A stretch of 64,000 nucleotides of DNA, from the IMG/VR virus record IMGVR_UViG_3300027861_000002, one strand, 5' to 3'. Below the pieces are notes generated by a model. That model saw only the letters and a list, made by a program, of their open reading frames with translations, was not told where the DNA came from and made no database searches. Source of the stretch: an uncultured virus (IMG/VR IMGVR_UViG_3300027861_000002) (taxonomy: Duplodnaviria > Heunggongvirae > Uroviricota > Caudoviricetes > Schitoviridae). Made by a program: the position numbers and the translations under genes. This document shows positions 1 through 64,000 of this stretch, in pieces; position 1 is the first letter of the stretch; every line of letters starts with the position of its first letter.

Positions 1-1424
1 CTTCGGAAACCCGAAGCACTTGCTAATCTCAATTCAACCATAATTTCAGCCAAACATTCACCACTTTTCATTTCTTCAGGAAAGTAAACTTTACCCATCT
101 TGAACCAAGGAACTACAATATTAAACCTCTGTAATTTGTTAGTATTAGGTCGAATTCCAGGTTTAGTAGTATTATTCTCACTAGCAAGGTTAAAGTAACA
201 GTTCCTAGTCAACATTTCCCTCTGTATCCAAGGAATGAACCCCCCCTGTTGACCACTTACCTCTATTCCTACCTGTTGAGGCTGATATTCTGCACATAAC
301 CGAAATAAATCATCAATATTCTTATCCATCAACTGTTTCTTACATATTCCATCTACCCACAGCCAATCCCCATTGTTATTATAAGCCCAAACACTTATAA
401 CACTAAAATCTGAACTAGTTTTTTCACTAGTAGCAAAGTCAGTAGTAACATAAAAGTTAAACATACCCTTATTCTGCAATACTTGACTATGTTTATACCA
501 CTTTATTTCATGATCCTGTATTAATCTATCTTCATCAGACATGATCCTCAACATTAGCTCTTGATTAAAGGTATCTATCTTACCTGCCTTAAGAGCTCTA
601 TCATATTTACCCTTAACATAGTCATAATGGAATCTATCCTCCCAACTACCCTTAAAGTCTTCCTTCTTACAAGGAAATTCTTCACATACTGGATACACAT
701 TCACTACCCAAGCACCACTCTCTACAGCCTTATACAAAGGATCCCTACTATTAAAAGGAGTACCTGACCAAATAGTCTTACTTTTGGTAGGATGGAGTGC
801 ATAATCAATAGCTTTATAAATAGTGTCCTCTATACTGGAAATAATGGTAGCAGATCTTGCATCCTCATCACTAACCAAGTCATCCAATACAGCCAAATCT
901 ACCCTTCTACCTAATTCCTTAGCCCCCCTTACTCCTGTCTTGGCACCATACATCTTAACTATTAACTTTTTACCATCAACATTAGTAAATTCCATCCTAA
1001 CATCTGTAAACCTAGTATGAGGTATAAACTTCTGAAGGAACTCACTATTCTGCCATCTATACTCAACATTCCTTCTCATATTCTTGACCCCATTCTCAAT
1101 AGAGTCACTCACATATATAGCCAATTCAACACCAAAGTCAGCAATACCACCATATACAGCCAAATACAGAAACAAATACTCACCCATCATAGTTGTCTTA
1201 CTCATTCCCCTATGACACATATTAACGATATGGCTTTCATCACCAGCAATGGTATCCAACATCTTATAATGCACAGGAGGAGTCTTATGTTCTTCTCCCT
1301 CCTCACCATTCACCATCTTAATAAAGTTAATAAACTCCAATGCAAAGGCACTAGGAGTGTAACCAATATTATCACCATAATCAGTGGTATTTAACCACTC
1401 TTCAACTGTCTTTGCTTCATCCAT
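1..1424 (-). CDS. terL: Terminase large subunit (N4 gp68-like), 3'-truncated by the window edge
   Basis: Absent from the ORF track because it runs off the edge. Manual translation from ATG at 1424 gives MDEAKTVEEWLNTTDYG...FALEFINFIKMVNGEEGEEHKTPPVHYKMLD, and the same frame reads ...ELRLASASGFR at the edge. Resembles N4-like terminases and sits next to the gp69-like gene. Confidence 0.9.
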   Translation of the reverse strand, partial: MDEAKTVEEWLNTTDYGDNIGYTPSAFALEFINFIKMVNGEEGEEHKTPPVHYKMLDTIAGDESHIVNMCHRGMSKTTMMGEYLFLYLAVYGGIADFGVELAIYVSDSIENGVKNMRRNVEYRWQNSEFLQKFIPHTRFTDVRMEFTNVDGKKLIVKMYGAKTGVRGAKELGRRVDLAVLDDLVSDEDARSATIISSIEDTIYKAIDYALHPTKSKTIWSGTPFNSRDPLYKAVESGAWVVNVYPVCEEFPCKKEDFKGSWEDRFHYDYVKGKYDRALKAGKIDTFNQELMLRIMSDEDRLIQDHEIKWYKHSQVLQNKGMFNFYVTTDFATSEKTSSDFSVISVWAYNNNGDWLWVDGICKKQLMDKNIDDLFRLCAEYQPQQVGIEVSGQQGGFIPWIQREMLTRNCYFNLASENNTTKPGIRPNTNKLQRFNIVVPWFKMGKVYFPEEMKSGECLAEIMVELRLASASGFR

Positions 1425-1606
1425 TAATTATGCACCATCACTACCCCATCAGGAATCATCCTTCTAGCCTTATGGATCTCTTCCAAAGTACTATCCCAAA
1501 GATCAATCCTTACAGGATCACTTGGCTTATCAACTAGAACCAATAAAAGAGAACTATATTCCTCACTCCTACCACTCCTATACGTAATTTTAACCCTCAT
1601 TAGCAT
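1424..1606 (-). CDS. Hypothetical protein
   Basis: 60-aa ORF; stop overlaps the terL start (TAATG). Confidence 0.55.
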   Translation of the reverse strand: MLMRVKITYRSGRSEEYSSLLLVLVDKPSDPVRIDLWDSTLEEIHKARRMIPDGVVMVHN

Positions 1607-1896
1607 ACCTCCACATCAACCCAAGCTTTCCTGAACTTCCTATAACTAGGAATAAATTCCTTAATAAATCGAATATACTGAATGAAACCAACAGGAGCCA
1701 CATATATGTATAACTCTGTACAAAACCAATAAAAACTAGGTCTAGGTTCACTAGATAAGAATACATCACCATCAGGAATAGGATTCTCTTGAGGAGCTAC
1801 ATACTTAGAATCATGAGACACAGCAGCTTGATCAATATCATTCTCTTCCATAAAATCATTAAAGACTTTTATATATTTTGAATTACTATTAGGCAT
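1600..1896 (-). CDS. Hypothetical protein
   Basis: 98-aa ORF overlapping both neighbours in the same operon. Confidence 0.6.
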   Translation of the reverse strand: MPNSNSKYIKVFNDFMEENDIDQAAVSHDSKYVAPQENPIPDGDVFLSSEPRPSFYWFCTELYIYVAPVGFIQYIRFIKEFIPSYRKFRKAWVDVEVC

Positions 1897-2569
1897 CTAT
1901 GACTTCTCCTTGGACTAACTTGCTATGGGCTACTTCTTTAACTGTAACCAGATTCATCTCTATCATCTCTTGTTGCTGTTTAGCAAGAGCCATAGTACTT
2001 GCCCTTAAATCATCAATGACATTATCAGTTCCATGCTTTACATCAATAGCTATCTTAGTAACCTCAGTAGGCTTCAGATGGGTCAACAGACTATTAGCAG
2101 AATCACTTCTAACCTTCTCACTATTGGCATACATCATCAATTCTGCCTGAGTATTAATAGCCTTCTGATACAGATCAATATTCAATACATGCATAGGAAC
2201 AAGAGTCTGTTCCATAATCTTATTAACCAACTGATTCTTATTATAAGCACTCACATAACTAGAAATAGTCTTATCATCTGCTCCATTATTAACTAACTTC
2301 TGAAACCTATGAGGGAAAGTCTTGGTATAAGCATCTACATTACTTGAACCAAGTAACTTATAAGTTACGTACTTAACAGCATCAACATAACTCTCTATCT
2401 TATACTTACCATCCTTCATTACAGAAGTATAGCCAAGAAGATTATCCCTAAAACTCTCCCTTACTACATCATCTCCTGTAATACCATTGAGGGTATTCAT
2501 AAACTCATCAGTAATTTTACCCTTAATATTCTTAGGCATAACTTTAACTAGTACTTCTTTAGTAATCAT
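1889..2569 (-). CDS. N4 gp69-like protein (putative terminase small subunit)
   Basis: 226 aa (FRDNLLGYTSVMKDGKYKIESYVDAVKYV...SEKVRSDSANSLLTHLKP); conserved position upstream of terL in N4-like phages. Confidence 0.75.
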   Translation of the reverse strand: MITKEVLVKVMPKNIKGKITDEFMNTLNGITGDDVVRESFRDNLLGYTSVMKDGKYKIESYVDAVKYVTYKLLGSSNVDAYTKTFPHRFQKLVNNGADDKTISSYVSAYNKNQLVNKIMEQTLVPMHVLNIDLYQKAINTQAELMMYANSEKVRSDSANSLLTHLKPTEVTKIAIDVKHGTDNVIDDLRASTMALAKQQQEMIEMNLVTVKEVAHSKLVQGEVIDA

Positions 2570-2582
2570 ATTCGATCCAATA

Positions 2583-2792
2583 TTAATAAAATTCTATCTT
2601 ACCATCTGGTAACATAACATGGCCCAACTCATGCAATAATTCAAAGGTACAAGTATACCTAGAAGGAACCAATATAGTATGAGGTCTATTACCCTCTAAC
2701 CTTATACCCCTAAACCTTGCTCTATCATTTACAGGATAAAACTTAATACCTGTATCAAATATCATTACTACTTCTTTCATATACCTATCCAA
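2583..2792 (-). CDS. Hypothetical protein (terminase-ATPase-like fragment?)
   Basis: 69 aa containing RGIRLEGNRPHTILV; first gene of the - strand block. Confidence 0.45.
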   Translation of the reverse strand: MDRYMKEVVMIFDTGIKFYPVNDRARFRGIRLEGNRPHTILVPSRYTCTFELLHELGHVMLPDGKIEFY

Positions 2793-3133
2793 TATAAATA
2801 ATTCAAACCTTTCAGGCCGATAACCAGAGTTTAGACTTTAGACTCCCTTATGTCAAATTTACTTGTTGGGAATCATTCTTATTTAGAATTTCGGACATAG
2901 GTAAATATTATTTTTAGGAAAATAATTTTGTGTATGGTTTCAGCTTGAAAAGCTATATTAGGGATTGTTGATGCAGGTTTTTTAGGAAAATTAAAAATAG
3001 GTATGAGATCAGTACTTATGTGTAGAACTACACCTACACCGAACACCCCCCCACCAAGCAATCCTAAAGGATTGTTATTAATCAGTTGAGGTAAACCTCA
3101 TGTTGAGGAGCCATAACACAAGGATAACTAACC

Positions 3134-3364
3134 ATGTCAGACAAACAAATGGGTATGTGGGCATCACTAACAGCAATCGTTAGAACAGCACCAGCTACAG
3201 TACTAGACTCTAAGGAGAGACTAGGCAAGACATCTAGCCTTGTGCTAGACAACATAGACATAGAACTGCTATCTAACAAGTACGAAGGTCTTAAGGAGCT
3301 TAATGACAAGTACGGTACTGAAGTAGAAACATTAAATGAATTAGCAAATAAATTTGGTTTATAA
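3134..3364 (+). CDS. First early gene, hypothetical protein
   Basis: 76 aa, AAGGA RBS upstream, followed by an intrinsic terminator. Confidence 0.7.
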   Translation: MSDKQMGMWASLTAIVRTAPATVLDSKERLGKTSSLVLDNIDIELLSNKYEGLKELNDKYGTEVETLNELANKFGL

Positions 3365-3369
3365 AGATT

Positions 3370-3397
3370 AGGGACGTAAAGTCCCTTCTCTTTTTTT
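3370..3397 (+). terminator. Intrinsic terminator
   Basis: AGGGAC-GTAAA-GTCCCT hairpin followed by a T-rich tract. Confidence 0.7.
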
Positions 3398-3470
3398 CCT
3401 AAACAAGACCTATACAGATAGGGCATACAGTACACCTGTACACTCCCTAAACACTAAAGATAGGGCTTGT

Positions 3471-3490
3471 ATTACTCAAGGAATTAATTA
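3471..3490 (+). promoter_or_regulatory. Early repeat motif copy 1 (ATTACTCAAGGAATTAATTA)
   Basis: Near-identical copies at 3806 and 4214, each at the head of a terminator-bounded unit. Confidence 0.65.
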
Positions 3491-3494
3491 GTAC

Positions 3495-3800
3495 AGGATA
3501 GGGGATCAAACCCTAGTATGTAGCAAGCCTATTGCACTGTAATACATACGACATATCCTAGTGATGCAATCATATTGGCTCATTACCAATATGCAACTAG
3601 TCGGTGGAGTCATACTCTGCAAGTTATTACGAAAATAGGCATAATTGTCTCGGAAGTATATTGGCTCAAATATACTCGTAAATTACGAAGGCTCTGAGCA
3701 GGCAGTTGATATGTATTAAAGTAATTGACATTGAGGAACTGACGAGTTCAACCAAGCATTACATATCTAATCCATAAACCCTCTTCGGAGGGTTTATTTT
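3495..3800 (+). ncRNA. Candidate structured non-coding RNA
   Basis: No ORF of 60 aa or more; many nested inverted repeats; lies between motif copy 1 and a terminator. Confidence 0.55.
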
Positions 3801-3801
3801 T
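3776..3801 (+). terminator. Intrinsic terminator
   Basis: AAACCCTC-TTCG-GAGGGTTT then ATTTTT. Confidence 0.85.
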
Positions 3802-3805
3802 ATGC

Positions 3806-3824
3806 ATTACTCAAGAATTAATTA
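3806..3824 (+). promoter_or_regulatory. Early repeat motif copy 2 (ATTACTCAAGAATTAATTA)
   Basis: Immediately after the terminator, upstream of ORF 3886. Confidence 0.65.
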
Positions 3825-3885
3825 ATAAAGGTTTAGAATCAGTACCTACATAAACTGGTTCATCTTTCAATAAGGAATTAATATC

Positions 3886-4176
3886 ATGGCTTTACAAAAC
3901 AACAACAAACCTTCAAACAAATCAGACTTCAAAAAGGCTGATGTATTCATAAATTTCACAGCTACAGCTAGTAGTCCAAATGTAGAAGGTCAATTCGATC
4001 TCCCTACACATAACCAGTCTTTGAAGTTATATGCTGATGAAGACATTATTAGTAGATCTATTTACCATAAACTACTTCAGGATCCTAATGCTGACATTAC
4101 TATAACCTTTAAAGTTAATAGCGTTAGATTGGCTAAACAACCTATCAGTGATACTGATGCAGATATTCCTTTCTAA
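3886..4176 (+). CDS. N4 gp2-like ssDNA-binding transcription activator with an SSB-like acidic tail
   Basis: KKADVFINF motif, position just before RNAP II subunit 1, C-terminus DTDADIPF. Confidence 0.55.
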   Translation: MALQNNNKPSNKSDFKKADVFINFTATASSPNVEGQFDLPTHNQSLKLYADEDIISRSIYHKLLQDPNADITITFKVNSVRLAKQPISDTDADIPF

Positions 4177-4183
4177 TCTTTTT

Positions 4184-4209
4184 GAGCCTCTTAATGAGGC
4201 TCTTTTTTT
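4184..4209 (+). terminator. Intrinsic terminator
   Basis: GAGCCTC-TTAAT-GAGGCTC followed by T7. Confidence 0.85.
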
Positions 4210-4213
4210 CTTC

Positions 4214-4232
4214 ATTACTCAAGAATTAATTA
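4214..4232 (+). promoter_or_regulatory. Early repeat motif copy 3 (ATTACTCAAGAATTAATTA)
   Basis: Immediately after the terminator, upstream of the RNAP II genes. Confidence 0.65.
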
Positions 4233-4250
4233 GTTATGGATTTATTTATT

Positions 4251-4272
4251 GGGTACTCCGTACCCTTTTTGA
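4251..4272 (+). promoter_or_regulatory. N4-type hairpin promoter candidate (GGGTAC-TCC-GTACCC-TTTTTG)
   Basis: 6-bp stem with a 3-nt loop (GGA on the template strand), then a T run and G; same architecture as N4 virion-RNAP promoters. Confidence 0.6.
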
Positions 4273-4302
4273 AATATTTACTTATTAAGGAGATAGATAG
4301 TT

Positions 4303-5202
4303 ATGAACCAAGAGCAATCAGATTTGGAACTCACATATTCAAAGAAGCTAGTTAACCTAGCTTGGAGGAATACTAATGTTGATCCAATATTGAAACAGGA
4401 GATGATAGATAGATTAGATACCTATAGGACAGGTAGTTACTACCAATCCAAGAACGATAGATTAGATAGCATTAACTCTGTTGATAGCTCAGATATCATT
4501 GATGAAATAATCATAGCTACAGTAGCTATCAGAGATATGTCTGTAATCCAACAAGTAATAACTAAGCTAGCTCATAAACTATTTAGTTCATTGGATCAAA
4601 TACAGGCTGTTACAACAGTGATAGAAATACTCACAGTTCTATGTGAGTTTGATCTATATCACATCTACTTCAAGGAAGATGTTAACAATAGTTTAGGTAC
4701 ATTAGCTATCAAATCTAATATTCCTATCTCAGCAGAGATGGAAGAATATTTGGATCAAGTTCAATACCCATTACCAATGATATGTGAACCAAATGATTGG
4801 AATACCAACAGAGATGGTGGTTATTTACATGGATCAATTCACTGTGTACTAGGCAAAGGAAACTTCCATGAAGAAATTCAAGCCTTAGATAGGCTTAATG
4901 AACTTCAATCAATCCCTTGGGAAATCAATCCCTACATACTTCAGTACGAGGAGAAACCGAATAAACCAGAGAAACTCAAATTACCTGAACAAGTTACCCA
5001 GTTCAAGAAACATAGCAAGAACTCAGGTAAATGTTATGCAGAAATGATAGCTAGAGGGAACAAGTTCTACTTCACTTGGAAGTTTGACAAGAGAGGTAGG
5101 GCATATTCATGTGGATATGATATCAATTTGCAGAGTTCTCAATATAAGAAAGCAGTAATTAACCTAGCCAATAAAGAGATTATACCTCTAGAGGCAATTT
5201 AA
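4303..5202 (+). CDS. Phage RNA polymerase II subunit 1 (N4 gp15-like)
   Basis: T7-family N-terminal half: YPLPMICEPNDW and FYFTWKFDKRGRAYS (DxRGR motif). Confidence 0.93.
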   Translation: MNQEQSDLELTYSKKLVNLAWRNTNVDPILKQEMIDRLDTYRTGSYYQSKNDRLDSINSVDSSDIIDEIIIATVAIRDMSVIQQVITKLAHKLFSSLDQIQAVTTVIEILTVLCEFDLYHIYFKEDVNNSLGTLAIKSNIPISAEMEEYLDQVQYPLPMICEPNDWNTNRDGGYLHGSIHCVLGKGNFHEEIQALDRLNELQSIPWEINPYILQYEEKPNKPEKLKLPEQVTQFKKHSKNSGKCYAEMIARGNKFYFTWKFDKRGRAYSCGYDINLQSSQYKKAVINLANKEIIPLEAI

Positions 5203-5302
5203 GCCTCTCTAAGAGGACTTCATCTTTAATCTAGTAAATCATATCAACTAGGTATAGATCAAATGATCTATACCTACAAATTTACCTCTAAGGAGAATAT
5301 AC

Positions 5303-6292
5303 ATGTTTCAGCGATTCACAGGAATTCAATACTTGGCATTAGATATAGCAAATACTTTTGGACTAGACAAAGAATCTTTCGATTCTAGGCTAGATTGGGT
5401 AAGGTTACATAGGGCAGAACTGGAGTCATTTGCAGAAGAAGCAGATGAACCTATGTTATTTCTTAAAGGTGTAAAAGCTCTTAGAGATGTAGAAGCAGGA
5501 AAACTTATAGGACATAATGTCTTTTGGGATTGTACAGCTAGTGGTCTACAGCTAATGGCTTGTCTCACAGGATGTGAGGCTACAGCATTAGAAGTAAATA
5601 TTGGTACTGATGAGAGGAAAGATGTGTATATATCTGTAGCTAAACAGATCAATGAGGAATGCGGTTTTAGCTTTACTAGACAAGATGTTAAACCTGCACT
5701 GATGACAAGATATTATAATTCTATACTCAATCCAATAGAAACATTTGGTGAAGATACAGATGAATTGAAAGCTTTCTATACAATCTTAGGCAAATCCTTT
5801 AAAGGAGCTGAAGAGTTTATGGAAGATTGCAATGATATCTATCAGAGCTATAGGAAAGATGTATATAGCTGGACATTACCAGATGGTCATGTAGCTGTAT
5901 GCCCTATAACTGTTACCAAGGTAACTAAGTTAGAGATTGATGAACTGAACCATGAGAAGGTTGCATATACTCATTCAGTGAACCAATGGAATAAGAAGGA
6001 CAGATCACTACCTGCAAATATCATTCATTCAATTGATGGATATGTAGCTAGAGAGATGGTTCGTATGGCTAGAGAACAGGGATTTGAGCTTGCCCATATA
6101 CATGATGCATTCACATTTTTACCTAACTATGGTAATCAAGTAAGACAGAACTTCTTAGACATACTCCAAGGGATAGCTAAGAGTAATCTATTAGGTGATA
6201 TCTTCAATGAAATAGCAGGTGAAGATGTAGGTTGGGAAAGAGTAGGTGATATCTCAGAATTGATCCATAAATCAAACTACGCTCTTTCATAG
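5303..6292 (+). CDS. Phage RNA polymerase II subunit 2 (N4 gp16-like)
   Basis: Motif A DCTASGLQ, motif B RQDVKPALMTRYY, ANIIHSIDG, motif C IHDAF. Confidence 0.95.
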   Translation: MFQRFTGIQYLALDIANTFGLDKESFDSRLDWVRLHRAELESFAEEADEPMLFLKGVKALRDVEAGKLIGHNVFWDCTASGLQLMACLTGCEATALEVNIGTDERKDVYISVAKQINEECGFSFTRQDVKPALMTRYYNSILNPIETFGEDTDELKAFYTILGKSFKGAEEFMEDCNDIYQSYRKDVYSWTLPDGHVAVCPITVTKVTKLEIDELNHEKVAYTHSVNQWNKKDRSLPANIIHSIDGYVAREMVRMAREQGFELAHIHDAFTFLPNYGNQVRQNFLDILQGIAKSNLLGDIFNEIAGEDVGWERVGDISELIHKSNYALS

Positions 6293-6298
6293 GGCTAC

Positions 6299-6336
6299 AG
6301 GTACTAGAGCTGAGAAGCTTTAGTACCTATTTTTTT
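6299..6336 (+). terminator. Intrinsic terminator
   Basis: AGGTACTAGAGC...GCTTTAGTACCT hairpin followed by a T tract. Confidence 0.8.
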
Positions 6337-6339
6337 GTC

Positions 6340-6357
6340 GCTCCGCTCTCTTTTGTG
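6340..6357 (+). promoter_or_regulatory. GCTCCGCT phage promoter-like motif
   Basis: Same core intergenically at 15689 and 28623; resembles the N4 promoter hairpin core but with a weak stem. Confidence 0.55.
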
Positions 6358-6385
6358 AATTTTTAAATCAATTAAAGGAACAGAC

Positions 6386-6724
6386 ATGAAACTAACAATA
6401 TTAAGTGTACCAATGATATTTCCACAAACAGCAGTATTAAGTACTGCAATCACGCTTAATGAAGCAAGAGAGTTAGTAGCAGATGCAGAAGAAGTCATCA
6501 ACTATTGTGGTCACTCAACCATGTTAGCCCTTGGTATTGAACCAGCAACAACTAGGGATCAATGTGAGTCTTATACTGATGCTTTGGTTCTCAAGCCAAA
6601 CGCTCGTTTAGAATTTGGTAGAGAGTACTCTGTTGAAGAGATCATGGATATTGGTGTAACAGCAGTTCACTTGAGAACACTAACACCTCTTTTTGATAAA
6701 GAAGAGGGTCGAATGTATTTTTAG
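6386..6724 (+). CDS. acrIII-1: DUF1874 / AcrIII-1-like viral ring nuclease (putative anti-type III CRISPR)
   Basis: 112 aa; INYCGHST, TRDQC and ARLEFGREYSVEEI align by eye with the GH, R and RLxEGxxLxxEE motifs of DUF1874 proteins. Confidence 0.65.
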   Translation: MKLTILSVPMIFPQTAVLSTAITLNEARELVADAEEVINYCGHSTMLALGIEPATTRDQCESYTDALVLKPNARLEFGREYSVEEIMDIGVTAVHLRTLTPLFDKEEGRMYF

Positions 6725-6733
6725 GAGTAATTT

Positions 6734-6925
6734 ATGTCTACAATAATCAGGGTATTAGATAGTAATAATAGGCTTGTAGATACATTCAAGCTCCACAGTA
6801 ATAAATCAGTCAAAGCCTTACAGGAGATGCTTGAGTATCAACATTATCCTAAAGGAATGAAATTCATCATTGGTGAAACCAATGGTATTTTAAACCAATT
6901 AGAGTATAGAAATGACGCCAGTTAA
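6734..6925 (+). CDS. Hypothetical protein
   Basis: 63 aa with GGAG RBS. Confidence 0.65.
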   Translation: MSTIIRVLDSNNRLVDTFKLHSNKSVKALQEMLEYQHYPKGMKFIIGETNGILNQLEYRNDAS

Positions 6926-7098
6926 ACATGAGTTTAAAGCTACTGCTATTAGCTTTGACAATGGTCGATCAATACATAAAGTATAGCTAAAACCTAAAGG
7001 TTAAGACCTTTTTAACATTTTTAAAAACCTAAAGGGAAAATCACTAGTTTTTATGAATTAGTGGTATATACTACCTAAAGGATAACAGGAGTAAAATA

Positions 7099-7431
7099 AT
7101 GTCAGAATCAATCAAAGAATCAGGGAAAGAATTCATCTTAATGAGCTTGGATTTCTTTAATGATAAGGTAGGAAGTGAAGTATTGATTATACTTACTTTC
7201 TTATTAAGTTCAATTGTAGGTCAGTTAGGTAATGACCAAGAAACTAGGAGTAAGTTAATTGAGCAACTAACAGGTATGCTCGAGGTAGATAACAAGGATG
7301 AGTACAAGAAGCTCAAGAGCTATCTACAAGGTATGTATGATGCTGAAGAGGAAGAGGAACAAAACATAGATAAGTTAGAAGATCTAGACCTTAGTGACAT
7401 TAAAATTGAGAAAGTGGGGATGATGCATTGA
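7099..7431 (+). CDS. Hypothetical acidic protein
   Basis: 110 aa, AGGAG RBS. Confidence 0.7.
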   Translation: MSESIKESGKEFILMSLDFFNDKVGSEVLIILTFLLSSIVGQLGNDQETRSKLIEQLTGMLEVDNKDEYKKLKSYLQGMYDAEEEEEQNIDKLEDLDLSDIKIEKVGMMH

Positions 7432-7859
7432 AGATTAAAATATTGAATGACAAGCTTAAACCTGAACACCTACAACCTAGTACTATTGGATCAGCAGGAT
7501 TAGATCTAAGATATTTAGGTAATACTGCTATAGAAGTTAAATCAAGAGAACTACATAAGATTCATACAGGGATAGCTATACAACTAGATAGTGATTCAGT
7601 TGGATTAGTATTCCCTAGAAGCTCTACAGGATGTAAAGGTTTAGTACTTGCAAACACTATTCCTGTTATAGATTCAGATTATAGAGGTGAAATCATATTA
7701 CCTTTTATGTTCTTAGGTGAAGTTAGTTATACAATTCAACCTATGGATAGAATTGCTCAATTAGTAGTAACTAAGATTGAACAACCAATATATGAGCTTG
7801 TACAGGAATTGGATGATACTGAAAGAGGTACAGGTGGATTTGGTAGTACTGGTAAGTAG
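7428..7859 (+). CDS. dut: Trimeric dUTPase
   Basis: AGLDL, PRSS, VIDSDYRGE, DRIAQLV and RGTGGFGSTG motifs. Confidence 0.96.
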   Translation: MKIKILNDKLKPEHLQPSTIGSAGLDLRYLGNTAIEVKSRELHKIHTGIAIQLDSDSVGLVFPRSSTGCKGLVLANTIPVIDSDYRGEIILPFMFLGEVSYTIQPMDRIAQLVVTKIEQPIYELVQELDDTERGTGGFGSTGK

Positions 7860-8038
7860 ATAGTACGCAATACCCCAGTCAGCGGAGGGGATTAATATCA
7901 CTGACAGATAGGCTATTATTCCCTCTCCTTTAGGTAAATAGCTCCATAAGAGTTACTTACTTATTTTGGCGGATAAAAGTGACTATTTGACTTTAGGGTG
8001 GAAAGTAACCCTATCTAATTCAATTCAAAGGAAAATCA

Positions 8039-8317
8039 ATGATTAATACTAATTTAAGTCCAGATCAAATGTTAGATATCTGTGGCTTTGTCACAGAGCA
8101 TAAGAAGACATTTCAAGAGAATAAATTGAACTTAGGTGCTATGGCTTTGTTCTGTAATACTCACTTCGATTTTGAAGTGAAAAAACATGACATAGTATTT
8201 CTATGTGAAGCAGTAAAGATTCTATTGGATCAAAGGAACCAACCAGTAATGCATGTAGCTAAAAAGATAATTCATGATTTACAAGGTCAAATACAGGAGT
8301 TAAAAAATGAAAGTTAA
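8039..8317 (+). CDS. Hypothetical protein
   Basis: 92 aa with AAGGA RBS. Confidence 0.65.
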   Translation: MINTNLSPDQMLDICGFVTEHKKTFQENKLNLGAMALFCNTHFDFEVKKHDIVFLCEAVKILLDQRNQPVMHVAKKIIHDLQGQIQELKNES

Positions 8318-8480
8318 TCCAATTAATTCTAATGGCTCTGACCATGTTATCCGAGGTGGCTCGTGGTACGACAACGTGGGCCTCGCCAGGTCTGCTCTCC
8401 GTGGCTGGTACTTGCCAGGCCTTCGTGGCGGCAACGTTGGTGTTCGCTTAGTAAGAAAAGCAAAACAAGGAAATAAATAA
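8307..8480 (+). CDS. 57-aa peptide equal to the C-terminal variable-region module of an FGE-sulfatase/CLec fold (copy A)
   Basis: Below the ORF-track cutoff. Manual translation MKVNPINSNGSDHVIRGGSWYDNVGLARSALRGWYLPGLRGGNVGVRLVRKAKQGNK; AGGAG RBS; stop overlaps the next start (TAATG). Confidence 0.8.
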   Translation: MKVNPINSNGSDHVIRGGSWYDNVGLARSALRGWYLPGLRGGNVGVRLVRKAKQGNK

Positions 8481-9046
8481 TGAATATTCAATCTGAAATT
8501 ACAGCATTACAAGAACAAATAAACTTACTTAAAGAAAAGCAAGCTAATCAAACTCAACTACCTGACTGGAATAAAGACTTCAAAGATATTCCTATCAATA
8601 TACCATTTCTTATGGGTAATACAGATGAGCATCAAGCAGTTATATTAACTAAACCATATCAAATGTGTGACCACACTGTAACAGAAAAAGAATGGTCTAT
8701 AGTAATGAGCACCGTATATGCTACAAGTGAGGCTGATCTACCTAAGGTGAATATCTCTTGGAATGACTGTCAAGAGTTCATTAAAAAGTTAAATGAATCT
8801 CAGGATGAATGGGAATATTCACTCCCTACAGAAGCTGAGTGGGAATGGGCTTGTAAAGGTGGAAGTTTATTAGAACCCAAGAATATTGATGAGGTTGCTT
8901 GGCATTATCATAACTCAGATGAAAGATTACATGAAGGAAAAGAACTAAAACCTAATGGTTTTGGTTTATATGACATGTTAGGTAATGTCTGGGAATTCTG
9001 TCAAGACTCATACACTTCTTATAAGGATGTTAAAGATGAAAACTAA
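8480..9046 (+). CDS. FGE-sulfatase (SUMF1/CLec-fold) domain protein lacking its C-terminal RGGSW...GFR segment
   Basis: FLMG, PKVNISWNDC, LPTEAEWEWAC and PNGFGLYDMLGNVWEFCQD motifs; stops before RGGSW. Confidence 0.9.
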   Translation: MNIQSEITALQEQINLLKEKQANQTQLPDWNKDFKDIPINIPFLMGNTDEHQAVILTKPYQMCDHTVTEKEWSIVMSTVYATSEADLPKVNISWNDCQEFIKKLNESQDEWEYSLPTEAEWEWACKGGSLLEPKNIDEVAWHYHNSDERLHEGKELKPNGFGLYDMLGNVWEFCQDSYTSYKDVKDEN

Positions 9047-9203
9047 CCCAATTAATACTAGCGGCTCTCGCCGTGTTAACCGAGGTGGCTCGTGGTACGA
9101 CTATGCGAGCAGCAGCCGGTCAGCGTATCGTAACCTCTTCTCGCCTGACTATCGTAGCTACGGTTTAGGGTTCCGTTTGCGCAGGAGAAAGAAAAATGAC
9201 TAA
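9036..9203 (+). CDS. 55-aa peptide equal to the C-terminal variable-region module of an FGE-sulfatase/CLec fold (copy B)
   Basis: MKTNPINTSGSRRVNRGGSWYDYASSSRSAYRNLFSPDYRSYGLGFRLRRRKKND; AAGGA RBS; start homologous to copy A; +1 frame relative to ORF 8480. Confidence 0.8.
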   Translation: MKTNPINTSGSRRVNRGGSWYDYASSSRSAYRNLFSPDYRSYGLGFRLRRRKKND

Positions 9204-9447
9204 AATAAATGAAGGCGTAATCAGTGAGGATGTCCAGAGAGTATTTAATGCTGTAAGTGAAACATTAGCTAAATTAGATATTAGATTACTAGAAGGTAAT
9301 CTTGGGTTAATGTTAATAATAATGACTGTCTTAACAGAAGTAGGTTTGAATGAAAAACAACGCTGGAAATATATAAAAGACTTATATGATCCACTTGTTG
9401 GAGCTACAGTGGAGGAGGAATTGGATAATGAAAAGAAAGAAAAATGA
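9196..9447 (+). CDS. Hypothetical protein
   Basis: 83 aa, AGGAG RBS, overlapping the previous stop. Confidence 0.65.
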   Translation: MTKINEGVISEDVQRVFNAVSETLAKLDIRLLEGNLGLMLIIMTVLTEVGLNEKQRWKYIKDLYDPLVGATVEEELDNEKKEK

Positions 9448-9590
9448 CACATGCAAGTGATGAACCATATCCAGATAAACTCTGTGTAGTATGTCCTAAC
9501 AATGACAGCACTAAACTAGATGGCTGTAAATTAGGTCTTATATTTACAGGTGACAGAGAGATGTTACCTAGAATTCTTGGAGAGTGATGA

Positions 9591-10259
9591 ATGATTAAAG
9601 TATTAAATGAAGGGCATGTACAACTCATAGATCATATGGGTAGTGATTTAGCTATAAGTAGGAATGCGAGAGTATCATACGCTGCAGAATGGAGAGCAGG
9701 TGAAGCAGATACTAAATTAATTAATTATTTATATAATGCAGGGCATAACACGCCATTTGAGGCAGTGACATTCACATTTGATGTGAAAGCACCTATCTTT
9801 GTCTTACGCCAATGGCATAGACATAGAACCCAATCATACAATGAATTGAGTGCTCGATATAAAGAACTTCCAGAAGAATTCTTCATACCTGAACTTGATA
9901 CTATTACATTTCAGCATCCTGACAATAAACAAATGAGGACTGATGAACAGAATCCTAATGCACAGCAGATTCAAGATTTAATTGTTGGTTCAAACAAATC
10001 ATCATTCATTATATACCATGAATTAATTAAACTAGGTTGTCCTAGAGAACTAGCAAGATCAATTCTACCAGTAGGAACTTATTCACACATGTTCTGTACT
10101 CTTAACTTAAATAACTTATTTAAATTCTTACATGAGAGGTGTCATTATCATGCACAGTATGAGATCCAAGTATATGCTAACGCTATGCTTGAGTTGGTAA
10201 AACCAATAGTACCAGTGGCAATGAAATGCTTTGAAGATAACTTTGATTTTAAGAGGTAA
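9591..10259 (+). CDS. thyX: Flavin-dependent thymidylate synthase
   Basis: RHRTQSYNELSARY signature; HNTPFE; ELARSILP; HAQYEI. Confidence 0.96.
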   Translation: MIKVLNEGHVQLIDHMGSDLAISRNARVSYAAEWRAGEADTKLINYLYNAGHNTPFEAVTFTFDVKAPIFVLRQWHRHRTQSYNELSARYKELPEEFFIPELDTITFQHPDNKQMRTDEQNPNAQQIQDLIVGSNKSSFIIYHELIKLGCPRELARSILPVGTYSHMFCTLNLNNLFKFLHERCHYHAQYEIQVYANAMLELVKPIVPVAMKCFEDNFDFKR

Positions 10260-10264
10260 GACTA

Positions 10265-10489
10265 ATGGGCGATGGCACATTTGGATTAACAATAATCCTA
10301 TCTATTCTATTAATAGTTACAGGTTCTTTAAATAGTGTAGAAATTAATCAGAAAGAATTAACTTCAATAACTACTGAATGTAAGTCAGGAATATACTCAG
10401 TGGAAGTGAACCAAGGATTTAAATTTTCAAATAAAATAATACTTTCCTGTAAGGATGGTACTGAAATTAATTTAAATGGGGGTAAATAA
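10265..10489 (+). CDS. Small membrane-anchored hypothetical protein
   Basis: N-terminal hydrophobic stretch, GAGG RBS. Confidence 0.6.
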   Translation: MGDGTFGLTIILSILLIVTGSLNSVEINQKELTSITTECKSGIYSVEVNQGFKFSNKIILSCKDGTEINLNGGK

Positions 10490-10695
10490 TGGATGACTTA
10501 GACTATATGCAAGTGAAAAGAAAGATGCTTGAAGACAGGGATAGACATATTAAAGATCAAGCAGAAGAGGTATTAGCTCTAGAGCTAGTAGTTGATGCAG
10601 CAAGAAGAGTACATATGACTAATCCTTACTCAGAGACTAATGAGAAGTTGAGGAAGAGTATTATTAATCTAGATATCTTGAGGGGTAAATCATGA
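10489..10695 (+). CDS. Hypothetical protein
   Basis: 68 aa, coupled to neighbours. Confidence 0.6.
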   Translation: MDDLDYMQVKRKMLEDRDRHIKDQAEEVLALELVVDAARRVHMTNPYSETNEKLRKSIINLDILRGKS

Positions 10696-11183
10696 ATGCA
10701 GAAATACACCCACATAGCGAGTTATTTAATCAATATAAAGAACTATCAAAGCATGTACCTAATCCATATGACTATGTTGAAGTTGAACTTGACATTGGTG
10801 GTTGGGTTACGTTATCTGATACAAATAAACCAGTTTGGTATAAAGACTGTGCATATAAAATTGACCAAGAGATTCTTCATAAATATGGAATCATACCTAA
10901 ACCAACATCAATGGCAGATGCTATGGAATCAGTGGTAAGGAATTCTAGTGATAAAAACCTAATATTATATAACCACTATTACAAGAATACTCAATTCCTA
11001 GACTTTATTGATGTGTATAGAGTATTGGATCTCTTTAAAGTTACTGATCCATGTAGTCAACATGCAATCAAAAAGTTACTCTGTGCAGGAGACAGAGGAG
11101 CCAAGGATTACAAGAAAGATATCACTGAAGCAAGAGACACATTGAATAGGCAACTAGAGATGATGGAGGAGGATGATGGATAA
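10692..11183 (+). CDS. Phage protein with a C-terminal DUF3310-like domain
   Basis: YNHYYK...IDVYRVLDLFKVTDPCSQHAIKKLLCAGDRGAKD is a common phage C-terminal domain. Confidence 0.7.
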   Translation: MNAEIHPHSELFNQYKELSKHVPNPYDYVEVELDIGGWVTLSDTNKPVWYKDCAYKIDQEILHKYGIIPKPTSMADAMESVVRNSSDKNLILYNHYYKNTQFLDFIDVYRVLDLFKVTDPCSQHAIKKLLCAGDRGAKDYKKDITEARDTLNRQLEMMEEDDG

Positions 11184-11335
11184 ACGAGACATGATACTAT
11201 TTGCAATCATAATATCAGGGGGAATAGTAGCAGGGACTATTAGCTATCAAAGCAATGAACATAGTCATATCCAGGCAATAACTAAGCTTCAAATGATAAC
11301 TAAGCTTCAAATGAATTGTACCAAAGAGGTGAAAA

Positions 11336-11533
11336 GTGAGTGATATCAAAGTACCCAGAATTAACTCACGCTGGGTACATAAGAAAACTGGAAGAGGTTT
11401 CTATGTTGATAATGTAGTGAACCTACATAAAACATCTAGACCTCCAACAGTAATCCTTGACAGGAATGAGCACTGTTACACAGAAACATTGGAGGTATTT
11501 TACCAAGACTATAAGGAAGTATTAAATGGCTGA
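11336..11533 (+). CDS. Small DUF1653-like beta-barrel protein
   Basis: SRWVHKKTGRGFYVDNVVN...PPTVI...LEVF pattern. Confidence 0.5.
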   Translation: MSDIKVPRINSRWVHKKTGRGFYVDNVVNLHKTSRPPTVILDRNEHCYTETLEVFYQDYKEVLNG

Positions 11534-11777
11534 ACTAGAATTACTTAAACAAATATCAGGTCAACTTGAAGGGATACAAGTAGGTACGGTAATAGCCTTG
11601 ATATTGATAGTACTTATATTTGCTAAAATGGTGATGACTGACTAATGTTTGGATCAATAGTTTCAATAGTATTCTTAGCATTACTGATAATGGTTTATCA
11701 CATATGAGGGATACTGAACTACACTAATAATAAAAATAAATAATAACCAATAAAATCCAGAGGAGAATTGAATAATT

Positions 11778-11993
11778 ATGTATAAGAGAAAGCTAACTAA
11801 GGGTGCTCTAATTGAAAAGTATATATGTGAAATAGTAATACCTATGTCATCACTTATGACCGTAATACTACTCTCACTAACTATGTTTGGTGTAATGCCA
11901 GAACCTTGGTTCATTATTCCTATGTTGATACTTGTTTCAGCATTTGGTTTCTTAACATGTGTAGTGGTTCATATAGGAAGGAGAATGTACTAA
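11778..11993 (+). CDS. Two-TM membrane protein
   Basis: Two hydrophobic segments; GAGGAG RBS upstream. Confidence 0.65.
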   Translation: MYKRKLTKGALIEKYICEIVIPMSSLMTVILLSLTMFGVMPEPWFIIPMLILVSAFGFLTCVVVHIGRRMY

Positions 11994-11994
11994 T

Positions 11995-12198
11995 ATGGCT
12001 TATCAGATGATGGGAAGAGAGCAATTTAATCAATTAATTTTAGAACATTTAACTCAGGGTTTCAGGAGAGTAACCATAAGGAAGGCTGATAAGATATTCA
12101 ACAAATACGACAGATATATAGAACATTCAAGAATAATGTCCAAAGAACCCAAGCACGTAGTATCAGAGATACGGAGCAAGGAGAATGATAATGGATAG
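11995..12198 (+). CDS. Hypothetical protein (paralog of 12185..12367)
   Basis: Shares RExF...LT.G...KYxRYI..xR...P..xV..I with the next ORF. Confidence 0.65.
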   Translation: MAYQMMGREQFNQLILEHLTQGFRRVTIRKADKIFNKYDRYIEHSRIMSKEPKHVVSEIRSKENDNG

Positions 12199-12367
12199 AG
12201 ATGAGTTCAAGCAAGTGGTGATAGCTAAACTTACCTATGCTGGTGTAACAAACCAAGAGAGACTATACACGAAATATCACAGGTATATTACACAAGCAAG
12301 AGTAAACCATGTAGCCCCTATTAAAATAGTTAAACAGATCTTAAAATTGGAGAGAAATAATGGCTAG
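12185..12367 (+). CDS. Hypothetical protein (paralog of 11995..12198)
   Basis: Tandem paralog; GGAG RBS. Confidence 0.65.
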   Translation: MIMDRDEFKQVVIAKLTYAGVTNQERLYTKYHRYITQARVNHVAPIKIVKQILKLERNNG

Positions 12368-12483
12368 GCATAAACATGTAGAATTAATAAAGAGATATGC
12401 AGAGATAGCAGGGGTTACTGATGAGCCTGAGAAGTTTGTTAGATATAAAGACATATTAAAGGAACTAAAGTGGAGGTGGAGGA

Positions 12484-12732
12484 ATGACATTAGATGAAGA
12501 CTACTCAACTAAGTGGATCTGTAGTGAATCAGGTAAAGAACTTGATGATGAAGATTTTTTTATTAGTGATAGTGAGTGTATGTGTAATAAGTGTGGAGAG
12601 TTATTTACACAGAATACTGACTTAGGTGTACATATGCAAAGATCGGTAGGTAAGTGGAATAGACCTTCATTGCTTGAATGGTGTCAGGGTAAACGTGCAA
12701 TCTTCATTTTAAAAGGAACAGAAAATGCTTAA
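12484..12732 (+). CDS. Putative zinc-ribbon protein
   Basis: CSES...CNKC motif; GGAGG RBS. Confidence 0.6.
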   Translation: MTLDEDYSTKWICSESGKELDDEDFFISDSECMCNKCGELFTQNTDLGVHMQRSVGKWNRPSLLEWCQGKRAIFILKGTENA

Positions 12733-12940
12733 AATTAATAAACCAATAGTATCAGTATTGTACCTACTCAACAGAGATGAGTTCTTATGAGTATGACTAT
12801 GTGTCAAAATATGATATGTAAAAGTAGCTATAAATGCTCAAGATTCATGTCTGAACCAAATTATCCTATACAAACTTATCGAGATTTTTCACCTAGAGAT
12901 GGTAAGTGTGCAGGATTCATTAAATTAATGGAGACTAAAA

Positions 12941-13147
12941 ATGAAAGGGTTTGATGCTGCTGAGAAGCAATATGAGTGGGCTAATGAATGCCCAGAAAAA
13001 GAACCAAATGTATGTTGGCAATGTGATATGAAAGAAGAACATTTTGACATACACACAGGAACAGAATTTGAATGTGGTATTACACATCAATTGCTGTATT
13101 TCAATAATGAAGAATGCCTTATACCAAGAGTAGAACCAAAAGACTAA
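12941..13147 (+). CDS. Hypothetical Cys-containing protein
   Basis: 68 aa, GGAG RBS. Confidence 0.55.
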   Translation: MKGFDAAEKQYEWANECPEKEPNVCWQCDMKEEHFDIHTGTEFECGITHQLLYFNNEECLIPRVEPKD

Positions 13148-13181
13148 TAATAACAATAAACTTTAAAGAGGATTACAGGTC

Positions 13182-13703
13182 ATGAAAAGACCGATTAAAC
13201 ACTTAATGTTAAAGCAGATGTATTTACAACCAAAAAAGTTCTGGGGTATATGTGAGATGGCTAATGAAATTAGCTGTAGTCCTACCTCAGTAACTGTAGT
13301 TGTAGCTAACATGATTAAAACTAAAGAACTATATAGATCTGCAAGTAAGAGAAGATGTAACAAATCTAACTTCAGATTAAAAATAGCACCAACAGAAAAC
13401 TATAACCAGAAGTGTATTGAAGTAATGAACTTAATTAATACTGAAGAAGTATACTTCAGAGAAATGGCAAATAGTACAGGATTAGATGATCTGTATTTAC
13501 ATACCATCATAAAATGTAACTATCATAAGATCAAGGCAAGGAAACTAAAGAATAGTAAAACTCTCTATAGTAAGAGAGAATCACCTAACCATTACGTACT
13601 TAGCAATGGGCATGTGCTTACACAAGCTTGCCCTTTCTTATCACCTAAACTATTTGAGAGCCTTAAAGTTCCTCTAGTAATTAAAACTTGTCTTCAAAGA
13701 TAG
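13182..13703 (+). CDS. Putative DNA-binding (HTH-like) protein
   Basis: Basic 173-aa ORF with two HTH-like segments (ICEMANEISCSPTSV; FREMANSTGLDDLYL). Confidence 0.5.
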   Translation: MKRPIKHLMLKQMYLQPKKFWGICEMANEISCSPTSVTVVVANMIKTKELYRSASKRRCNKSNFRLKIAPTENYNQKCIEVMNLINTEEVYFREMANSTGLDDLYLHTIIKCNYHKIKARKLKNSKTLYSKRESPNHYVLSNGHVLTQACPFLSPKLFESLKVPLVIKTCLQR

Positions 13704-13768
13704 GTAAACACTTAGCTAAAGCAGAGCTATATAGAGATAGTTATGTGGAAATTAAAAGAGGATAAATA

Positions 13769-14389
13769 ATGGCAATAAAGATTGATAAACCAATAATTGA
13801 TGCAAGGGTTCTTACAGAAGAGAAACCAAAAGAAGAAGTGATTGAACCAAAACTAAGAAAGGTAGATATTAAGAGAGCTAAAACATTGACTGGTACAACT
13901 ACTAAGATCAAGACTAATGAATCAAATATGTACATTACACTTAACAATATTGAAATAGAGGGGAAGATCCATGTACATGAGATATTTATTAATTCTCAGC
14001 ATCAAGGCTCTCACCAGTATATATCTTTTATTAGCCGTCTTATTTCTGCCGTATTTCGTGCTTCGAGAGATCCTTCTTTTATCGTTAGAGAAGCTAAGTC
14101 TATCTTTGCAGAAGAGGGATACTGGGAACAAGGAGGAGGAGGATTCCATCCTTCTGTAATCCATCACATTGGTTGTGTAATAGGAGATCACTTAGAACAC
14201 TTAAAAGTTATCAACTCAGGAGAGAAAGTCCCTGAGAAGGCTCCTATGGAGCAGGAAACACCTAAAGAAGAATCAATCAAAGAAGCCAAGAAACCTAGAG
14301 GTAGTTTATGTCCAGAATGTGGTGAGTATTCTGTAGTGAAAACTGATGGATGTGCGGGATGTATCTGTGGCTATTCACATTGCTCCTAG
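13769..14389 (+). CDS. NrdJb-like / TSCPD-domain protein (C-terminal part of class II ribonucleotide reductase) with zinc ribbon
   Basis: LTGTTTKIKT, MYITLN, EIFINS, ISRLISAVFR; C-terminal CPECG...DGCAGCICGYSHC. Confidence 0.8.
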   Translation: MAIKIDKPIIDARVLTEEKPKEEVIEPKLRKVDIKRAKTLTGTTTKIKTNESNMYITLNNIEIEGKIHVHEIFINSQHQGSHQYISFISRLISAVFRASRDPSFIVREAKSIFAEEGYWEQGGGGFHPSVIHHIGCVIGDHLEHLKVINSGEKVPEKAPMEQETPKEESIKEAKKPRGSLCPECGEYSVVKTDGCAGCICGYSHCS

Positions 14390-14398
14390 GAGAACCGT

Positions 14399-14608
14399 AT
14401 GAAGAAACCAATAATTAAAAAGGTTAAGTGTCCAGATAATAAGCCATGCGGAAGATGTATTTTTGTAGGTGGATCATATGAATGTATGCCACTAGAGTGC
14501 AATTTGTCAGAAGAATATTATTACTTCAAATTAGTTGGATATGTTGAGGATAGAATTAAGAGTTCTATGGGTGTACCTAGCAAATATCAAGGAGAGAGGA
14601 ATGAATGA
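14399..14608 (+). CDS. Hypothetical Cys-rich protein
   Basis: 69 aa, GGAG RBS. Confidence 0.55.
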   Translation: MKKPIIKKVKCPDNKPCGRCIFVGGSYECMPLECNLSEEYYYFKLVGYVEDRIKSSMGVPSKYQGERNE

Positions 14609-14798
14609 ATATGGTAAATGGAACTGGACAGTACCAGAGGGGTTCTATAAAAATGTACCCACCCAAACAATATCACTGAGGAATCACTTAGCTGGCCAAG
14701 CTATAGGTGGTTTAATCAGTAAGTTTGGTAGATATGATGATTTAATTGAAGATGCTTATGAAATGGCAGATGACATGATTAAGGAGAGTCAGAAATGA
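14601..14798 (+). CDS. Conserved small phage protein
   Basis: Likely start at MNEYGK inside ORF 14535..14798; ISLRNHLAGQAIGG...AYEMADDMI is a common phage motif. Confidence 0.65.
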   Translation: MNEYGKWNWTVPEGFYKNVPTQTISLRNHLAGQAIGGLISKFGRYDDLIEDAYEMADDMIKESQK

Positions 14799-14949
14799 AT
14801 AAGTATTTGGTTACCCTAGAACAAATAGAAATTGAAGCTAATTCAGAGGAAGAAGCTTGGGTTATTGCTGCTACTATTTTTGATGATCCAGAATTTGATT
14901 CAATAGAATCTATTCATCTAGACAAAGAAAATATTGAGGAGAGTGAGGG

Positions 14950-15222
14950 ATGAATTTATATTTATTAGAACAAGATGTTAATAGAAAATATGGTACTTAT
15001 AACGCTTTCATATTGACAGCAAAGTCAAAAGAAGTAGCCAAGCTAATGCACCCTGATGGGACTTTATTTAAAAATGTATCTGAATTTAATAAATACAGCG
15101 TTGATGACTGGGCTAGACAAGATGAAGTTACTATTAAATATTTAGGTAAAGCAACGCCAAGCTTAAATACACTTCCAGTGATTCTAACTTCATATTTACC
15201 TAACATGTATGGAGAAAGATAA
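14950..15222 (+). CDS. Conserved hypothetical phage protein
   Basis: MNLYLLEQDVN..YGTYNAFI...MHP...W...VTIKYLGKA pattern. Confidence 0.7.
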   Translation: MNLYLLEQDVNRKYGTYNAFILTAKSKEVAKLMHPDGTLFKNVSEFNKYSVDDWARQDEVTIKYLGKATPSLNTLPVILTSYLPNMYGER

Positions 15223-15684
15223 ATGAAAGGTCACAAACATAAGAAAAAAATACTTGAATACGCTCAGGATTGTCAAGAGGATGCAGAAGCTTGGCAGAAG
15301 TGGGAATTTATTTGGAATGATGTATGGGTGGCTTGTAAAGAGCATCCTGCATGGAATACTGGCACGGAAATATACAGAAGAATTGACCCGTATAGAGAGC
15401 TAAAGGAGGCTCAAGAAAGAGGTGAGGTTATTCAATTTAGATATCTGACAGGTGATTGGAATATAGCTACTACACCAACATGGAATTTACCAGTGGATAG
15501 ATACAGAATCAAACCAAAGGTTAAGAAGTTGTATGCTTTCTTGGTTTGCGCTTCTGCTATAAACACTACTGGATATATGAAAATTTATTTTAAATGTGAA
15601 TCAGGTGCACAAAGCTATTGTGATACACTTGCCATTGAACTAATCAAACAATTAGATGATGAACCAATAGAAATGCCTGAGTAA
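15223..15684 (+). CDS. Hypothetical phage protein with two W..P.W...YR repeats
   Basis: 153 aa; HKHKKKILEYA N-terminus. Confidence 0.7.
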   Translation: MKGHKHKKKILEYAQDCQEDAEAWQKWEFIWNDVWVACKEHPAWNTGTEIYRRIDPYRELKEAQERGEVIQFRYLTGDWNIATTPTWNLPVDRYRIKPKVKKLYAFLVCASAINTTGYMKIYFKCESGAQSYCDTLAIELIKQLDDEPIEMPE

Positions 15685-15688
15685 TAAC

Positions 15689-15706
15689 GCTCCGCTTTCT
15701 TTTTTG
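15689..15706 (+). promoter_or_regulatory. GCTCCGCT phage promoter-like motif
   Basis: Intergenic copy of the motif at 6340 and 28623. Confidence 0.5.
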
Positions 15707-15749
15707 AATTGCTCTATTACATATATGTAAGGGGGATTATTTCTAATAA

Positions 15750-15826
15750 AATCAAGGACTTAAAAAAGAAAAAGTTGTATGTTATTAACATATAGGTTGC
15801 GTATAACATACAACTTTTGGTATACT
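15750..15826 (+). promoter_or_regulatory. IHF-like site, 16-bp inverted repeat and sigma70-like promoter
   Basis: AATCAAGGACTTA (15750-15762) fits WATCAANNNNTTR; arms AAAAGTTGTATGTTAT (15770-15785) and ATAACATACAACTTTT (15803-15818); TTGCGT-N18-TATACT. Confidence 0.5.
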
Positions 15827-15856
15827 TAAAGGCTCTCAAACAATTAAGGAATACCA

Positions 15857-16279
15857 ATGACAACTAATACTACTATATCTGTGCACTGTAATCCAGATAC
15901 AGATGTAAATATTTCAAGTAAGACCAGATATGAAGGTGCTATACTTAAAGAATATTCCCAAATAGGCCGATTAAACACCAAACTAGCTAAAGGAGGTAAT
16001 AGAATGGACATTATTGATTTAATGAATATGTTACCTAAACCATCTAGAAACCTATTCACTAAACTCAAGACAGAAATGAATTACAAGAATAATTTAGCAA
16101 TCCTAGATAAACCAAAAGACAAATCAGATCAAATACGTAGATCCAGAGCAGCTAAAATACTTATCATTCATGATATGGTTAAAAAGCATGGGCAAAGGGG
16201 TTATATGATTAACCCACAACTAATTATACCTCCTATCAAATACCAAGAAACACAAATAGATATTTGGAATAGTCTATAA
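15857..16279 (+). CDS. RepL-like winged-helix protein
   Basis: 140 aa ending ...VKKHGQRGYMINPQLIIP, resembling the Y(M/L)(I/V)NP motif of RepL-type proteins. Confidence 0.5.
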   Translation: MTTNTTISVHCNPDTDVNISSKTRYEGAILKEYSQIGRLNTKLAKGGNRMDIIDLMNMLPKPSRNLFTKLKTEMNYKNNLAILDKPKDKSDQIRRSRAAKILIIHDMVKKHGQRGYMINPQLIIPPIKYQETQIDIWNSL

Positions 16280-16612
16280 TAATTTTAACAATAGGCATGG
16301 CAAACTCTATTAGGGTTTGTTTTATAACATCCTAACCTAGTGGGATGATGTTAAATAAACTGGGTACAATTTCGACAATAAGCAAAAGGGACTCATATAC
16401 CCTGTTAGCCCCTAACCTAAGAGGGGTTTGCTTAATAACTTAGGTACTTATTTCAGGTTAGTCTATAATCTGGACAGGAGTGATTAGTCCCTATAAGCAT
16501 GTGTAACTAATCAATTTTTTATAACCCTATGTGGTTATTTATGTGTAGTAGATTGTAAGAGATCTATTTTGGCTCTATAAGTATTTATCTACTTGTAGAG
16601 TCTTTTTTATTA

Positions 16613-16659
16613 CCTGTGTGTAGCTCAGTCCAGGAGTTCGATTCTTCTCAAGGGCTCCA
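16613..16659 (+). pseudogene. Internally deleted tRNA remnant
   Basis: TAGCTCAG (D-arm start) is joined directly to CAGGAGTTCGATTCTTCT (T-arm) and ends in CCA; no anticodon arm. Confidence 0.55.
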
Positions 16660-16677
16660 ATTTTATATGAGAATGAT

Positions 16678-16869
16678 ATGAGTAATACTAGAAGAGGTAA
16701 TAAGCCTCCTGGACTAGATTTCTGGTCTAAATATAGGTGTAATAGACATGGTGCTTCAGGTTGTGGGAGAGTAGCTAAAGGATTAGCTAGATCTGAGCGA
16801 AGAAATACTAGTAAACATATTATTAAGGAAGAACTTAAAGATTTAATCAATTACACAGCTATTGTCTAG
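16678..16869 (+). CDS. Small basic hypothetical protein
   Basis: 63 aa (MSNTRRGNKPPGLDFWS) within the tRNA cluster. Confidence 0.6.
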   Translation: MSNTRRGNKPPGLDFWSKYRCNRHGASGCGRVAKGLARSERRNTSKHIIKEELKDLINYTAIV

Positions 16870-16929
16870 TGGTTAGGGCAGATCACTTTCTATGATCTAA
16901 CAGGAGTTCGATTCTTCTTAGCTGTATCA
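16855..16929 (+). tRNA. tRNA-Glu(TTC), non-canonical and possibly degenerate
   Basis: Acceptor ACAGCTA/TAGCTGT; anticodon stem GATCA/TGATC with loop CTTTCTA; T-arm AGGAG-TTCGATT-CTTCT. Has T37 and ends TCA instead of CCA. Confidence 0.7.
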
Positions 16930-17065
16930 AATTAGCTCTTGAGCGGATAAATGACATAAAGTGTCTTAAAACCTTTGAAGGTCTTTAGGTCGGGATATTA
17001 GAATAAAAGCCTATATCTACCCGTAATCTTTTTAAGCTAAGCCCCTTTAAACCGCCTAATTTTAA

Positions 17066-17139
17066 AGCAGTATGGTCGAATGGTTAGACATGGGACTTTG
17101 ACTCCCATTACGTAGGTTCAATTCCTACTACTGCTTCCA
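17066..17139 (+). tRNA. tRNA-Gln(TTG)
   Basis: Acceptor AGCAGTA/TACTGCT; anticodon arm TGGGA-CTTTGAC-TCCCA; T-arm GTAGG-TTCAATT-CCTAC; encoded CCA. Confidence 0.92.
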
Positions 17140-17144
17140 ATTTC

Positions 17145-17175
17145 AACCTTATAGGATTCCCTATAGGGTTTTTTT
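17145..17175 (+). terminator. Intrinsic terminator
   Basis: AACCTTATAGG...CCTATAGGGTT followed by a T tract. Confidence 0.75.
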
Positions 17176-17197
17176 ATCCCTAAAGGAAATTTATATC

Positions 17198-19165
17198 ATG
17201 GAAAAATTTAAACCATTTGCTAAGGCAATCAATGAAAGAATTACTAAACTATCTGAATATGACTTATTTGTTGTAGATACCCAAGGTATTAACCTAGAAG
17301 AGTTATATCTAGATTCATTTCCGAAAGGTACAGATCCAATCTTTAAAACCAACACAGAACATAACTGCAACTGTTGTAAGTCATTCATTAGACAGATGGG
17401 TAATGTAGTAGCTATTGTTGATGGGGAATTACAAACTATCTGGGATGTAGAAGTAGAATACCCTTATAGTACAGTAACTAAATCTATGGATTCTCTTGTT
17501 AAAAGCTGTGCTATTGAGAGTGTCTTCTATTCTGGTCATGGGAATATTGGTAGAGAATCTGATATCAAATTACTAGAATCAGATAGTACAATTGAATTTA
17601 ATCATTTCAATACTGTATTGGCTAGGAAGTTTGTTAAACAGAGTCCTGATTCATATAGTGGTAAATCTAAGACTAATTTTAAAGTTATTAAGAGAGCATT
17701 AGATGAATTTACTACTGAAGCAATTGGTACTGTATTAGAACTAATTAATGATAATGCTATTTATAGGGGTGAAGAGTTTAAGAATTCTGTAACTAGATTC
17801 TCAGTATTGAAAGCTCAATATATGACTAGCCCTAAAAAAGACTTAGTTATTTGGCAAGTAATTAAGGAGGGTTATAATTCATTTAGGAATTCAGTAATTG
17901 GCACTTTGATCCAAGATTTATCTAATGGTATGCCTGTTGAAGACGCAGTAAGAAGTTATGAAGTGAAGGTAGCTCCTAGTAATTACAAACGAACTACAGC
18001 TCTAATTACTAAAGCTCAAATTGAAAGAGCATTAGTTACTGTAGATGAGTTAGGTTTAAGAGAATCTCTTAATAGAAGATTTGCAGTTACAGAAGATGTA
18101 AGTATTAATAATGTTCTATTTGCTGATAGATCAGTTAGCCCTCTAATGAAAGATTCCTTATTGGATTCTTTAATGAAGGAAGCTAAAGGAGAAGCTATTC
18201 CTGATAGCACTGATATTACTACCCATGAATTTATGAATCAAGTATTACCTAGCTGTACCTCACTTGAAGTATTTGCTAAGAATAACCAAGAATCTAACCT
18301 GGTTAGCATTACTGCACCAATAACTAATACCAAAGGAATCTTTAAGTGGAATAACAACTTTGGTTGGTCTTACAAAGATAATGTTACTGATTCAATTAAA
18401 CAAAGGGTTAAGAAAGCTGGAGGTAATGTAGATGCTGAACTTAGATTTAGCTTATCTTGGTTCAATTCAGATGATTTAGATATTCATGTATATGATCCAA
18501 ATGATAATCATATTAGTTTTCAGCATATGATGGATAAGTTAGACGTAGATATGAATGCTGGTAACAATATTAATTCCATTGATCCAGTAGAGAATGTATC
18601 TTGGACTGAGCCAGATAAAGGTAGATATTTAATTGAAATTAACAACTACAGAAGACGTAATTCTGCTAATGTTGGATTTGAATTAGAGATTGCATGTAAT
18701 GGTACTACAACAAATTACTCATATTCTAAAGGACTACCTAATAAAGAAACTGTTAAGTGCCTAGTTTTAAATTATGATGGTAAATCATTAGCCAATGAAT
18801 ATACCAATCCTGACTTAGTTGAGGGCTCTCAATCCAAGGATATGTGGAATATCTCTACAGAGAAATTTGTACCTGTAAATATGATTATGCAATCACCTAA
18901 CCATTGGGATGAAAATGCTGTAGGTAATAAGCATTGGTTCTTCATACTAAAAGATTGTATCAATCCAGAGAAAACAAGGGGTATCTATAATGAATTCTTA
19001 AAACAGAACTTAAATGTTCACAGGAAAGTATTTGAAGTTTTAGGTGATAAAACTAAATGTGAATTATCTGATAACCAACTTAGTGGTTTAGGATTCTCTT
19101 CTACAAGGAAGGATGAAGTAATCATTAGAGTTGATAACCAACGAACTTATAACATTAAATTTTGA
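17198..19165 (+). CDS. Large conserved phage protein with a YfaP/DUF2135-like domain
   Basis: 655 aa; HNCNCCKSFI N-terminus, LRFSLSWFNSDDLDIHV...LDVDMN...PVENV, QLSGLGFSST C-terminus. Confidence 0.75.
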   Translation: MEKFKPFAKAINERITKLSEYDLFVVDTQGINLEELYLDSFPKGTDPIFKTNTEHNCNCCKSFIRQMGNVVAIVDGELQTIWDVEVEYPYSTVTKSMDSLVKSCAIESVFYSGHGNIGRESDIKLLESDSTIEFNHFNTVLARKFVKQSPDSYSGKSKTNFKVIKRALDEFTTEAIGTVLELINDNAIYRGEEFKNSVTRFSVLKAQYMTSPKKDLVIWQVIKEGYNSFRNSVIGTLIQDLSNGMPVEDAVRSYEVKVAPSNYKRTTALITKAQIERALVTVDELGLRESLNRRFAVTEDVSINNVLFADRSVSPLMKDSLLDSLMKEAKGEAIPDSTDITTHEFMNQVLPSCTSLEVFAKNNQESNLVSITAPITNTKGIFKWNNNFGWSYKDNVTDSIKQRVKKAGGNVDAELRFSLSWFNSDDLDIHVYDPNDNHISFQHMMDKLDVDMNAGNNINSIDPVENVSWTEPDKGRYLIEINNYRRRNSANVGFELEIACNGTTTNYSYSKGLPNKETVKCLVLNYDGKSLANEYTNPDLVEGSQSKDMWNISTEKFVPVNMIMQSPNHWDENAVGNKHWFFILKDCINPEKTRGIYNEFLKQNLNVHRKVFEVLGDKTKCELSDNQLSGLGFSSTRKDEVIIRVDNQRTYNIKF

Positions 19166-19174
19166 GGAAAAGAA

Positions 19175-19567
19175 ATGACTAATATTTTTGAACAAGCAAC
19201 AAGAGAACACCTACGATTTGATACTACTATTGGAACATTAACAGTAGAGGACTTATGGGAACTACCTTTAACTAGTAAAACTAAGTTGAATTTAGATGAT
19301 GTAGCGAAAGCTACTAATCGACTTATTCGTGAAACTGAGGAGGATAGTTTTGTAACTAAAAATGAAACTGATTCAGCTCTAATATTAATGATGGATATTG
19401 TTAAGCATATTATCTCTGTAAAGCTTGCTGAGAAGGATAAGCTTAAAGAAGCAAGAGAAAGCCAAGCTCGTAGGAAACTATTGGTAGAAGCTCTTCATGA
19501 GAAAGAAATCGATAGTATTAAAAGTATGTCTGAAGAAGATCTTAAGAAGGAACTAACTAACTGTTAA
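19175..19567 (+). CDS. Conserved helical phage protein (usual partner of the previous gene)
   Basis: IFEQATREHLRF...GTLTVEDLWELPL motif. Confidence 0.75.
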   Translation: MTNIFEQATREHLRFDTTIGTLTVEDLWELPLTSKTKLNLDDVAKATNRLIRETEEDSFVTKNETDSALILMMDIVKHIISVKLAEKDKLKEARESQARRKLLVEALHEKEIDSIKSMSEEDLKKELTNC

Positions 19568-19589
19568 GATTTACAATTAGTTAACTGAC

Positions 19590-19623
19590 AAAACCCTATA
19601 TGATTAGCTCTATAGGGTTTTTT
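19590..19623 (+). terminator. Intrinsic terminator
   Basis: AAAACCCTATA...TATAGGGTTTT followed by T. Confidence 0.75.
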
Positions 19624-19640
19624 AATTTAAAGGAAAATTA

Positions 19641-20663
19641 ATGGATATTAAAATTAATGAACTAGCACCGCTAATAATGGATGATCTTATATGTGGATTG
19701 GTTCCTTATATAACATCAGTCCCAGGTATTGGGAAAAGTGATGTAGTAAAAACTATTACTGAAGACTCCAATTTAGCATTAATAGATGTAAGATTATCAC
19801 AATGTGATAGTTCAGATTTATTGGGAATACCTAAATTAGGTACTGATAGACTTGAATTTGCACCACCAAAGATGTTCCCACTTGAAGGGGATAAGATCCC
19901 TGAAGGTAAGAAAGGATGGTTATTATTCTTTGATGAGTTCTCTTCAGCTAACAAGTCTGTAGAGGCTGCAGCATATAGAATTTTATTAGATAAACAGGTA
20001 GGTGAATTTAACTTACATAAAAAGGTAGCTATTGTATGTGCAGGTAATGGTACAGGACAAGGAGCTATTGCAAATAGATTAAGTACAGCTTCTCAATCAA
20101 GAATGATCCATTACAATTTAGTAACTGATGCAAATGCTTGGTGTGACTGGGCTATTACTAAACAAGTTCACCATAAGATTATTGGTTTCATTCAATTTAG
20201 ACCTGATTTACTACATGACTTTGACCCAAAACATAAAGACAATACTTTCCCTTGCCCACGTACATGGGAGTTCTTAGATAGAAAACTAAAACTATGGGGC
20301 GGAGAAATAGATGAAAGTAGATTACCCTCTGTTGCAGGAACTATTGGTTCAGGTGCTTCATTTGAGTTTAAAGCATTCTTAGATATATTTTCTAGGATAC
20401 CTTCTATGGATATACTTAAAAAGAATCCTAGCTTGATATCCGAATATACAGAGCCAAGTATGCAATATGCCTTATCAGCAACCATAGGACATAATACTAA
20501 TGCACATAACATTAAAGAAATGTTCCCTCTAATTGAAGCACTACCTTTAGAGTTTCAAGTAATTTGTATAAAACAATTAATCCAATCAGATAGAACAATT
20601 AAACGTAATCCTCTTATAGGTAAATGGGGTACGTTACATCGTTCAATATTAGTAGGAGACTAG
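19641..20663 (+). CDS. MoxR-like AAA+ ATPase (N4 gp24-like)
   Basis: PGIGKS Walker A, LLFFDE Walker B, CAGN, FPCPRTWE. Confidence 0.9.
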   Translation: MDIKINELAPLIMDDLICGLVPYITSVPGIGKSDVVKTITEDSNLALIDVRLSQCDSSDLLGIPKLGTDRLEFAPPKMFPLEGDKIPEGKKGWLLFFDEFSSANKSVEAAAYRILLDKQVGEFNLHKKVAIVCAGNGTGQGAIANRLSTASQSRMIHYNLVTDANAWCDWAITKQVHHKIIGFIQFRPDLLHDFDPKHKDNTFPCPRTWEFLDRKLKLWGGEIDESRLPSVAGTIGSGASFEFKAFLDIFSRIPSMDILKKNPSLISEYTEPSMQYALSATIGHNTNAHNIKEMFPLIEALPLEFQVICIKQLIQSDRTIKRNPLIGKWGTLHRSILVGD

Positions 20664-20664
20664 T

Positions 20665-21549
20665 ATGATCAAATATCAACAACAACAAGCTAATAGTTTT
20701 GAAGACTTATTTGCAGAAGAAACTCTAGGTGTAAAATTCAATTATAAATTTAATCCAGAAACACGAGTTAGATATATTGATTTTACTAAGTATGATCCTA
20801 TTGCTACGATAAATACCAAGCATTTTGAAGATGAAATAATTAAAACTTCATTTGGTTTTGAATCTGTACAATCACACCAGGTTTCTGTACATATTTCTAG
20901 AGATATTAACAATATTCCAGTTATTTTCTGCAATCTTAAATATGTTACAGATAAGTATAATCTATTTAACACAGAAGATAAGAGAGTACCTAAATCTAAC
21001 TTCCCAAATCAAAATTCAAAATTCATTATTTATAATGGTATTGCTAAAATGATAAAGGGGAAGGCAATAACTGAAACTATATTAAGACCTGATAATGTTA
21101 GGGAAACAGTAATTAATACTGAACCTATGACTATTGTTAGACCTGACAGAAAACTAAATAATAAGTATAAGCAACAAATACAAGATGAGGTAGATTCACT
21201 TAAAACACTAGATATTGTTGATCCAATCAATTCAGAGAATATTAAAGAATTATTTCCTAATGATGATGATTGGTCAATTACTAAATTAGTAATGGATTCA
21301 ATAAATAGGAATAACCGAAATCTAATATATTCAAGCATAGATTATAACCGATTAATTGAACTAGTATTTAATGATCCAATACTCAGTCACTTTATGATGT
21401 TAGACACTGGAAATCTTAGTGAATGGGGTTCATACGTAAATAGGGGTAACATACGTATTAACGCCAAAGGAATTAAAGATTTTCAAAAATTAATGTATCA
21501 CCCTAAAGCTATGTATTCATTGGATCAGGTAACCCTCAAGGAGAGATAA
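20665..21549 (+). CDS. Hypothetical protein
   Basis: 294-aa ORF between the ATPase and VWA genes. Confidence 0.75.
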   Translation: MIKYQQQQANSFEDLFAEETLGVKFNYKFNPETRVRYIDFTKYDPIATINTKHFEDEIIKTSFGFESVQSHQVSVHISRDINNIPVIFCNLKYVTDKYNLFNTEDKRVPKSNFPNQNSKFIIYNGIAKMIKGKAITETILRPDNVRETVINTEPMTIVRPDRKLNNKYKQQIQDEVDSLKTLDIVDPINSENIKELFPNDDDWSITKLVMDSINRNNRNLIYSSIDYNRLIELVFNDPILSHFMMLDTGNLSEWGSYVNRGNIRINAKGIKDFQKLMYHPKAMYSLDQVTLKER

Positions 21550-21551
21550 CA

Positions 21552-22664
21552 ATGGAAGACCTAGACAAAGCTCTTTTACAAGCAAAAATGGGTATAGTTC
21601 GTAAGTCAGCATTCTGGTCTACTATTTGTTTTGGATTAAAACATGCATTTATTATAGATCCAGAAATACCTAGAGCAGGTACTGATGGAACTTCAATATT
21701 TTATAATCCTGATTTCTTTATGGGATTAACTAAAGAAGAAAGGATATTTGTAATAGCACATGAATTAGGACATGTAGCATTAAGCCATATGACCCGTAGA
21801 GGGAATAGAGATCATAAGAAGTTCAATTATGCAGGAGACTTTAAAATTAATTATATGTTACACGCAGAGGGATACTGCTTGATTAATGATATATTATACG
21901 ATGAAAAGTATGACCATACTTGGACTACTGAAGCTATCTATGACGACTTACCTGATCCTAAAAATAATGAACCAGGAGGATTAGGTTTAGACATCTTGGA
22001 TCCAAAAGGAAAGCATAGTCAGGGTAAGAATGAACAAACTGTGGATTTAGAAATAAAAGCATTACTTGCTAGAGCAATTACTCAATCTAAGATGGCCAAA
22101 GAATACGGGAACTTACCTGGGGATATTAGGGCAGAGTTTGATGACCTATTATCACCTAAATTAACTTGGTATGAATTGTTATCTAATTATGTGGATGGGT
22201 TTATCAAAGAAGACTACTCTTGGAGAAGACCTAATAAGAAATTCTTACCACATTTCTACTTACCTACAGCTTACTCAGAGAGACTAGCTAATTTAACTAT
22301 TGGTGTTGACACTTCTGCATCAATATCTAAAGAAGATATTACTAAAATGGTATCTGAGTTAAACACTATCAAAGAGGAATTTAAGCCTGAATTATTAACT
22401 GTAATTGATTGCGATACTAAAATACATGCAATTCATGAATTAACTAATGATATGGATATAAGAGAATTATACTTCACAGGTAGAGGTGGTACTTCATTCC
22501 AACCAGTATTTGATTACTGTGAGGATAATGTTCCTGTATGCCTTATATACTTCACTGACTTATATTCAGATTTCCCTCCTGAACCAGATTATCCTGTTAT
22601 ATGGGTAAACATAGATAATGATCGAGAAGCTCCCTATGGAGTCACAATCCATTATGAGAGGTGA
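21552..22664 (+). CDS. Metallopeptidase-like / VWA domain protein (DUF2201, N4 gp25-like)
   Basis: AGTDG, HELGH zinc motif, VDTSAS MIDAS, GRGGTSF, YFTD. Confidence 0.9.
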   Translation: MEDLDKALLQAKMGIVRKSAFWSTICFGLKHAFIIDPEIPRAGTDGTSIFYNPDFFMGLTKEERIFVIAHELGHVALSHMTRRGNRDHKKFNYAGDFKINYMLHAEGYCLINDILYDEKYDHTWTTEAIYDDLPDPKNNEPGGLGLDILDPKGKHSQGKNEQTVDLEIKALLARAITQSKMAKEYGNLPGDIRAEFDDLLSPKLTWYELLSNYVDGFIKEDYSWRRPNKKFLPHFYLPTAYSERLANLTIGVDTSASISKEDITKMVSELNTIKEEFKPELLTVIDCDTKIHAIHELTNDMDIRELYFTGRGGTSFQPVFDYCEDNVPVCLIYFTDLYSDFPPEPDYPVIWVNIDNDREAPYGVTIHYER

Positions 22665-22667
22665 TAC

Positions 22668-22985
22668 ATGGCTAAAGATAGGTATCTCTTATCTGAGTTC
22701 ATAAAAGCAGAAACTAGTAAAATGATTATAAGTTATGATCTAGATATTAATATACATGCATATTCCAACTATATACGTAAATATATTAATAGTATTAATA
22801 CTAGGTCTGAACAAATTTGGTTAATAACTGTTAAATTACGATACTTAGATTTAGGTGCTTACTATGTAAATCCAGATAAACTACAAAAAACAGTTCCAAA
22901 TCCTATCCTACTAAATAAAATAAATAATCCAGCAATGGAAGATGTTATCAAACTACTCAACACATTAGCTCTAGTTAACGATTAA
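22668..22985 (+). CDS. Hypothetical protein
   Basis: 105 aa, GAGG RBS. Confidence 0.65.
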   Translation: MAKDRYLLSEFIKAETSKMIISYDLDINIHAYSNYIRKYINSINTRSEQIWLITVKLRYLDLGAYYVNPDKLQKTVPNPILLNKINNPAMEDVIKLLNTLALVND

Positions 22986-23038
22986 AGCTAATTTAAAGGG
23001 GGTACACTGTACGATCACATATAGAGGTAAACAAACTG

Positions 23039-24181
23039 ATGGATGACATAAAATTAACCGAGAAACAGGACACAGTTCTGTTTGCTATAGCACAATGGTT
23101 TATATCAAAAGAAACCCCTTATTACAGGTTAGGTGGTGTAGCTGGATCTGGAAAAAGTGTTTTAATATCTCACCTAAATGATGCTATTAATACTATGGAA
23201 CTAGTTGATGAAGTAGATGATAGGGGTATAGGTATTATGGCTCTATCTTGGAAAGCAGCTAATGTTTTGAAAAGTAAAGGTTTACCTGCATCCTCAATAC
23301 ATTCAATTATATATCATTCCCAGAAAATAGGTCCAAATGAGTATAGACAAACCATAAAATCAAAACAGGCAATGACTGCACACTATAAGTTGTTTGTTGT
23401 AGATGAAGCTTCTATGGTGAATGAACAATTGAGGGATGATTTACTTTATTTTGAGATACCTATTTTATTTGTAGGGGATAATGCACAGTTACCCCCTATA
23501 ACTAACAATATACTTGATAGGTATTTTATGCGTAATCCTGATTCTGAACTAACCACAGTACATAGAGTTGCAAATGAAAATCCTATTATTAGATTAGCTA
23601 CTCATATTAGAAATGGTGGGGAATTACCTGATGTAGGTATTTATAAAGATAAGATTCAAGTAATACATAGGAATCAACTTACTGATGAATATTTACTTGG
23701 ATCAGATATAGTTATTTGTGGATACAACAAATCTAGAATTAAATTAAATAATATAATCAGATCACTTAAAGGAATTGATCCAACACAACAACCACAAATA
23801 AATGAAACACTTATGTGTACTCAAAATAGTAAACGTATAGGTATATATAATGGTGACATGTTTAATGTAGAAACACATATTAATTCAAACACTAATACTG
23901 TCAATGAGCAGTTTGAATTACACATAAGACTTAAAACCCTAACTCATGAAAATAAATGTGTACTAATCAATATGCCTGACTACTCAAATAGAGACTATGC
24001 ACAAGGAGCTGTAAATATGACTTTTGGTTATGCAATTACTTGTCATAAAGCACAAGGAAGTGAGTATAAGAATGTATTGGTATTCACAAATGAAGCTATG
24101 GGTAAGACTAAAGAAGATAAAACTAAGTGGCTTTATACAGCAATAACTAGAGCAAAGGATAAACTAATATTGGTGGTATAG
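23039..24181 (+). CDS. SF1B (RecD/Dda-like) DNA helicase
   Basis: GVAGSGKS, VDEASM, GDNAQLPP, HR, YAITCHKAQGSEY, LYTAITRA. Confidence 0.93.
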   Translation: MDDIKLTEKQDTVLFAIAQWFISKETPYYRLGGVAGSGKSVLISHLNDAINTMELVDEVDDRGIGIMALSWKAANVLKSKGLPASSIHSIIYHSQKIGPNEYRQTIKSKQAMTAHYKLFVVDEASMVNEQLRDDLLYFEIPILFVGDNAQLPPITNNILDRYFMRNPDSELTTVHRVANENPIIRLATHIRNGGELPDVGIYKDKIQVIHRNQLTDEYLLGSDIVICGYNKSRIKLNNIIRSLKGIDPTQQPQINETLMCTQNSKRIGIYNGDMFNVETHINSNTNTVNEQFELHIRLKTLTHENKCVLINMPDYSNRDYAQGAVNMTFGYAITCHKAQGSEYKNVLVFTNEAMGKTKEDKTKWLYTAITRAKDKLILVV

Positions 24182-25669
24182 ATGAAGTATTATACTTACA
24201 CAGAAGAAGTAAATGAAGCATACGTAGTAGCAGTACTAATCAAAGATACTGCATTCAAAGAAGTTAACCTAAAGGAATACTATTTAAACCCATTAAACGA
24301 ACTAGGGGTACCTAAAGAGAAGGTAATCTTTATTGGGTTAAAATATAACCCTAACGGAAAGATCTCTGCTACAGAGCAGAAGGAATATCTAGATTTAATT
24401 AAACCATATCTAGAAGAGCTACAAGTAAAACTCTTACTTGTTACTGATGGAAAGTACTTTAAAACTTTAACCAAAAAACCAAAGGTAGAACCTTACTATG
24501 GGTATAAAGTTGAATGTGCTTACAAAGGGTATGAAGAGTATACAGCAGTATTAAGTATTAACTCTGAAGCTCTATTCTATAAACCTGATTTACAAGTAAA
24601 ACTAACTAAGAGTTTACATATAGTGAACTCAATCCTATGTGAAACATATGTGGATCCAGGTATACGTGAATTTGGTATTCAAGCTCTTTTTGATAGGGAA
24701 TCTATCGAGAAAAAACTACTAAACTATTTAACTGAACCCATTCTTACCTGTGACATAGAAACGTCTGGTTTATCCCTTACCAACTCGATAATTTCTATCT
24801 CATTTGCTAAGAACGAAAATGAGGCCATTGCTTTCCCTATTGCAGAGGAAAACAAAGCTACATTAAGAACTTGGTTCACATTATATAAAGGTACTCTCAT
24901 ATTTCATAACTGTACATTTGATATAAAAATGCTTATCTACCATCTATTTATGAATGATCCGTTGGATATGGAAGGTCTAATTGATGGATTAGAGGTAATG
25001 TTCAGATCCATAGAAGATACTAAATTAATCATTTATTTAGCTACCAATAATACTGCAGGTAATAACCTAAAACTAAAAGATAACAGTGCAGATTTCCTAG
25101 GTAACTATGGATTGATTAATTCAGATACAGATGTAACTAACATTCCTATGGATCAATTACTTGAATATAACGCTAAGGACTGTCTAGCTACTTGGTATGT
25201 CTATAACAAGTTTAAACCAATGATGATTGCTGATGAACAGGAGAACCTATACAAGGAAATATTTATTCCAAGTGCAAAAGTTATTTGCCACATGGAACTT
25301 ATAGGTATGCCTATGGATATGGATCAAGTACAACATGCTAAATCCTATCTAGAAGATATCATTGCTAAGCAGTATCAAATATTTAATAAATCTAGAATCA
25401 TAAAGAAGTTTACTTGGGAGCTGAACAGATTGGAAATGATCAAAGCTAACGCTAAATTGAAATCTAAGGTTAAATCTATTATGGACTTTGATGTGGAATA
25501 TAACCCTAACTCAGGTAACCATAACCAAAATCTAATCTATGATTTCATGGGTAATGAAGTAATAGACACTACTGATTCAGGATTGCCCGCTACAGGTAAG
25601 GAAACGCTAGAGAAGGTACTTAATAAACTCATCCATGAACATGGAATAACAGAAGACGAACTTAAATAA
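24182..25669 (+). CDS. Family A DNA polymerase, N-terminal part (3'-5' exonuclease and start of polymerase domain)
   Basis: ExoI CDIETSG, ExoII FHNCTFD, ExoIII YNAKD, MELIGMPMD, YNPNS; ends before motif A. Confidence 0.9.
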   Translation: MKYYTYTEEVNEAYVVAVLIKDTAFKEVNLKEYYLNPLNELGVPKEKVIFIGLKYNPNGKISATEQKEYLDLIKPYLEELQVKLLLVTDGKYFKTLTKKPKVEPYYGYKVECAYKGYEEYTAVLSINSEALFYKPDLQVKLTKSLHIVNSILCETYVDPGIREFGIQALFDRESIEKKLLNYLTEPILTCDIETSGLSLTNSIISISFAKNENEAIAFPIAEENKATLRTWFTLYKGTLIFHNCTFDIKMLIYHLFMNDPLDMEGLIDGLEVMFRSIEDTKLIIYLATNNTAGNNLKLKDNSADFLGNYGLINSDTDVTNIPMDQLLEYNAKDCLATWYVYNKFKPMMIADEQENLYKEIFIPSAKVICHMELIGMPMDMDQVQHAKSYLEDIIAKQYQIFNKSRIIKKFTWELNRLEMIKANAKLKSKVKSIMDFDVEYNPNSGNHNQNLIYDFMGNEVIDTTDSGLPATGKETLEKVLNKLIHEHGITEDELK

Positions 25670-25682
25670 AAAGGAAATAACA

Positions 25683-26264
25683 ATGTCATTATTACTAAGA
25701 AAAGCAACACAAGATTTATTAATTAAATTTAATTTAGGAGAATATCATATAGATATTAATCAAGAGTTAGATATGGTTATTGTAGGAGAATGCGGCAACT
25801 ATTTATGTACAGTTAAAGGTGTAACTTTTAGTAGAAAATCTCCTACAAAAGCTGAAATAAATTTTGCTGTAGAATTACTTAACAAATTTCTAACTACACA
25901 TAAATCTAAAATAAACAAAGTTATCTCAACTAAAGCAGATTGGAAACTTAATTCCCCAAATGAAAATTTATGGTCAGGGAACAAAATCAGACAAATTGAC
26001 ACTGATGAGCAGTCTATTAGTGTTTACTTCAAAAAAGGATTAGATTCTAGAGTAATTTTCTATAAAAAAGACCTAACATTAATTAAAGTATACTTACCTG
26101 GTTATGGTAGTGAATCAATTAATGTAGCTGACTTAAATACATTCCTTAAGGGTAAAAAGATGCAGAATAAATATTTACACATTTTGGATCAAAAATTAAT
26201 TGAGGATGACTTACATAAAAAATACAATGCTGCAATAAACGCACTTAATACCTGTGCTATCTAA
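25683..26264 (+). CDS. Hypothetical protein inserted between the DNA polymerase halves
   Basis: 193 aa, own AAGGA RBS; stop overlaps the polymerase C-part start. Confidence 0.75.
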   Translation: MSLLLRKATQDLLIKFNLGEYHIDINQELDMVIVGECGNYLCTVKGVTFSRKSPTKAEINFAVELLNKFLTTHKSKINKVISTKADWKLNSPNENLWSGNKIRQIDTDEQSISVYFKKGLDSRVIFYKKDLTLIKVYLPGYGSESINVADLNTFLKGKKMQNKYLHILDQKLIEDDLHKKYNAAINALNTCAI

Positions 26265-27394
26265 TGAATAGATCTGAAGCCATAGAACAGGCAAGGATTA
26301 TTAAAGCTCTAATTACTCTTACTGAAGTATCTAAGATTACAGGTACTTTCATTAAAGCATTTGAAGAGAAGTCATTTACTAAGGAAGATGGTATTAACTA
26401 TCTTCATGGAAACTTTAACTCAGGAGGAACCAAATCAGGAAGACTATCCAGTTCATCACCGAATTTACAAAATATCCCTAGTACTGGTAACCCACACTCT
26501 AAAATAGTAAAGAAATGCTTTAAGCCACCTAGTGGCTGGCTCTTTGTGGGAGCAGATTTTAGTTCTTTAGAAGCTAAAATTGGTGCTTTATTAACAAAAG
26601 ATCCTGCTAAATTAGGTATATACACTGAAGGCTACGATATGCACTCATTCAATGCTTTTGGGTATTGGGGGGATAAAATGCCTGATATACAATTAGAATT
26701 AACTAAGGCTAATTCAATTAAAGAAAGGGTGTATATAATTAACTCAATTAAAGATAAATACCCTGAATTTCGACAAGCATCAAAAACAATAACCTTTGCT
26801 GCACAATACGGGGGAAGTTATAAGACATTTATGGATTCAGGTTTTTCAATGGAAGAAGCTAAACAAATTGAAGCTAACTACAACAAACTATACGAAACAT
26901 CTATTACTTGGGCAGAAGATAAAATTAAACAAGCTAGTAAAGATGGGTTTGTGACCTGTGCTTTTGGATTGAAGTTAAGAACACCAATTATAGGTCAAGT
27001 AGTTATGGGTACGTCTAGCACACCTTATGAAGCTTTAGCAGAAGCCAGAACAGCTGGGAATGCTATGCAACAAGGGTATGGATTACTTAATAATAGATCA
27101 GCAATAGAGTTCCAAGAACTGCTATTAAACAGTGAATTCAGGTATAATATTAAGCCTAGTTGTCATATACATGATGCACAATATTTCCTTGTAAAGGAAG
27201 ACGTAGATACCATTCATTGGTTAAACCAAAACCTAATTAAATGTATGTCTTGGCAAGAACTACCTGAACTAAAGCATGATCAAGTAAAGCTAGGAGCAGA
27301 GTTAGATCTGTTCATACCTGACTGGTCAGAACACATAACACTCCCCAATGGGGCAACTAAAGAACAAATAGGAGATATATTAAATGAGAAGTGA
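26264..27394 (+). CDS. Family A DNA polymerase, C-terminal catalytic part
   Basis: TKSGRLSSSSPNLQNIP, motif A ADFSSLE, motif B RQASKTITFAAQYG, motif C HIHDAQY. Confidence 0.93.
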   Translation: MNRSEAIEQARIIKALITLTEVSKITGTFIKAFEEKSFTKEDGINYLHGNFNSGGTKSGRLSSSSPNLQNIPSTGNPHSKIVKKCFKPPSGWLFVGADFSSLEAKIGALLTKDPAKLGIYTEGYDMHSFNAFGYWGDKMPDIQLELTKANSIKERVYIINSIKDKYPEFRQASKTITFAAQYGGSYKTFMDSGFSMEEAKQIEANYNKLYETSITWAEDKIKQASKDGFVTCAFGLKLRTPIIGQVVMGTSSTPYEALAEARTAGNAMQQGYGLLNNRSAIEFQELLLNSEFRYNIKPSCHIHDAQYFLVKEDVDTIHWLNQNLIKCMSWQELPELKHDQVKLGAELDLFIPDWSEHITLPNGATKEQIGDILNEK

Positions 27395-27686
27395 TGAGGA
27401 CAGTTCATACACTTATGTATGCGAGGAAACTACTCGACAAAATAAACAATTTAAATTCACAACTTCAAAAAGCTTTCATAGTTTAATGATGGATCAGTTT
27501 GCTAGTATGCGAGATGAATTAATAGAGCAACATAACTCTGAGGATATAGTGGGTGATATAGTTTATGAGATTTCTTTAAATAATAAGCAGGAAAATGGCT
27601 ATATCCTTGGATGTAGAATTGATAAAGCTGGAGTAAGTAATAAATACTCAGAAATATATACAGCATGGGATTGTCGTGACTATTAA
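27384..27686 (+). CDS. Hypothetical protein
   Basis: 100 aa, AGGAG RBS. Confidence 0.65.
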   Translation: MRSDEDSSYTYVCEETTRQNKQFKFTTSKSFHSLMMDQFASMRDELIEQHNSEDIVGDIVYEISLNNKQENGYILGCRIDKAGVSNKYSEIYTAWDCRDY

Positions 27687-27709
27687 AGAACAAATACAGG
27701 AGATATTAA

Positions 27710-27976
27710 ATGGCTAGTGATAGATACTTTTTAGCATGTAAACAAGTAAACCTATGTTTATTCATGGGTAAATGTACAGGTGATCCAATCATATACAAAA
27801 CACCTACTGGTGAAAAGCTTCAAGAATTCTTTGACTTGGTAAATGACTTAGCTCCTAGAGTTGATTTAGATTTCTTCATATTAAGGGAAAATAAAGATGC
27901 ATACTCAATTATTTCATATAAGGATATACCCCATATTTGGAAGTACACAATAGAATTTGATTGGGAGGTAAAATGA
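27710..27976 (+). CDS. Hypothetical protein
   Basis: 88 aa, AGGAG RBS. Confidence 0.65.
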   Translation: MASDRYFLACKQVNLCLFMGKCTGDPIIYKTPTGEKLQEFFDLVNDLAPRVDLDFFILRENKDAYSIISYKDIPHIWKYTIEFDWEVK

Positions 27977-28028
27977 ATAATTATTTGAAGTAAAATATTT
28001 ATGATAAAGGAAATCAAGGAGACATTAA

Positions 28029-28292
28029 ATGGCTAGATTTAAAGGAACTGTACAAGGTAGTAGAGGTGAAGCTAGTAGACTAGGGCATAAAACCACAGGT
28101 CTTATAGCTACATTAAATGGTTGGGATGTTGGTATAGAGATACAAGCTTCAGTAAATAATGCTGACGAAGATGTCTTTCATATCTATAGAACAAGTGGAT
28201 CAAATAATAGTTCACGTAAAACATTACTTTGTGAGTTGAATACAAATGCTTCCAAATTAAATGATCTAATTTCAGGAGTACATTTTGAATAA
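28029..28292 (+). CDS. Conserved hypothetical phage protein
   Basis: MARFKGTVQGSRGEASRLG...GWDVGI; AGGAG RBS. Confidence 0.7.
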   Translation: MARFKGTVQGSRGEASRLGHKTTGLIATLNGWDVGIEIQASVNNADEDVFHIYRTSGSNNSSRKTLLCELNTNASKLNDLISGVHFE

Positions 28293-28545
28293 TTCACCTA
28301 TGAAAGCCATAAGAGCTTACTGCATGGAATGCAACTATGATCCATTAGATAAAGGTACTGCTGTTGCTCAAATTGAAAGTTGTACTATCAATAAATGTCC
28401 TCTATATGGATTCAGACCCTTAACTTCAGCAACCAAGAAAAAGCTAAAAGAGGAACGAATTCAGAACATGTCCCCTAAAGAATTAGCTAAATATAACAAG
28501 AGATCTGAACAAGCTAAAGAAAGATTCTCTAAATACCGAAAATAA
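28285..28545 (+). CDS. Small Cys4 (putative zinc-binding) protein
   Basis: KAIRAYCMEC...CTINKCPLYGFRP. Confidence 0.7.
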   Translation: MNNSPMKAIRAYCMECNYDPLDKGTAVAQIESCTINKCPLYGFRPLTSATKKKLKEERIQNMSPKELAKYNKRSEQAKERFSKYRK

Positions 28546-28619
28546 GCTCATTTTACTCGGTAAAATGCTTACTAATTCAGACTAAAACCAAAAAGCAATA
28601 CAATCACCTTGATCAAAGA

Positions 28620-28640
28620 GAAGCTCCGCTTCCTTCTGTG
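28620..28640 (+). promoter_or_regulatory. N4-type hairpin promoter (GAAGC-TCC-GCTTC)
   Basis: 5-bp stem with a 3-nt loop, essentially the hairpin I recall for the N4 P2 virion-RNAP promoter; intergenic. Confidence 0.65.
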
Positions 28641-28660
28641 ATTTCTATTAAGGAAAATAT

Positions 28661-29626
28661 ATGTATACAAACGAAGAAGGGATAGAATTACCATTAGCTG
28701 TATGGCTTGCAGCGGATGAATACGATCATAATTCTGATCCAAAAGCTATTAGTGCTACAACACTACTCAATCCAATCAAATCATTACTCTTACAGAACAG
28801 AATGAATGGTGCATTGGATTCAGAGGTAGATGTAGATATTTTAAGCCAAGTACCATCTAGAATGGGTACTGCTTTACATGACTCTATTGAAAGGGCTTGG
28901 ATTGATCCAGAACTAAGGGTAGCTAGCTTGAAGAAGTTAGGTTATCCAGAAGCAATGGTTAAACAAATACAAATTAATCCAACTAACCCTAAAGAAGGTA
29001 TTCCTATCTACATGGAACAGAGATGGTTTAAAGATCTCAAAGATTATGTCATTTCAGGTAAAGTTGATTTTGTAATGGAAGGTGTAGTACAGGATTTCAA
29101 ATCTACGGGTACTTACACTTGGTTAAATGTCAAAGATAAGACAGATGACTATATTAAACAAGGGTCAATCTATAGATGGTTAAGACCTGATATCATTACA
29201 GAAGACTATATGAAGATTCATTTCATATTTACTAACTGGTCTAAATTGGAAGCAACTAAGAGTAAGGACTACCCTCAGAGTAGGCTCAGAACTATTAAAT
29301 TAAATTTGATGAGTATTCCTGAAACAGAAGCTTTTATCCAATCTATACTTAATAAGCTTGATACCTTGAAAGATGCTACTCAAGAACATATGCCTAGGTG
29401 TACTGACAAGGAACTGTGGAGAAGTAAATTTGTATGGAAGTACTACAAAGATCCAAATAAGAGAACTAGATCAACTAAAAACTTTGATAATGAATCTGAT
29501 GCCTACATGAGATATGTGAATGAAGGTAGCAAAGGTATTGTTGTTAGAACAGGGGGAGATGTAAAAAGATGTAACTATTGTGATGCTCGCAATATGTGTG
29601 ACCAAGCCAAAGAATATATAAAATAA
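28661..29626 (+). CDS. PD-(D/E)XK / Cas4-like exonuclease (N4 gp42-like)
   Basis: ISATTLL, GTALHDSIE, SGKVDF..QDFKST, C-terminal CNYC..MC. Confidence 0.85.
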   Translation: MYTNEEGIELPLAVWLAADEYDHNSDPKAISATTLLNPIKSLLLQNRMNGALDSEVDVDILSQVPSRMGTALHDSIERAWIDPELRVASLKKLGYPEAMVKQIQINPTNPKEGIPIYMEQRWFKDLKDYVISGKVDFVMEGVVQDFKSTGTYTWLNVKDKTDDYIKQGSIYRWLRPDIITEDYMKIHFIFTNWSKLEATKSKDYPQSRLRTIKLNLMSIPETEAFIQSILNKLDTLKDATQEHMPRCTDKELWRSKFVWKYYKDPNKRTRSTKNFDNESDAYMRYVNEGSKGIVVRTGGDVKRCNYCDARNMCDQAKEYIK

Positions 29627-29639
29627 CAGGAGAATAATA

Positions 29640-29993
29640 ATGCTAAACACAATTGGCAAACTAGCTATCGCTAGTATAGTCCCAAAACTAGTAACTACTA
29701 TCTATGCTGAAGCAGTAAAGCTAATCACACCAGATAAAGAGGAAGAAGTAGTAAAATCAAAACATAGAGTTAAAGGTAAATTACGTAAGATAAGGGACTG
29801 TCATAGACTCACTACAGAAGAAAGAGCTTGGATAGGTGAAATATTCAGACAATGGTCTATGGATCATAAAGAAGTTGATATGGGTGTTATCTGTCACAGC
29901 AGAGAAGAGCTAGGTAGATTCTTTAATCAGAAGTTAAACATAAACAAAAGTAGAAGCTTTTGGTATAACTTATTTATTGAACTTTCTAAGTAG
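29640..29993 (+). CDS. Hypothetical protein
   Basis: 117 aa, AGGAG RBS. Confidence 0.7.
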   Translation: MLNTIGKLAIASIVPKLVTTIYAEAVKLITPDKEEEVVKSKHRVKGKLRKIRDCHRLTTEERAWIGEIFRQWSMDHKEVDMGVICHSREELGRFFNQKLNINKSRSFWYNLFIELSK

Positions 29994-30001
29994 GATATAG
30001 C

Positions 30002-32149
30002 ATGAGAGATTTAGACTCGATAGAACATTTTGATACCTTAGAGGAAATAACCCAAATATTGATGGCTAAGACTCAAAATGATAATCCTCTGTTCTTTAGA
30101 ATATTGACCGCTTATTACTTCTCCAAGATAGCAAGTATGATGAGAACCAATATTAAAACACATGATAGAGGTACAATACCTGTAAGCCTATATGCCATAA
30201 ACTTAAGTGTTTCTGGTACAGGTAAGGGACATAGTACTAATATCATGGAAGAGCAAGTTATCCATAAATTTAAAAAGAATTTCTTAAATAATACTTTTGA
30301 GGAAGTAGCTAAGAAGAACCTAGCTAAACTAGCTAATTTTAGAGCTACTAAATATGCTGATGATCCAGATGAGACTTTAGAACGGGTAGAGAAAGAATTC
30401 GATCTACTTGGGCCACTATTATTTTCATTTGATTCAGGTACTACTCCAGCAGTTAAACAGATGAGGCATAAATTACTTATGGCTAATGCTGGATCAATGA
30501 ATTTTGAATGTGATGAGATTGGTAATAATATAGCTAGTATTAATGAATTACTAACTACCTTCCTTGAATTATATGATGTAGGTAAAGTTAAACAAAAGCT
30601 AATTAAGAATACAACTGAAAACAGACGTAATGAGGAAATTGAAGGCAAGACACCTACTAATATGCTTCTATTTGGTACACCTAACAAGGTATTAAATGGA
30701 TCCAAAGAGGAAGAAACTTTCATTTCAATGTTAGATACTGGATATGCTAGAAGATGTTTATTTGGATTACAGACTAAGTCTAATGGATTCAAAGATATGT
30801 CTGCTTCAGATCTATATGACATTATGACTGATACTTCATCAGTTGATTACCTAGATGCAATATCAAATCACTTTGGTAACCTTGCAGATATACTCAATTT
30901 CAATATAACACTAACCATGACAAAAGATGTTAGCTTACATATTATTGAATATAAAACCCATTGTACCAAAATAGCTTATGATCTAGGAGATCATGAAGAC
31001 ATCCTTAGAACAGAGATTGAACACAGGTATTACAAAGCACTAAAACTTGCAGGAGCATTTGCTTTCATAAATGGTGATCATGAAATAACTGAAGACATCC
31101 TCTATTCAGCAATCAAGTTAGTTGAAGAATCTGGTAAAGCATTTGAAAGTATTCTTTCCAGAGACAGAAACTATGTCAAATTAGCCAAGTACATAGGAGG
31201 AAACAAGGGAGAACTTACCCAAGTTGATCTAACTGAAGACTTACCTTTTTATAAGGGAGGAGAAGCTCAGAAGAGAGACTTAATGAACCTTGCAGTAGCA
31301 TGGGGTTACAAGAACAATGTAGTCATTCGTAGGGCATTCAGAGATGGAATAGAAATGCTCCAAGGAGATTGCTTAGAAGAAACTAATATAGATAAAGTTA
31401 TAATATCTTATAGTCAGGAATTAGCTGCAGGATATCAACCTGATGTAGCACCATTCAAGGACTTACATAAATTAACAACTTTATCTGGTTACCACTATAC
31501 GGCACACCACTTCATAGATAATTACAGATCCAGTATTAAAGCAATTCCAGGATTCAATCTATTAATCTTAGATGTGGATTCAGGTATTTCTATGGATACA
31601 GCTAAAGATCTTTTATCTGAATATATGGCTCTATTTGCCACAACTAAAAGACATACACCTGATAACCATAGATTTAGAATTATTATGCCTTTATCTCATA
31701 CTCTCAAACTAGTACCAGAAAACTACTCTAAATTCATGATGAATGTATTCAACTGGTTACCATTTGAAGTAGATGAAGCAACTAAAGACATAAGTCGTAA
31801 ATGGATGGCATATTCAGGTACATACGATTATCAGGATGGGAAACTGCTTAATGCATTAACCTTTATACCTGAGACAAGTAAAGAAGAGGAATATAAGAAG
31901 CTTATCTCTGATACCAGTAATTTAAATAACCTAGAGAGATGGTTCTATACAAATACTGATAACGGGAATAGAAGTAACCAAATGATTAAATATGCATATG
32001 CATTAGTAGACAAAGGTCTAGCACTCGAAGATATCAAGAATGCTCTATATTCGTTTAATCATAAAATCAAAGATGGTCTTACTGAAACTGAGATCAATTC
32101 AACAATTTTAATATCAACAGCTAAATCAATAGCAAAGAGAGATGCATGA
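30002..32149 (+). CDS. N4 gp43-like DNA primase (P-loop domain plus AEP/PriCT-like C-terminus)
   Basis: SGTGKG, CDEIG, LILDVDSG, TTKRHT...RFRIIMPL, GNRSN; N4 gene order. Confidence 0.88.
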   Translation: MRDLDSIEHFDTLEEITQILMAKTQNDNPLFFRILTAYYFSKIASMMRTNIKTHDRGTIPVSLYAINLSVSGTGKGHSTNIMEEQVIHKFKKNFLNNTFEEVAKKNLAKLANFRATKYADDPDETLERVEKEFDLLGPLLFSFDSGTTPAVKQMRHKLLMANAGSMNFECDEIGNNIASINELLTTFLELYDVGKVKQKLIKNTTENRRNEEIEGKTPTNMLLFGTPNKVLNGSKEEETFISMLDTGYARRCLFGLQTKSNGFKDMSASDLYDIMTDTSSVDYLDAISNHFGNLADILNFNITLTMTKDVSLHIIEYKTHCTKIAYDLGDHEDILRTEIEHRYYKALKLAGAFAFINGDHEITEDILYSAIKLVEESGKAFESILSRDRNYVKLAKYIGGNKGELTQVDLTEDLPFYKGGEAQKRDLMNLAVAWGYKNNVVIRRAFRDGIEMLQGDCLEETNIDKVIISYSQELAAGYQPDVAPFKDLHKLTTLSGYHYTAHHFIDNYRSSIKAIPGFNLLILDVDSGISMDTAKDLLSEYMALFATTKRHTPDNHRFRIIMPLSHTLKLVPENYSKFMMNVFNWLPFEVDEATKDISRKWMAYSGTYDYQDGKLLNALTFIPETSKEEEYKKLISDTSNLNNLERWFYTNTDNGNRSNQMIKYAYALVDKGLALEDIKNALYSFNHKIKDGLTETEINSTILISTAKSIAKRDA

Positions 32150-33660
32150 ATAATAATTTATTACTAATAGCAGGTAAGTCTGCTACAGGCAAGTCTGCCT
32201 CACTCATGAACTTAGAGAATCCAGAAGGAGTAATGTACTTAGGTTGTGAGAACAACAAATCCTTACCCTTCCCAAGTAAATTTCAAGAGTTTAACATTAC
32301 TGATCCATTACAAGTATACGAAGCATTTGAGGTTGCAGAAACCAAAGATAATATCCATACAATAGTAATTGATACCCTTACTTACTTAATGGATATGTAT
32401 GAATCCATGCATGTACTTACTTCAAGCAATACGATGAAAGCCTTAAGTGTAAGGGCAGTTCACTAGAAATGGTGTTCTAAAGAAACCAATTGAATTCAGG
32501 GAAACTCTAAGGGAGAAATCCTAAGACAATCCTGAGCGAAGATTGACAATACCCCAGCTATATAATACAATATTGTATTTTAAGTTTAGGGGAATATGAT
32601 GAATAAGAAAAGATATGGTAATGAATTACATCCTTTATACACACGCTGGTTAAGTATGAACCAACGCTGTAATAATCCTAATCATAAGCAGTATAGAGAT
32701 TGGGGTGGTAGAGGAATTTGTATTTCAAACGAGTTAAAAAAATTTAATGATTATGTAAGTATAGTTGAAAATTTACCTAATTATTCTCTTGATAATTCAT
32801 TAGACAGAATTGATAACAACAAAGATTATTCAAAAGATAATTTACGTTGGACTAGTAGTAATACACAAGTAGCAAATCAAAGACCTAATTCCAGAGGTTT
32901 TAACAAATATACTGGAGTAGGTTGGAGTAAAGCCCATAATAGATGGGTTGCTAGAGTATCTTATAAAGGTAAAGTTTTACTCAGTAAAGTAACCTTAACT
33001 GAAGAAGAAGCTTTAACTGCTAGGAATCAATTTATCATTGATAATGATTTACCTCATCCTATCCAAACATATTGTCAATAACGTGCAACGACTATCCTGA
33101 GAAGGAGTACACTCAAGTGAGTGGAAGCGGTTGGTACCTAAACAAGTAGAGTTGTAGGTAAAGATATAGTCTAGCCTTATATGAAAATATAAGAAGTTCA
33201 TAAGAGAACTGATATGGTTTAACGAACCATATTGAATATAAGCGGGGGCGGCTATGCTCAATTCTTTAAGAAGTTAATGCAAACCTATGTAGCTAACTCT
33301 ACCAAGAACATTATATTCCTAGCCCATACATTAGATGTGATGAATGAAGCAGAGATGATCTCTGAAACCTTAGTTAAGGTTAAAGGTTCATTGATGAATA
33401 ATGGTATTGAGAGTGCATTCTGTACTGTTATTGGATCCAAGAAAGTAGCTATCAAGAAATTGAAAGATACTAATTCAATGCTAAACATAACTGAGGAGGA
33501 AGAGCTACTGGGGTACAAACATGTATTTCAAACTAAACTAACGAAAGAAACAGTTAATGAAAGACTCCGAAGTCCTATAGGAATGTGGACTAAAGACGAA
33601 ACATTTATCAACAATGACGTTCAATTAGTTTTGAACCGACTACATACATTTTATAATTAA
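32146..33660 (+). CDS. Sak4-like AAA ATPase (N4 gp44-like), spliced: exon 1 32146-32443, exon 2 33245-33660, 237 aa
   Basis: GKSATGKS and VIDTLT in exon 1; splicing restores NTMKA-W-GGYAQFF; exon 2 has IIFLAH and RSPIGMW. Confidence 0.9.
32444..33244 (+). mobile_element. Group I intron (IA2-like, 801 nt)
   Basis: P1 GCCT/GGGC with U-G at the 5' splice site; P AATTCAGGGAA (32493); Q AATCCTGAGC (32528); R GCAACGACTA (33085); S AAGATATAGTCT (33161); terminal G at 33244; reading frame restored. Confidence 0.92.
32596..33081 (+). CDS. Intron-encoded HNH homing endonuclease with AP2 DNA-binding domain
   Basis: HPLYTRWLSMNQRC, WGGRGI, SLDRIDNNKDYSKDNLRW...QVANQ; AP2-like YTGVGW...WVARV...EEALTARN. 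Confidence 0.9.
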   Translation: MMNKKRYGNELHPLYTRWLSMNQRCNNPNHKQYRDWGGRGICISNELKKFNDYVSIVENLPNYSLDNSLDRIDNNKDYSKDNLRWTSSNTQVANQRPNSRGFNKYTGVGWSKAHNRWVARVSYKGKVLLSKVTLTEEEALTARNQFIIDNDLPHPIQTYCQ

Positions 33661-33672
33661 GAGGAAATATTT

Positions 33673-34392
33673 ATGTCACTATTTGACAACTTGAAAACTG
33701 ATAAATCAATTGAAGCAGAAAAAGATACACTAGGTGGAGGAGGAGTTCTACCAACAGATGCCTATGACATGGTAATAGATATGGCTTATGTCCATATGTC
33801 CAAAGGTGGAGCTATGGCTATTGTTCTTGCTACTAAGAGCCAAGAAGGTAGAAACCTTAAACAAACTATCTATGTAAGCTCAGGTAATGCTAAAGGTAAC
33901 AAAAACTATTACATGGATAAGCAAGGAACCAAGAAGTATCTACCAGGTTTCAATATCATGAATGGTATTGTTCAATTAACCTTAGATAAAGACTTAGGTG
34001 ATATTGAACCTGAAGAACGTACTATCAGTATCTATGACTTTGATGCTAAGAAAGAGAAACCAACTAAGGCTCAAGTATTAACTGAGCTCATTGGTCAGAG
34101 AATCATTTTAGGTGTACAGGAACAGAAGGTAGACAAGAACATTAAGGATGGCAATGACAACTATGTTCCTAGTGGTGAAACTCGTATGGAAAATGAAATT
34201 GTTAAAGTATTCCAAGCGGATACTGATCTAACAGTCGCAGAGGCTAAAGCTGGAGAAACTGAGGGCAAATTCAAAGACAAATGGGTAGAGAAGAACCAAG
34301 GTAAGGTTCGAGATAAGTCTACCAAAGATGCAAGTAAAACTGCAGGTGGAACTACTAACGATTCTAAGCCAGCTGCTTCAATATTCGGCTAA
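33673..34392 (+). CDS. Phage single-stranded DNA-binding protein (N4 gp45-like)
   Basis: EKDTLGGG, SKGGAM, KYLPGF, C-terminal SIFG; N4 gene order. Confidence 0.85.
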   Translation: MSLFDNLKTDKSIEAEKDTLGGGGVLPTDAYDMVIDMAYVHMSKGGAMAIVLATKSQEGRNLKQTIYVSSGNAKGNKNYYMDKQGTKKYLPGFNIMNGIVQLTLDKDLGDIEPEERTISIYDFDAKKEKPTKAQVLTELIGQRIILGVQEQKVDKNIKDGNDNYVPSGETRMENEIVKVFQADTDLTVAEAKAGETEGKFKDKWVEKNQGKVRDKSTKDASKTAGGTTNDSKPAASIFG

Positions 34393-34468
34393 TCTATTGC
34401 TGAAGTCTAGAAGTCGCCTTATAGCGTAAATATGGGGCTTCTAGATATACATTTGAAGTAATTGGAGG

Positions 34469-34861
34469 ATGACATTGGTATATACGATCATAGCACCATT
34501 AAGAGTACGAAGATCAAAGAAGAAATGGTTTGTTTTAAACCTAAACCAATATAGGAATACTCACTTTCAAGTTTTGAATAAAGCTAAAAGAGAGTACAAA
34601 GCAATCTTAACTGATCAAATTAAGAAATTACCTATATTTAAGAAAATCAAACTTACATACACACTGTTCCCTAAAACTAGAAGAAAGACTGATATTGGTA
34701 ATGTATTATCCATACATCAGAAATTTGCTGAGGATAGTTTTGTTGAGAATGGTCGTATTGAAGATGATGATTACTTACATATACCTATGACTATATTTGA
34801 GATAGGGGAAGTTGATCCAATTAACCCTAGAGTAGAAATAACTATTGAGGAAATTAAATGA
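34469..34861 (+). CDS. RusA-like Holliday junction resolvase
   Basis: LNLNQYRN, RKTDIGN..KFAED..IEDDD, NPRVEITI. Confidence 0.8.
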   Translation: MTLVYTIIAPLRVRRSKKKWFVLNLNQYRNTHFQVLNKAKREYKAILTDQIKKLPIFKKIKLTYTLFPKTRRKTDIGNVLSIHQKFAEDSFVENGRIEDDDYLHIPMTIFEIGEVDPINPRVEITIEEIK

Positions 34862-35121
34862 ATATAAATTTAGACGCAGAAGACATCAAAGAAGCATTAA
34901 CCAACTATGTATCAGTCCTTGGATTTGATATGTCCAATAAGCAAGTAACTGTGAATATGGTTGCAGGTAGACAAGGGAATGGATATAGAGCTGAATTAGA
35001 GATTGTTAAAGGAAACTCTAACAATGAGACTCTGAAAGTAATAAGTCCCCCTGAAGAGCCTGAAATTAGCTCTGAAGAGGAATCTGAAGAGGATGCTCAA
35101 CCTAATAGATTGTTCGGATGA
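34858..35121 (+). CDS. Hypothetical protein with acidic C-terminus
   Basis: 87 aa, typical position after SSB in N4-like phages. Confidence 0.7.
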   Translation: MNINLDAEDIKEALTNYVSVLGFDMSNKQVTVNMVAGRQGNGYRAELEIVKGNSNNETLKVISPPEEPEISSEEESEEDAQPNRLFG

Positions 35122-35279
35122 TTGAAAAGATTAAACATGGAGTAATTGCTGTAATCCTAGCACCATTAATAATAGGTGCTTGGATGATTATCCCATTAAT
35201 CTTGACAATCTTACCTGTAATATTCCTGACTTTAGTCATATATTTTATATTACAGGAAGAATATTCCAAATCTAAGTAA
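35118..35279 (+). CDS. 53-aa hydrophobic membrane protein
   Basis: Manual translation MIEKIKHGVIAVILAPLIIGAWMIIPLILTILPVIFLTLVIYFILQEEYSKSK; ATGA overlap with the previous gene. Confidence 0.55.
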   Translation: MIEKIKHGVIAVILAPLIIGAWMIIPLILTILPVIFLTLVIYFILQEEYSKSK

Positions 35280-38200
35280 GAACTTGGACGACTGCTGGTA
35301 CAGCAGCAGTCTCCCCTAAACCAAATGGATTCTGAAAAGGTGCAGTTGGTTCTGTAACAATGTTTGAATCGAATGGAGTAGATATATCTAATCCAAGCAT
35401 AGCTTCAAGCATATGTAATAGGAATACTGATGCACTCTTCTCAGTTGTCATCCTAGCTAATACTTTAAATATTCTAAGAGGATATCGAGTAAATGGTGCT
35501 AGACCCATATCATTAGCATATTGAATATACTTATGTGTTGGTAAAGCGTAGTTAATGAAATCTTCTCTTAAATGGCTAACTACTTGATTAGCAGGTTGCT
35601 TTTGGTTCTTAACCAGATGCTCGTATATAGCAAATCTAGCAATGAAATCACTATATTGAGTAAGCTTTAATGCGAGTTTAAACGTACTTGTATTGGCTCC
35701 CATATACAATTGATTAGTAGCTTCTTTACCTAATTGAGGTAATTTATTTAATACAGGATCAGCCCATCTGATAAATTTACTCTTATTTGAGTGGAAGTCC
35801 TCAGTAGTATCAATATCTTCAACAATAGTTGGAAACAGTCCTTTATCAATTAGAGGTTTAATTGGATTAAGCCGCTGTAACTCTTTGTTTGAAACAATTC
35901 TTGCTTCAATATCTTTACGTTGTATAGTAGTAATTCCAGCTAACTGTAATTTTTTAGCATCAGATACTAACTGCCTTTCAATATTTAACCATCTATCTAA
36001 ATGACGTATACCTTCTATTTGAAGTTTAGCCATAATTTCAGGAGGGACACCATTAATTATACCAACAATAGTATTACTGAATATATTATTCATAATCACT
36101 TGAGGTAGCCTTACAACAATAGTTGTCTTAGCAAATTTTACTATTTCTTGCCAAATAGTTTCAGCTTTTTTAAGCATGGATTGTATTTTATTCCTTGGTT
36201 TATCAACTACACTAAACTTCCTATATGCAAAGAAAATATCAACCCAAGCATCTCTGACAACAATACCACCATCACCAAACACACTAGTAGCATACCTACG
36301 CATATCTTCAGGCATTAATCTATATATCTCAGCTAATTCTGGGTCAGTAGAATCTTTGTTTATGGTTACATAGCTCTGAGGTAGTTTTAAATAATTCTTA
36401 TCAAAGTCTGCTTTAAGAATATCAATAGTTTCTCTATTAAAACCTTTAGTATTAGCCTTGTCTTCCATATGAGAATACATATGCCCTAGCACATTAAATG
36501 CTCTATCATCTCTTTTGAATAATCTTTTCTCTACAGAATTAGATATAGTATTCCTATAATCTGAGATATGACCTTTATCATCAATAGTAGGGACCATAAT
36601 ATTATCTTGTATAGTGGTATTACTATTAAGAGTACGTTTCATCTCACGGATAGTCTTCATCTTAGTTTTGTTGAAGTCATTAATATTTTTTAAGAAAGTA
36701 GCTACATCATTTGCATTACCTTCTTGTAACATGGATTGACCCATACTAACTTCACTAGTTAAAGAAGTGATAGTTTTAACCCTAGTGTTTAAAGCATAGT
36801 CTTTATTAACCATAAGAACCTTAGGTTTAGAGTTAACTCTAATCTTATTCTCTGGAAGAGAAGATTCTATAACATAACCTTCTTTTAATAATTGCTCTAC
36901 ATCTACTTCATCAACTACTCTAGTATCAACAAATGGGTCATTTAATTTGGCAGCATAACCCTTGTGTGTATGCGCTATTTTGTTATCAAAGTTTTTAGTT
37001 AAAGATTCTTTCTTGAAAGCATTATGCATATCAACTAAGAAAGTAAACCCATTCTGCTTAGGATTAATAGCAACCTCACTATCAATTAAATCAACTACCT
37101 GTTTATTAACAGTTGGATTCGTTAATTGTATACCATACAAGCTTGTTAATTTATTAATTAATTCAATTGCTAGATCCATATTCTTAGGAGCAGTAATTCC
37201 TAATTGAGGAATTGTATGAGGTAATATAGCAATTGATGTTGGATTCAACATAGTGTTGTACCAATTTGCTTTACCAAAAACATTCAAATGAGCCAAAGAA
37301 TTACTCTGTTTTCTGTACAAGTTATACAGGTCTTTAGAACCTAACTTACGTAATTGAATAAGGGTATCCTTGATCTCATCTCCAACTTTACTTGGATCAT
37401 CAATCAAATCTCTTAAGTCTTTAAGATTATAATGTTTACGGAATAAAGCAGAAGCATCATTCCTTATAAGTCCCTGTGTTAAAGCTTCCCAAGTATTATC
37501 TGAAACATTTTCTGTTAACATACTATCTTTGAGATCATTACTTACAACATGACGAACAGTATCTCTAGTTTTATCTATAACACTCATAGATCTAGCAAGA
37601 TGTTCAACAATAGGTATCTCTTCTTTATCACCAAAACCAATAACTTCCTTAATTGTAGCCGCTAGGAATTTACGTCTAGATACACCCATCTTAGCTGCCA
37701 TATTATTAAAAGCGTTTAAATAAGCAGAAGTAGTTATTGGATTAACAACACCAGCAACTAATGAAGCTGTATTTACATACTTATTTTTATGCACTTTAAG
37801 GCTAAAATTAGCTAAAGGTTCACCTATCAACTTAGTAGCAACTTTACTAATAACCTTATTACCAGCATTCAAACCATTAATAAGAAACTGAGTAGACATA
37901 TGAGTCTTTTGTATCTTATTTAAATCTTTAACCAAATTCAGTAATACTACATCACCTGTATGGCCCCTATTAAATCTAAGTAATAAAGCATTTACAGCAA
38001 TATTAAAATAATGTTGTAAGGTAGCTGCAAAAGATTGTTTCTTACTATCTTTAAGTAAATTAGGTCTGAAAGAAGCTAAATGTTTAATCAAGTGTTTATT
38101 AGTTAATCCATAAGCAACAAATTCATGTAAACTAATTGGCACTTGTTCAGTTTTAATTGTACCTGTATTAAGATCCATTAATTGAATTGCTTGTGTTTTC

Positions 38201-41200
38201 TTATTTCTAAACACGTAATCAAACCTATCTTTAGCAGTTTTCTCCTCAACTAATTGATCTACATATATAGGTTGATTATTTGGATCCAAATTTAAGAATA
38301 TAAAGTGCTCATTACCTTCACCAAATACTTTAGATAAATGTTCAATAGATTTATCTCTTAATCTAGCAATCTTATGTACTATATTAGATTTGGTACTAGA
38401 GAGTAGTCCAGCCCTACTTATTGCATGACCAACTTCATGTGCATAGGTTTCTCTACCAGACATAGCAATAGGATTAGTACTTGTACCTTGAGTAAGAGCT
38501 ACATATATATTATCTCCAGCAATCCTACCTTTAGTCTTATTACCTAACTCGTCTAATTGTAATGTGAAATTACCTACACTGGGCATTAATTTAGCAGCAT
38601 ACTCTTCTAAGAAAACTCTCAAATATGCATCATGCTCTGCAGTTTCAGATATATTATCCTTAGCTTTAATTTCATCATAGGTTTGCGTTAATGTACCTGC
38701 ATTCAAAGCTACTTTAGGTAGGGACTCATCAATATCTATTTGTCCTGGAGTAGAGCCAAATTCAGCTGTAATATCATTAACCAAATCCTCAGGAGAAATA
38801 ACATTACCAGCACTATCTATTGGCTGTCCTTCTCTATTTACTCGTTGTGTTGGTTTAGCTTGTTGAGCAATAGATCCTTTAATATCATCTCCTGAGAGTA
38901 TGAACAGGGGATCAGCAAAATGCTGTATAGAAGTAGCTTGGTTAAGTATTTCTAATGTACCTTTTCTAGTTTCACTAGCGTAATGCTTAACAGCTTTATT
39001 TCTATTTTTAAGAAATTTATCTAATCCTGCATTACCACTACCTGCTTCTTCTATAGCTTCCTTGATATCTAGTCTAGCTTGCTCAGGAGCACTTACAGAT
39101 TCATTATATGGATCTGCATCCTGTTTAGATATAACTTCCTTAGGAAAATCAGTTAAGTATTTTCTAAGAGAAGCTTTATCAGCGGCAGATAATTTGAGAG
39201 CATTCTTAACACTTCTATCCAATGTATTGGATACTTCTTGAGCAATAGAGTATTCAGAATTAACTTTAACAAAATTCTGTAGATAATCAGCAGTAGCTGC
39301 TTCAATTAGATTTGATCCAGCTTGTACTGCATCAAACATAGACATCACAGGTTTGCTACCAAATACTCTTGTAATAAAGGCTGAATCCATACCTTGGGTA
39401 CCCCCTACTAAAGTAGCAACTCCAGGTTCAGTAAATATTTGTTTATGTATCTGGGATGTAGCTGTACCCCCAGGTACAGTATTAAAAAATGCAATAGCTG
39501 TATATGCTGGATCATTTTCAGTATTAACTACTTTCTTAGTCTTAGAAGCAAATAAACCTTCTACACGTCCTTCATCTAGATTTGAATTAGAATCATAGAA
39601 CTCAATGATAGGTAGAAATGCTCTATATTCCTTAGACTCTAGGAAGTCTCTCATCTGTTTTACCGTAGGAATACCTTTAGATTCATTGATGAATTTTAGA
39701 TATCTCCAGTTAAACATATGAGATATAAGATTAATGTTACTATTCATCATTTCTTTAAAAACCTTAGTATCTTCTAAGTATTTCTTAAGACTAGATTGAA
39801 CAGTGATACCATAAGACTTACTTAAATGAGTGTGCATCATTTTACGCACATCTTCAGGTAACTTTGTTTGTTTGATATTGAAACCAGTTTCTAATGTTTT
39901 AACAGGTCTGTTATTACCTATATTATGCTCCTTAATAATTTTATTGATAATGCTTTGGGTAGGTGAATCTTCACCTCCAACTTCTTCAGCTAGTTTACTT
40001 TCAATATCCGTAACCAAAGCAGTAATAATAGTATCAACAGCTTTAGCTATAGCAGCACCATAGTTAGTAGTCATGGTTGGTGATTTAGCTATCTCCCTAG
40101 CTTCTCTAGTTATCTTACCTGTTAGATCCTTAAATTCAGGTACAAAATTGTTGTATGTAGTCATAAATTCAAATGGTTTAACTAAATCATTATTAAATTC
40201 AAAATTTTCACCTTTAAGCTCTGTATAAATCCGTTTAACCATATTGGTTAAATCAACTTTAATAGCCTTAAATCCTTTACTATCTCCATTTCTTAAAGCT
40301 TCATTCATGTATTCTGCTAAAGAACTTAGTTCAGTAATATCGTTTGCAGCAGCACCAATAACTTGTCCATAGTTATCTAAATTACCTGGTTTTGAACTCC
40401 AAGTAGATAAGTTCTCACCTTCTGTAAAGAAAACTCCACCAGCCTCCAATTTAGCCTTTGTAGATTCTGTTAATACACCAGCTTGGATTAATCCAATAAT
40501 AACTCCAGAAGTTACAGCATCATTCTCTTGTGAAATAGATGTAGTTACCTTACCACCAGTTTTAGCTTTAAAATAATCAACCAATTCAAGAAGAGTATCC
40601 AAAGAGTGGGACTTCTCTTCATTATTTGTGAATTTACCTATCTTAGCAAAATCAGACATAGTAGAGTCTTTATTAGTTAATTTATTAACAAGTTCCTCAA
40701 CACCTTTATCTGACATAAATTCATCAAACATTTGATTAATTACTGCAGGATCATAATTAAGTTTAACCGTACCATCTTTTTGGATCTTAGCAGATTTAAT
40801 AGCATTAACTTTCTTCTCTAAGTTTTGCCCCAATCCTTGCATAACAGCAAGTTTATATCTAATTTCTGCATGAGAATTATCACCTTTCTTAAATGTACTT
40901 AACCAATCACTATTAAATATAGAATGTCTCTGTAGCTTATTAGCTTGATAATTAAATCCACTTCCTTGGATCATTATTCTACTGTTAGTAATAGCCATAT
41001 ATTTGAAGAAAAATTCAGAATCTAATCCCCTCTCTTTAACCATGTCATAGAAGGTAAAAAGATTTTCTATTTCAGTTAGGATACCTAAATTTGCACCTTC
41101 ATAAGACTTACGATGCTCTAAAGGTTTATCTTCAATAGAGTACTCATATCCAAGATTAATTTTAAATAACTCAATTAATTTATTTCTACTGTGGGTTTCT

Positions 41201-44200
41201 AATAAATTAATAAAAGCTTTCTTGAATCTAAAAGGAACATTGTTAGCATATTGAACACTCTTTTGAATTCCTACAGGTAAAGAGTTACCATTTTTAAAGA
41301 ATTTAGGGGCAGGAAATTGCTTATCTGAATCATCTTTAAATCTAGGAAATACTGGACTACTAGGTTTATCAGTTAAAGATCCAATAACATTGGACATAGT
41401 ATCTGACTTATTCCTTGAGTCTTTCTCAGTTTTAAATATATGCTCTAATTTATTAGATGTAGCAGGTAATTCAAGTATACCTCCATTTTCTACAGATGCT
41501 CTCTGTTTAAATTCAGCTGTAGTAGTATTAAAAGTGTATTTCTGACCTTTCTTAGTTTGTGCTGCTACTTGTACAAGATCGGGTGAACTCATACGAACAT
41601 ATATAGTATATGGTTCACTAGTTGGCCTATCAAAAGCAAAAGCAGGTATAGCTGTTTCTACAACTAATTTCTGTTTACCTAGGATATACAGAGCATATTG
41701 ACCCAGATTTGTTGCCATCTTGTTATCAAAGTTAGAATCTGAGCTATCAACTGCAGTAATACCAACTTCTCTAAGAATAGCTTTACCCAATTCTAAAGCG
41801 AGAGTAGTCCTAGGAACCCCAGCATAACCAAATATATTATATTGATCACTAGTAGGACTATCTTTAGTATCTGCACCTCTAGCCCTATTTACTGTTTCCT
41901 TGGTTGCAGATAAAGTAGTTTTACCCTGTGTAGTTAACCAATTCATAGAAGTAGTAGCCATAGCACTTAGGATATTACGATCCATATAACCTGACTCTAC
42001 ACCACCTACATTTAACTTCTTGAAAAGTAATTGAACTGGATCTAACCTAATACTTTCTTCAGGAGTAATAAATTGATTTGTACCTAGAGAAGTATTTATA
42101 ACTGGACGCATAAACTTCTCAAATTCTGAATATTTCTTTGTTTTACCCTGCTTATCTGTATAGGTACTTTCTCTCCTAGCAGTAGCAACAAATTTCTTTT
42201 CAAAAGTTATTAAACTTTTAATTAACTCTTTCTGAGTAGCACTTGGATCTTTAAATATTTGTAAAGGATTCTTACCTAATTCTACAAATAAATTCTGCAC
42301 TGTAGAAAGTAAGCTTTTACTTGAAGCTACATTATCTATAAACTCAACAGCAATCTCATTACCTTCATCATCCTTTATAATCTTAAAATCAGGTTTAGTC
42401 TTCTTAGCTGGTTTAAAGAAATTAGCTAACTTCTTGGTATATGCAGGGAAGGTAGGTCTACGATCCTTAAATTTAAATATGTTTAAATGATTACTAACCT
42501 TACCCCATTTACCAAAATCTTCCTCCTGATTAACCAAAATATCTGATAGGTTATAAGTAACCTCACCATCTTTAGTTTTAACCTTCTTATTGGTTAATGC
42601 AACAATACCTTCTTCATTTCGATCCAATAAAGTAAGCTTGTCATAGTCTCTAATTACATGAGTATCATCTGAAGTAGGTATAATTTCAGTTGTTGTGCTA
42701 GCAGTCTTCTTATCTTTAAAGTTTGGATCATCTCTAGGATCAACTTCTTCAGATGTCTTCCCTTTAAGTTCTACTTTCTTAGAGGCAGTATGCTTAGGAA
42801 CTTCTTGTTTAAATACCGCAGAATCAAATACAGCTTTACCCTGTTTAGTGAAATCAATATCTTCTTGTTTAACAGGGACATTATCTGAATGTAAACCAAC
42901 ACCTTTATTTATTACTACCAATTTAGATGTTGCTCTTGTATACGCAACATACAGAGCATTATATAATGTTTTAAGAGGAATACTTCCTGTTCTTTCTTGC
43001 TCATTGCTAACAATATTATCTTCCATAACATACACATTTCTATAGGAGGATCCCTGAGATTTATGTGTATTGATTGAATAAGCAAATTGAACATGAGGAA
43101 CATTACCTTCCATCAATCTAACTAGTGGAGTTAAATTAGCTGCTTTAGCCTTACTTACCCTATCATTCCTATTTGCATTTCTTTGAATAAATTGTTGGAT
43201 CCTAGAAATATTACCGAGTAACTCATTAATAGGGTGTGTTGATTGTGGAGATGGTAAATAACTAGTTGTTTCTGTTTCAGAGATTAAGTTACGCATACTT
43301 ACTTCATAAAACTTAATTGGTTTACCTGCTAAATTGGCGTTCTCACCAGAAAATATAGCTTCTTTAATCTCTGCAAAAGTACGTTTAGCATTTGTTTTAA
43401 ACTTGTCATCAGTAGCTGCTACCTGTATGGCAATGTACGCATCAAAAAATTCACCAACATTCTTTGCAGAAGCAACGCCAGTAACTTTACTCGAATCTAC
43501 TAGTGTAGGTTTAGAAGTTACCTTATACTCAAAAGAATTTCCAAGACCATCTACTTTAAGTAAACCTGTCTCTACATCAACGTCATCTGTCTCTTTATTA
43601 GTGCTATAAGAAATTAGAGCATCATTCTCAACATATGCATCAATTTCTTCACTATCAGCACCATATATTGTCTTTCTGACTATTCTATTTAAGTTAGCAA
43701 CAGAAGTATCTATACTGAATTTACGCTCATTATTATAAGTAAGTATTCTAGTTGATTCAGGATTCTCTTTGAAATCAGATATAAATTGATCCAATGCACT
43801 ATCAGAACCTTTACCTAAGAATTGTACACCAGCATTCTTCTTTGGAGCAAAAACATTGAACCTATCACTAACCTTGAGTAGTAGTTTACCTGCTTTTTCT
43901 TTAAGGAAAGCCCCTGCACCTTCAGCATGGAATTCATCTAATACACTAACAAATGCATCACCAATAGGTGTAATAGGTGATCCAGTATTCTGACGCACTC
44001 TAACAACTAACTCTGCTGAATGATCATACCCTTTTTCAAAAATAACTGAGTCTTTATTTTTGACCTCAACATTTGAATTATCATCTCTTACAGGTGCAAA
44101 CTGATTAGGGTCACCAATATATAACTTCTTAATATGACCTAATTTAGGGTTATTTAAAGCCTGAACTACAGCTTCATCAGCCATAGATACTTCATCAATA

Positions 44201-47200
44201 ATTAGAAGCTTAACTCCATCCATTTTGTCTTCATCAATTTCAAACTTACCAGGAGATTTCATCCCTAAAAATGAATGAATAGTTCCTGCAGTTTTACCTG
44301 CACCAAGAGAAGATGTTAATACTGCTGAAGCTTTATGTGAAAGAGCTGTATAAGATATTTGATTTGATTTGATCTTTTTATCATTTAATAATTTATCAAC
44401 AAATTGATTAACTATAGTAGTTTTACCCGTACCTCCCCCACCAGTAAGTAAAAACTCTTTACTATGTCTATCATTGTAAAATTCAAGCATCTTATCAATA
44501 GCTTCTTCCTGTTGGGTATTAGCAAATGCTCCAGGAAATAGCTCGTACTTAGTACCAATGACAGGAACTAATGGATCTCTCTTCTTAACTTCATCTAAGA
44601 GAGTTTCACCTGTAACTTCAGAACTACTTATGCCTTCTTCTCCAAAGTTACCCTCAGTATTGTTAGAGAATGATCCAGTATCTATATCACTTGATCCAAG
44701 AAAAGATTCTTCTTCTACTGGAGGAGGTGCATTACCTAAGTCAATGTCTTGTTCAGGAGTAGCTGTAGAAGCCCCATTTTGGGCCTCTAACTGACTTTCT
44801 CTTGCATCAGGATTAACTTCATCTGTTTGAATAGGGGCTTGCCTATTTAAACCAAATTTAAGTAATTCAGTACGAAAAGATTCATCACCAGTTTCACTTG
44901 CATGTCTACTAGCCAATATCTGATTAGCTTCATTTACTGCTATAGCATTATCTGTAGATTGTTTAATAAGAGTATCAAACGATTTACCTATTGCAGTATC
45001 AAAAGTAGTACCTAACCATTTAAATGATTTAACCTTACCGTCTTCAAATTTAACTTCTTCAATTGGATCACTATTATTCGTAGTACCTTTCAAACCATCA
45101 TTAAGGGTATTGATATGTTTGAGGAAATCCTTTGGATTAACTTTACCATAACGACCTTGGTTGTAACTTTTGATTATGTTGAATACTTGAGACTTACCAA
45201 CCATTTTTTGAGTAAATGTCTTTAGATTACCAAGTACTTCTTTAGCCTGTTTTATATTCTTATCGTTAATAGCCTTTTCATATTGCTTACGATAAGTATT
45301 GATACCTATAAATTTACTGTCTTTGTTCCTAGTACCTTCAAAGACTTGTTTGGTTACTTCGTTGGATCCACTAACCTTCTTCAATTTAGCATAGGTAACT
45401 AATTTATTAATCTGTGCTTTAGTAAACTCACCTGAATCAATTAAATCTTGTATAGCATCTGCAGGAATATCATCAGATTCATCTATATTCTTCATAACTA
45501 AAGATTTAGAAGCATTCTCATTGAATTCTTTAGCAGTAGTAGCAGGATTAATAATTCCAGCAATAGCTGTAGCCAAATTCTTCTTAAGTTCAGGAGTACC
45601 TGTCTCAGGATTAAGAGCACTACGAATTAATTCAGCAGATCTTTTAAGAATATCTACTTGTTCAATAAAATCAGCCCTATTACTTGGGGTTATCTTCTTT
45701 GATTCTCTAGCTTTAATCATAGAGTCTGATACTTGTATTATCTTCTCTAATTGATCTAATTTCTCTTGAGAAACTGTTGATACTCCTTCACCTAAATCAG
45801 ATATATGTTGGATAGTTTTCTTAAGATTATCTAATTCTGCATCACCAGTTGAAGTCTGAGTACCCTTAATTGAATCTTTCAATTCAGTACCAGCTTTAAC
45901 CACTGTATCCTTAGACTTTTCTAATTTAGTTTTTAATTCGGCTATCTGAGCATCTAATGCAGCTTTCTTTCCATCTTTAGTAATGAAATCCTTAGTAACC
46001 TTAGCACCTTTAAGTAATCCTTTGGCACTAGCAAGTCCAATTTTACCTGTGATCTCTCCTGACTTAACAATACCCTTTAATAGAGCCTTAGCATTCTTTG
46101 TAGTGATAGCTTTCTTAGCAACTTCTTTTGTAACTGCACCAGCAACATTAATAGGGGTTCTAGCAGTACCACCAACAGAACCAGTTCCAGCACCTAAAGC
46201 ACCAGCAGTAGCTAATCTCTTCTTAGCCTCTTCAGTTGTTAAGTCTGAAAACTTCTGATTATTGGCTCCCAATATTTCAGTAGATTCTTGAATAGATTCT
46301 TGAATACTTTCAGAAATTCCTTTCTCTAAGAAACCTCCTGCAGGTCTAACTCCAGGAACCTTGGCTAATTTACCCACAGGAGCTAATCTAGAGCCCTCTG
46401 ACGTGAGTTTCTTAGCAAGGTCTTGCAAAGGCTTAGATTCACCTAAAAGAATCTTAGAAGATACCTTATCTGTGAGTACATTGACTGCAGATAAATAACC
46501 AATATTCTCCGATTCACTCGGATTAGGTAATCTCTGGTGTTTACTAGTAAATTCTTCAGTAATATCATTCTGTGCTTGATTATATAGAGCAATTACATAT
46601 GTAGCCCCTTTAACCCCAGATTCAGCAAGAGCTTTCATAGTACCCAATGATTTAAAGAATTCTTCTACTAATTGTACTGGCTCACTTAGAACTGCTTTAC
46701 CAAGCTTCTGTGTAGTATCCAATACACCTTCACCAGAATCAAAAGCTTTACCTACAGATTCATGTAATTCTTGTGATCCAGTTGTATTATAGAAAGGAGC
46801 AATCTCTCCTACAACGAAATCACCTAATTGGTCCGCAAATTGAGTAGCAGGTCTAGTTACTGGGTTATTTAATGCATTACCAATAAGGGGGGATATACCA
46901 CCTTGTAGTGGCTCCTCTTGAGCTATATTTGTAGCAGTTAACTTATCCCTAACATTCTTAGCTAGAATCTTTCTTTCTTGCACTGATAGGTTATTTTGAT
47001 TATCAATCAAATACTGTTCTTCAGGGGAAGAAATCCTATTAATATTAGGATTATTCTTAATAATATTCTCAGGAGCAGATGCAACAAAGTTACCCAACTC
47101 ACCAATACCTAAAGCAGTACCCCCTAGGATATTAAGAGCTTTACCTAAAGGATTATTCTGTGAGAACTCATCAGACAAGATTGCATTAGAGTCACTGAAT

Positions 47201-47346
47201 TTAGCTATACCTTGAGATATATTACTATTTGGTAATGGAGGAGCAATTAAACCAAAATCGAGTTTCTTATTGGAAATAGCATTAGCAACAGACTCAACTT
47301 TACTATCCAACTTAGCTTTAGGAAAATTGAATTCAAAATTTGGCAT
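35272..47346 (-). CDS. Virion-encapsidated RNA polymerase (N4 gp50-like) with an internal SF1B helicase domain
   Basis: 4024 aa, apparently Cys-free as expected for N4 vRNAP. Motif A ENDAVTSG, motif B REIAKSPTMTTNYG, motif C MFDAV. Helicase motifs at about aa 940-1480. Confidence 0.92.
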   Translation of the reverse strand: MPNFEFNFPKAKLDSKVESVANAISNKKLDFGLIAPPLPNSNISQGIAKFSDSNAILSDEFSQNNPLGKALNILGGTALGIGELGNFVASAPENIIKNNPNINRISSPEEQYLIDNQNNLSVQERKILAKNVRDKLTATNIAQEEPLQGGISPLIGNALNNPVTRPATQFADQLGDFVVGEIAPFYNTTGSQELHESVGKAFDSGEGVLDTTQKLGKAVLSEPVQLVEEFFKSLGTMKALAESGVKGATYVIALYNQAQNDITEEFTSKHQRLPNPSESENIGYLSAVNVLTDKVSSKILLGESKPLQDLAKKLTSEGSRLAPVGKLAKVPGVRPAGGFLEKGISESIQESIQESTEILGANNQKFSDLTTEEAKKRLATAGALGAGTGSVGGTARTPINVAGAVTKEVAKKAITTKNAKALLKGIVKSGEITGKIGLASAKGLLKGAKVTKDFITKDGKKAALDAQIAELKTKLEKSKDTVVKAGTELKDSIKGTQTSTGDAELDNLKKTIQHISDLGEGVSTVSQEKLDQLEKIIQVSDSMIKARESKKITPSNRADFIEQVDILKRSAELIRSALNPETGTPELKKNLATAIAGIINPATTAKEFNENASKSLVMKNIDESDDIPADAIQDLIDSGEFTKAQINKLVTYAKLKKVSGSNEVTKQVFEGTRNKDSKFIGINTYRKQYEKAINDKNIKQAKEVLGNLKTFTQKMVGKSQVFNIIKSYNQGRYGKVNPKDFLKHINTLNDGLKGTTNNSDPIEEVKFEDGKVKSFKWLGTTFDTAIGKSFDTLIKQSTDNAIAVNEANQILASRHASETGDESFRTELLKFGLNRQAPIQTDEVNPDARESQLEAQNGASTATPEQDIDLGNAPPPVEEESFLGSSDIDTGSFSNNTEGNFGEEGISSSEVTGETLLDEVKKRDPLVPVIGTKYELFPGAFANTQQEEAIDKMLEFYNDRHSKEFLLTGGGGTGKTTIVNQFVDKLLNDKKIKSNQISYTALSHKASAVLTSSLGAGKTAGTIHSFLGMKSPGKFEIDEDKMDGVKLLIIDEVSMADEAVVQALNNPKLGHIKKLYIGDPNQFAPVRDDNSNVEVKNKDSVIFEKGYDHSAELVVRVRQNTGSPITPIGDAFVSVLDEFHAEGAGAFLKEKAGKLLLKVSDRFNVFAPKKNAGVQFLGKGSDSALDQFISDFKENPESTRILTYNNERKFSIDTSVANLNRIVRKTIYGADSEEIDAYVENDALISYSTNKETDDVDVETGLLKVDGLGNSFEYKVTSKPTLVDSSKVTGVASAKNVGEFFDAYIAIQVAATDDKFKTNAKRTFAEIKEAIFSGENANLAGKPIKFYEVSMRNLISETETTSYLPSPQSTHPINELLGNISRIQQFIQRNANRNDRVSKAKAANLTPLVRLMEGNVPHVQFAYSINTHKSQGSSYRNVYVMEDNIVSNEQERTGSIPLKTLYNALYVAYTRATSKLVVINKGVGLHSDNVPVKQEDIDFTKQGKAVFDSAVFKQEVPKHTASKKVELKGKTSEEVDPRDDPNFKDKKTASTTTEIIPTSDDTHVIRDYDKLTLLDRNEEGIVALTNKKVKTKDGEVTYNLSDILVNQEEDFGKWGKVSNHLNIFKFKDRRPTFPAYTKKLANFFKPAKKTKPDFKIIKDDEGNEIAVEFIDNVASSKSLLSTVQNLFVELGKNPLQIFKDPSATQKELIKSLITFEKKFVATARRESTYTDKQGKTKKYSEFEKFMRPVINTSLGTNQFITPEESIRLDPVQLLFKKLNVGGVESGYMDRNILSAMATTSMNWLTTQGKTTLSATKETVNRARGADTKDSPTSDQYNIFGYAGVPRTTLALELGKAILREVGITAVDSSDSNFDNKMATNLGQYALYILGKQKLVVETAIPAFAFDRPTSEPYTIYVRMSSPDLVQVAAQTKKGQKYTFNTTTAEFKQRASVENGGILELPATSNKLEHIFKTEKDSRNKSDTMSNVIGSLTDKPSSPVFPRFKDDSDKQFPAPKFFKNGNSLPVGIQKSVQYANNVPFRFKKAFINLLETHSRNKLIELFKINLGYEYSIEDKPLEHRKSYEGANLGILTEIENLFTFYDMVKERGLDSEFFFKYMAITNSRIMIQGSGFNYQANKLQRHSIFNSDWLSTFKKGDNSHAEIRYKLAVMQGLGQNLEKKVNAIKSAKIQKDGTVKLNYDPAVINQMFDEFMSDKGVEELVNKLTNKDSTMSDFAKIGKFTNNEEKSHSLDTLLELVDYFKAKTGGKVTTSISQENDAVTSGVIIGLIQAGVLTESTKAKLEAGGVFFTEGENLSTWSSKPGNLDNYGQVIGAAANDITELSSLAEYMNEALRNGDSKGFKAIKVDLTNMVKRIYTELKGENFEFNNDLVKPFEFMTTYNNFVPEFKDLTGKITREAREIAKSPTMTTNYGAAIAKAVDTIITALVTDIESKLAEEVGGEDSPTQSIINKIIKEHNIGNNRPVKTLETGFNIKQTKLPEDVRKMMHTHLSKSYGITVQSSLKKYLEDTKVFKEMMNSNINLISHMFNWRYLKFINESKGIPTVKQMRDFLESKEYRAFLPIIEFYDSNSNLDEGRVEGLFASKTKKVVNTENDPAYTAIAFFNTVPGGTATSQIHKQIFTEPGVATLVGGTQGMDSAFITRVFGSKPVMSMFDAVQAGSNLIEAATADYLQNFVKVNSEYSIAQEVSNTLDRSVKNALKLSAADKASLRKYLTDFPKEVISKQDADPYNESVSAPEQARLDIKEAIEEAGSGNAGLDKFLKNRNKAVKHYASETRKGTLEILNQATSIQHFADPLFILSGDDIKGSIAQQAKPTQRVNREGQPIDSAGNVISPEDLVNDITAEFGSTPGQIDIDESLPKVALNAGTLTQTYDEIKAKDNISETAEHDAYLRVFLEEYAAKLMPSVGNFTLQLDELGNKTKGRIAGDNIYVALTQGTSTNPIAMSGRETYAHEVGHAISRAGLLSSTKSNIVHKIARLRDKSIEHLSKVFGEGNEHFIFLNLDPNNQPIYVDQLVEEKTAKDRFDYVFRNKKTQAIQLMDLNTGTIKTEQVPISLHEFVAYGLTNKHLIKHLASFRPNLLKDSKKQSFAATLQHYFNIAVNALLLRFNRGHTGDVVLLNLVKDLNKIQKTHMSTQFLINGLNAGNKVISKVATKLIGEPLANFSLKVHKNKYVNTASLVAGVVNPITTSAYLNAFNNMAAKMGVSRRKFLAATIKEVIGFGDKEEIPIVEHLARSMSVIDKTRDTVRHVVSNDLKDSMLTENVSDNTWEALTQGLIRNDASALFRKHYNLKDLRDLIDDPSKVGDEIKDTLIQLRKLGSKDLYNLYRKQSNSLAHLNVFGKANWYNTMLNPTSIAILPHTIPQLGITAPKNMDLAIELINKLTSLYGIQLTNPTVNKQVVDLIDSEVAINPKQNGFTFLVDMHNAFKKESLTKNFDNKIAHTHKGYAAKLNDPFVDTRVVDEVDVEQLLKEGYVIESSLPENKIRVNSKPKVLMVNKDYALNTRVKTITSLTSEVSMGQSMLQEGNANDVATFLKNINDFNKTKMKTIREMKRTLNSNTTIQDNIMVPTIDDKGHISDYRNTISNSVEKRLFKRDDRAFNVLGHMYSHMEDKANTKGFNRETIDILKADFDKNYLKLPQSYVTINKDSTDPELAEIYRLMPEDMRRYATSVFGDGGIVVRDAWVDIFFAYRKFSVVDKPRNKIQSMLKKAETIWQEIVKFAKTTIVVRLPQVIMNNIFSNTIVGIINGVPPEIMAKLQIEGIRHLDRWLNIERQLVSDAKKLQLAGITTIQRKDIEARIVSNKELQRLNPIKPLIDKGLFPTIVEDIDTTEDFHSNKSKFIRWADPVLNKLPQLGKEATNQLYMGANTSTFKLALKLTQYSDFIARFAIYEHLVKNQKQPANQVVSHLREDFINYALPTHKYIQYANDMGLAPFTRYPLRIFKVLARMTTEKSASVFLLHMLEAMLGLDISTPFDSNIVTEPTAPFQNPFGLGETAAVPAVVQVLT

Positions 47347-47355
47347 AGTAATCCT

Positions 47356-48366
47356 TTACTTATTAAAAACAGAACCAGTCTTTTGCTTGTAATTTTGAAT
47401 AATTTTCTCAAAATCAGATACAGTAAACTCATTACCAGATAGAGTATTTTCTTCTGTAGCGGTTAATAGAGCCGTATCTAATACATGCTCAGGAATACCT
47501 TGTTTTCTATATTTCTGAACAGTATCTCTAGCTTTATTCAAATCACCAAAACCTAGATTAAAATTAAAACTATTTTTTAATCTAGTATTAACAGCATCTG
47601 CTGTAACTTTAAATTTCTCTAAAGCTGTCTGCTTTCTAACTGCCTTGCCAATAGTATACTCATCTACTGTTTGACCAGATAACTTTCTATTAGCCAATTC
47701 ACGTATATTACGAATTTGATCAGCTTTTAACCCAGAACCATATTTAGCTATAAAACTATCAAAATCTTGCTTACTTTGTTTAGGATTAGTTACTTCAGTT
47801 CCCTCAATAGCTGATAACAAATTCTGATAAGTAATATCAGTTTGAGCAGTGGCAGCTTCCCTATTAGAAGAAATAGCTTTATCAAGAATACCTCTATATA
47901 TATTCTGATCTGTGAAAGCATCATTAGTAGGTGCAGCTTTCTTTATTGCTAGAATTTCTTCATTGGTTTTACCAGCAAGACTATTACCTAGTGCGTTAGC
48001 AGCAACAGTATTCTGTTGTTGGTTTCTCAATTGACCTAATTGGAAGTCTTGAGTAATTTTATTATTAATACCAACTCCCTTAGCTTTAAAAGCAGCATCC
48101 AATGAAGCAATATCTTGTGGTTTAAGAAAACCTAAATTTTGTGCTTGATATGCTTCTTGAGCAGCAGCTAACTCTGCTTGAGTTCCTGCTTGGTTAAATT
48201 CATTCTTTAAACTCTGTACAGCATCAGCTCTTCTATTCTGACCATAGTCAGAGAGTAGCTTACCTAGAGTAGAATATGGATTACTAGCTGCTTGGCTAGC
48301 AGCAAGATCTGATCTAGTTGTATCTCCAAAGTTAGCAGTTACAGGAGTAAATCTTAATTGAGGCAT
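47356..48366 (-). CDS. Putative internal virion/ejection protein (N4 gp51 position)
   Basis: Ala/Gln-rich 336 aa directly upstream of vRNAP. Confidence 0.6.
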   Translation of the reverse strand: MPQLRFTPVTANFGDTTRSDLAASQAASNPYSTLGKLLSDYGQNRRADAVQSLKNEFNQAGTQAELAAAQEAYQAQNLGFLKPQDIASLDAAFKAKGVGINNKITQDFQLGQLRNQQQNTVAANALGNSLAGKTNEEILAIKKAAPTNDAFTDQNIYRGILDKAISSNREAATAQTDITYQNLLSAIEGTEVTNPKQSKQDFDSFIAKYGSGLKADQIRNIRELANRKLSGQTVDEYTIGKAVRKQTALEKFKVTADAVNTRLKNSFNFNLGFGDLNKARDTVQKYRKQGIPEHVLDTALLTATEENTLSGNEFTVSDFEKIIQNYKQKTGSVFNK

Positions 48367-48376
48367 AGTCTTATCC

Positions 48377-49840
48377 TTATCCTAATAAATTAGGTTTATT
48401 AATCTTTGGTGCATACTGGCTTAGAAAGTCTTGTTGTCCTTGTAAGCCTCCTGTAGTAGGAAGTAGACCTAATCTACCTGCAAGATACCTATTCTTATCA
48501 GCAACATTTCTGGCGTATGAATCGTGTTGTAAATTTATATTATTCTGAGCTTGTTGTTTCTGTAAACCGAACTTCTCTTGGTTCAGTTTATGGGCATCTC
48601 TTGCAACCTTACCTTGTTGGTATGCACCATATCCACTAAATAACTTACCAATACCTTCAATGTTATCTCCTAAAAATCCAGCACCAGATTTAAGACTATT
48701 GAATGCACCACCGAAACCAAAGTTACCATCACCGATGCCTTTATTAGCATTTGTAGCAGCAGAATTAGTAAATAAATCACCAAATAAGGAAGAAGAACTC
48801 TGATCTCCCCCTGGATTTTGACTTGCAAACCCGTACCCGCCTAAACCTGTACCAAGTTGGTTCCTACTTGCATCTGCAATTGTACCTGTACCACCATTAC
48901 TACTGTATAAATCACTATTAGTATCAGACACAGTATTACTCCCAAATCCAAAAATATTCCCAGTAAGTGGATTTGCTCCAGATTGTGGTTTAATACCTGC
49001 ACCTGCAAAAAATCCTGGAACTGCATTAGAAGTTTGTGAACTAGGTATACTTGCTACAGGTTTAGTTAAACTAGATATTTGTAATGGACCAGGATTTCGC
49101 AAATCAAAAGCACTCTCTTGTGCATTTTGTAACTCTTTTGATCTAAATAACTCTGCATTTTGCTTATTTTTTATTACAGCTTTAGGATTATATAATGTTG
49201 CATTTTTAGATTGTTCAAATCTAGCTGCATCAGCATCTAATGGATGTAATGAATTAGTATTACTGGGTATTTGAGGTAAAAAAGGAGTTACTTCAGGATT
49301 CTTTTTAAGTCGAGTAATATTATCAGTTCCTGCTTGTATACCTTGATTTACAAGTAATTGTTGTTCCGCAGGTAAATTATTTATCTTAGATATAGCTTGC
49401 ACAGGATCAGTTTCATATTGTCTAATTAAAGAAGACAGTTCTCCATCAGAAGCTTGACTAACTTCAGTACTACCTGCACTAGGTGGTAATGTTGCTGTAG
49501 GTGAATTAACTATAGGGGCACTATTAGATTTAGGAGACTGCAAAAGTTTAGGTGGATTGCTTTTATAAATTTCACCATGTATTTTAGAATATTTATTAAC
49601 ATCAGGGCCACTATTTATACTAAAAGAAATATCTGCTTGCTTTTTTTTAGACAAAAACTGTCGATACGGGTTAGTATTACCTGGATTAATCTGATTATGT
49701 ACCATAAATTTAATTTCATTAGCTGTTAACTGCTCAGCTTCTGGTAATGTCTTATTTTGTTTGATGTGTTCCTGAGCAACTTTCTCAACTTGAGTAGCTC
49801 TAGCCCTATTAAGTTTTAACCTATCTTTTGTAGCAGACAT
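48377..49840 (-). CDS. Putative internal virion/ejection protein (N4 gp52-like C-terminus)
   Basis: Gly/Ser-rich low complexity, GIGKLFSGYGAYQQGKVAR amphipathic segment. Confidence 0.6.
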   Translation of the reverse strand: MSATKDRLKLNRARATQVEKVAQEHIKQNKTLPEAEQLTANEIKFMVHNQINPGNTNPYRQFLSKKKQADISFSINSGPDVNKYSKIHGEIYKSNPPKLLQSPKSNSAPIVNSPTATLPPSAGSTEVSQASDGELSSLIRQYETDPVQAISKINNLPAEQQLLVNQGIQAGTDNITRLKKNPEVTPFLPQIPSNTNSLHPLDADAARFEQSKNATLYNPKAVIKNKQNAELFRSKELQNAQESAFDLRNPGPLQISSLTKPVASIPSSQTSNAVPGFFAGAGIKPQSGANPLTGNIFGFGSNTVSDTNSDLYSSNGGTGTIADASRNQLGTGLGGYGFASQNPGGDQSSSSLFGDLFTNSAATNANKGIGDGNFGFGGAFNSLKSGAGFLGDNIEGIGKLFSGYGAYQQGKVARDAHKLNQEKFGLQKQQAQNNINLQHDSYARNVADKNRYLAGRLGLLPTTGGLQGQQDFLSQYAPKINKPNLLG

Positions 49841-49921
49841 CTAAATCACCTCAATGTTTAATTTTTAAAATTAAAGGTACTATCTTTAATTAATAATATC
49901 TAAAAGTATAGCACCTTATCT

Positions 49922-52252
49922 TCATGCAATGCTATCGAATGCTGGTGTGAACAATTCAAGCTTTAAAGCACTAGAATGATAACTACTTATTTGATCATTG
50001 GTTGCTACAGCAGGATTAGTTGTATGGACTGTTCTAGAGAAGAAATCACTAGGAGATTCATTATGTGAGCTATCCTTAGTCATTTTATCAATATCTAGGA
50101 TATCAAACTCTTTATTATTTAATCCATCAGCAGCTTCTTGAATCTTCTCTAACTCAGTATTATACAGGTCATTGAAGTCTTCTTGCTCTTGTCTCAATAG
50201 GTCAGCTTGGTATGCTGTAATTGAATTAAACCCATCAACAATTGTCTGTACAACTTCTAAGAATAAATTTGCAGTAGCAAGATCAAGACTTAAAGAGAAA
50301 CTACTACTACCCTTAGATCCAAGAAATGTTGCTATTACATAGAATGCTATAGCAATATTCTGTTTAGATTTATCGTCACCAGCTTTTTCCATTAACTTAC
50401 GGAAAATAGTCTTGATTGCATAATTAACCAAATACTGCTTAAGCATCTCCCAAAGAATTAACCGAACTAATATATGTACTGCAAATACATACGCACCAGC
50501 AGCTAATGCAGACACGAATGCTGATGTTGCAGCACCAGAGGCACCACTAGTAAATACAGAAAGAACGAGACCAACAATAAGGATGACAGCACTAAGGAGT
50601 GATACAAACCCAGATGTTTGATAATACCTTAAATGAGTTACACTCTGAGCATAGTTAACTAAAACTAGTGCCTCTATGAGTAAAGTTGTTCTATCATTTG
50701 ATGTGTAATCCTCTAGCATTAAATAAGGTACAGGGAATATGAAGTTAGACATAGCTTCTGCATCACTACTTATTTCAAGTACAGCAGTGTAGAAAGAACC
50801 AGAATCACCTGTATCAATAATTATTGTTTGATGTAATCCATAAACAATAACCTCTCTATAATTAGAAGCATCAGTTTGATATTGAACAGTAACATAACTG
50901 TTAATACCACCATATTGACCTAGGCCTAAATCATATGGATCATTTGCAAGCACAGTAGCAACATTCGTGTATTCACCTACATCAGCTATAACACCTACAT
51001 GGTCAGTAATTGTCATATAACTAAATACAATTGCAGCATTATAATTCTGTTCATCTAACTTAATTATATTAAATGATTTACTTATATCAGGTGAATTAGT
51101 GTATTGGATCTCATCAACAATAGCATTTGAATTAAAATTAATGAACAAGTCATAGAGGAACTTCATCCCTACTTGGGATTGAGTATATAGATTTATTCCA
51201 AATAAAATAAATGAATCTTTAATACTATCAATATCTGAATTTGAATCTATAGCACCAACAATATCATCTAAATTTAATGGTATTTTATTTAGTAGCTCTT
51301 TACTGGTTATATACTCTGGATCACTAGAATCTGTGTCTAAACTAATAAAGTCTTTTCTAAGAGGAATTATTGGCAATAACTTAGTTAAATCACTAGTAAC
51401 ACTTTCAACATTTGGATCTAGATCAGGGTAAGTTCCAGAAGCTACTTCATAATACCAGACGAATCTTACACTTGGTGCTGAATCTTTATAGTAAACAACT
51501 CGATACCAATTTCCTTCTGGATTTGTAGAATAACTAAGTCTGTGGTTAACAATAAGAGGAGAAAGTCCTGTATCAATAGTTACACCATCTAGTTCAAGGT
51601 GGTCGAGTGTAGTTATCCAATTACCTAATTCAACATCTGTATCTCTAAATAACAAAATATTTAAATCTGGATCAGCTGCAGTATCAACAATATTTTGAGT
51701 TGAGTACTGATACTCAGTCGACCCAGTATTAAAAATATTAGTCAAATCCCACTGAGCAAATTCTTCTAGGTCAGGAACTCCAAGAGTCATTTCAAGAACT
51801 GTAACTGGTTCTCCTAAAATACTCTCAAGGACATCCTCAGCAACTGGTACTAAGGTGGTTCTCCAGCTAGTACTAATAGTAGGTATTCCATGCGTATAGG
51901 TTGTATTACCATACTCAATATATTTATTTATACTGGTGCTAATACTTGATACAAATGTAATGACAATTTCATCACCAACATCTGTGCCTGTATGGAGTGC
52001 GTTTAAAACAGCAATTTTACCTAAGGAATCAGGAGCTTCTGTGAATATCTGTGTAGTTAATACTTCAGTAGCAAAGACATCTTCATCTTCAAATCCAAGA
52101 ACATTAAATGTTTCTTCAATAATTTTCTTACCAATACCATTCCAAACAGTAAGAGTAATAGATTCTACAAATCTAAATTGCTCTTCAGCAAAATCAACAA
52201 TATCATCAAAAGCATCTTTAACTAATTCCTTAACTGAATCTTCACAACCCAT
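49922..52252 (-). CDS. N4 gp53-like structural protein with hydrophobic segment
   Basis: 776 aa; PIIPLR, YYQTSGF followed by a TM stretch, ESPSDFFSRTVH. Confidence 0.75.
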   Translation of the reverse strand: MGCEDSVKELVKDAFDDIVDFAEEQFRFVESITLTVWNGIGKKIIEETFNVLGFEDEDVFATEVLTTQIFTEAPDSLGKIAVLNALHTGTDVGDEIVITFVSSISTSINKYIEYGNTTYTHGIPTISTSWRTTLVPVAEDVLESILGEPVTVLEMTLGVPDLEEFAQWDLTNIFNTGSTEYQYSTQNIVDTAADPDLNILLFRDTDVELGNWITTLDHLELDGVTIDTGLSPLIVNHRLSYSTNPEGNWYRVVYYKDSAPSVRFVWYYEVASGTYPDLDPNVESVTSDLTKLLPIIPLRKDFISLDTDSSDPEYITSKELLNKIPLNLDDIVGAIDSNSDIDSIKDSFILFGINLYTQSQVGMKFLYDLFINFNSNAIVDEIQYTNSPDISKSFNIIKLDEQNYNAAIVFSYMTITDHVGVIADVGEYTNVATVLANDPYDLGLGQYGGINSYVTVQYQTDASNYREVIVYGLHQTIIIDTGDSGSFYTAVLEISSDAEAMSNFIFPVPYLMLEDYTSNDRTTLLIEALVLVNYAQSVTHLRYYQTSGFVSLLSAVILIVGLVLSVFTSGASGAATSAFVSALAAGAYVFAVHILVRLILWEMLKQYLVNYAIKTIFRKLMEKAGDDKSKQNIAIAFYVIATFLGSKGSSSFSLSLDLATANLFLEVVQTIVDGFNSITAYQADLLRQEQEDFNDLYNTELEKIQEAADGLNNKEFDILDIDKMTKDSSHNESPSDFFSRTVHTTNPAVATNDQISSYHSSALKLELFTPAFDSIA

Positions 52253-52253
52253 T

Positions 52254-52673
52254 TTAATACCTCGGAATTAATCTGATTGAATCAACCTTACCTAATTTCC
52301 ATCTACGGATGGATTTACTACAGCAGAAATCTTGGTATTCAGCACATGAAATACTCTTAGGAATAAACCGTGTACTAAGGTTTAGTTCAGATATGTACTT
52401 CAGGAGCAAATTAAGCCCCTCTGAGGGACTTTCTTCATAAAAAAGTGTATTTATGCGTAATGAATATCTTGTAGGCTTCAATGCATAAAAATAAGCTAAG
52501 ACATCTTTACCTAGAACCACTTGCTTACAAATGCCAGTAGATAAGGATTCTTTCATTAATTGATAGTGAGCTTCTTTCTCTAAGTCAGAGATTTCTAAAT
52601 CAGAAATTATCCAAGAGAAATATTGATCAAAGTGTTCATCAATATTCTCTGGATTAATCGATTGAATATTCAC
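52254..52673 (-). CDS. Hypothetical protein
   Basis: 139 aa, coupled to neighbours. Confidence 0.6.
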   Translation of the reverse strand: MNIQSINPENIDEHFDQYFSWIISDLEISDLEKEAHYQLMKESLSTGICKQVVLGKDVLAYFYALKPTRYSLRINTLFYEESPSEGLNLLLKYISELNLSTRFIPKSISCAEYQDFCCSKSIRRWKLGKVDSIRLIPRY

Positions 52674-53272
52674 TAAGGTAATACAACCCCAATACCTGCA
52701 CCTGCTTTAGTAGCAACAGTATCAATAGGTGTATCCGCAAAAGTAGGAGGAGGAGTCTGTGAAGTACTTGCAGATATGCCCCATAATTGAGTCATAATAC
52801 TAAGCAACTTCTGTTCAGCATCCCTATCATACCCATCCTTTTGTTTATCATACAGATCATTCTTCTTACCTACAGATCCAACAACAAGATTACCATCTAC
52901 AGTATCTAATATTTGAGCTTGCTCAGTAAACTTCTTTTGGGTAAGTAAATCTGTTTCTGCAGTAGTTTTAAGTGTTTGCTGTACAGCAGTAAGTATATTC
53001 TGATCAACTACATCTTCATCCTTAGCCACTTTAGATGCTTGAGCAGCAATTAGATCTGCTTGCTTATCTGCCTGTTGTTCACCTAATACAAACTGTATCG
53101 ATTGAGAAATAGCAGATTGCATAGCACCTAGATAAACAGTTGCATAGTCAGAACCTTTAATTCTACCAGCATCATATTGCCCATTTATCCTAGTTTCTAT
53201 AGCACACATCAATTCATCAAATACACCAGTATTGTCATTACTAGTTATATCAGATATTTGAATATTACTCAT
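52673..53272 (-). CDS. N4 gp54-like structural protein
   Basis: GVFDELM...GRIKGSDYATVYLG...GSVGKKNDLY...RDAEQK. Confidence 0.8.
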   Translation of the reverse strand: MSNIQISDITSNDNTGVFDELMCAIETRINGQYDAGRIKGSDYATVYLGAMQSAISQSIQFVLGEQQADKQADLIAAQASKVAKDEDVVDQNILTAVQQTLKTTAETDLLTQKKFTEQAQILDTVDGNLVVGSVGKKNDLYDKQKDGYDRDAEQKLLSIMTQLWGISASTSQTPPPTFADTPIDTVATKAGAGIGVVLP

Positions 53273-53876
53273 TTGAAGTCCCTTCAGCCATAGCTTGCCT
53301 TTGTGCTAAGTCTTTCAATTCTTGTTTAGTTAATGGAGGTAAAACTTCCATAGCAAACTCATTAATAAGTTTAGCTTTTCTAATCTTCTCTCCTCTAGCA
53401 CCTTGAACAGTTTGAAATACAGAACATTTACGTTCTTTTAATGCCTGATACATCATTACAGGCATATGCCAGGGTTGGTCACTATTAAAAGGTATAAATT
53501 TCTTATACGTACCTAATTTAGCAGACCCAACTGAAACAATTTCACCTTGCCAACTAGTTTTATTTGGATTCATACAAGTAATCCTAACTCTAATCATTCT
53601 ACCTGCATTTGCTTTATCTCGTTTACGTTTATCTGCTTTATATTCAGTTTGAGTCATGTAAAACTTTTCATGAGTTTTACTGTTAGATTCATTATGATGT
53701 TTAGTAGCATCATTCACCTCATCACTTCCTAATTTTAAATCAATCTTAGCCGCAAGTTTAGCTACACCAATATTAGCGTTATAACTAATACCTAACATGT
53801 TTGCTCTTGCTTTAAGATTATCTAATTCACTAGGGACTTCTGCTTGACTTATATTGTCAGTTTTTGTTGTTGTCAT
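53265..53876 (-). CDS. N4 gp55-like protein
   Basis: LKARANMLGISY, RVRITCMNPNK..WQGEI, EVLPPLT..EL..LA. Confidence 0.8.
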   Translation of the reverse strand: MTTTKTDNISQAEVPSELDNLKARANMLGISYNANIGVAKLAAKIDLKLGSDEVNDATKHHNESNSKTHEKFYMTQTEYKADKRKRDKANAGRMIRVRITCMNPNKTSWQGEIVSVGSAKLGTYKKFIPFNSDQPWHMPVMMYQALKERKCSVFQTVQGARGEKIRKAKLINEFAMEVLPPLTKQELKDLAQRQAMAEGTSNE

Positions 53877-53915
53877 TTTATTAACTACCTATATCTTTTT
53901 GAGGGTATGATACCC

Positions 53916-54316
53916 CTATTTATTTAAGTTTGGATCAGTAGCATGTTGCCACTTAAATCCGCCTGCATGATTAAGTTTACCCGAACAAACTCTAGAAAGA
54001 CTCCCACTATTAATACCTAAAGTAGAGACTATTTCTTTAGCATTATCCCATAACTTAATAATTTCTCCTGTATCCTTATCAATTTGCTGTATAGATATGT
54101 TTACTGTATTTAATTTACCTAACATAAGTTCCTTAGTTAAATTAATTTCTGAATCATGTCTAGCCCACCTAAATCCTTTAAATGGTTTCATTAATTTATG
54201 CGCCCTATTCATACCACCATGATTAAGTACTTGGTGTTAGTACACCGATACATCATCAAATACCAAATTTTATACAAAGGATGTTCACTTAAATTTTTCG
54301 ATACTGATATTTTCAT
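53916..54316 (-). pseudogene. Decayed free-standing HNH/NUMOD1 homing endonuclease (two fragments)
   Basis: 54316-54209 encodes MKISVSKNLSEHPLYKIWYLMMYRCTN.. (HNH N-terminus); 54212-53916 encodes a NUMOD1-like domain (QQIDKDTGEIIKLW...SRVCSGKLNHAGGFKW); nuclease core missing. Confidence 0.65.
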
Positions 54317-54355
54317 AAAAAACTACCTCTCTAATGGGTTACATAAAGAGGTAGC
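54317..54355 (-). terminator. Terminator after the major capsid gene
   Basis: On the - strand GCTACCTCT...AGAGGTAGT followed by a T tract. Confidence 0.65.
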
Positions 54356-54398
54356 ATATCGCTATGCAGATTTTATTTCAAGCTCTGCAACTGTCTGG

Positions 54399-55961
54399 TC
54401 ACCATTCAGCAATAGTTTTGATCAAAGCAATACGTTCTGGACGTAAAGCTAGGAAACCAAAGTACCACTTAATAGACATAAAACCTGTTTCGCCATAAGG
54501 ATCATCTGAAGAATGATTATTCTCTGGCTTAACATGTTTGATTTTGAACTTAACAGTCTTACCATTGGTTTGAAAACCAATAGTAGCAAATGACTCACTG
54601 CCAACAGATAACATTGGGAATACGTCATAGTTCAAAGTAGCACCATCAGCAGTAGTTGAATATCTGTAGTTTGTTGTTGCTTCTACAGCATCAGCAATTT
54701 CTGCACCTACAGCGTTCCAATGCATCATTTCTGGAACAACAATGAATCTCCAGTTATCGATAGCACCAATCTCACCACGTGCAACATTACCTGCAGAAGC
54801 ATACTGGGCAACTGGAATAAATGCTTTATTGTCATGATAATCAGTCATACGCATAACAGTAGGAATCAATTCAGAACCAATATACATATACCTGGCAGCG
54901 TTAACTACTTTAGTATCTGTCATTCTAGAACCAGCAATGATCTTAGTATTTTTAGGAGATCTATTCTGATCTAATTCAATACCTAATTTAACTAAATCAT
55001 CGTAGTCTACTGCATCATTAGTATTACCTGAAGCAAATGGATTAGTTACATCATCACCTTGCAAAGTAGTGGTACTTGTAGCCGAGCCAGTATAACGAAT
55101 TACACCAGCAGCATTTAACAATTCAATCTGAAGTTGATCTTCAGTCAATTCATTAGCAGCTTTAACCATTTCCTGAGTCATATGAGACATCAATTCAGAA
55201 TCGGTATCAAAGTCTAGAGATTCTTGAGAATACTCATCAAAGAAACCAAACTTCTCTAGAGAACCTGAGATATCAATACGCTTCATACCAACTCTATTAA
55301 CACGACCACCAGTTTCAGAAAGAGCTGGAAGTTTAGCAGTAATAGTACTTACATCTTTAGATGATCCATAGAAATTACCATATAGAGAGGTATCACTACC
55401 TGCAATAGCGGTAACAGTATAATCAGGGGATGCAGTAGTATTCAAAGCATCTGCAGAAGCATCAACTAATTCAACATATGCAGCAGCAATATCAGCAGCA
55501 GTAGAAGTACTATCAATATCTTGAGAAGTGGTATACCCCTTAAAATATGCCCAAGCTACAACTTTACCCTTGGCTTCAGCAAGTGCTGCAGCATCACTAG
55601 TAACATTATGTGCTACAAAGTATTTAGTTTGTGAAGCAGGCTGCCCCGTCTCTAATACAGAAACAGCTGCAGTAAAGGGATGAGTTACGTCACCTGTAAC
55701 AGTACCAGCAGAAGCTAATGCACCTTCAGCATCAATACCTTGATCATTAACATTACGATCATCAAGAACTGGAAGATAGTGATATTGCTTAATGGTTTTA
55801 CCCATATTCTTAGGCATAGCTCTAGAACTAGCTAATTGACCAAAATATTGCTCTTTAGCAGCTTCAACTAAAGCTTTCTTGTAATAATAATCAGTACGAT
55901 ACTGAGTTCCGATATCTGAATTAGATCCAGTACCGTAAAGTTGTGATGTTGCAGTAGTCAT
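54399..55961 (-). CDS. Major capsid protein (N4 gp56-like) with a large insertion
   Basis: MPKNMGKTIK..YLPVLDDRNVNDQGIDA, GNFYGSSKD, LSETGGRVNRVG, DPYGETGF.SIKWY. Confidence 0.93.
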   Translation of the reverse strand: MTTATSQLYGTGSNSDIGTQYRTDYYYKKALVEAAKEQYFGQLASSRAMPKNMGKTIKQYHYLPVLDDRNVNDQGIDAEGALASAGTVTGDVTHPFTAAVSVLETGQPASQTKYFVAHNVTSDAAALAEAKGKVVAWAYFKGYTTSQDIDSTSTAADIAAAYVELVDASADALNTTASPDYTVTAIAGSDTSLYGNFYGSSKDVSTITAKLPALSETGGRVNRVGMKRIDISGSLEKFGFFDEYSQESLDFDTDSELMSHMTQEMVKAANELTEDQLQIELLNAAGVIRYTGSATSTTTLQGDDVTNPFASGNTNDAVDYDDLVKLGIELDQNRSPKNTKIIAGSRMTDTKVVNAARYMYIGSELIPTVMRMTDYHDNKAFIPVAQYASAGNVARGEIGAIDNWRFIVVPEMMHWNAVGAEIADAVEATTNYRYSTTADGATLNYDVFPMLSVGSESFATIGFQTNGKTVKFKIKHVKPENNHSSDDPYGETGFMSIKWYFGFLALRPERIALIKTIAEW

Positions 55962-55982
55962 TTGTAATTACCTCAAATATAA

Positions 55983-57134
55983 TTAAATAAAATTTTGTTC
56001 ACTAAGTTTTTCAAATTCATCATCTGACATAGATAATGGATTCACTTTAGTAGGAGAATTCTTAGTAGTTTTAGCTCTAGTAGGACTAGCTGCTTTACGT
56101 CTACTTTCCAATTTCTTATCTAAAGTTTTCGTGGACTTAGAGTTATTCAAATTAGTATTAGTGGCAACTTCTTCTTTTGGTTGGTCATTGTTTGATGGTT
56201 GGTCAAAGTAACCTTGTTGAGTCAGTGCTTCACCTACTGCTTTATAAGCATCTATATCCGTCATTCCGTTCAATCTACCTAAAGCTCTCTCATTTTCAAC
56301 TACATCAAAGATCTGCTTATATATGCCAGATCCAACATGATCATTAATAGTTTTAATTGCTTCAGGATTTTCTAGTAAGACTTGCTTACTTTTATCATCC
56401 CACTTGTTCCCTAGTATATCTATGGTTTCATTAAAGCTAGGAGTATTTTGAATATCATTCAAAACATTGTCCAAATCTACTTCTTTGTCACCTACAGCAT
56501 AACTGTTAGGAATATACTTACTTTCTTCTTCAGTATTTATCTCTAATGGATCTATCTTACTCTCAGAAATTAATTTTGTAATTGCTTCTGGGTTCTTATT
56601 ACTCAGATCAATCAGGTAATTAAGTTTCTGCGCATCTAATAGATCATTATTTTCTAACATTTTCACTAACTTAAGATTAGGCTTTAAAGCTGCCATCTTC
56701 TTATTGTAGTTTGCTCCCATCTGCATAAGAGATATAGCATCATCAACATTGGATACATTCATTTCCCTTCCATTAGCTTTGAAAGGTGAATATAACTTCT
56801 TAACTACAGCTTCATAATCATCTTCTGCTTGAGCAGTTTCTTCCTGAGATTCCTCTTCAACTTCTTCAGTCTCAGATTCCTCTTCATTTGACTCTTCCTG
56901 TGTAGATTCCTCAGTCTCTACAGCTTCTTCTTCATCTTCTTTAGTATTGACCTCACTTTCCTCAGAAGTCTCCTCAGAAGGCTCAGAATTAGCCTCTACA
57001 GTATCTTCAGGAATATCATCTAAATTAAGTTTAGCAAACTCTTCATCAGACATATCCAATGGATTAACTTCAGGAGTTTCCTCCTCCTGAACTTCTTCCT
57101 CTAACTCTTCTTCTTGGGTATCTTCGTCACTCAT
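55983..57134 (-). CDS. N4 gp57-like acidic protein (annotated tape measure; scaffold-like)
   Basis: NPLDMSDEEF at both ends, PFKANG, LMQMGANY.KKM. Confidence 0.8.
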   Translation of the reverse strand: MSDEDTQEEELEEEVQEEETPEVNPLDMSDEEFAKLNLDDIPEDTVEANSEPSEETSEESEVNTKEDEEEAVETEESTQEESNEEESETEEVEEESQEETAQAEDDYEAVVKKLYSPFKANGREMNVSNVDDAISLMQMGANYNKKMAALKPNLKLVKMLENNDLLDAQKLNYLIDLSNKNPEAITKLISESKIDPLEINTEEESKYIPNSYAVGDKEVDLDNVLNDIQNTPSFNETIDILGNKWDDKSKQVLLENPEAIKTINDHVGSGIYKQIFDVVENERALGRLNGMTDIDAYKAVGEALTQQGYFDQPSNNDQPKEEVATNTNLNNSKSTKTLDKKLESRRKAASPTRAKTTKNSPTKVNPLSMSDDEFEKLSEQNFI

Positions 57135-57136
57135 GA

Positions 57137-57475
57137 TTAGATACCTTCATTAAGTAGGTCTTCACGAGTATTTTCATCATCAGCTAAAGTCCGCATAGCT
57201 GTGTTACCCATTTGAAAAACTGTACTTATATATTTTCTGAAACCACCAATAGCTAAAATACCATTGTCAATTTCTCTCTGTTCGTTGTCGCCTTGCATAC
57301 TAGGATCAGATTTAAGTAAAACCAATCTACTTGCTTCATCTCTAAAATAACCTTCATCTACCAAAAGAGTAAAATCTTTATTAGTTATTAATCTTTGAGC
57401 AGCTTCAAGTTTAGCAATCATACCTTTAGCTTGTTCAATACTTAATTCAATTGTTTCTAACTGTTCATTCAACAT
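57137..57475 (-). CDS. N4 gp58-like protein
   Basis: IELSIEQAK...RLITNKDF...GYFRDEASRLV; between portal and gp57. Confidence 0.75.
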   Translation of the reverse strand: MLNEQLETIELSIEQAKGMIAKLEAAQRLITNKDFTLLVDEGYFRDEASRLVLLKSDPSMQGDNEQREIDNGILAIGGFRKYISTVFQMGNTAMRTLADDENTREDLLNEGI

Positions 57476-57504
57476 TACGTGTGTCCTCTATATAGAGATA
57501 TTGC

Positions 57505-59664
57505 CTACGAGTCCCCCGAAGGCTTAGGGTTAAGTAATCTATCTACTTCTTTTAAACTTATATCTGATCTAGTCTTGTGATCTGCTTTTTCCATGTCTCT
57601 CTGATGTGGGATACCTGACTCCTGTTCTAAGAAGTCTAGATCTTCTTTATCAGATTTACTATCTAAATTTCTACTCTTAGCTAATTCTGTTTGTGTCTTA
57701 GCTTGTTTCAACCCAACATCAACAGAATTCTCTTTACCTTTAGCTTGCTCATTAAATACTTGAGCTTCAAGTAATGCAACTTCCAACTGAGCTTTCTTCT
57801 CAGCCAATGGATTAGGTTGTGGTTGATACTCAGCAATCTTCTTGGATAACTCAGGCATCTTTCTAAGCCTAGCAATGTCTGACAATATCATCTGAGACAT
57901 ACTTGGATCCATATTATTACCCATAGTCTGAAGCATGAATGCTAACTCTTTAGCTTTCTCATTGTCTGCCTCGGCTGTAGATATAGCCAACCTAAGATCA
58001 AAATTACCTACAAGGTCATCCCTACGTACTTCAACAAATTCCTCATTAGTAACCCTAACCACTTCTCCCTCTTCAAGGAAGAGAGCATTCATACCTACAA
58101 TCTTTCTACCTATTTGAATCACACCTTCAGCTAATCTCCTAAGAATACCTAACTCTCTCTTAGATGTAGCATCCAAAGCTGATCTAATACCAGTGGCAGT
58201 TTCTCCCAAGGCTTGTCCTGAAATACCTGAATGGAAAGCTTTTACTCCTGTAAGACTCTCAGCTTCAGCATTCTGTGCATTAAGCATGAACTGGGCTGAT
58301 TGAGGTATCTCAGGAAATGTATGTGCAAAAAACACATCATTAGGAGTTACTCCTTGGTTATATTCGTAATCCTCACCTCTATCAAACTTTCTCTTATTAG
58401 TTATATCTAGAGCATCTTTCCTAGAACCAATTTGACCATTAGCACTTCTACCCATGATATCAATCATACCTCTGGTAACTGCACCAATAATCTTTTGATT
58501 ATCTTCTAATAAAGCCCCATCAGGTTCACCATATATAGACTTCCTAACAGGTAAATACTGAGCAACAATAAAAGGTAGCTTCTTATCAGGGAATGGATTC
58601 TCTTCTAAACGAACCATAGTATCCCCAATATATGTAGCAATAATTGGTGTAGTAATACCTGAATTATCTATATCCCAGAATCCCCAGTATTCATAAGCAA
58701 CTAACTTCTTCCTAGGCTTATCTTTAAAATCAAAGTAAGACTCATCTTGTGTATTATGATCTGGTTCTGAAAGTATAGAACTACCTTGTCCTACAATATT
58801 ATTTAAATTTTTATATCGCTTATCCTTCTTCAATTCTGAAAGGGAAGTCTCAAAGCTATATATAACAAATGCAGCTTTATCCATATCACCTTCAGCAGTA
58901 GGATCAATAGTTACATTATTAAAATCACATACTTCTAAAGTAGGTTGGTTCTTAACTACTTGTGTCTGCTCTTCAATTTTAGTACCTACTTGAGTAGGAA
59001 CCTGTAATACCCCTGTCTGCATAAACTGAGCATGTATCTGTTGCACTTCAGTAGGTAACTGTTGAAAAGATTGAGGATCCTGTTGCATCATTTGATGGAT
59101 CTGTTGTTGTTCCTGTAATGCCTGAGGATCATTAACAATCCTATTTTCAATAACAGGTACTTCAACTTCTACTATTTCATCTTCGTAATCCCAACCTACT
59201 TTTACAACTACAGTACCTTCATCTACAGCAGTACGTATATAATCATCTACAAACTTAACTTTCTGAATCTTAGTATTAAATTGGTTATTAATTACTAACT
59301 CATTCTGTTGAGCAGACTTCTTATCTTCCCAAGATACTGGAGAAACATTAAACATATCTGGGGTACTTAAGAAAGCTTCTGTTAAAGCAGCATATCTCCA
59401 CTCAGCTTGTTTTCTAATAAGCATTGGTTGAATAGTAGATCTATTCTTACTAGTAGCTAATTTAGCTGAACCAGTAATATTTAAATTATCTAACCAAGCT
59501 TCTACACTAGATACATGATCTTGATGAGCAGGTTTAGCATCTTCAAAATCTTGTTTAAGATCAGATACACTAGGTTCATTTTCCCAGTCAGTTAACTTCT
59601 CAGTTACTTCCTCAGAAAGACCAAGTTCATTTTCTTCTCCTACTTCTTCAACTTGTGAGTTCAT
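57505..59664 (-). CDS. Portal protein (N4 gp59-like)
   Basis: LTDWENEPS, LIRKQAEWRY, AYEYWG, GEPDGALL, AESLTGVKAF. Confidence 0.93.
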   Translation of the reverse strand: MNSQVEEVGEENELGLSEEVTEKLTDWENEPSVSDLKQDFEDAKPAHQDHVSSVEAWLDNLNITGSAKLATSKNRSTIQPMLIRKQAEWRYAALTEAFLSTPDMFNVSPVSWEDKKSAQQNELVINNQFNTKIQKVKFVDDYIRTAVDEGTVVVKVGWDYEDEIVEVEVPVIENRIVNDPQALQEQQQIHQMMQQDPQSFQQLPTEVQQIHAQFMQTGVLQVPTQVGTKIEEQTQVVKNQPTLEVCDFNNVTIDPTAEGDMDKAAFVIYSFETSLSELKKDKRYKNLNNIVGQGSSILSEPDHNTQDESYFDFKDKPRKKLVAYEYWGFWDIDNSGITTPIIATYIGDTMVRLEENPFPDKKLPFIVAQYLPVRKSIYGEPDGALLEDNQKIIGAVTRGMIDIMGRSANGQIGSRKDALDITNKRKFDRGEDYEYNQGVTPNDVFFAHTFPEIPQSAQFMLNAQNAEAESLTGVKAFHSGISGQALGETATGIRSALDATSKRELGILRRLAEGVIQIGRKIVGMNALFLEEGEVVRVTNEEFVEVRRDDLVGNFDLRLAISTAEADNEKAKELAFMLQTMGNNMDPSMSQMILSDIARLRKMPELSKKIAEYQPQPNPLAEKKAQLEVALLEAQVFNEQAKGKENSVDVGLKQAKTQTELAKSRNLDSKSDKEDLDFLEQESGIPHQRDMEKADHKTRSDISLKEVDRLLNPKPSGDS

Positions 59665-59902
59665 AAATAACCTTGCTACCTAGTCTCGTATAGAACTTTA
59701 AATGATTCTTTATTTCAGGAATAAAGCCTATAACTAATAATTTATTATGCTTAGTGATATTAAGTTTAATATCCTGTAAAACTTTATACAATTCTTTCTG
59801 AGTATAGTCAGTATCTTTTAATACTAAAATATACCCTCCCAATTTCTTATCTAAGTACAAATCAAAACATAAGTAGCTAATCATAATATAAATATATAGC
59901 AC
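59648..59902 (-). CDS. Hypothetical protein
   Basis: 84-aa ORF upstream of portal; start uncertain. Confidence 0.4.
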   Translation of the reverse strand: MLYIYIMISYLCFDLYLDKKLGGYILVLKDTDYTQKELYKVLQDIKLNITKHNKLLVIGFIPEIKNHLKFYTRLGSKVIYELTS

Positions 59903-59923
59903 TATTATTTGATTTAATCAAAT

Positions 59924-60448
59924 TTAACTAGTTTCTGTAACTATAGTTATAGGTACCTTACTACATAACTTAGCCCAAGTATGCTTGCACCTAAGTACCA
60001 TACTTCTAGTAGGTATTATTTGTTTTTTATCAGGATATTTAATATGGTTAGGTACACTAGTATGACAATCCATACCTATAACATGTATATCCTTACTACC
60101 CAATTCTTTAGCTATAGCACATGCATACATAGCCGAAGCAAATTGTACCTTATATGTGCTACGTATATATTTTCTATCAATAAAATATTGACCTAGTTTA
60201 CCTGCATTAACTGTAATTAAACCATGTTCCTCAGCTTCTTGTAACGCCTTCTTAGCTGAAGAATTTTTATCTAATGCTACACTCATCTTCAATTTATCAA
60301 TAATACCTACTGCATTAGAATTAATATCAATTCTATATGCATCATCAGGAGTCTTCCTTAAATCATCTAACATAGTTAAGCCCCCACAACATATTACTGT
60401 AGATTGCCCTTCTAATATATTGGGAAATGCTTTAAGTATATTTTTCAT
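59924..60448 (-). CDS. MptE/DUF115-like (sialyltransferase-type Rossmann-like) protein
   Basis: VICCGGLTM...IDINSN...SAMYACAIAKELGSKDIHVIGMDC pattern. Confidence 0.55.
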   Translation of the reverse strand: MKNILKAFPNILEGQSTVICCGGLTMLDDLRKTPDDAYRIDINSNAVGIIDKLKMSVALDKNSSAKKALQEAEEHGLITVNAGKLGQYFIDRKYIRSTYKVQFASAMYACAIAKELGSKDIHVIGMDCHTSVPNHIKYPDKKQIIPTRSMVLRCKHTWAKLCSKVPITIVTETS

Positions 60449-61719
60449 TATGTCTGATCATACCAACTAATAGCCCATGCAGTAGTATCTGTACCTGCAC
60501 CAGCCACTAATTCTTTTATAGCAATTAACATTGCATAACCTGGATCCAAATACATACCTAATTTTTCTAGATCCAATTCACTAGAATTAGCCCCATTACC
60601 TCCAGAAGGTACTGGTAACAATATAGCAGCAACTTCAGTACCTACAGCAGAAGCTACAGTAAAATCATTATGGTATTCAATAGGGGTATGTGAACTAACT
60701 GTTTGGTAGCCAGATCCCCCAGTAGCAACTGCAGCTATAGTAGCAATAGTTCCTTTATAGAATGTAATCGAATATAAACCCTCAGACATCGTAGCAAAAG
60801 ATAATGACAACGCCTGTGATCGTATAGCATTTGGATAACTCTGAAATGTGGTAGGATTCCTAAAAGCTACGAAAGCTGCACCAGCTGCAGACGGGGTAAC
60901 TGATCTAGATCCATGATTAAAATATGGCTTATTTTCTCGATTGTGATCCTTAGTCCAAACGCTAGCACTCCAAGAAGCAGTATATATACTAAAATCATTA
61001 CCATTATTAGGAGAATCAACTTCTAACCTCATTGGCGTTAAAGGACAACCTATATGTGTTCTAGGTATATTACTTGAAGTTTCTAAAGAACCATCAGTAT
61101 TAAATCTATGTAGAAGTTTCCAATCACCGCCATTATCAGGTTTTATTTCAAAAAGAATATCTCCTACACCTAAAAAACCAAATTTAATTCTAAATCTATG
61201 TAGTTTAGTAAGATCATAAGAAGTCATGCTAACTATTTGTTTTACATCGGCTATACCCCCAGTACCTGGAGTAGCACCATCTTCAGCATAAAGATTTCTA
61301 TATGCAACTATAAAATCAGCACCATCATACCCAAGATACACGCCACTACATGTCATGAATAAGCCAATAAAAGCTTCATCATTTCCTGAACCATGATCAG
61401 CAATAGTGCCTAACCATGCAGCAGTAAAATTACATTCAATAGTACTACCAGGCTTATAACGTAATTTATTTAATGTTTGTACAGATGCAGATCCTACACC
61501 ACCAGTAGCAGTTTTTAATAAAGACCTATTAAACTGCGGTGTATTTGAGCCAGTACCAGAAGTAGATACTACTACTTCTTGATCAGTATCTAATTGTCTA
61601 GTAAATATTAGGGATATATCCACAGTAGGATTTACTGCTTTAAGTTCACCAAATAATCCTGCCGAAACCTTTTCACCTGAGAAGTGATCTTTTAACGAAG
61701 TAGCATTAAAAATACTCAT
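60448..61719 (-). CDS. Putative virion structural protein with lectin-like beta-sandwich
   Basis: 423 aa, beta-rich; LRYKPG, FRIKFGFLGVGDILF. Confidence 0.6.
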   Translation of the reverse strand: MSIFNATSLKDHFSGEKVSAGLFGELKAVNPTVDISLIFTRQLDTDQEVVVSTSGTGSNTPQFNRSLLKTATGGVGSASVQTLNKLRYKPGSTIECNFTAAWLGTIADHGSGNDEAFIGLFMTCSGVYLGYDGADFIVAYRNLYAEDGATPGTGGIADVKQIVSMTSYDLTKLHRFRIKFGFLGVGDILFEIKPDNGGDWKLLHRFNTDGSLETSSNIPRTHIGCPLTPMRLEVDSPNNGNDFSIYTASWSASVWTKDHNRENKPYFNHGSRSVTPSAAGAAFVAFRNPTTFQSYPNAIRSQALSLSFATMSEGLYSITFYKGTIATIAAVATGGSGYQTVSSHTPIEYHNDFTVASAVGTEVAAILLPVPSGGNGANSSELDLEKLGMYLDPGYAMLIAIKELVAGAGTDTTAWAISWYDQT

Positions 61720-61727
61720 TTATTTAC

Positions 61728-62918
61728 CTATGTAATTATTAACCAATTAGAACCATCACTAATAACCCTCAAATGGTCATAATGATCTAAATTTCCGCCA
61801 GTCATTCCATCAATTGTTTCAGAACTAGTAGTAGCAATTGTCACTATATTTGAAGAAGTATCAACTCTTTTAATACTTACTACCCTACCAGCTTTACTTA
61901 CAGCAGTAGGTAGAGTAATAGTTATATCCCCAGAAGTAGCATCTGCATAAACTATATATTTAGTTAAAACAATAGTACCTGATGCAGTCATTGTAGAATT
62001 TGATTTAATAAATGAACTAACCAACTCATCAATAGCTGCTTTAGTAGTGATAGCTGTAAGACCACTCGTAGAAGGGTCATATCTTACGTCTGCAGCATCT
62101 TGTACTGGGTATGTGCAATTTACCTGCAAAAGACCTAATGTAGCATGTACCCTCAAACACAGAGCTACAGGTTGCATATATCCAGAAGTTGGTCGAGTAG
62201 GGGAGAGGATTCCATCACCATTCACATATACCCAATCACCAGCAGTAAGTGAAATAGTAGATGTATCAATACTTTCAAGTAAACCAGATATAGTCATCCT
62301 ACCTGTATAACCTGAAGCAATTGCTGCAGTAGCTAAACCAAAACAAATATCAGTAGCAGAATTACAAATAGCTACTCCAGGAACTCCTTCAGATACATCA
62401 AAACTAGTAAATGTAAGTGGATCACCTATTGCTATAGCCTCTGTAGCTACCACTTTTATATGTGTCTGGTTTGCATAAACTGTATTAGTGAAGTCAATAA
62501 TAGTCTTAGCTGTAAGAGTCTCAGTACCATTTAAACTAACAGCACTTATATCTGAAGCAGTAGTTCCATGTGGATTACCTGAAGTAATATTAGAATGTGC
62601 TATAGGAGCATATCTAACATCACCCCTAGCATTATTTAAATATTGTGTGTGGTAATCTCCAGTATCCAAATTAGCTAATGCATTATGATCTGAGAATACA
62701 GCAGCAGCTATAACAGCTTCAGTCCAAGTCTTATTTACAGCAGAAGAATCTTGAGCAGGGGTATCATTAATCCCATAAAGATCATACTCTGCCATATTTA
62801 TAGCTTCATTCTGGGGAGGAGTAGTAGCAATCAAATCTGAAACTATTTGTACAAGTATCTCAGTAGTGCTGTCCTCCTCAACTGAATATTCTACACTATC
62901 AGTAACAACAACAGTCAT
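61728..62918 (-). CDS. Putative tail fibre / appendage protein
   Basis: Modular: HNALANLDTGDYHTQY, NPHGTTA, capsid-cement-like block, C-terminal DATSGDITITLPTA...SDGSNW domain. Confidence 0.7.
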   Translation of the reverse strand: MTVVVTDSVEYSVEEDSTTEILVQIVSDLIATTPPQNEAINMAEYDLYGINDTPAQDSSAVNKTWTEAVIAAAVFSDHNALANLDTGDYHTQYLNNARGDVRYAPIAHSNITSGNPHGTTASDISAVSLNGTETLTAKTIIDFTNTVYANQTHIKVVATEAIAIGDPLTFTSFDVSEGVPGVAICNSATDICFGLATAAIASGYTGRMTISGLLESIDTSTISLTAGDWVYVNGDGILSPTRPTSGYMQPVALCLRVHATLGLLQVNCTYPVQDAADVRYDPSTSGLTAITTKAAIDELVSSFIKSNSTMTASGTIVLTKYIVYADATSGDITITLPTAVSKAGRVVSIKRVDTSSNIVTIATTSSETIDGMTGGNLDHYDHLRVISDGSNWLIIT

Positions 62919-62927
62919 AACTATCCT

Positions 62928-63281
62928 TTAATCCAGTTTCTCAAAACAAGTAACTCTATCAACATTATTCTTACCAGATCTCAGAATAGTAATAGAATCA
63001 GATCCAATTGTTCGCCTAATACTACCATAGTATGTACCTGGAGGAAGTGAAACAGTATCTGATTGGGTAATGGGTATATAAACTAATCCATTTGTTGGAG
63101 CATCACTTGCATGATCACCAGCAGTAGTAGATACAGATAAAGCTGCAGAAGCATCATTCAAATGTTGCTTTAGAGTAACAGTAAATACTGCTCCAGTAAG
63201 ATTCTTAACAGGGTTATGTCTCACTTTTATTAAGAAGGAGTCATTCTGAGTAAAATCTTTAAATACTTTTACCTTAGCCAT
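62928..63281 (-). CDS. BppU-N-like Ig-fold adaptor protein
   Basis: QNDSF...NLTGAVF...GLVYIPITQSDTVSLPPGTYYG. Confidence 0.55.
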   Translation of the reverse strand: MAKVKVFKDFTQNDSFLIKVRHNPVKNLTGAVFTVTLKQHLNDASAALSVSTTAGDHASDAPTNGLVYIPITQSDTVSLPPGTYYGSIRRTIGSDSITILRSGKNNVDRVTCFEKLD

Positions 63282-63293
63282 ATTGTGTATGCC

Positions 63294-63460
63294 TTATTTA
63301 ATAGCGTATACTCTAATGTATCCAACATTTCCACCAACTTCTACCTCAATCCAATCTTGTTCGGTATTAAGGGACGATTCAGGACAGTTTCATCTGCTCT
63401 TTCCCCGTTATCAATCCAATTGACATTTGAATCTGTTACTGTATCTATTTCTGTTGTCAT
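63294..63460 (-). pseudogene. Tail-fibre gene remnant (N- and C-termini joined out of frame)
   Basis: MTTEIDTVTDSNVNWIDNGERADETVLNRPL, then in another frame NTEQDWIEVEVGGNVGYIRVYAIK-stop; 167 nt. Confidence 0.5.
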
Positions 63461-63518
63461 ATTTTAAACCTTTTAAATAAATTTTTATCCTAATATACAT
63501 ATCTAAGCAAATACACTG

Positions 63519-64000
63519 CTAGGGCTCGTAAGTAATAGTTCCATCTTTAGATAGTATTTCCCAAACAGCTTCTAAAGCAACCAGTGTCACCATTGCCCCA
63601 TTTGAATCCAGTGACATATACTTGCCTGGTGCACCACCTCTAATCGAATCTGACCCAATAGCCAAATCAATGTGTATAACAAATGATGCTGTTCTAATAA
63701 TTGTTATAGTTAGTCCATTAACCATTGTGGGTAAAACAAGAGTAGTTCCACCACCTATCCCTTGATTAGTAATTATTGAGCCTGACAACTCTGGCGGGAT
63801 AGTGAATCCAGTAGTTTTTGCAATTGAATATATCTTTCTCCCTGTTTCCATTACTCTGTTTGATGTTAATTGACTTAAATTGAAACCATCGTTTCCAGCA
63901 ACTAGGTCTGGGTTTATACCTTCATTATCCCAAGTATTCCCAATATCAATAACACTGACTGTGCCATGCGACCCAGACTTATTCATATCAGATGAGAAGC
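63519..64000 (-). CDS. C-terminal part of a tail fibre/spike-like protein (5'-truncated by the window edge)
   Basis: Frame appears open to the edge; ends in SGSIITNQG...TLVLP...GLTITIIR...W domain typical of fibre C-termini. Confidence 0.6.
   Translation of the reverse strand, partial: FSSDMNKSGSHGTVSVIDIGNTWDNEGINPDLVAGNDGFNLSQLTSNRVMETGRKIYSIAKTTGFTIPPELSGSIITNQGIGGGTTLVLPTMVNGLTITIIRTASFVIHIDLAIGSDSIRGGAPGKYMSLDSNGAMVTLVALEAVWEILSKDGTITYEP

Follow-up and report, generated by a model that had tools for sequence, protein, structure and literature searches.

The locus in Table 1 is probably a three-piece lectin-fold target module of a diversity-generating retroelement (DGR), carried by a marine N4-like phage, in which a DGR of the infected cell rewrites one piece, piece B, in trans and the pieces assemble non-covalently. 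Piece B contains a genuine DGR variable region (VR). Compared with the template repeat on a bacterial metagenome contig, L090, this VR has 20 mismatches, with 19 at the 40 template adenines and 1 at the 89 other positions; 88 of the 89 non-adenine positions are identical. The VR of piece B encodes the C-terminal segment of a C-type-lectin/FGE fold (profile positions 207 to 253 of 255).

Folds were assigned with the Pfam FGE-sulfatase profile PF03781, a profile of 255 positions; by "the window" we mean the whole 64-kb stretch of phage DNA that was analyzed. The scaffold has a short helical N-terminal lead followed by profile positions 70 to 196. It ends just past the conserved GNVWE-x-C-x-D-x-Y motif, with an acidic tail and without the last ~50 residues of the FGE/C-type-lectin fold. 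The domain is therefore not encoded as a single chain, as profile positions 70 to 196 and 206 to 255 sit in different ORFs and frames. The first-pass annotation had described a scaffold that stops short and two ORFs, A and B, that each encode the missing C-terminal segment, and the profile matches agree with this description and with its placement of the ORFs.

Pieces A and B are each in the +1 frame relative to the preceding ORF, and each has its own Shine-Dalgarno-like site and ATG. As read from the sequence, separate translation starts of this kind are present for A, the scaffold, and B. An in-frame TAA precedes piece A, the stop codon of A overlaps the scaffold start (TAATG), and piece B overlaps the scaffold end by 11 nt. 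Homology between A and B extends from the ribosome-binding sites (AGGAG and AAGGA) onward, in keeping with the earlier claim of separate sites and homologous starts. Also as claimed, the two pieces share an exact stretch, a 22-mer with exactly two copies in the window (at 8351 and 9080; 0 expected from 100 shuffles), and they are more GC-rich than their surroundings (peaks in 100-nt segments of 0.64 over A and 0.56 over B, versus about 0.30 to 0.40 nearby). The scaffold has a phage-like GC of 0.34, and the variable pieces keep a template-like GC. A second record, G001 (43 kb), matches the region at 100% identity over 1501 nt, and an 8.6-kb contig of run X3 has 0 differences from the window over 7900 to 9077. 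Since both hold the same sequence, possibly from the same source samples, the frame change is not a one-off assembly slip. We also considered the flanking ORFs (8039..8317 and 9196..9447) as scaffold remnants and ruled this out.

Table 1. Features of the split lectin-fold locus, in window coordinates.
Feature	Position	Strand	Basis or remark
Upstream ORF, 92 aa	8039..8317	+	No known family; piece A begins in its last 11 nt, +1 frame
Shine-Dalgarno-like AGGAG	8295..8299	+	7 nt 5' of piece A ATG; A-B homology starts here; read from sequence
Piece A, 57-aa ORF, C-terminal FGE/CLec segment	8307..8480	+	Pfam profile 206-255, E 4.7e-6
22-nt exact repeat, copy in A (RGGSWYD codons)	8351..8372	+	Repeat search
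Scaffold ORF, 188 aa	8480..9046	+	FGE-sulfatase profile 70-196, E 1.8e-20
Shine-Dalgarno-like AAGGA	9023..9027	+	8 nt 5' of piece B ATG; read from sequence
Piece B, 55-aa ORF, C-terminal FGE/CLec segment	9036..9203	+	Pfam profile 207-253, E 5.6e-5; +1 frame
DGR variable region (VR) in piece B, 129 nt	9058..9186	+	Homologous to L090 template repeat
22-nt exact repeat, copy in B, within VR	9080..9101	+	Repeat search
VR 3' end, IMH-like	9166..9187	+	Same as template except 9185; homology stops at 9186
Downstream ORF, 83 aa	9196..9447	+	No known family; begins 8 nt before piece B stop

The L090 template belongs to a cassette with the gene order HRDC, Avd, RT, and then the template repeat. Avd was identified by NCBIfam DivGenRetAVD (98.7 bits, cut-off 80) and bAvd (E 3e-18), the RT by a profile match to RVT_1 (E 9e-20), and HRDC with E 7e-20. 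The cassette is bordered on one side by the T2SS genes L and M and on the other by a tRNA-Ser and an AMP-binding enzyme, and these genes flank the template within 1 kb. Loose ends of a contig from run X6 read as the L090 template plus its downstream flank. The L090 RT has a best match of 63% (one genome per species), and GspL of this contig reaches no more than 36% identity across a sample of 400 genomes from a single class.

The native bacterial target lies on another contig, L091, and is a 370-aa protein with PG_binding_1 and FGE-sulfatase domains. Its best solved relative is 2y3c, the T. denticola variable protein 1, or TvpA (7e-20). The native VR differs from the template by 22 adenine mismatches and by the same single C-to-G difference as the phage: position 9185 is G in both VRs and C in the template. 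Because the phage scaffold is just 34% identical to the native target, only the VR is common to the two. In both L090 and L091, genes are cut short at junctions, and either contig may come from a rearranged strain or be an assembly chimera. We infer that the DGR-bearing bacterium is the host of the phage.

The VR is polymorphic in seawater assemblies. In runs X3, X6, and X8, 19 of 19 variable sites are template adenines at codon position 1 or 2, and several sites carry three alleles; the probability that all 19 would fall at adenines by chance is ~(40/129)^19. In run X3, two 122-nt unitigs with depths of 16.2 and 11.7 form a bubble over 9048 to 9169, between 8.6-kb and 45.7-kb contigs that are otherwise identical to the window, and runs X6 and X8 supply further VR alleles. 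The surrounding phage genome and piece A are constant while B varies. Contigs from assemblies, rather than reads, underlie these population data, and runs X1 to X5 are possibly the window's own source; at contig level the data display the position-specific hypervariability that the first-pass annotation had suggested looking for. Because multiple alleles are present at template-adenine sites among phage contigs that are identical elsewhere, rewriting appears to be current.

Homologous recombination of B with an L091-type bacterial VR, or between phage haplotypes, could produce such variation with no direct DGR action, and we regard this as unlikely. The phage and L091 VRs do have common flanking identity and the same G at 9185, and the window genes include a Sak4-like annealing protein, an SSB, and a RusA-like resolvase. 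In addition, the differences between the X3 haplotypes are confined to a central patch (9078 to 9139) and the 3' third of the VR is common to both, adenine substitutions included, which fits recombination patches better than 3'-anchored homing and counts against a single 3'-anchored homing event. Against recombination, the homologous flanks span only ~35 nt and ~20 nt and include variable sites, and the extent of identity is exactly that of the template repeat. Guo et al. 2011 (PMC3240598) demonstrated experimentally that a donor in trans can retarget the VR of a replicating phage, and a bacterial DGR would in any case still be needed as the ultimate source of diversity.

Piece A is not explained by the L090 template. 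Its protein is identical to that of B at 27 of 53 positions and many of the nucleotide differences are synonymous at the third position, which contradicts the earlier description of the copies as differing largely at NNC/NNT codons. Piece A mismatches the L090 template at 22 of the 89 non-adenine positions, and by this sequence comparison it did not come from that template. The exact A peptide occurs on 5 contigs with no variant within its cluster, making A invariant in the data seen. Given these mismatches, a single template did not give rise to both A and B. The proposal that both peptides trace to a DGR elsewhere, in the host or outside the window, stands for B, which has a template with Avd and RT on a bacterial contig, and is not supported for A. 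Pairing A and B with each other as template and VR was rejected too, as neither copy has adenine at every differing site. That A is invariant and has no known template counts against our preferred explanation.

A small-protein search by a method that needs shared exact words recovered only A itself when queried with A and gave no match when queried with B. Piece B is absent as a called gene from a 15-billion-protein collection, as is any small homologue of it. Among the best 150 matches to A in metagenomes, 37 are ORFs consisting of the variable segment only, both free-standing and in tandem.

We looked for the split in related phages, on whose conservation the first-pass annotation had staked its reading, and found that it recurs in L176, L178, and L179 and takes an extreme form in L196. 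In L176 and L179, overlapping +1 ORFs with the variable segment come after scaffold-only ORFs. The order in L178 is upstream variable ORF, scaffold, HNH homing-endonuclease ORF (161 aa; phrog_3377, 6e-40), and downstream variable ORF. In L196, a single scaffold is accompanied by seven variable cassettes; every cassette has its own GGAGG site and starts with ATG or GTG, and successive cassettes overlap in the +1 frame. The number of variable or fixed peptides per scaffold is seven in L196 and two in L176, L178, and the present phage, and the pieces of L176, L178, and L196 each have their own Shine-Dalgarno-like site and start codon. Scaffolds of the split relatives comprise 156 to 188 codons, are 39 to 46% identical to that of the window, and lie in AT-rich genomes.

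Protein homologues add natural variants of the split. P0006, P0010, and P0021 are scaffold-only and have the same end point as the window scaffold, and P0002, P0034, and P0036 have an A-like N-terminal segment fused to a scaffold without the C-terminal one; such scaffold-only or permuted forms make up 6 of the best 20 non-self homologues. The predicted fold of the permuted P0002 has a mean pLDDT of 71, with values of <50 at residues 1 to 12 and 17 to 40. Anchoring on ThyX gave 79 loci besides the phage's own record, none syntenic and none with FGE, and anchoring on RNAP2 gave only the phage's own record. In GenBank, 475 N4-like records match the primase, at no more than 52.7% identity, and the 15 records that match the scaffold are of other phage kinds. 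One GenBank record, MW202622, is annotated on the other strand.

The recurrence of the split bears on whether the locus is a decaying relic, that is, a frameshifted target (scaffold plus B) with a leftover fragment A, functionless, in which rewriting of B is incidental because homing would need DNA signals only. B is uncalled by gene callers, A is invariant, and other genes of this phage are also fragmented or split; moreover, a report on Treponema (PMC4891356) describes isolates that retain target genes after loss of RT and template. Decay is nonetheless improbable: the relatives keep intact scaffold ORFs and start signals for each piece at the identities given above, scaffold-only or permuted forms recur among the best homologues, and the scaffold has phage-like GC while the variable pieces have template-like GC.

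We consider it very unlikely that a programmed +1 ribosomal frameshift near 9032 to 9046 fuses the scaffold to B and that the B "start" is coincidental. In the window, L176, L179, and the successive L196 cassettes, the variable ORF does overlap in the +1 frame, and in both window copies a Lys codon followed by A or G, which permits +1 re-pairing, lies directly 5' of the ATG. Yet no slippery or stall motif is common to the lineages, the junctions of the window, L176, and L179 having only acidic codons that give ATG in +1, and none of the pieces lacks a Shine-Dalgarno-like site or a start codon. Piece A follows an unrelated ORF with an in-frame stop ahead of it, and the L178 pieces must be translated apart because the endonuclease ORF separates them.

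The first-pass report of no RT held for the phage sequence at hand, which comprises the window and G001: RT families were absent from the 53 ORFs scanned among the 67 window ORFs of at least 90 aa, and RVT_1 was absent from G001. At up to 3 mismatches the 22-mer occurs in only two places in the 64-kb window, and neither RT nor template was found in cis in the window or in G001. Nothing else in IMG/VR matched the L090 template pattern. RVT_1 was likewise absent from L176, L178, L179, and L196 (CheckV completeness 91 to 100%); in all, seven phage records with such loci besides this one are without it (six 91 to 100% complete by CheckV, one 31%). No RNA run is on record among those listed for the stretch. 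The longest contig with these proteins is 68,280 nt, which places ~4.3 kb outside the window. A minimal cassette of ~2 kb could fit there, but it is extremely improbable that RT, Avd, and template are the phage's own and lie in this stretch, as the sole template found has T2SS, tRNA-Ser, and AMP-binding enzyme flanks, with the same flank in run X6, the unseen stretch must hold the terminase gene end and the structural genes that join the window ends (a gene order we partly presume from N4), and the seven other records are without RVT_1.

We infer that the DGR acts on the phage VR in trans. The phage would replicate in a cell carrying the DGR, and adenine-mutagenized cDNA of the cell's template would overwrite the phage VR, such that the phage would borrow the hypermutation machinery of the cell. 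Scaffold, A, and B would be translated separately, with coupling via overlapping stop and start codons, and would then join non-covalently into a complete lectin fold whose binding surface would be variable with B and fixed with A. The binding partner is probably intracellular, since the protein lacks a signal peptide and its gene is surrounded by early and nucleotide-metabolism genes.

That a peptide completes the scaffold in trans is suggested by a model of the complex with A, by the natural fusion proteins, and by conservation of the layout. The predicted complex of scaffold and A, which the first-pass annotation had proposed modeling, reached an ipSAE of 0.91 in three runs, versus 0.00 for the best control, with a contact agreement of at least 98% and a partner pLDDT of at least 86. 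This mark is reached by 116 of 157 solved pairs versus 2 of 215 mismatched pairs. The pass of this model may reflect likeness to solved single-chain FGE structures.

Known DGR targets of the FGE-type fold are binding proteins, not enzymes. The locus resembles the DGR of Bordetella phage BPP-1, with its target Mtd, in the adenine-specific template-to-VR rewriting of a C-terminal ligand-binding C-type-lectin segment, and perhaps in the slight difference between VR and template 3' ends (IMH versus IMH*). This difference consists here of position 9185 only, and the 3' element is much shorter than the BPP-1 IMH. In BPP-1, RT, Avd, and template lie in the phage beside the target, whereas none was found in the phage parts read, and the BPP-1 target is a single-chain tail-fiber protein, whereas this one is in pieces and among early genes. 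BPP-1 also has a GC hairpin after the VR, and we found no GC stem 3' of the VR in the phage (folding z +1.43) or in the native target (+0.24). Absence of a BPP-1-type hairpin after the phage VR counts against our explanation, although the native bacterial VR has none either; Guo et al. 2011 (PMC3240598) place a GC-rich hairpin or cruciform 4 to 34 bp after the VR in phage-type DGRs.

The FGE-type lectin fold and an HRDC accessory together with avd are also features of TvpA and the HRDC-type DGRs, Architecture C of Wu et al. 2018 (PMC5758913). According to Wu et al., targets of this type need not adjoin the RT, and they argue that remote targets are not expected across the phage-cell divide. 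Remote targets so far described are in the same genome as the RT, whereas in the present case a phage carries the VR and a bacterial contig the template. The T. denticola report (PMC4891356) notes isolates without RT and template that keep VRs differing from the template of other genomes, mostly at adenines; these leftovers are read as static remnants within one species, whereas here alleles coexist on phage contigs. Trans action has a precedent in the plasmid-borne avd-TR-brt that, according to Guo et al. 2011 (PMC3240598), can retarget a VR on a replicating phage. That was a laboratory construct with transplanted IMH and hairpin, whereas the present case would be natural and would involve a bacterial chromosome and a virulent-type phage. 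For the split itself, reports on Aeromonas phage Aeh1 NrdA (PMC3045599, PMC2988022) describe a gene in pieces through homing-endonuclease insertion whose ORFs reassemble. The likeness lies in a fold encoded as separate ORFs, and L178 has its HNH endonuclease exactly between scaffold and variable piece. In contrast to NrdA as described there, the window pieces overlap with no endonuclease between them, and the separated piece is hypervariable and has two or more alternative copies.

More broadly, and only tentatively, we suggest that RT-less virulent-type phages outsource hypermutation of the variable peptides of split binders to the DGR of the infected cell, that one scaffold is paired combinatorially with fixed and variable peptides, and that the free-standing and tandem variable-segment ORFs belong to the same modular system. 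A split scaffold with alternative variable peptides would be a natural combinatorial-binder design, for which we found no description among DGR targets in the literature searched. Surveys of DGRs search for targets that adjoin the RT or share its genome, and Roux et al. 2021 state that their own survey method cannot see remote targets. A phage VR that matches a bacterial template suggests that DGRs can act across genomes. In this way targeted hypermutation could become available to a lytic-type phage that has none of the machinery in its own genome, and in phage-host conflict the DGR of a host would be a resource or a liability. For uncultured phages, a template-VR match would serve as a host-linkage signal.

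The first-pass annotation described a fold split over three ORFs, a scaffold with one small variable-segment ORF upstream (A) and another downstream (B). This observation is real: the three ORFs cover separate stretches of the Pfam FGE-sulfatase profile (see the table), and the 22-nt repeat and local rise in GC content were confirmed. The repeat is exact in A (at 8351) and in B (at 9080), against a chance expectation of 0, and GC content peaks at 0.64 over A and 0.56 over B in surroundings of about 0.33. Each small ORF lies in the +1 frame relative to the ORF preceding it and has a Shine-Dalgarno-like site 7 to 8 nt upstream, where the homology between A and B begins. The stop of A overlaps the start of the scaffold, and the scaffold end overlaps B by 11 nt. 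Neither of the flanking ORFs (92 and 83 aa) is related to the scaffold. The locus does not encode a single-chain FGE protein.

Features of the phage locus and of related viral loci
Feature	Record	Coordinates	Description
dUTPase	window	7428-7859	on one side of the scaffold/A/B locus
A	window	8307-8480	Pfam FGE-sulfatase positions 206-255
Scaffold	window	8480-9046	Pfam FGE-sulfatase positions 70-196 of 255
B	window	9036-9203	Pfam FGE-sulfatase positions 207-253
ThyX	window	9591-10259	on the other side of the scaffold/A/B locus
Virion RNA polymerase	window	35272-47346	4024 aa, PHROG match
Split locus	L176		162-aa scaffold ORF, overlapping +1 variable-segment ORF, and 79-aa variable ORF about 1.1 kb upstream
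In-frame locus	L177	3737-4801	two tandem variable segments after one scaffold, in frame
Split locus	L178		upstream 70-aa variable ORF, 181-aa scaffold, HNH homing-endonuclease ORF (phrog_3377, 6e-40), downstream variable ORF
Split locus	L179	4413-4730	scaffold, then +1 ORF with two tandem variable segments
Cassette array	L196	2734-5037	permuted ORF, then six further variable cassettes; GGAGG site and start codon (ATG or GTG) on each

PHROG matches identify the phage as an N4-like podophage (GC content, 0.34), encoding two N4-type RNA polymerase subunits, primase, portal, major head protein, and terminase in addition to the virion RNA polymerase. Its primase is at most 52.7% identical to those of 475 GenBank N4-like phages, and the sole close record is G001, a 43-kb IMG/VR contig that is 100% identical across the region. 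The split locus is surrounded by early and nucleotide-metabolism genes. Elsewhere in the window, DNA polymerase occupies two ORFs (24182-25669 and 26264-27394, phrog_17 positions 516-926 and 930-1247), separated by a 193-aa ORF (25683-26264) that belongs to no known family. Two ORFs (32146-32466 and 33232-33660) likewise encode a Sak4-like annealing protein, with an HNH endonuclease ORF between them (32596-33081), the same gene-in-pieces kind of arrangement as the FGE gene of the viral locus L178. A 206-aa ORF (13769-14389) aligns with phrog_84, the ribonucleotide reductase large subunit, at its C-terminal end alone (positions 789-973 of 975) and is either a fragment or another split gene. A 98-aa ORF with a weak HNH-endonuclease match (53916-54212; phrog_20162, 1.7e-6) adjoins the major head protein gene.

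Scanning metagenome contigs with the invariant bases of B located two bacterial contigs, L090 and L091, carrying a diversity-generating retroelement (DGR). The gene order in L090 is HRDC, the accessory gene avd, and a 325-aa reverse transcriptase (RT), with a 129-nt template repeat directly after it. The Avd protein scores 98.7 bits against NCBIfam DivGenRetAVD (cut-off, 80), and the RT matches RVT_1 at 9e-20. Type II secretion genes L and M border one end of the cassette; at its other end are tRNA-Ser and an AMP-binding enzyme. Over 9058-9186, the variable region (VR) of B mismatches this template at 19 of 40 adenines and at only 1 of 89 other bases. The native target is encoded on L091; this 370-aa protein combines a peptidoglycan-binding domain with a complete FGE-sulfatase domain, and its closest solved relative is a Treponema denticola variable protein (2y3c). 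The VR of this target mismatches the template at 22 adenines and shares with B a single C-to-G change close to the 3' end. The scaffold and the native target are only 34% identical, so the part shared by phage and bacterium is limited to the template-length stretch, which explains the foreign GC content of the VR (template, 0.51; VR, 0.58; scaffold, 0.34).

The DGR stands in two rearranged contexts, at about 2717-2728 in L090 and about 500-560 in L091. In L090, RT and template stand without a target beside them, and a single junction truncates both HRDC and gspL. In L091, the target is present and HRDC is complete, but avd is truncated, and the sequence joined to it is the post-template spacer of L090 in inverted copy. 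These contexts are strain rearrangements or assembly chimeras.

We compared assembled contigs of four seawater runs over 7900-9600. Two contigs of run X3, one of 8.6 kb ending at 9077 and one of 45.7 kb beginning at 9140, each match the window with 0 differences; they are bridged by two alternative 122-nt unitigs (depths, 16.2 and 11.7) with 14 differences. Runs X6 and X8 contributed additional B alleles. Altogether, 19 places in B vary, all at codon position 1 or 2 and several with three alleles, and all 19 fall at template adenines. Run X6 also contained, beside phage contigs identical to the window, a contig with loose ends consisting of the L090 template and its downstream flank. B is cognate to the bacterial template and varies naturally at template adenines in an otherwise clonal phage background. 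It is a DGR variable region in active use, and the locus is a DGR target by mechanism. The two abundant X3 haplotypes differ only within 9078-9139 and have 9140-9186 in common, adenine substitutions included, a pattern that does not fit a simple single 3'-anchored homing event. Recombination between phage haplotypes or patch-wise cDNA integration must therefore be invoked; the latter could, speculatively, be performed by the phage's own Sak4-like annealing protein.

Unlike the usual DGR, in which RT and template are expected in the same genome as the VR, this one has neither in the VR-bearing genome parts examined. The window holds no third copy of the 22-nt repeat at up to 3 mismatches, no RT was present among the 53 window ORFs scanned, RVT_1 had no match in G001, and the template pattern had no other match among IMG/VR contigs. 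Gene order at both window ends suggests that the remaining ~4.3 kb of the longest contig with these proteins (68,280 nt) should carry the terminase end and structural genes. The retroelement lies outside the phage parts examined, surrounded by bacterial genes.

The proposal that the small ORFs were diversified by a DGR elsewhere is borne out for B, whose template sits beside avd and RT on L090 and whose variable sites fall at template adenines. It did not extend to this template for A, which differs from it at 27 adenines and also at 22 of 89 other positions. Given those non-adenine differences and a GC content (0.58) level with that of B, A appears to be a variable segment written from a different but related template. 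The exact A peptide occurs in 5 contigs, its 90% cluster contains no variant, and an X3 contig spans A without a difference. A 250-nt contig in run X6 is 80% like A over 8327-8426 and continues into homologous but different sequence; we read it as another gene. Any role of A we can only infer.

We searched 5.8 billion proteins for relatives of the scaffold and found no near unsplit relative of the exact protein, the next best match being 51% identical. A script, with five rows reassigned by eye, classed 114 of the 120 best matches (6 lacked the motif): 105 are canonical, 5 besides the window's own are scaffold only, and 3 are circular permutants. Scaffold-only or permuted forms make up 6 of the 20 best non-self matches. 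Scaffold-only ORFs have acidic tails and end where the window scaffold ends. The permutants (P0002, P0034, and P0036) have an A-like start with Met at the same place and run in frame into a scaffold without the C-terminal segment.

Related phages (L176, L178, L179, and L196) also carry the split layout, which is conserved and not an accident. Over about 100 nt, the two variable stretches of L176 differ at NNC/NNT-type codons and nowhere else. In L196, each ORF overlaps the next in the +1 frame, differences between the cassettes fall mainly on positions 1 and 2 of NNC codons, and the complete 43-kb phage record has only these seven variable copies. RVT_1 had no match in G001 or in the records of L176, L177, L178, L179, L183, L186, L189, and L196 (CheckV completeness, 91-100% for seven, 31% for L189, and 64% for G001). 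A motif script applied to 78 IMG/VR loci with FGE relatives detected the scaffold end in 60. The +1 split occurs in three of these, namely the phage's own record, L182 (= L176), and L194 (= L179), and one more is the L196 array; in nearly all others of the 60, the variable segment is in frame. Four of the 18 loci left unclassed were inspected and are canonical genes. Of the 78 loci, 2 have an RT within 3 kb. Two viral contigs, L003 and L005, encode near-identical FGE proteins (220 and 218 aa) differing mainly in the C-terminal variable segment, and in L005 a 300-nt stretch is repeated exactly (2880-3179 and 5784-6083) at the contig end.

Searched exhaustively with phmmer, A matched 966 representatives at E <= 0.001. 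Among the 150 best matches, 37 are at most 270 aa with one to four variable segments and no room for a scaffold, although this ranking favors multi-copy proteins and some of the 37 may be partial ORFs. Ten that we inspected (P0127, P0131, P0136, P0138, P0146, P0130, P0160, P0170, P0182, and P0273) consist only of one to four tandem segments of about 45 aa. As a lead, these sequences suggest that the variable segment may serve as a free module far more widely than in this phage.

Scaffold, A, and B would be translated separately and assemble noncovalently. This is suggested by the start signals on each piece, the endonuclease ORF between pieces in L178, the natural fusions (canonical, scaffold plus B; permuted, A plus scaffold), and a complex model of scaffold and A. 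The model reached an ipSAE of 0.91 in three runs (best control, 0.00), with contact agreement of at least 98% and partner pLDDT of at least 86; 116 of 157 solved pairs reach this mark, as do 2 of 215 mismatched ones. Scaffold pLDDT is 87 with A and about 60 with unrelated partners. This pass may simply reflect resemblance to solved single-chain FGE structures. A predicted fold of the permutant P0002 gave a mean pLDDT of 71, with values under 50 at residues 1-12 and 17-40, in the N-terminal variable segment.

Our full-text searches of non-subscription journals found no match reported between a cell-encoded DGR and a VR on an RT-less phage, and no split, permuted, or multi-cassette DGR target. 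Two papers on N4-like phages or Schitoviridae name DGRs solely as an alternative they did not find. Remote DGR targets have been described within one genome, and Wu et al. 2018 (PMC5758913) argue that such targets should not cross the phage-cell divide. The survey of Roux et al. 2021 states that its method is unable to detect remote targets, and target genes without RT or template are known in Treponema isolates as remnants (PMC4891356). According to Guo et al. 2011 (PMC3240598), a donor in trans can rewrite a VR on a replicating phage in the laboratory. We infer that the host element acts in trans: when the phage infects a cell carrying this DGR, mutagenized template cDNA would replace the phage VR.
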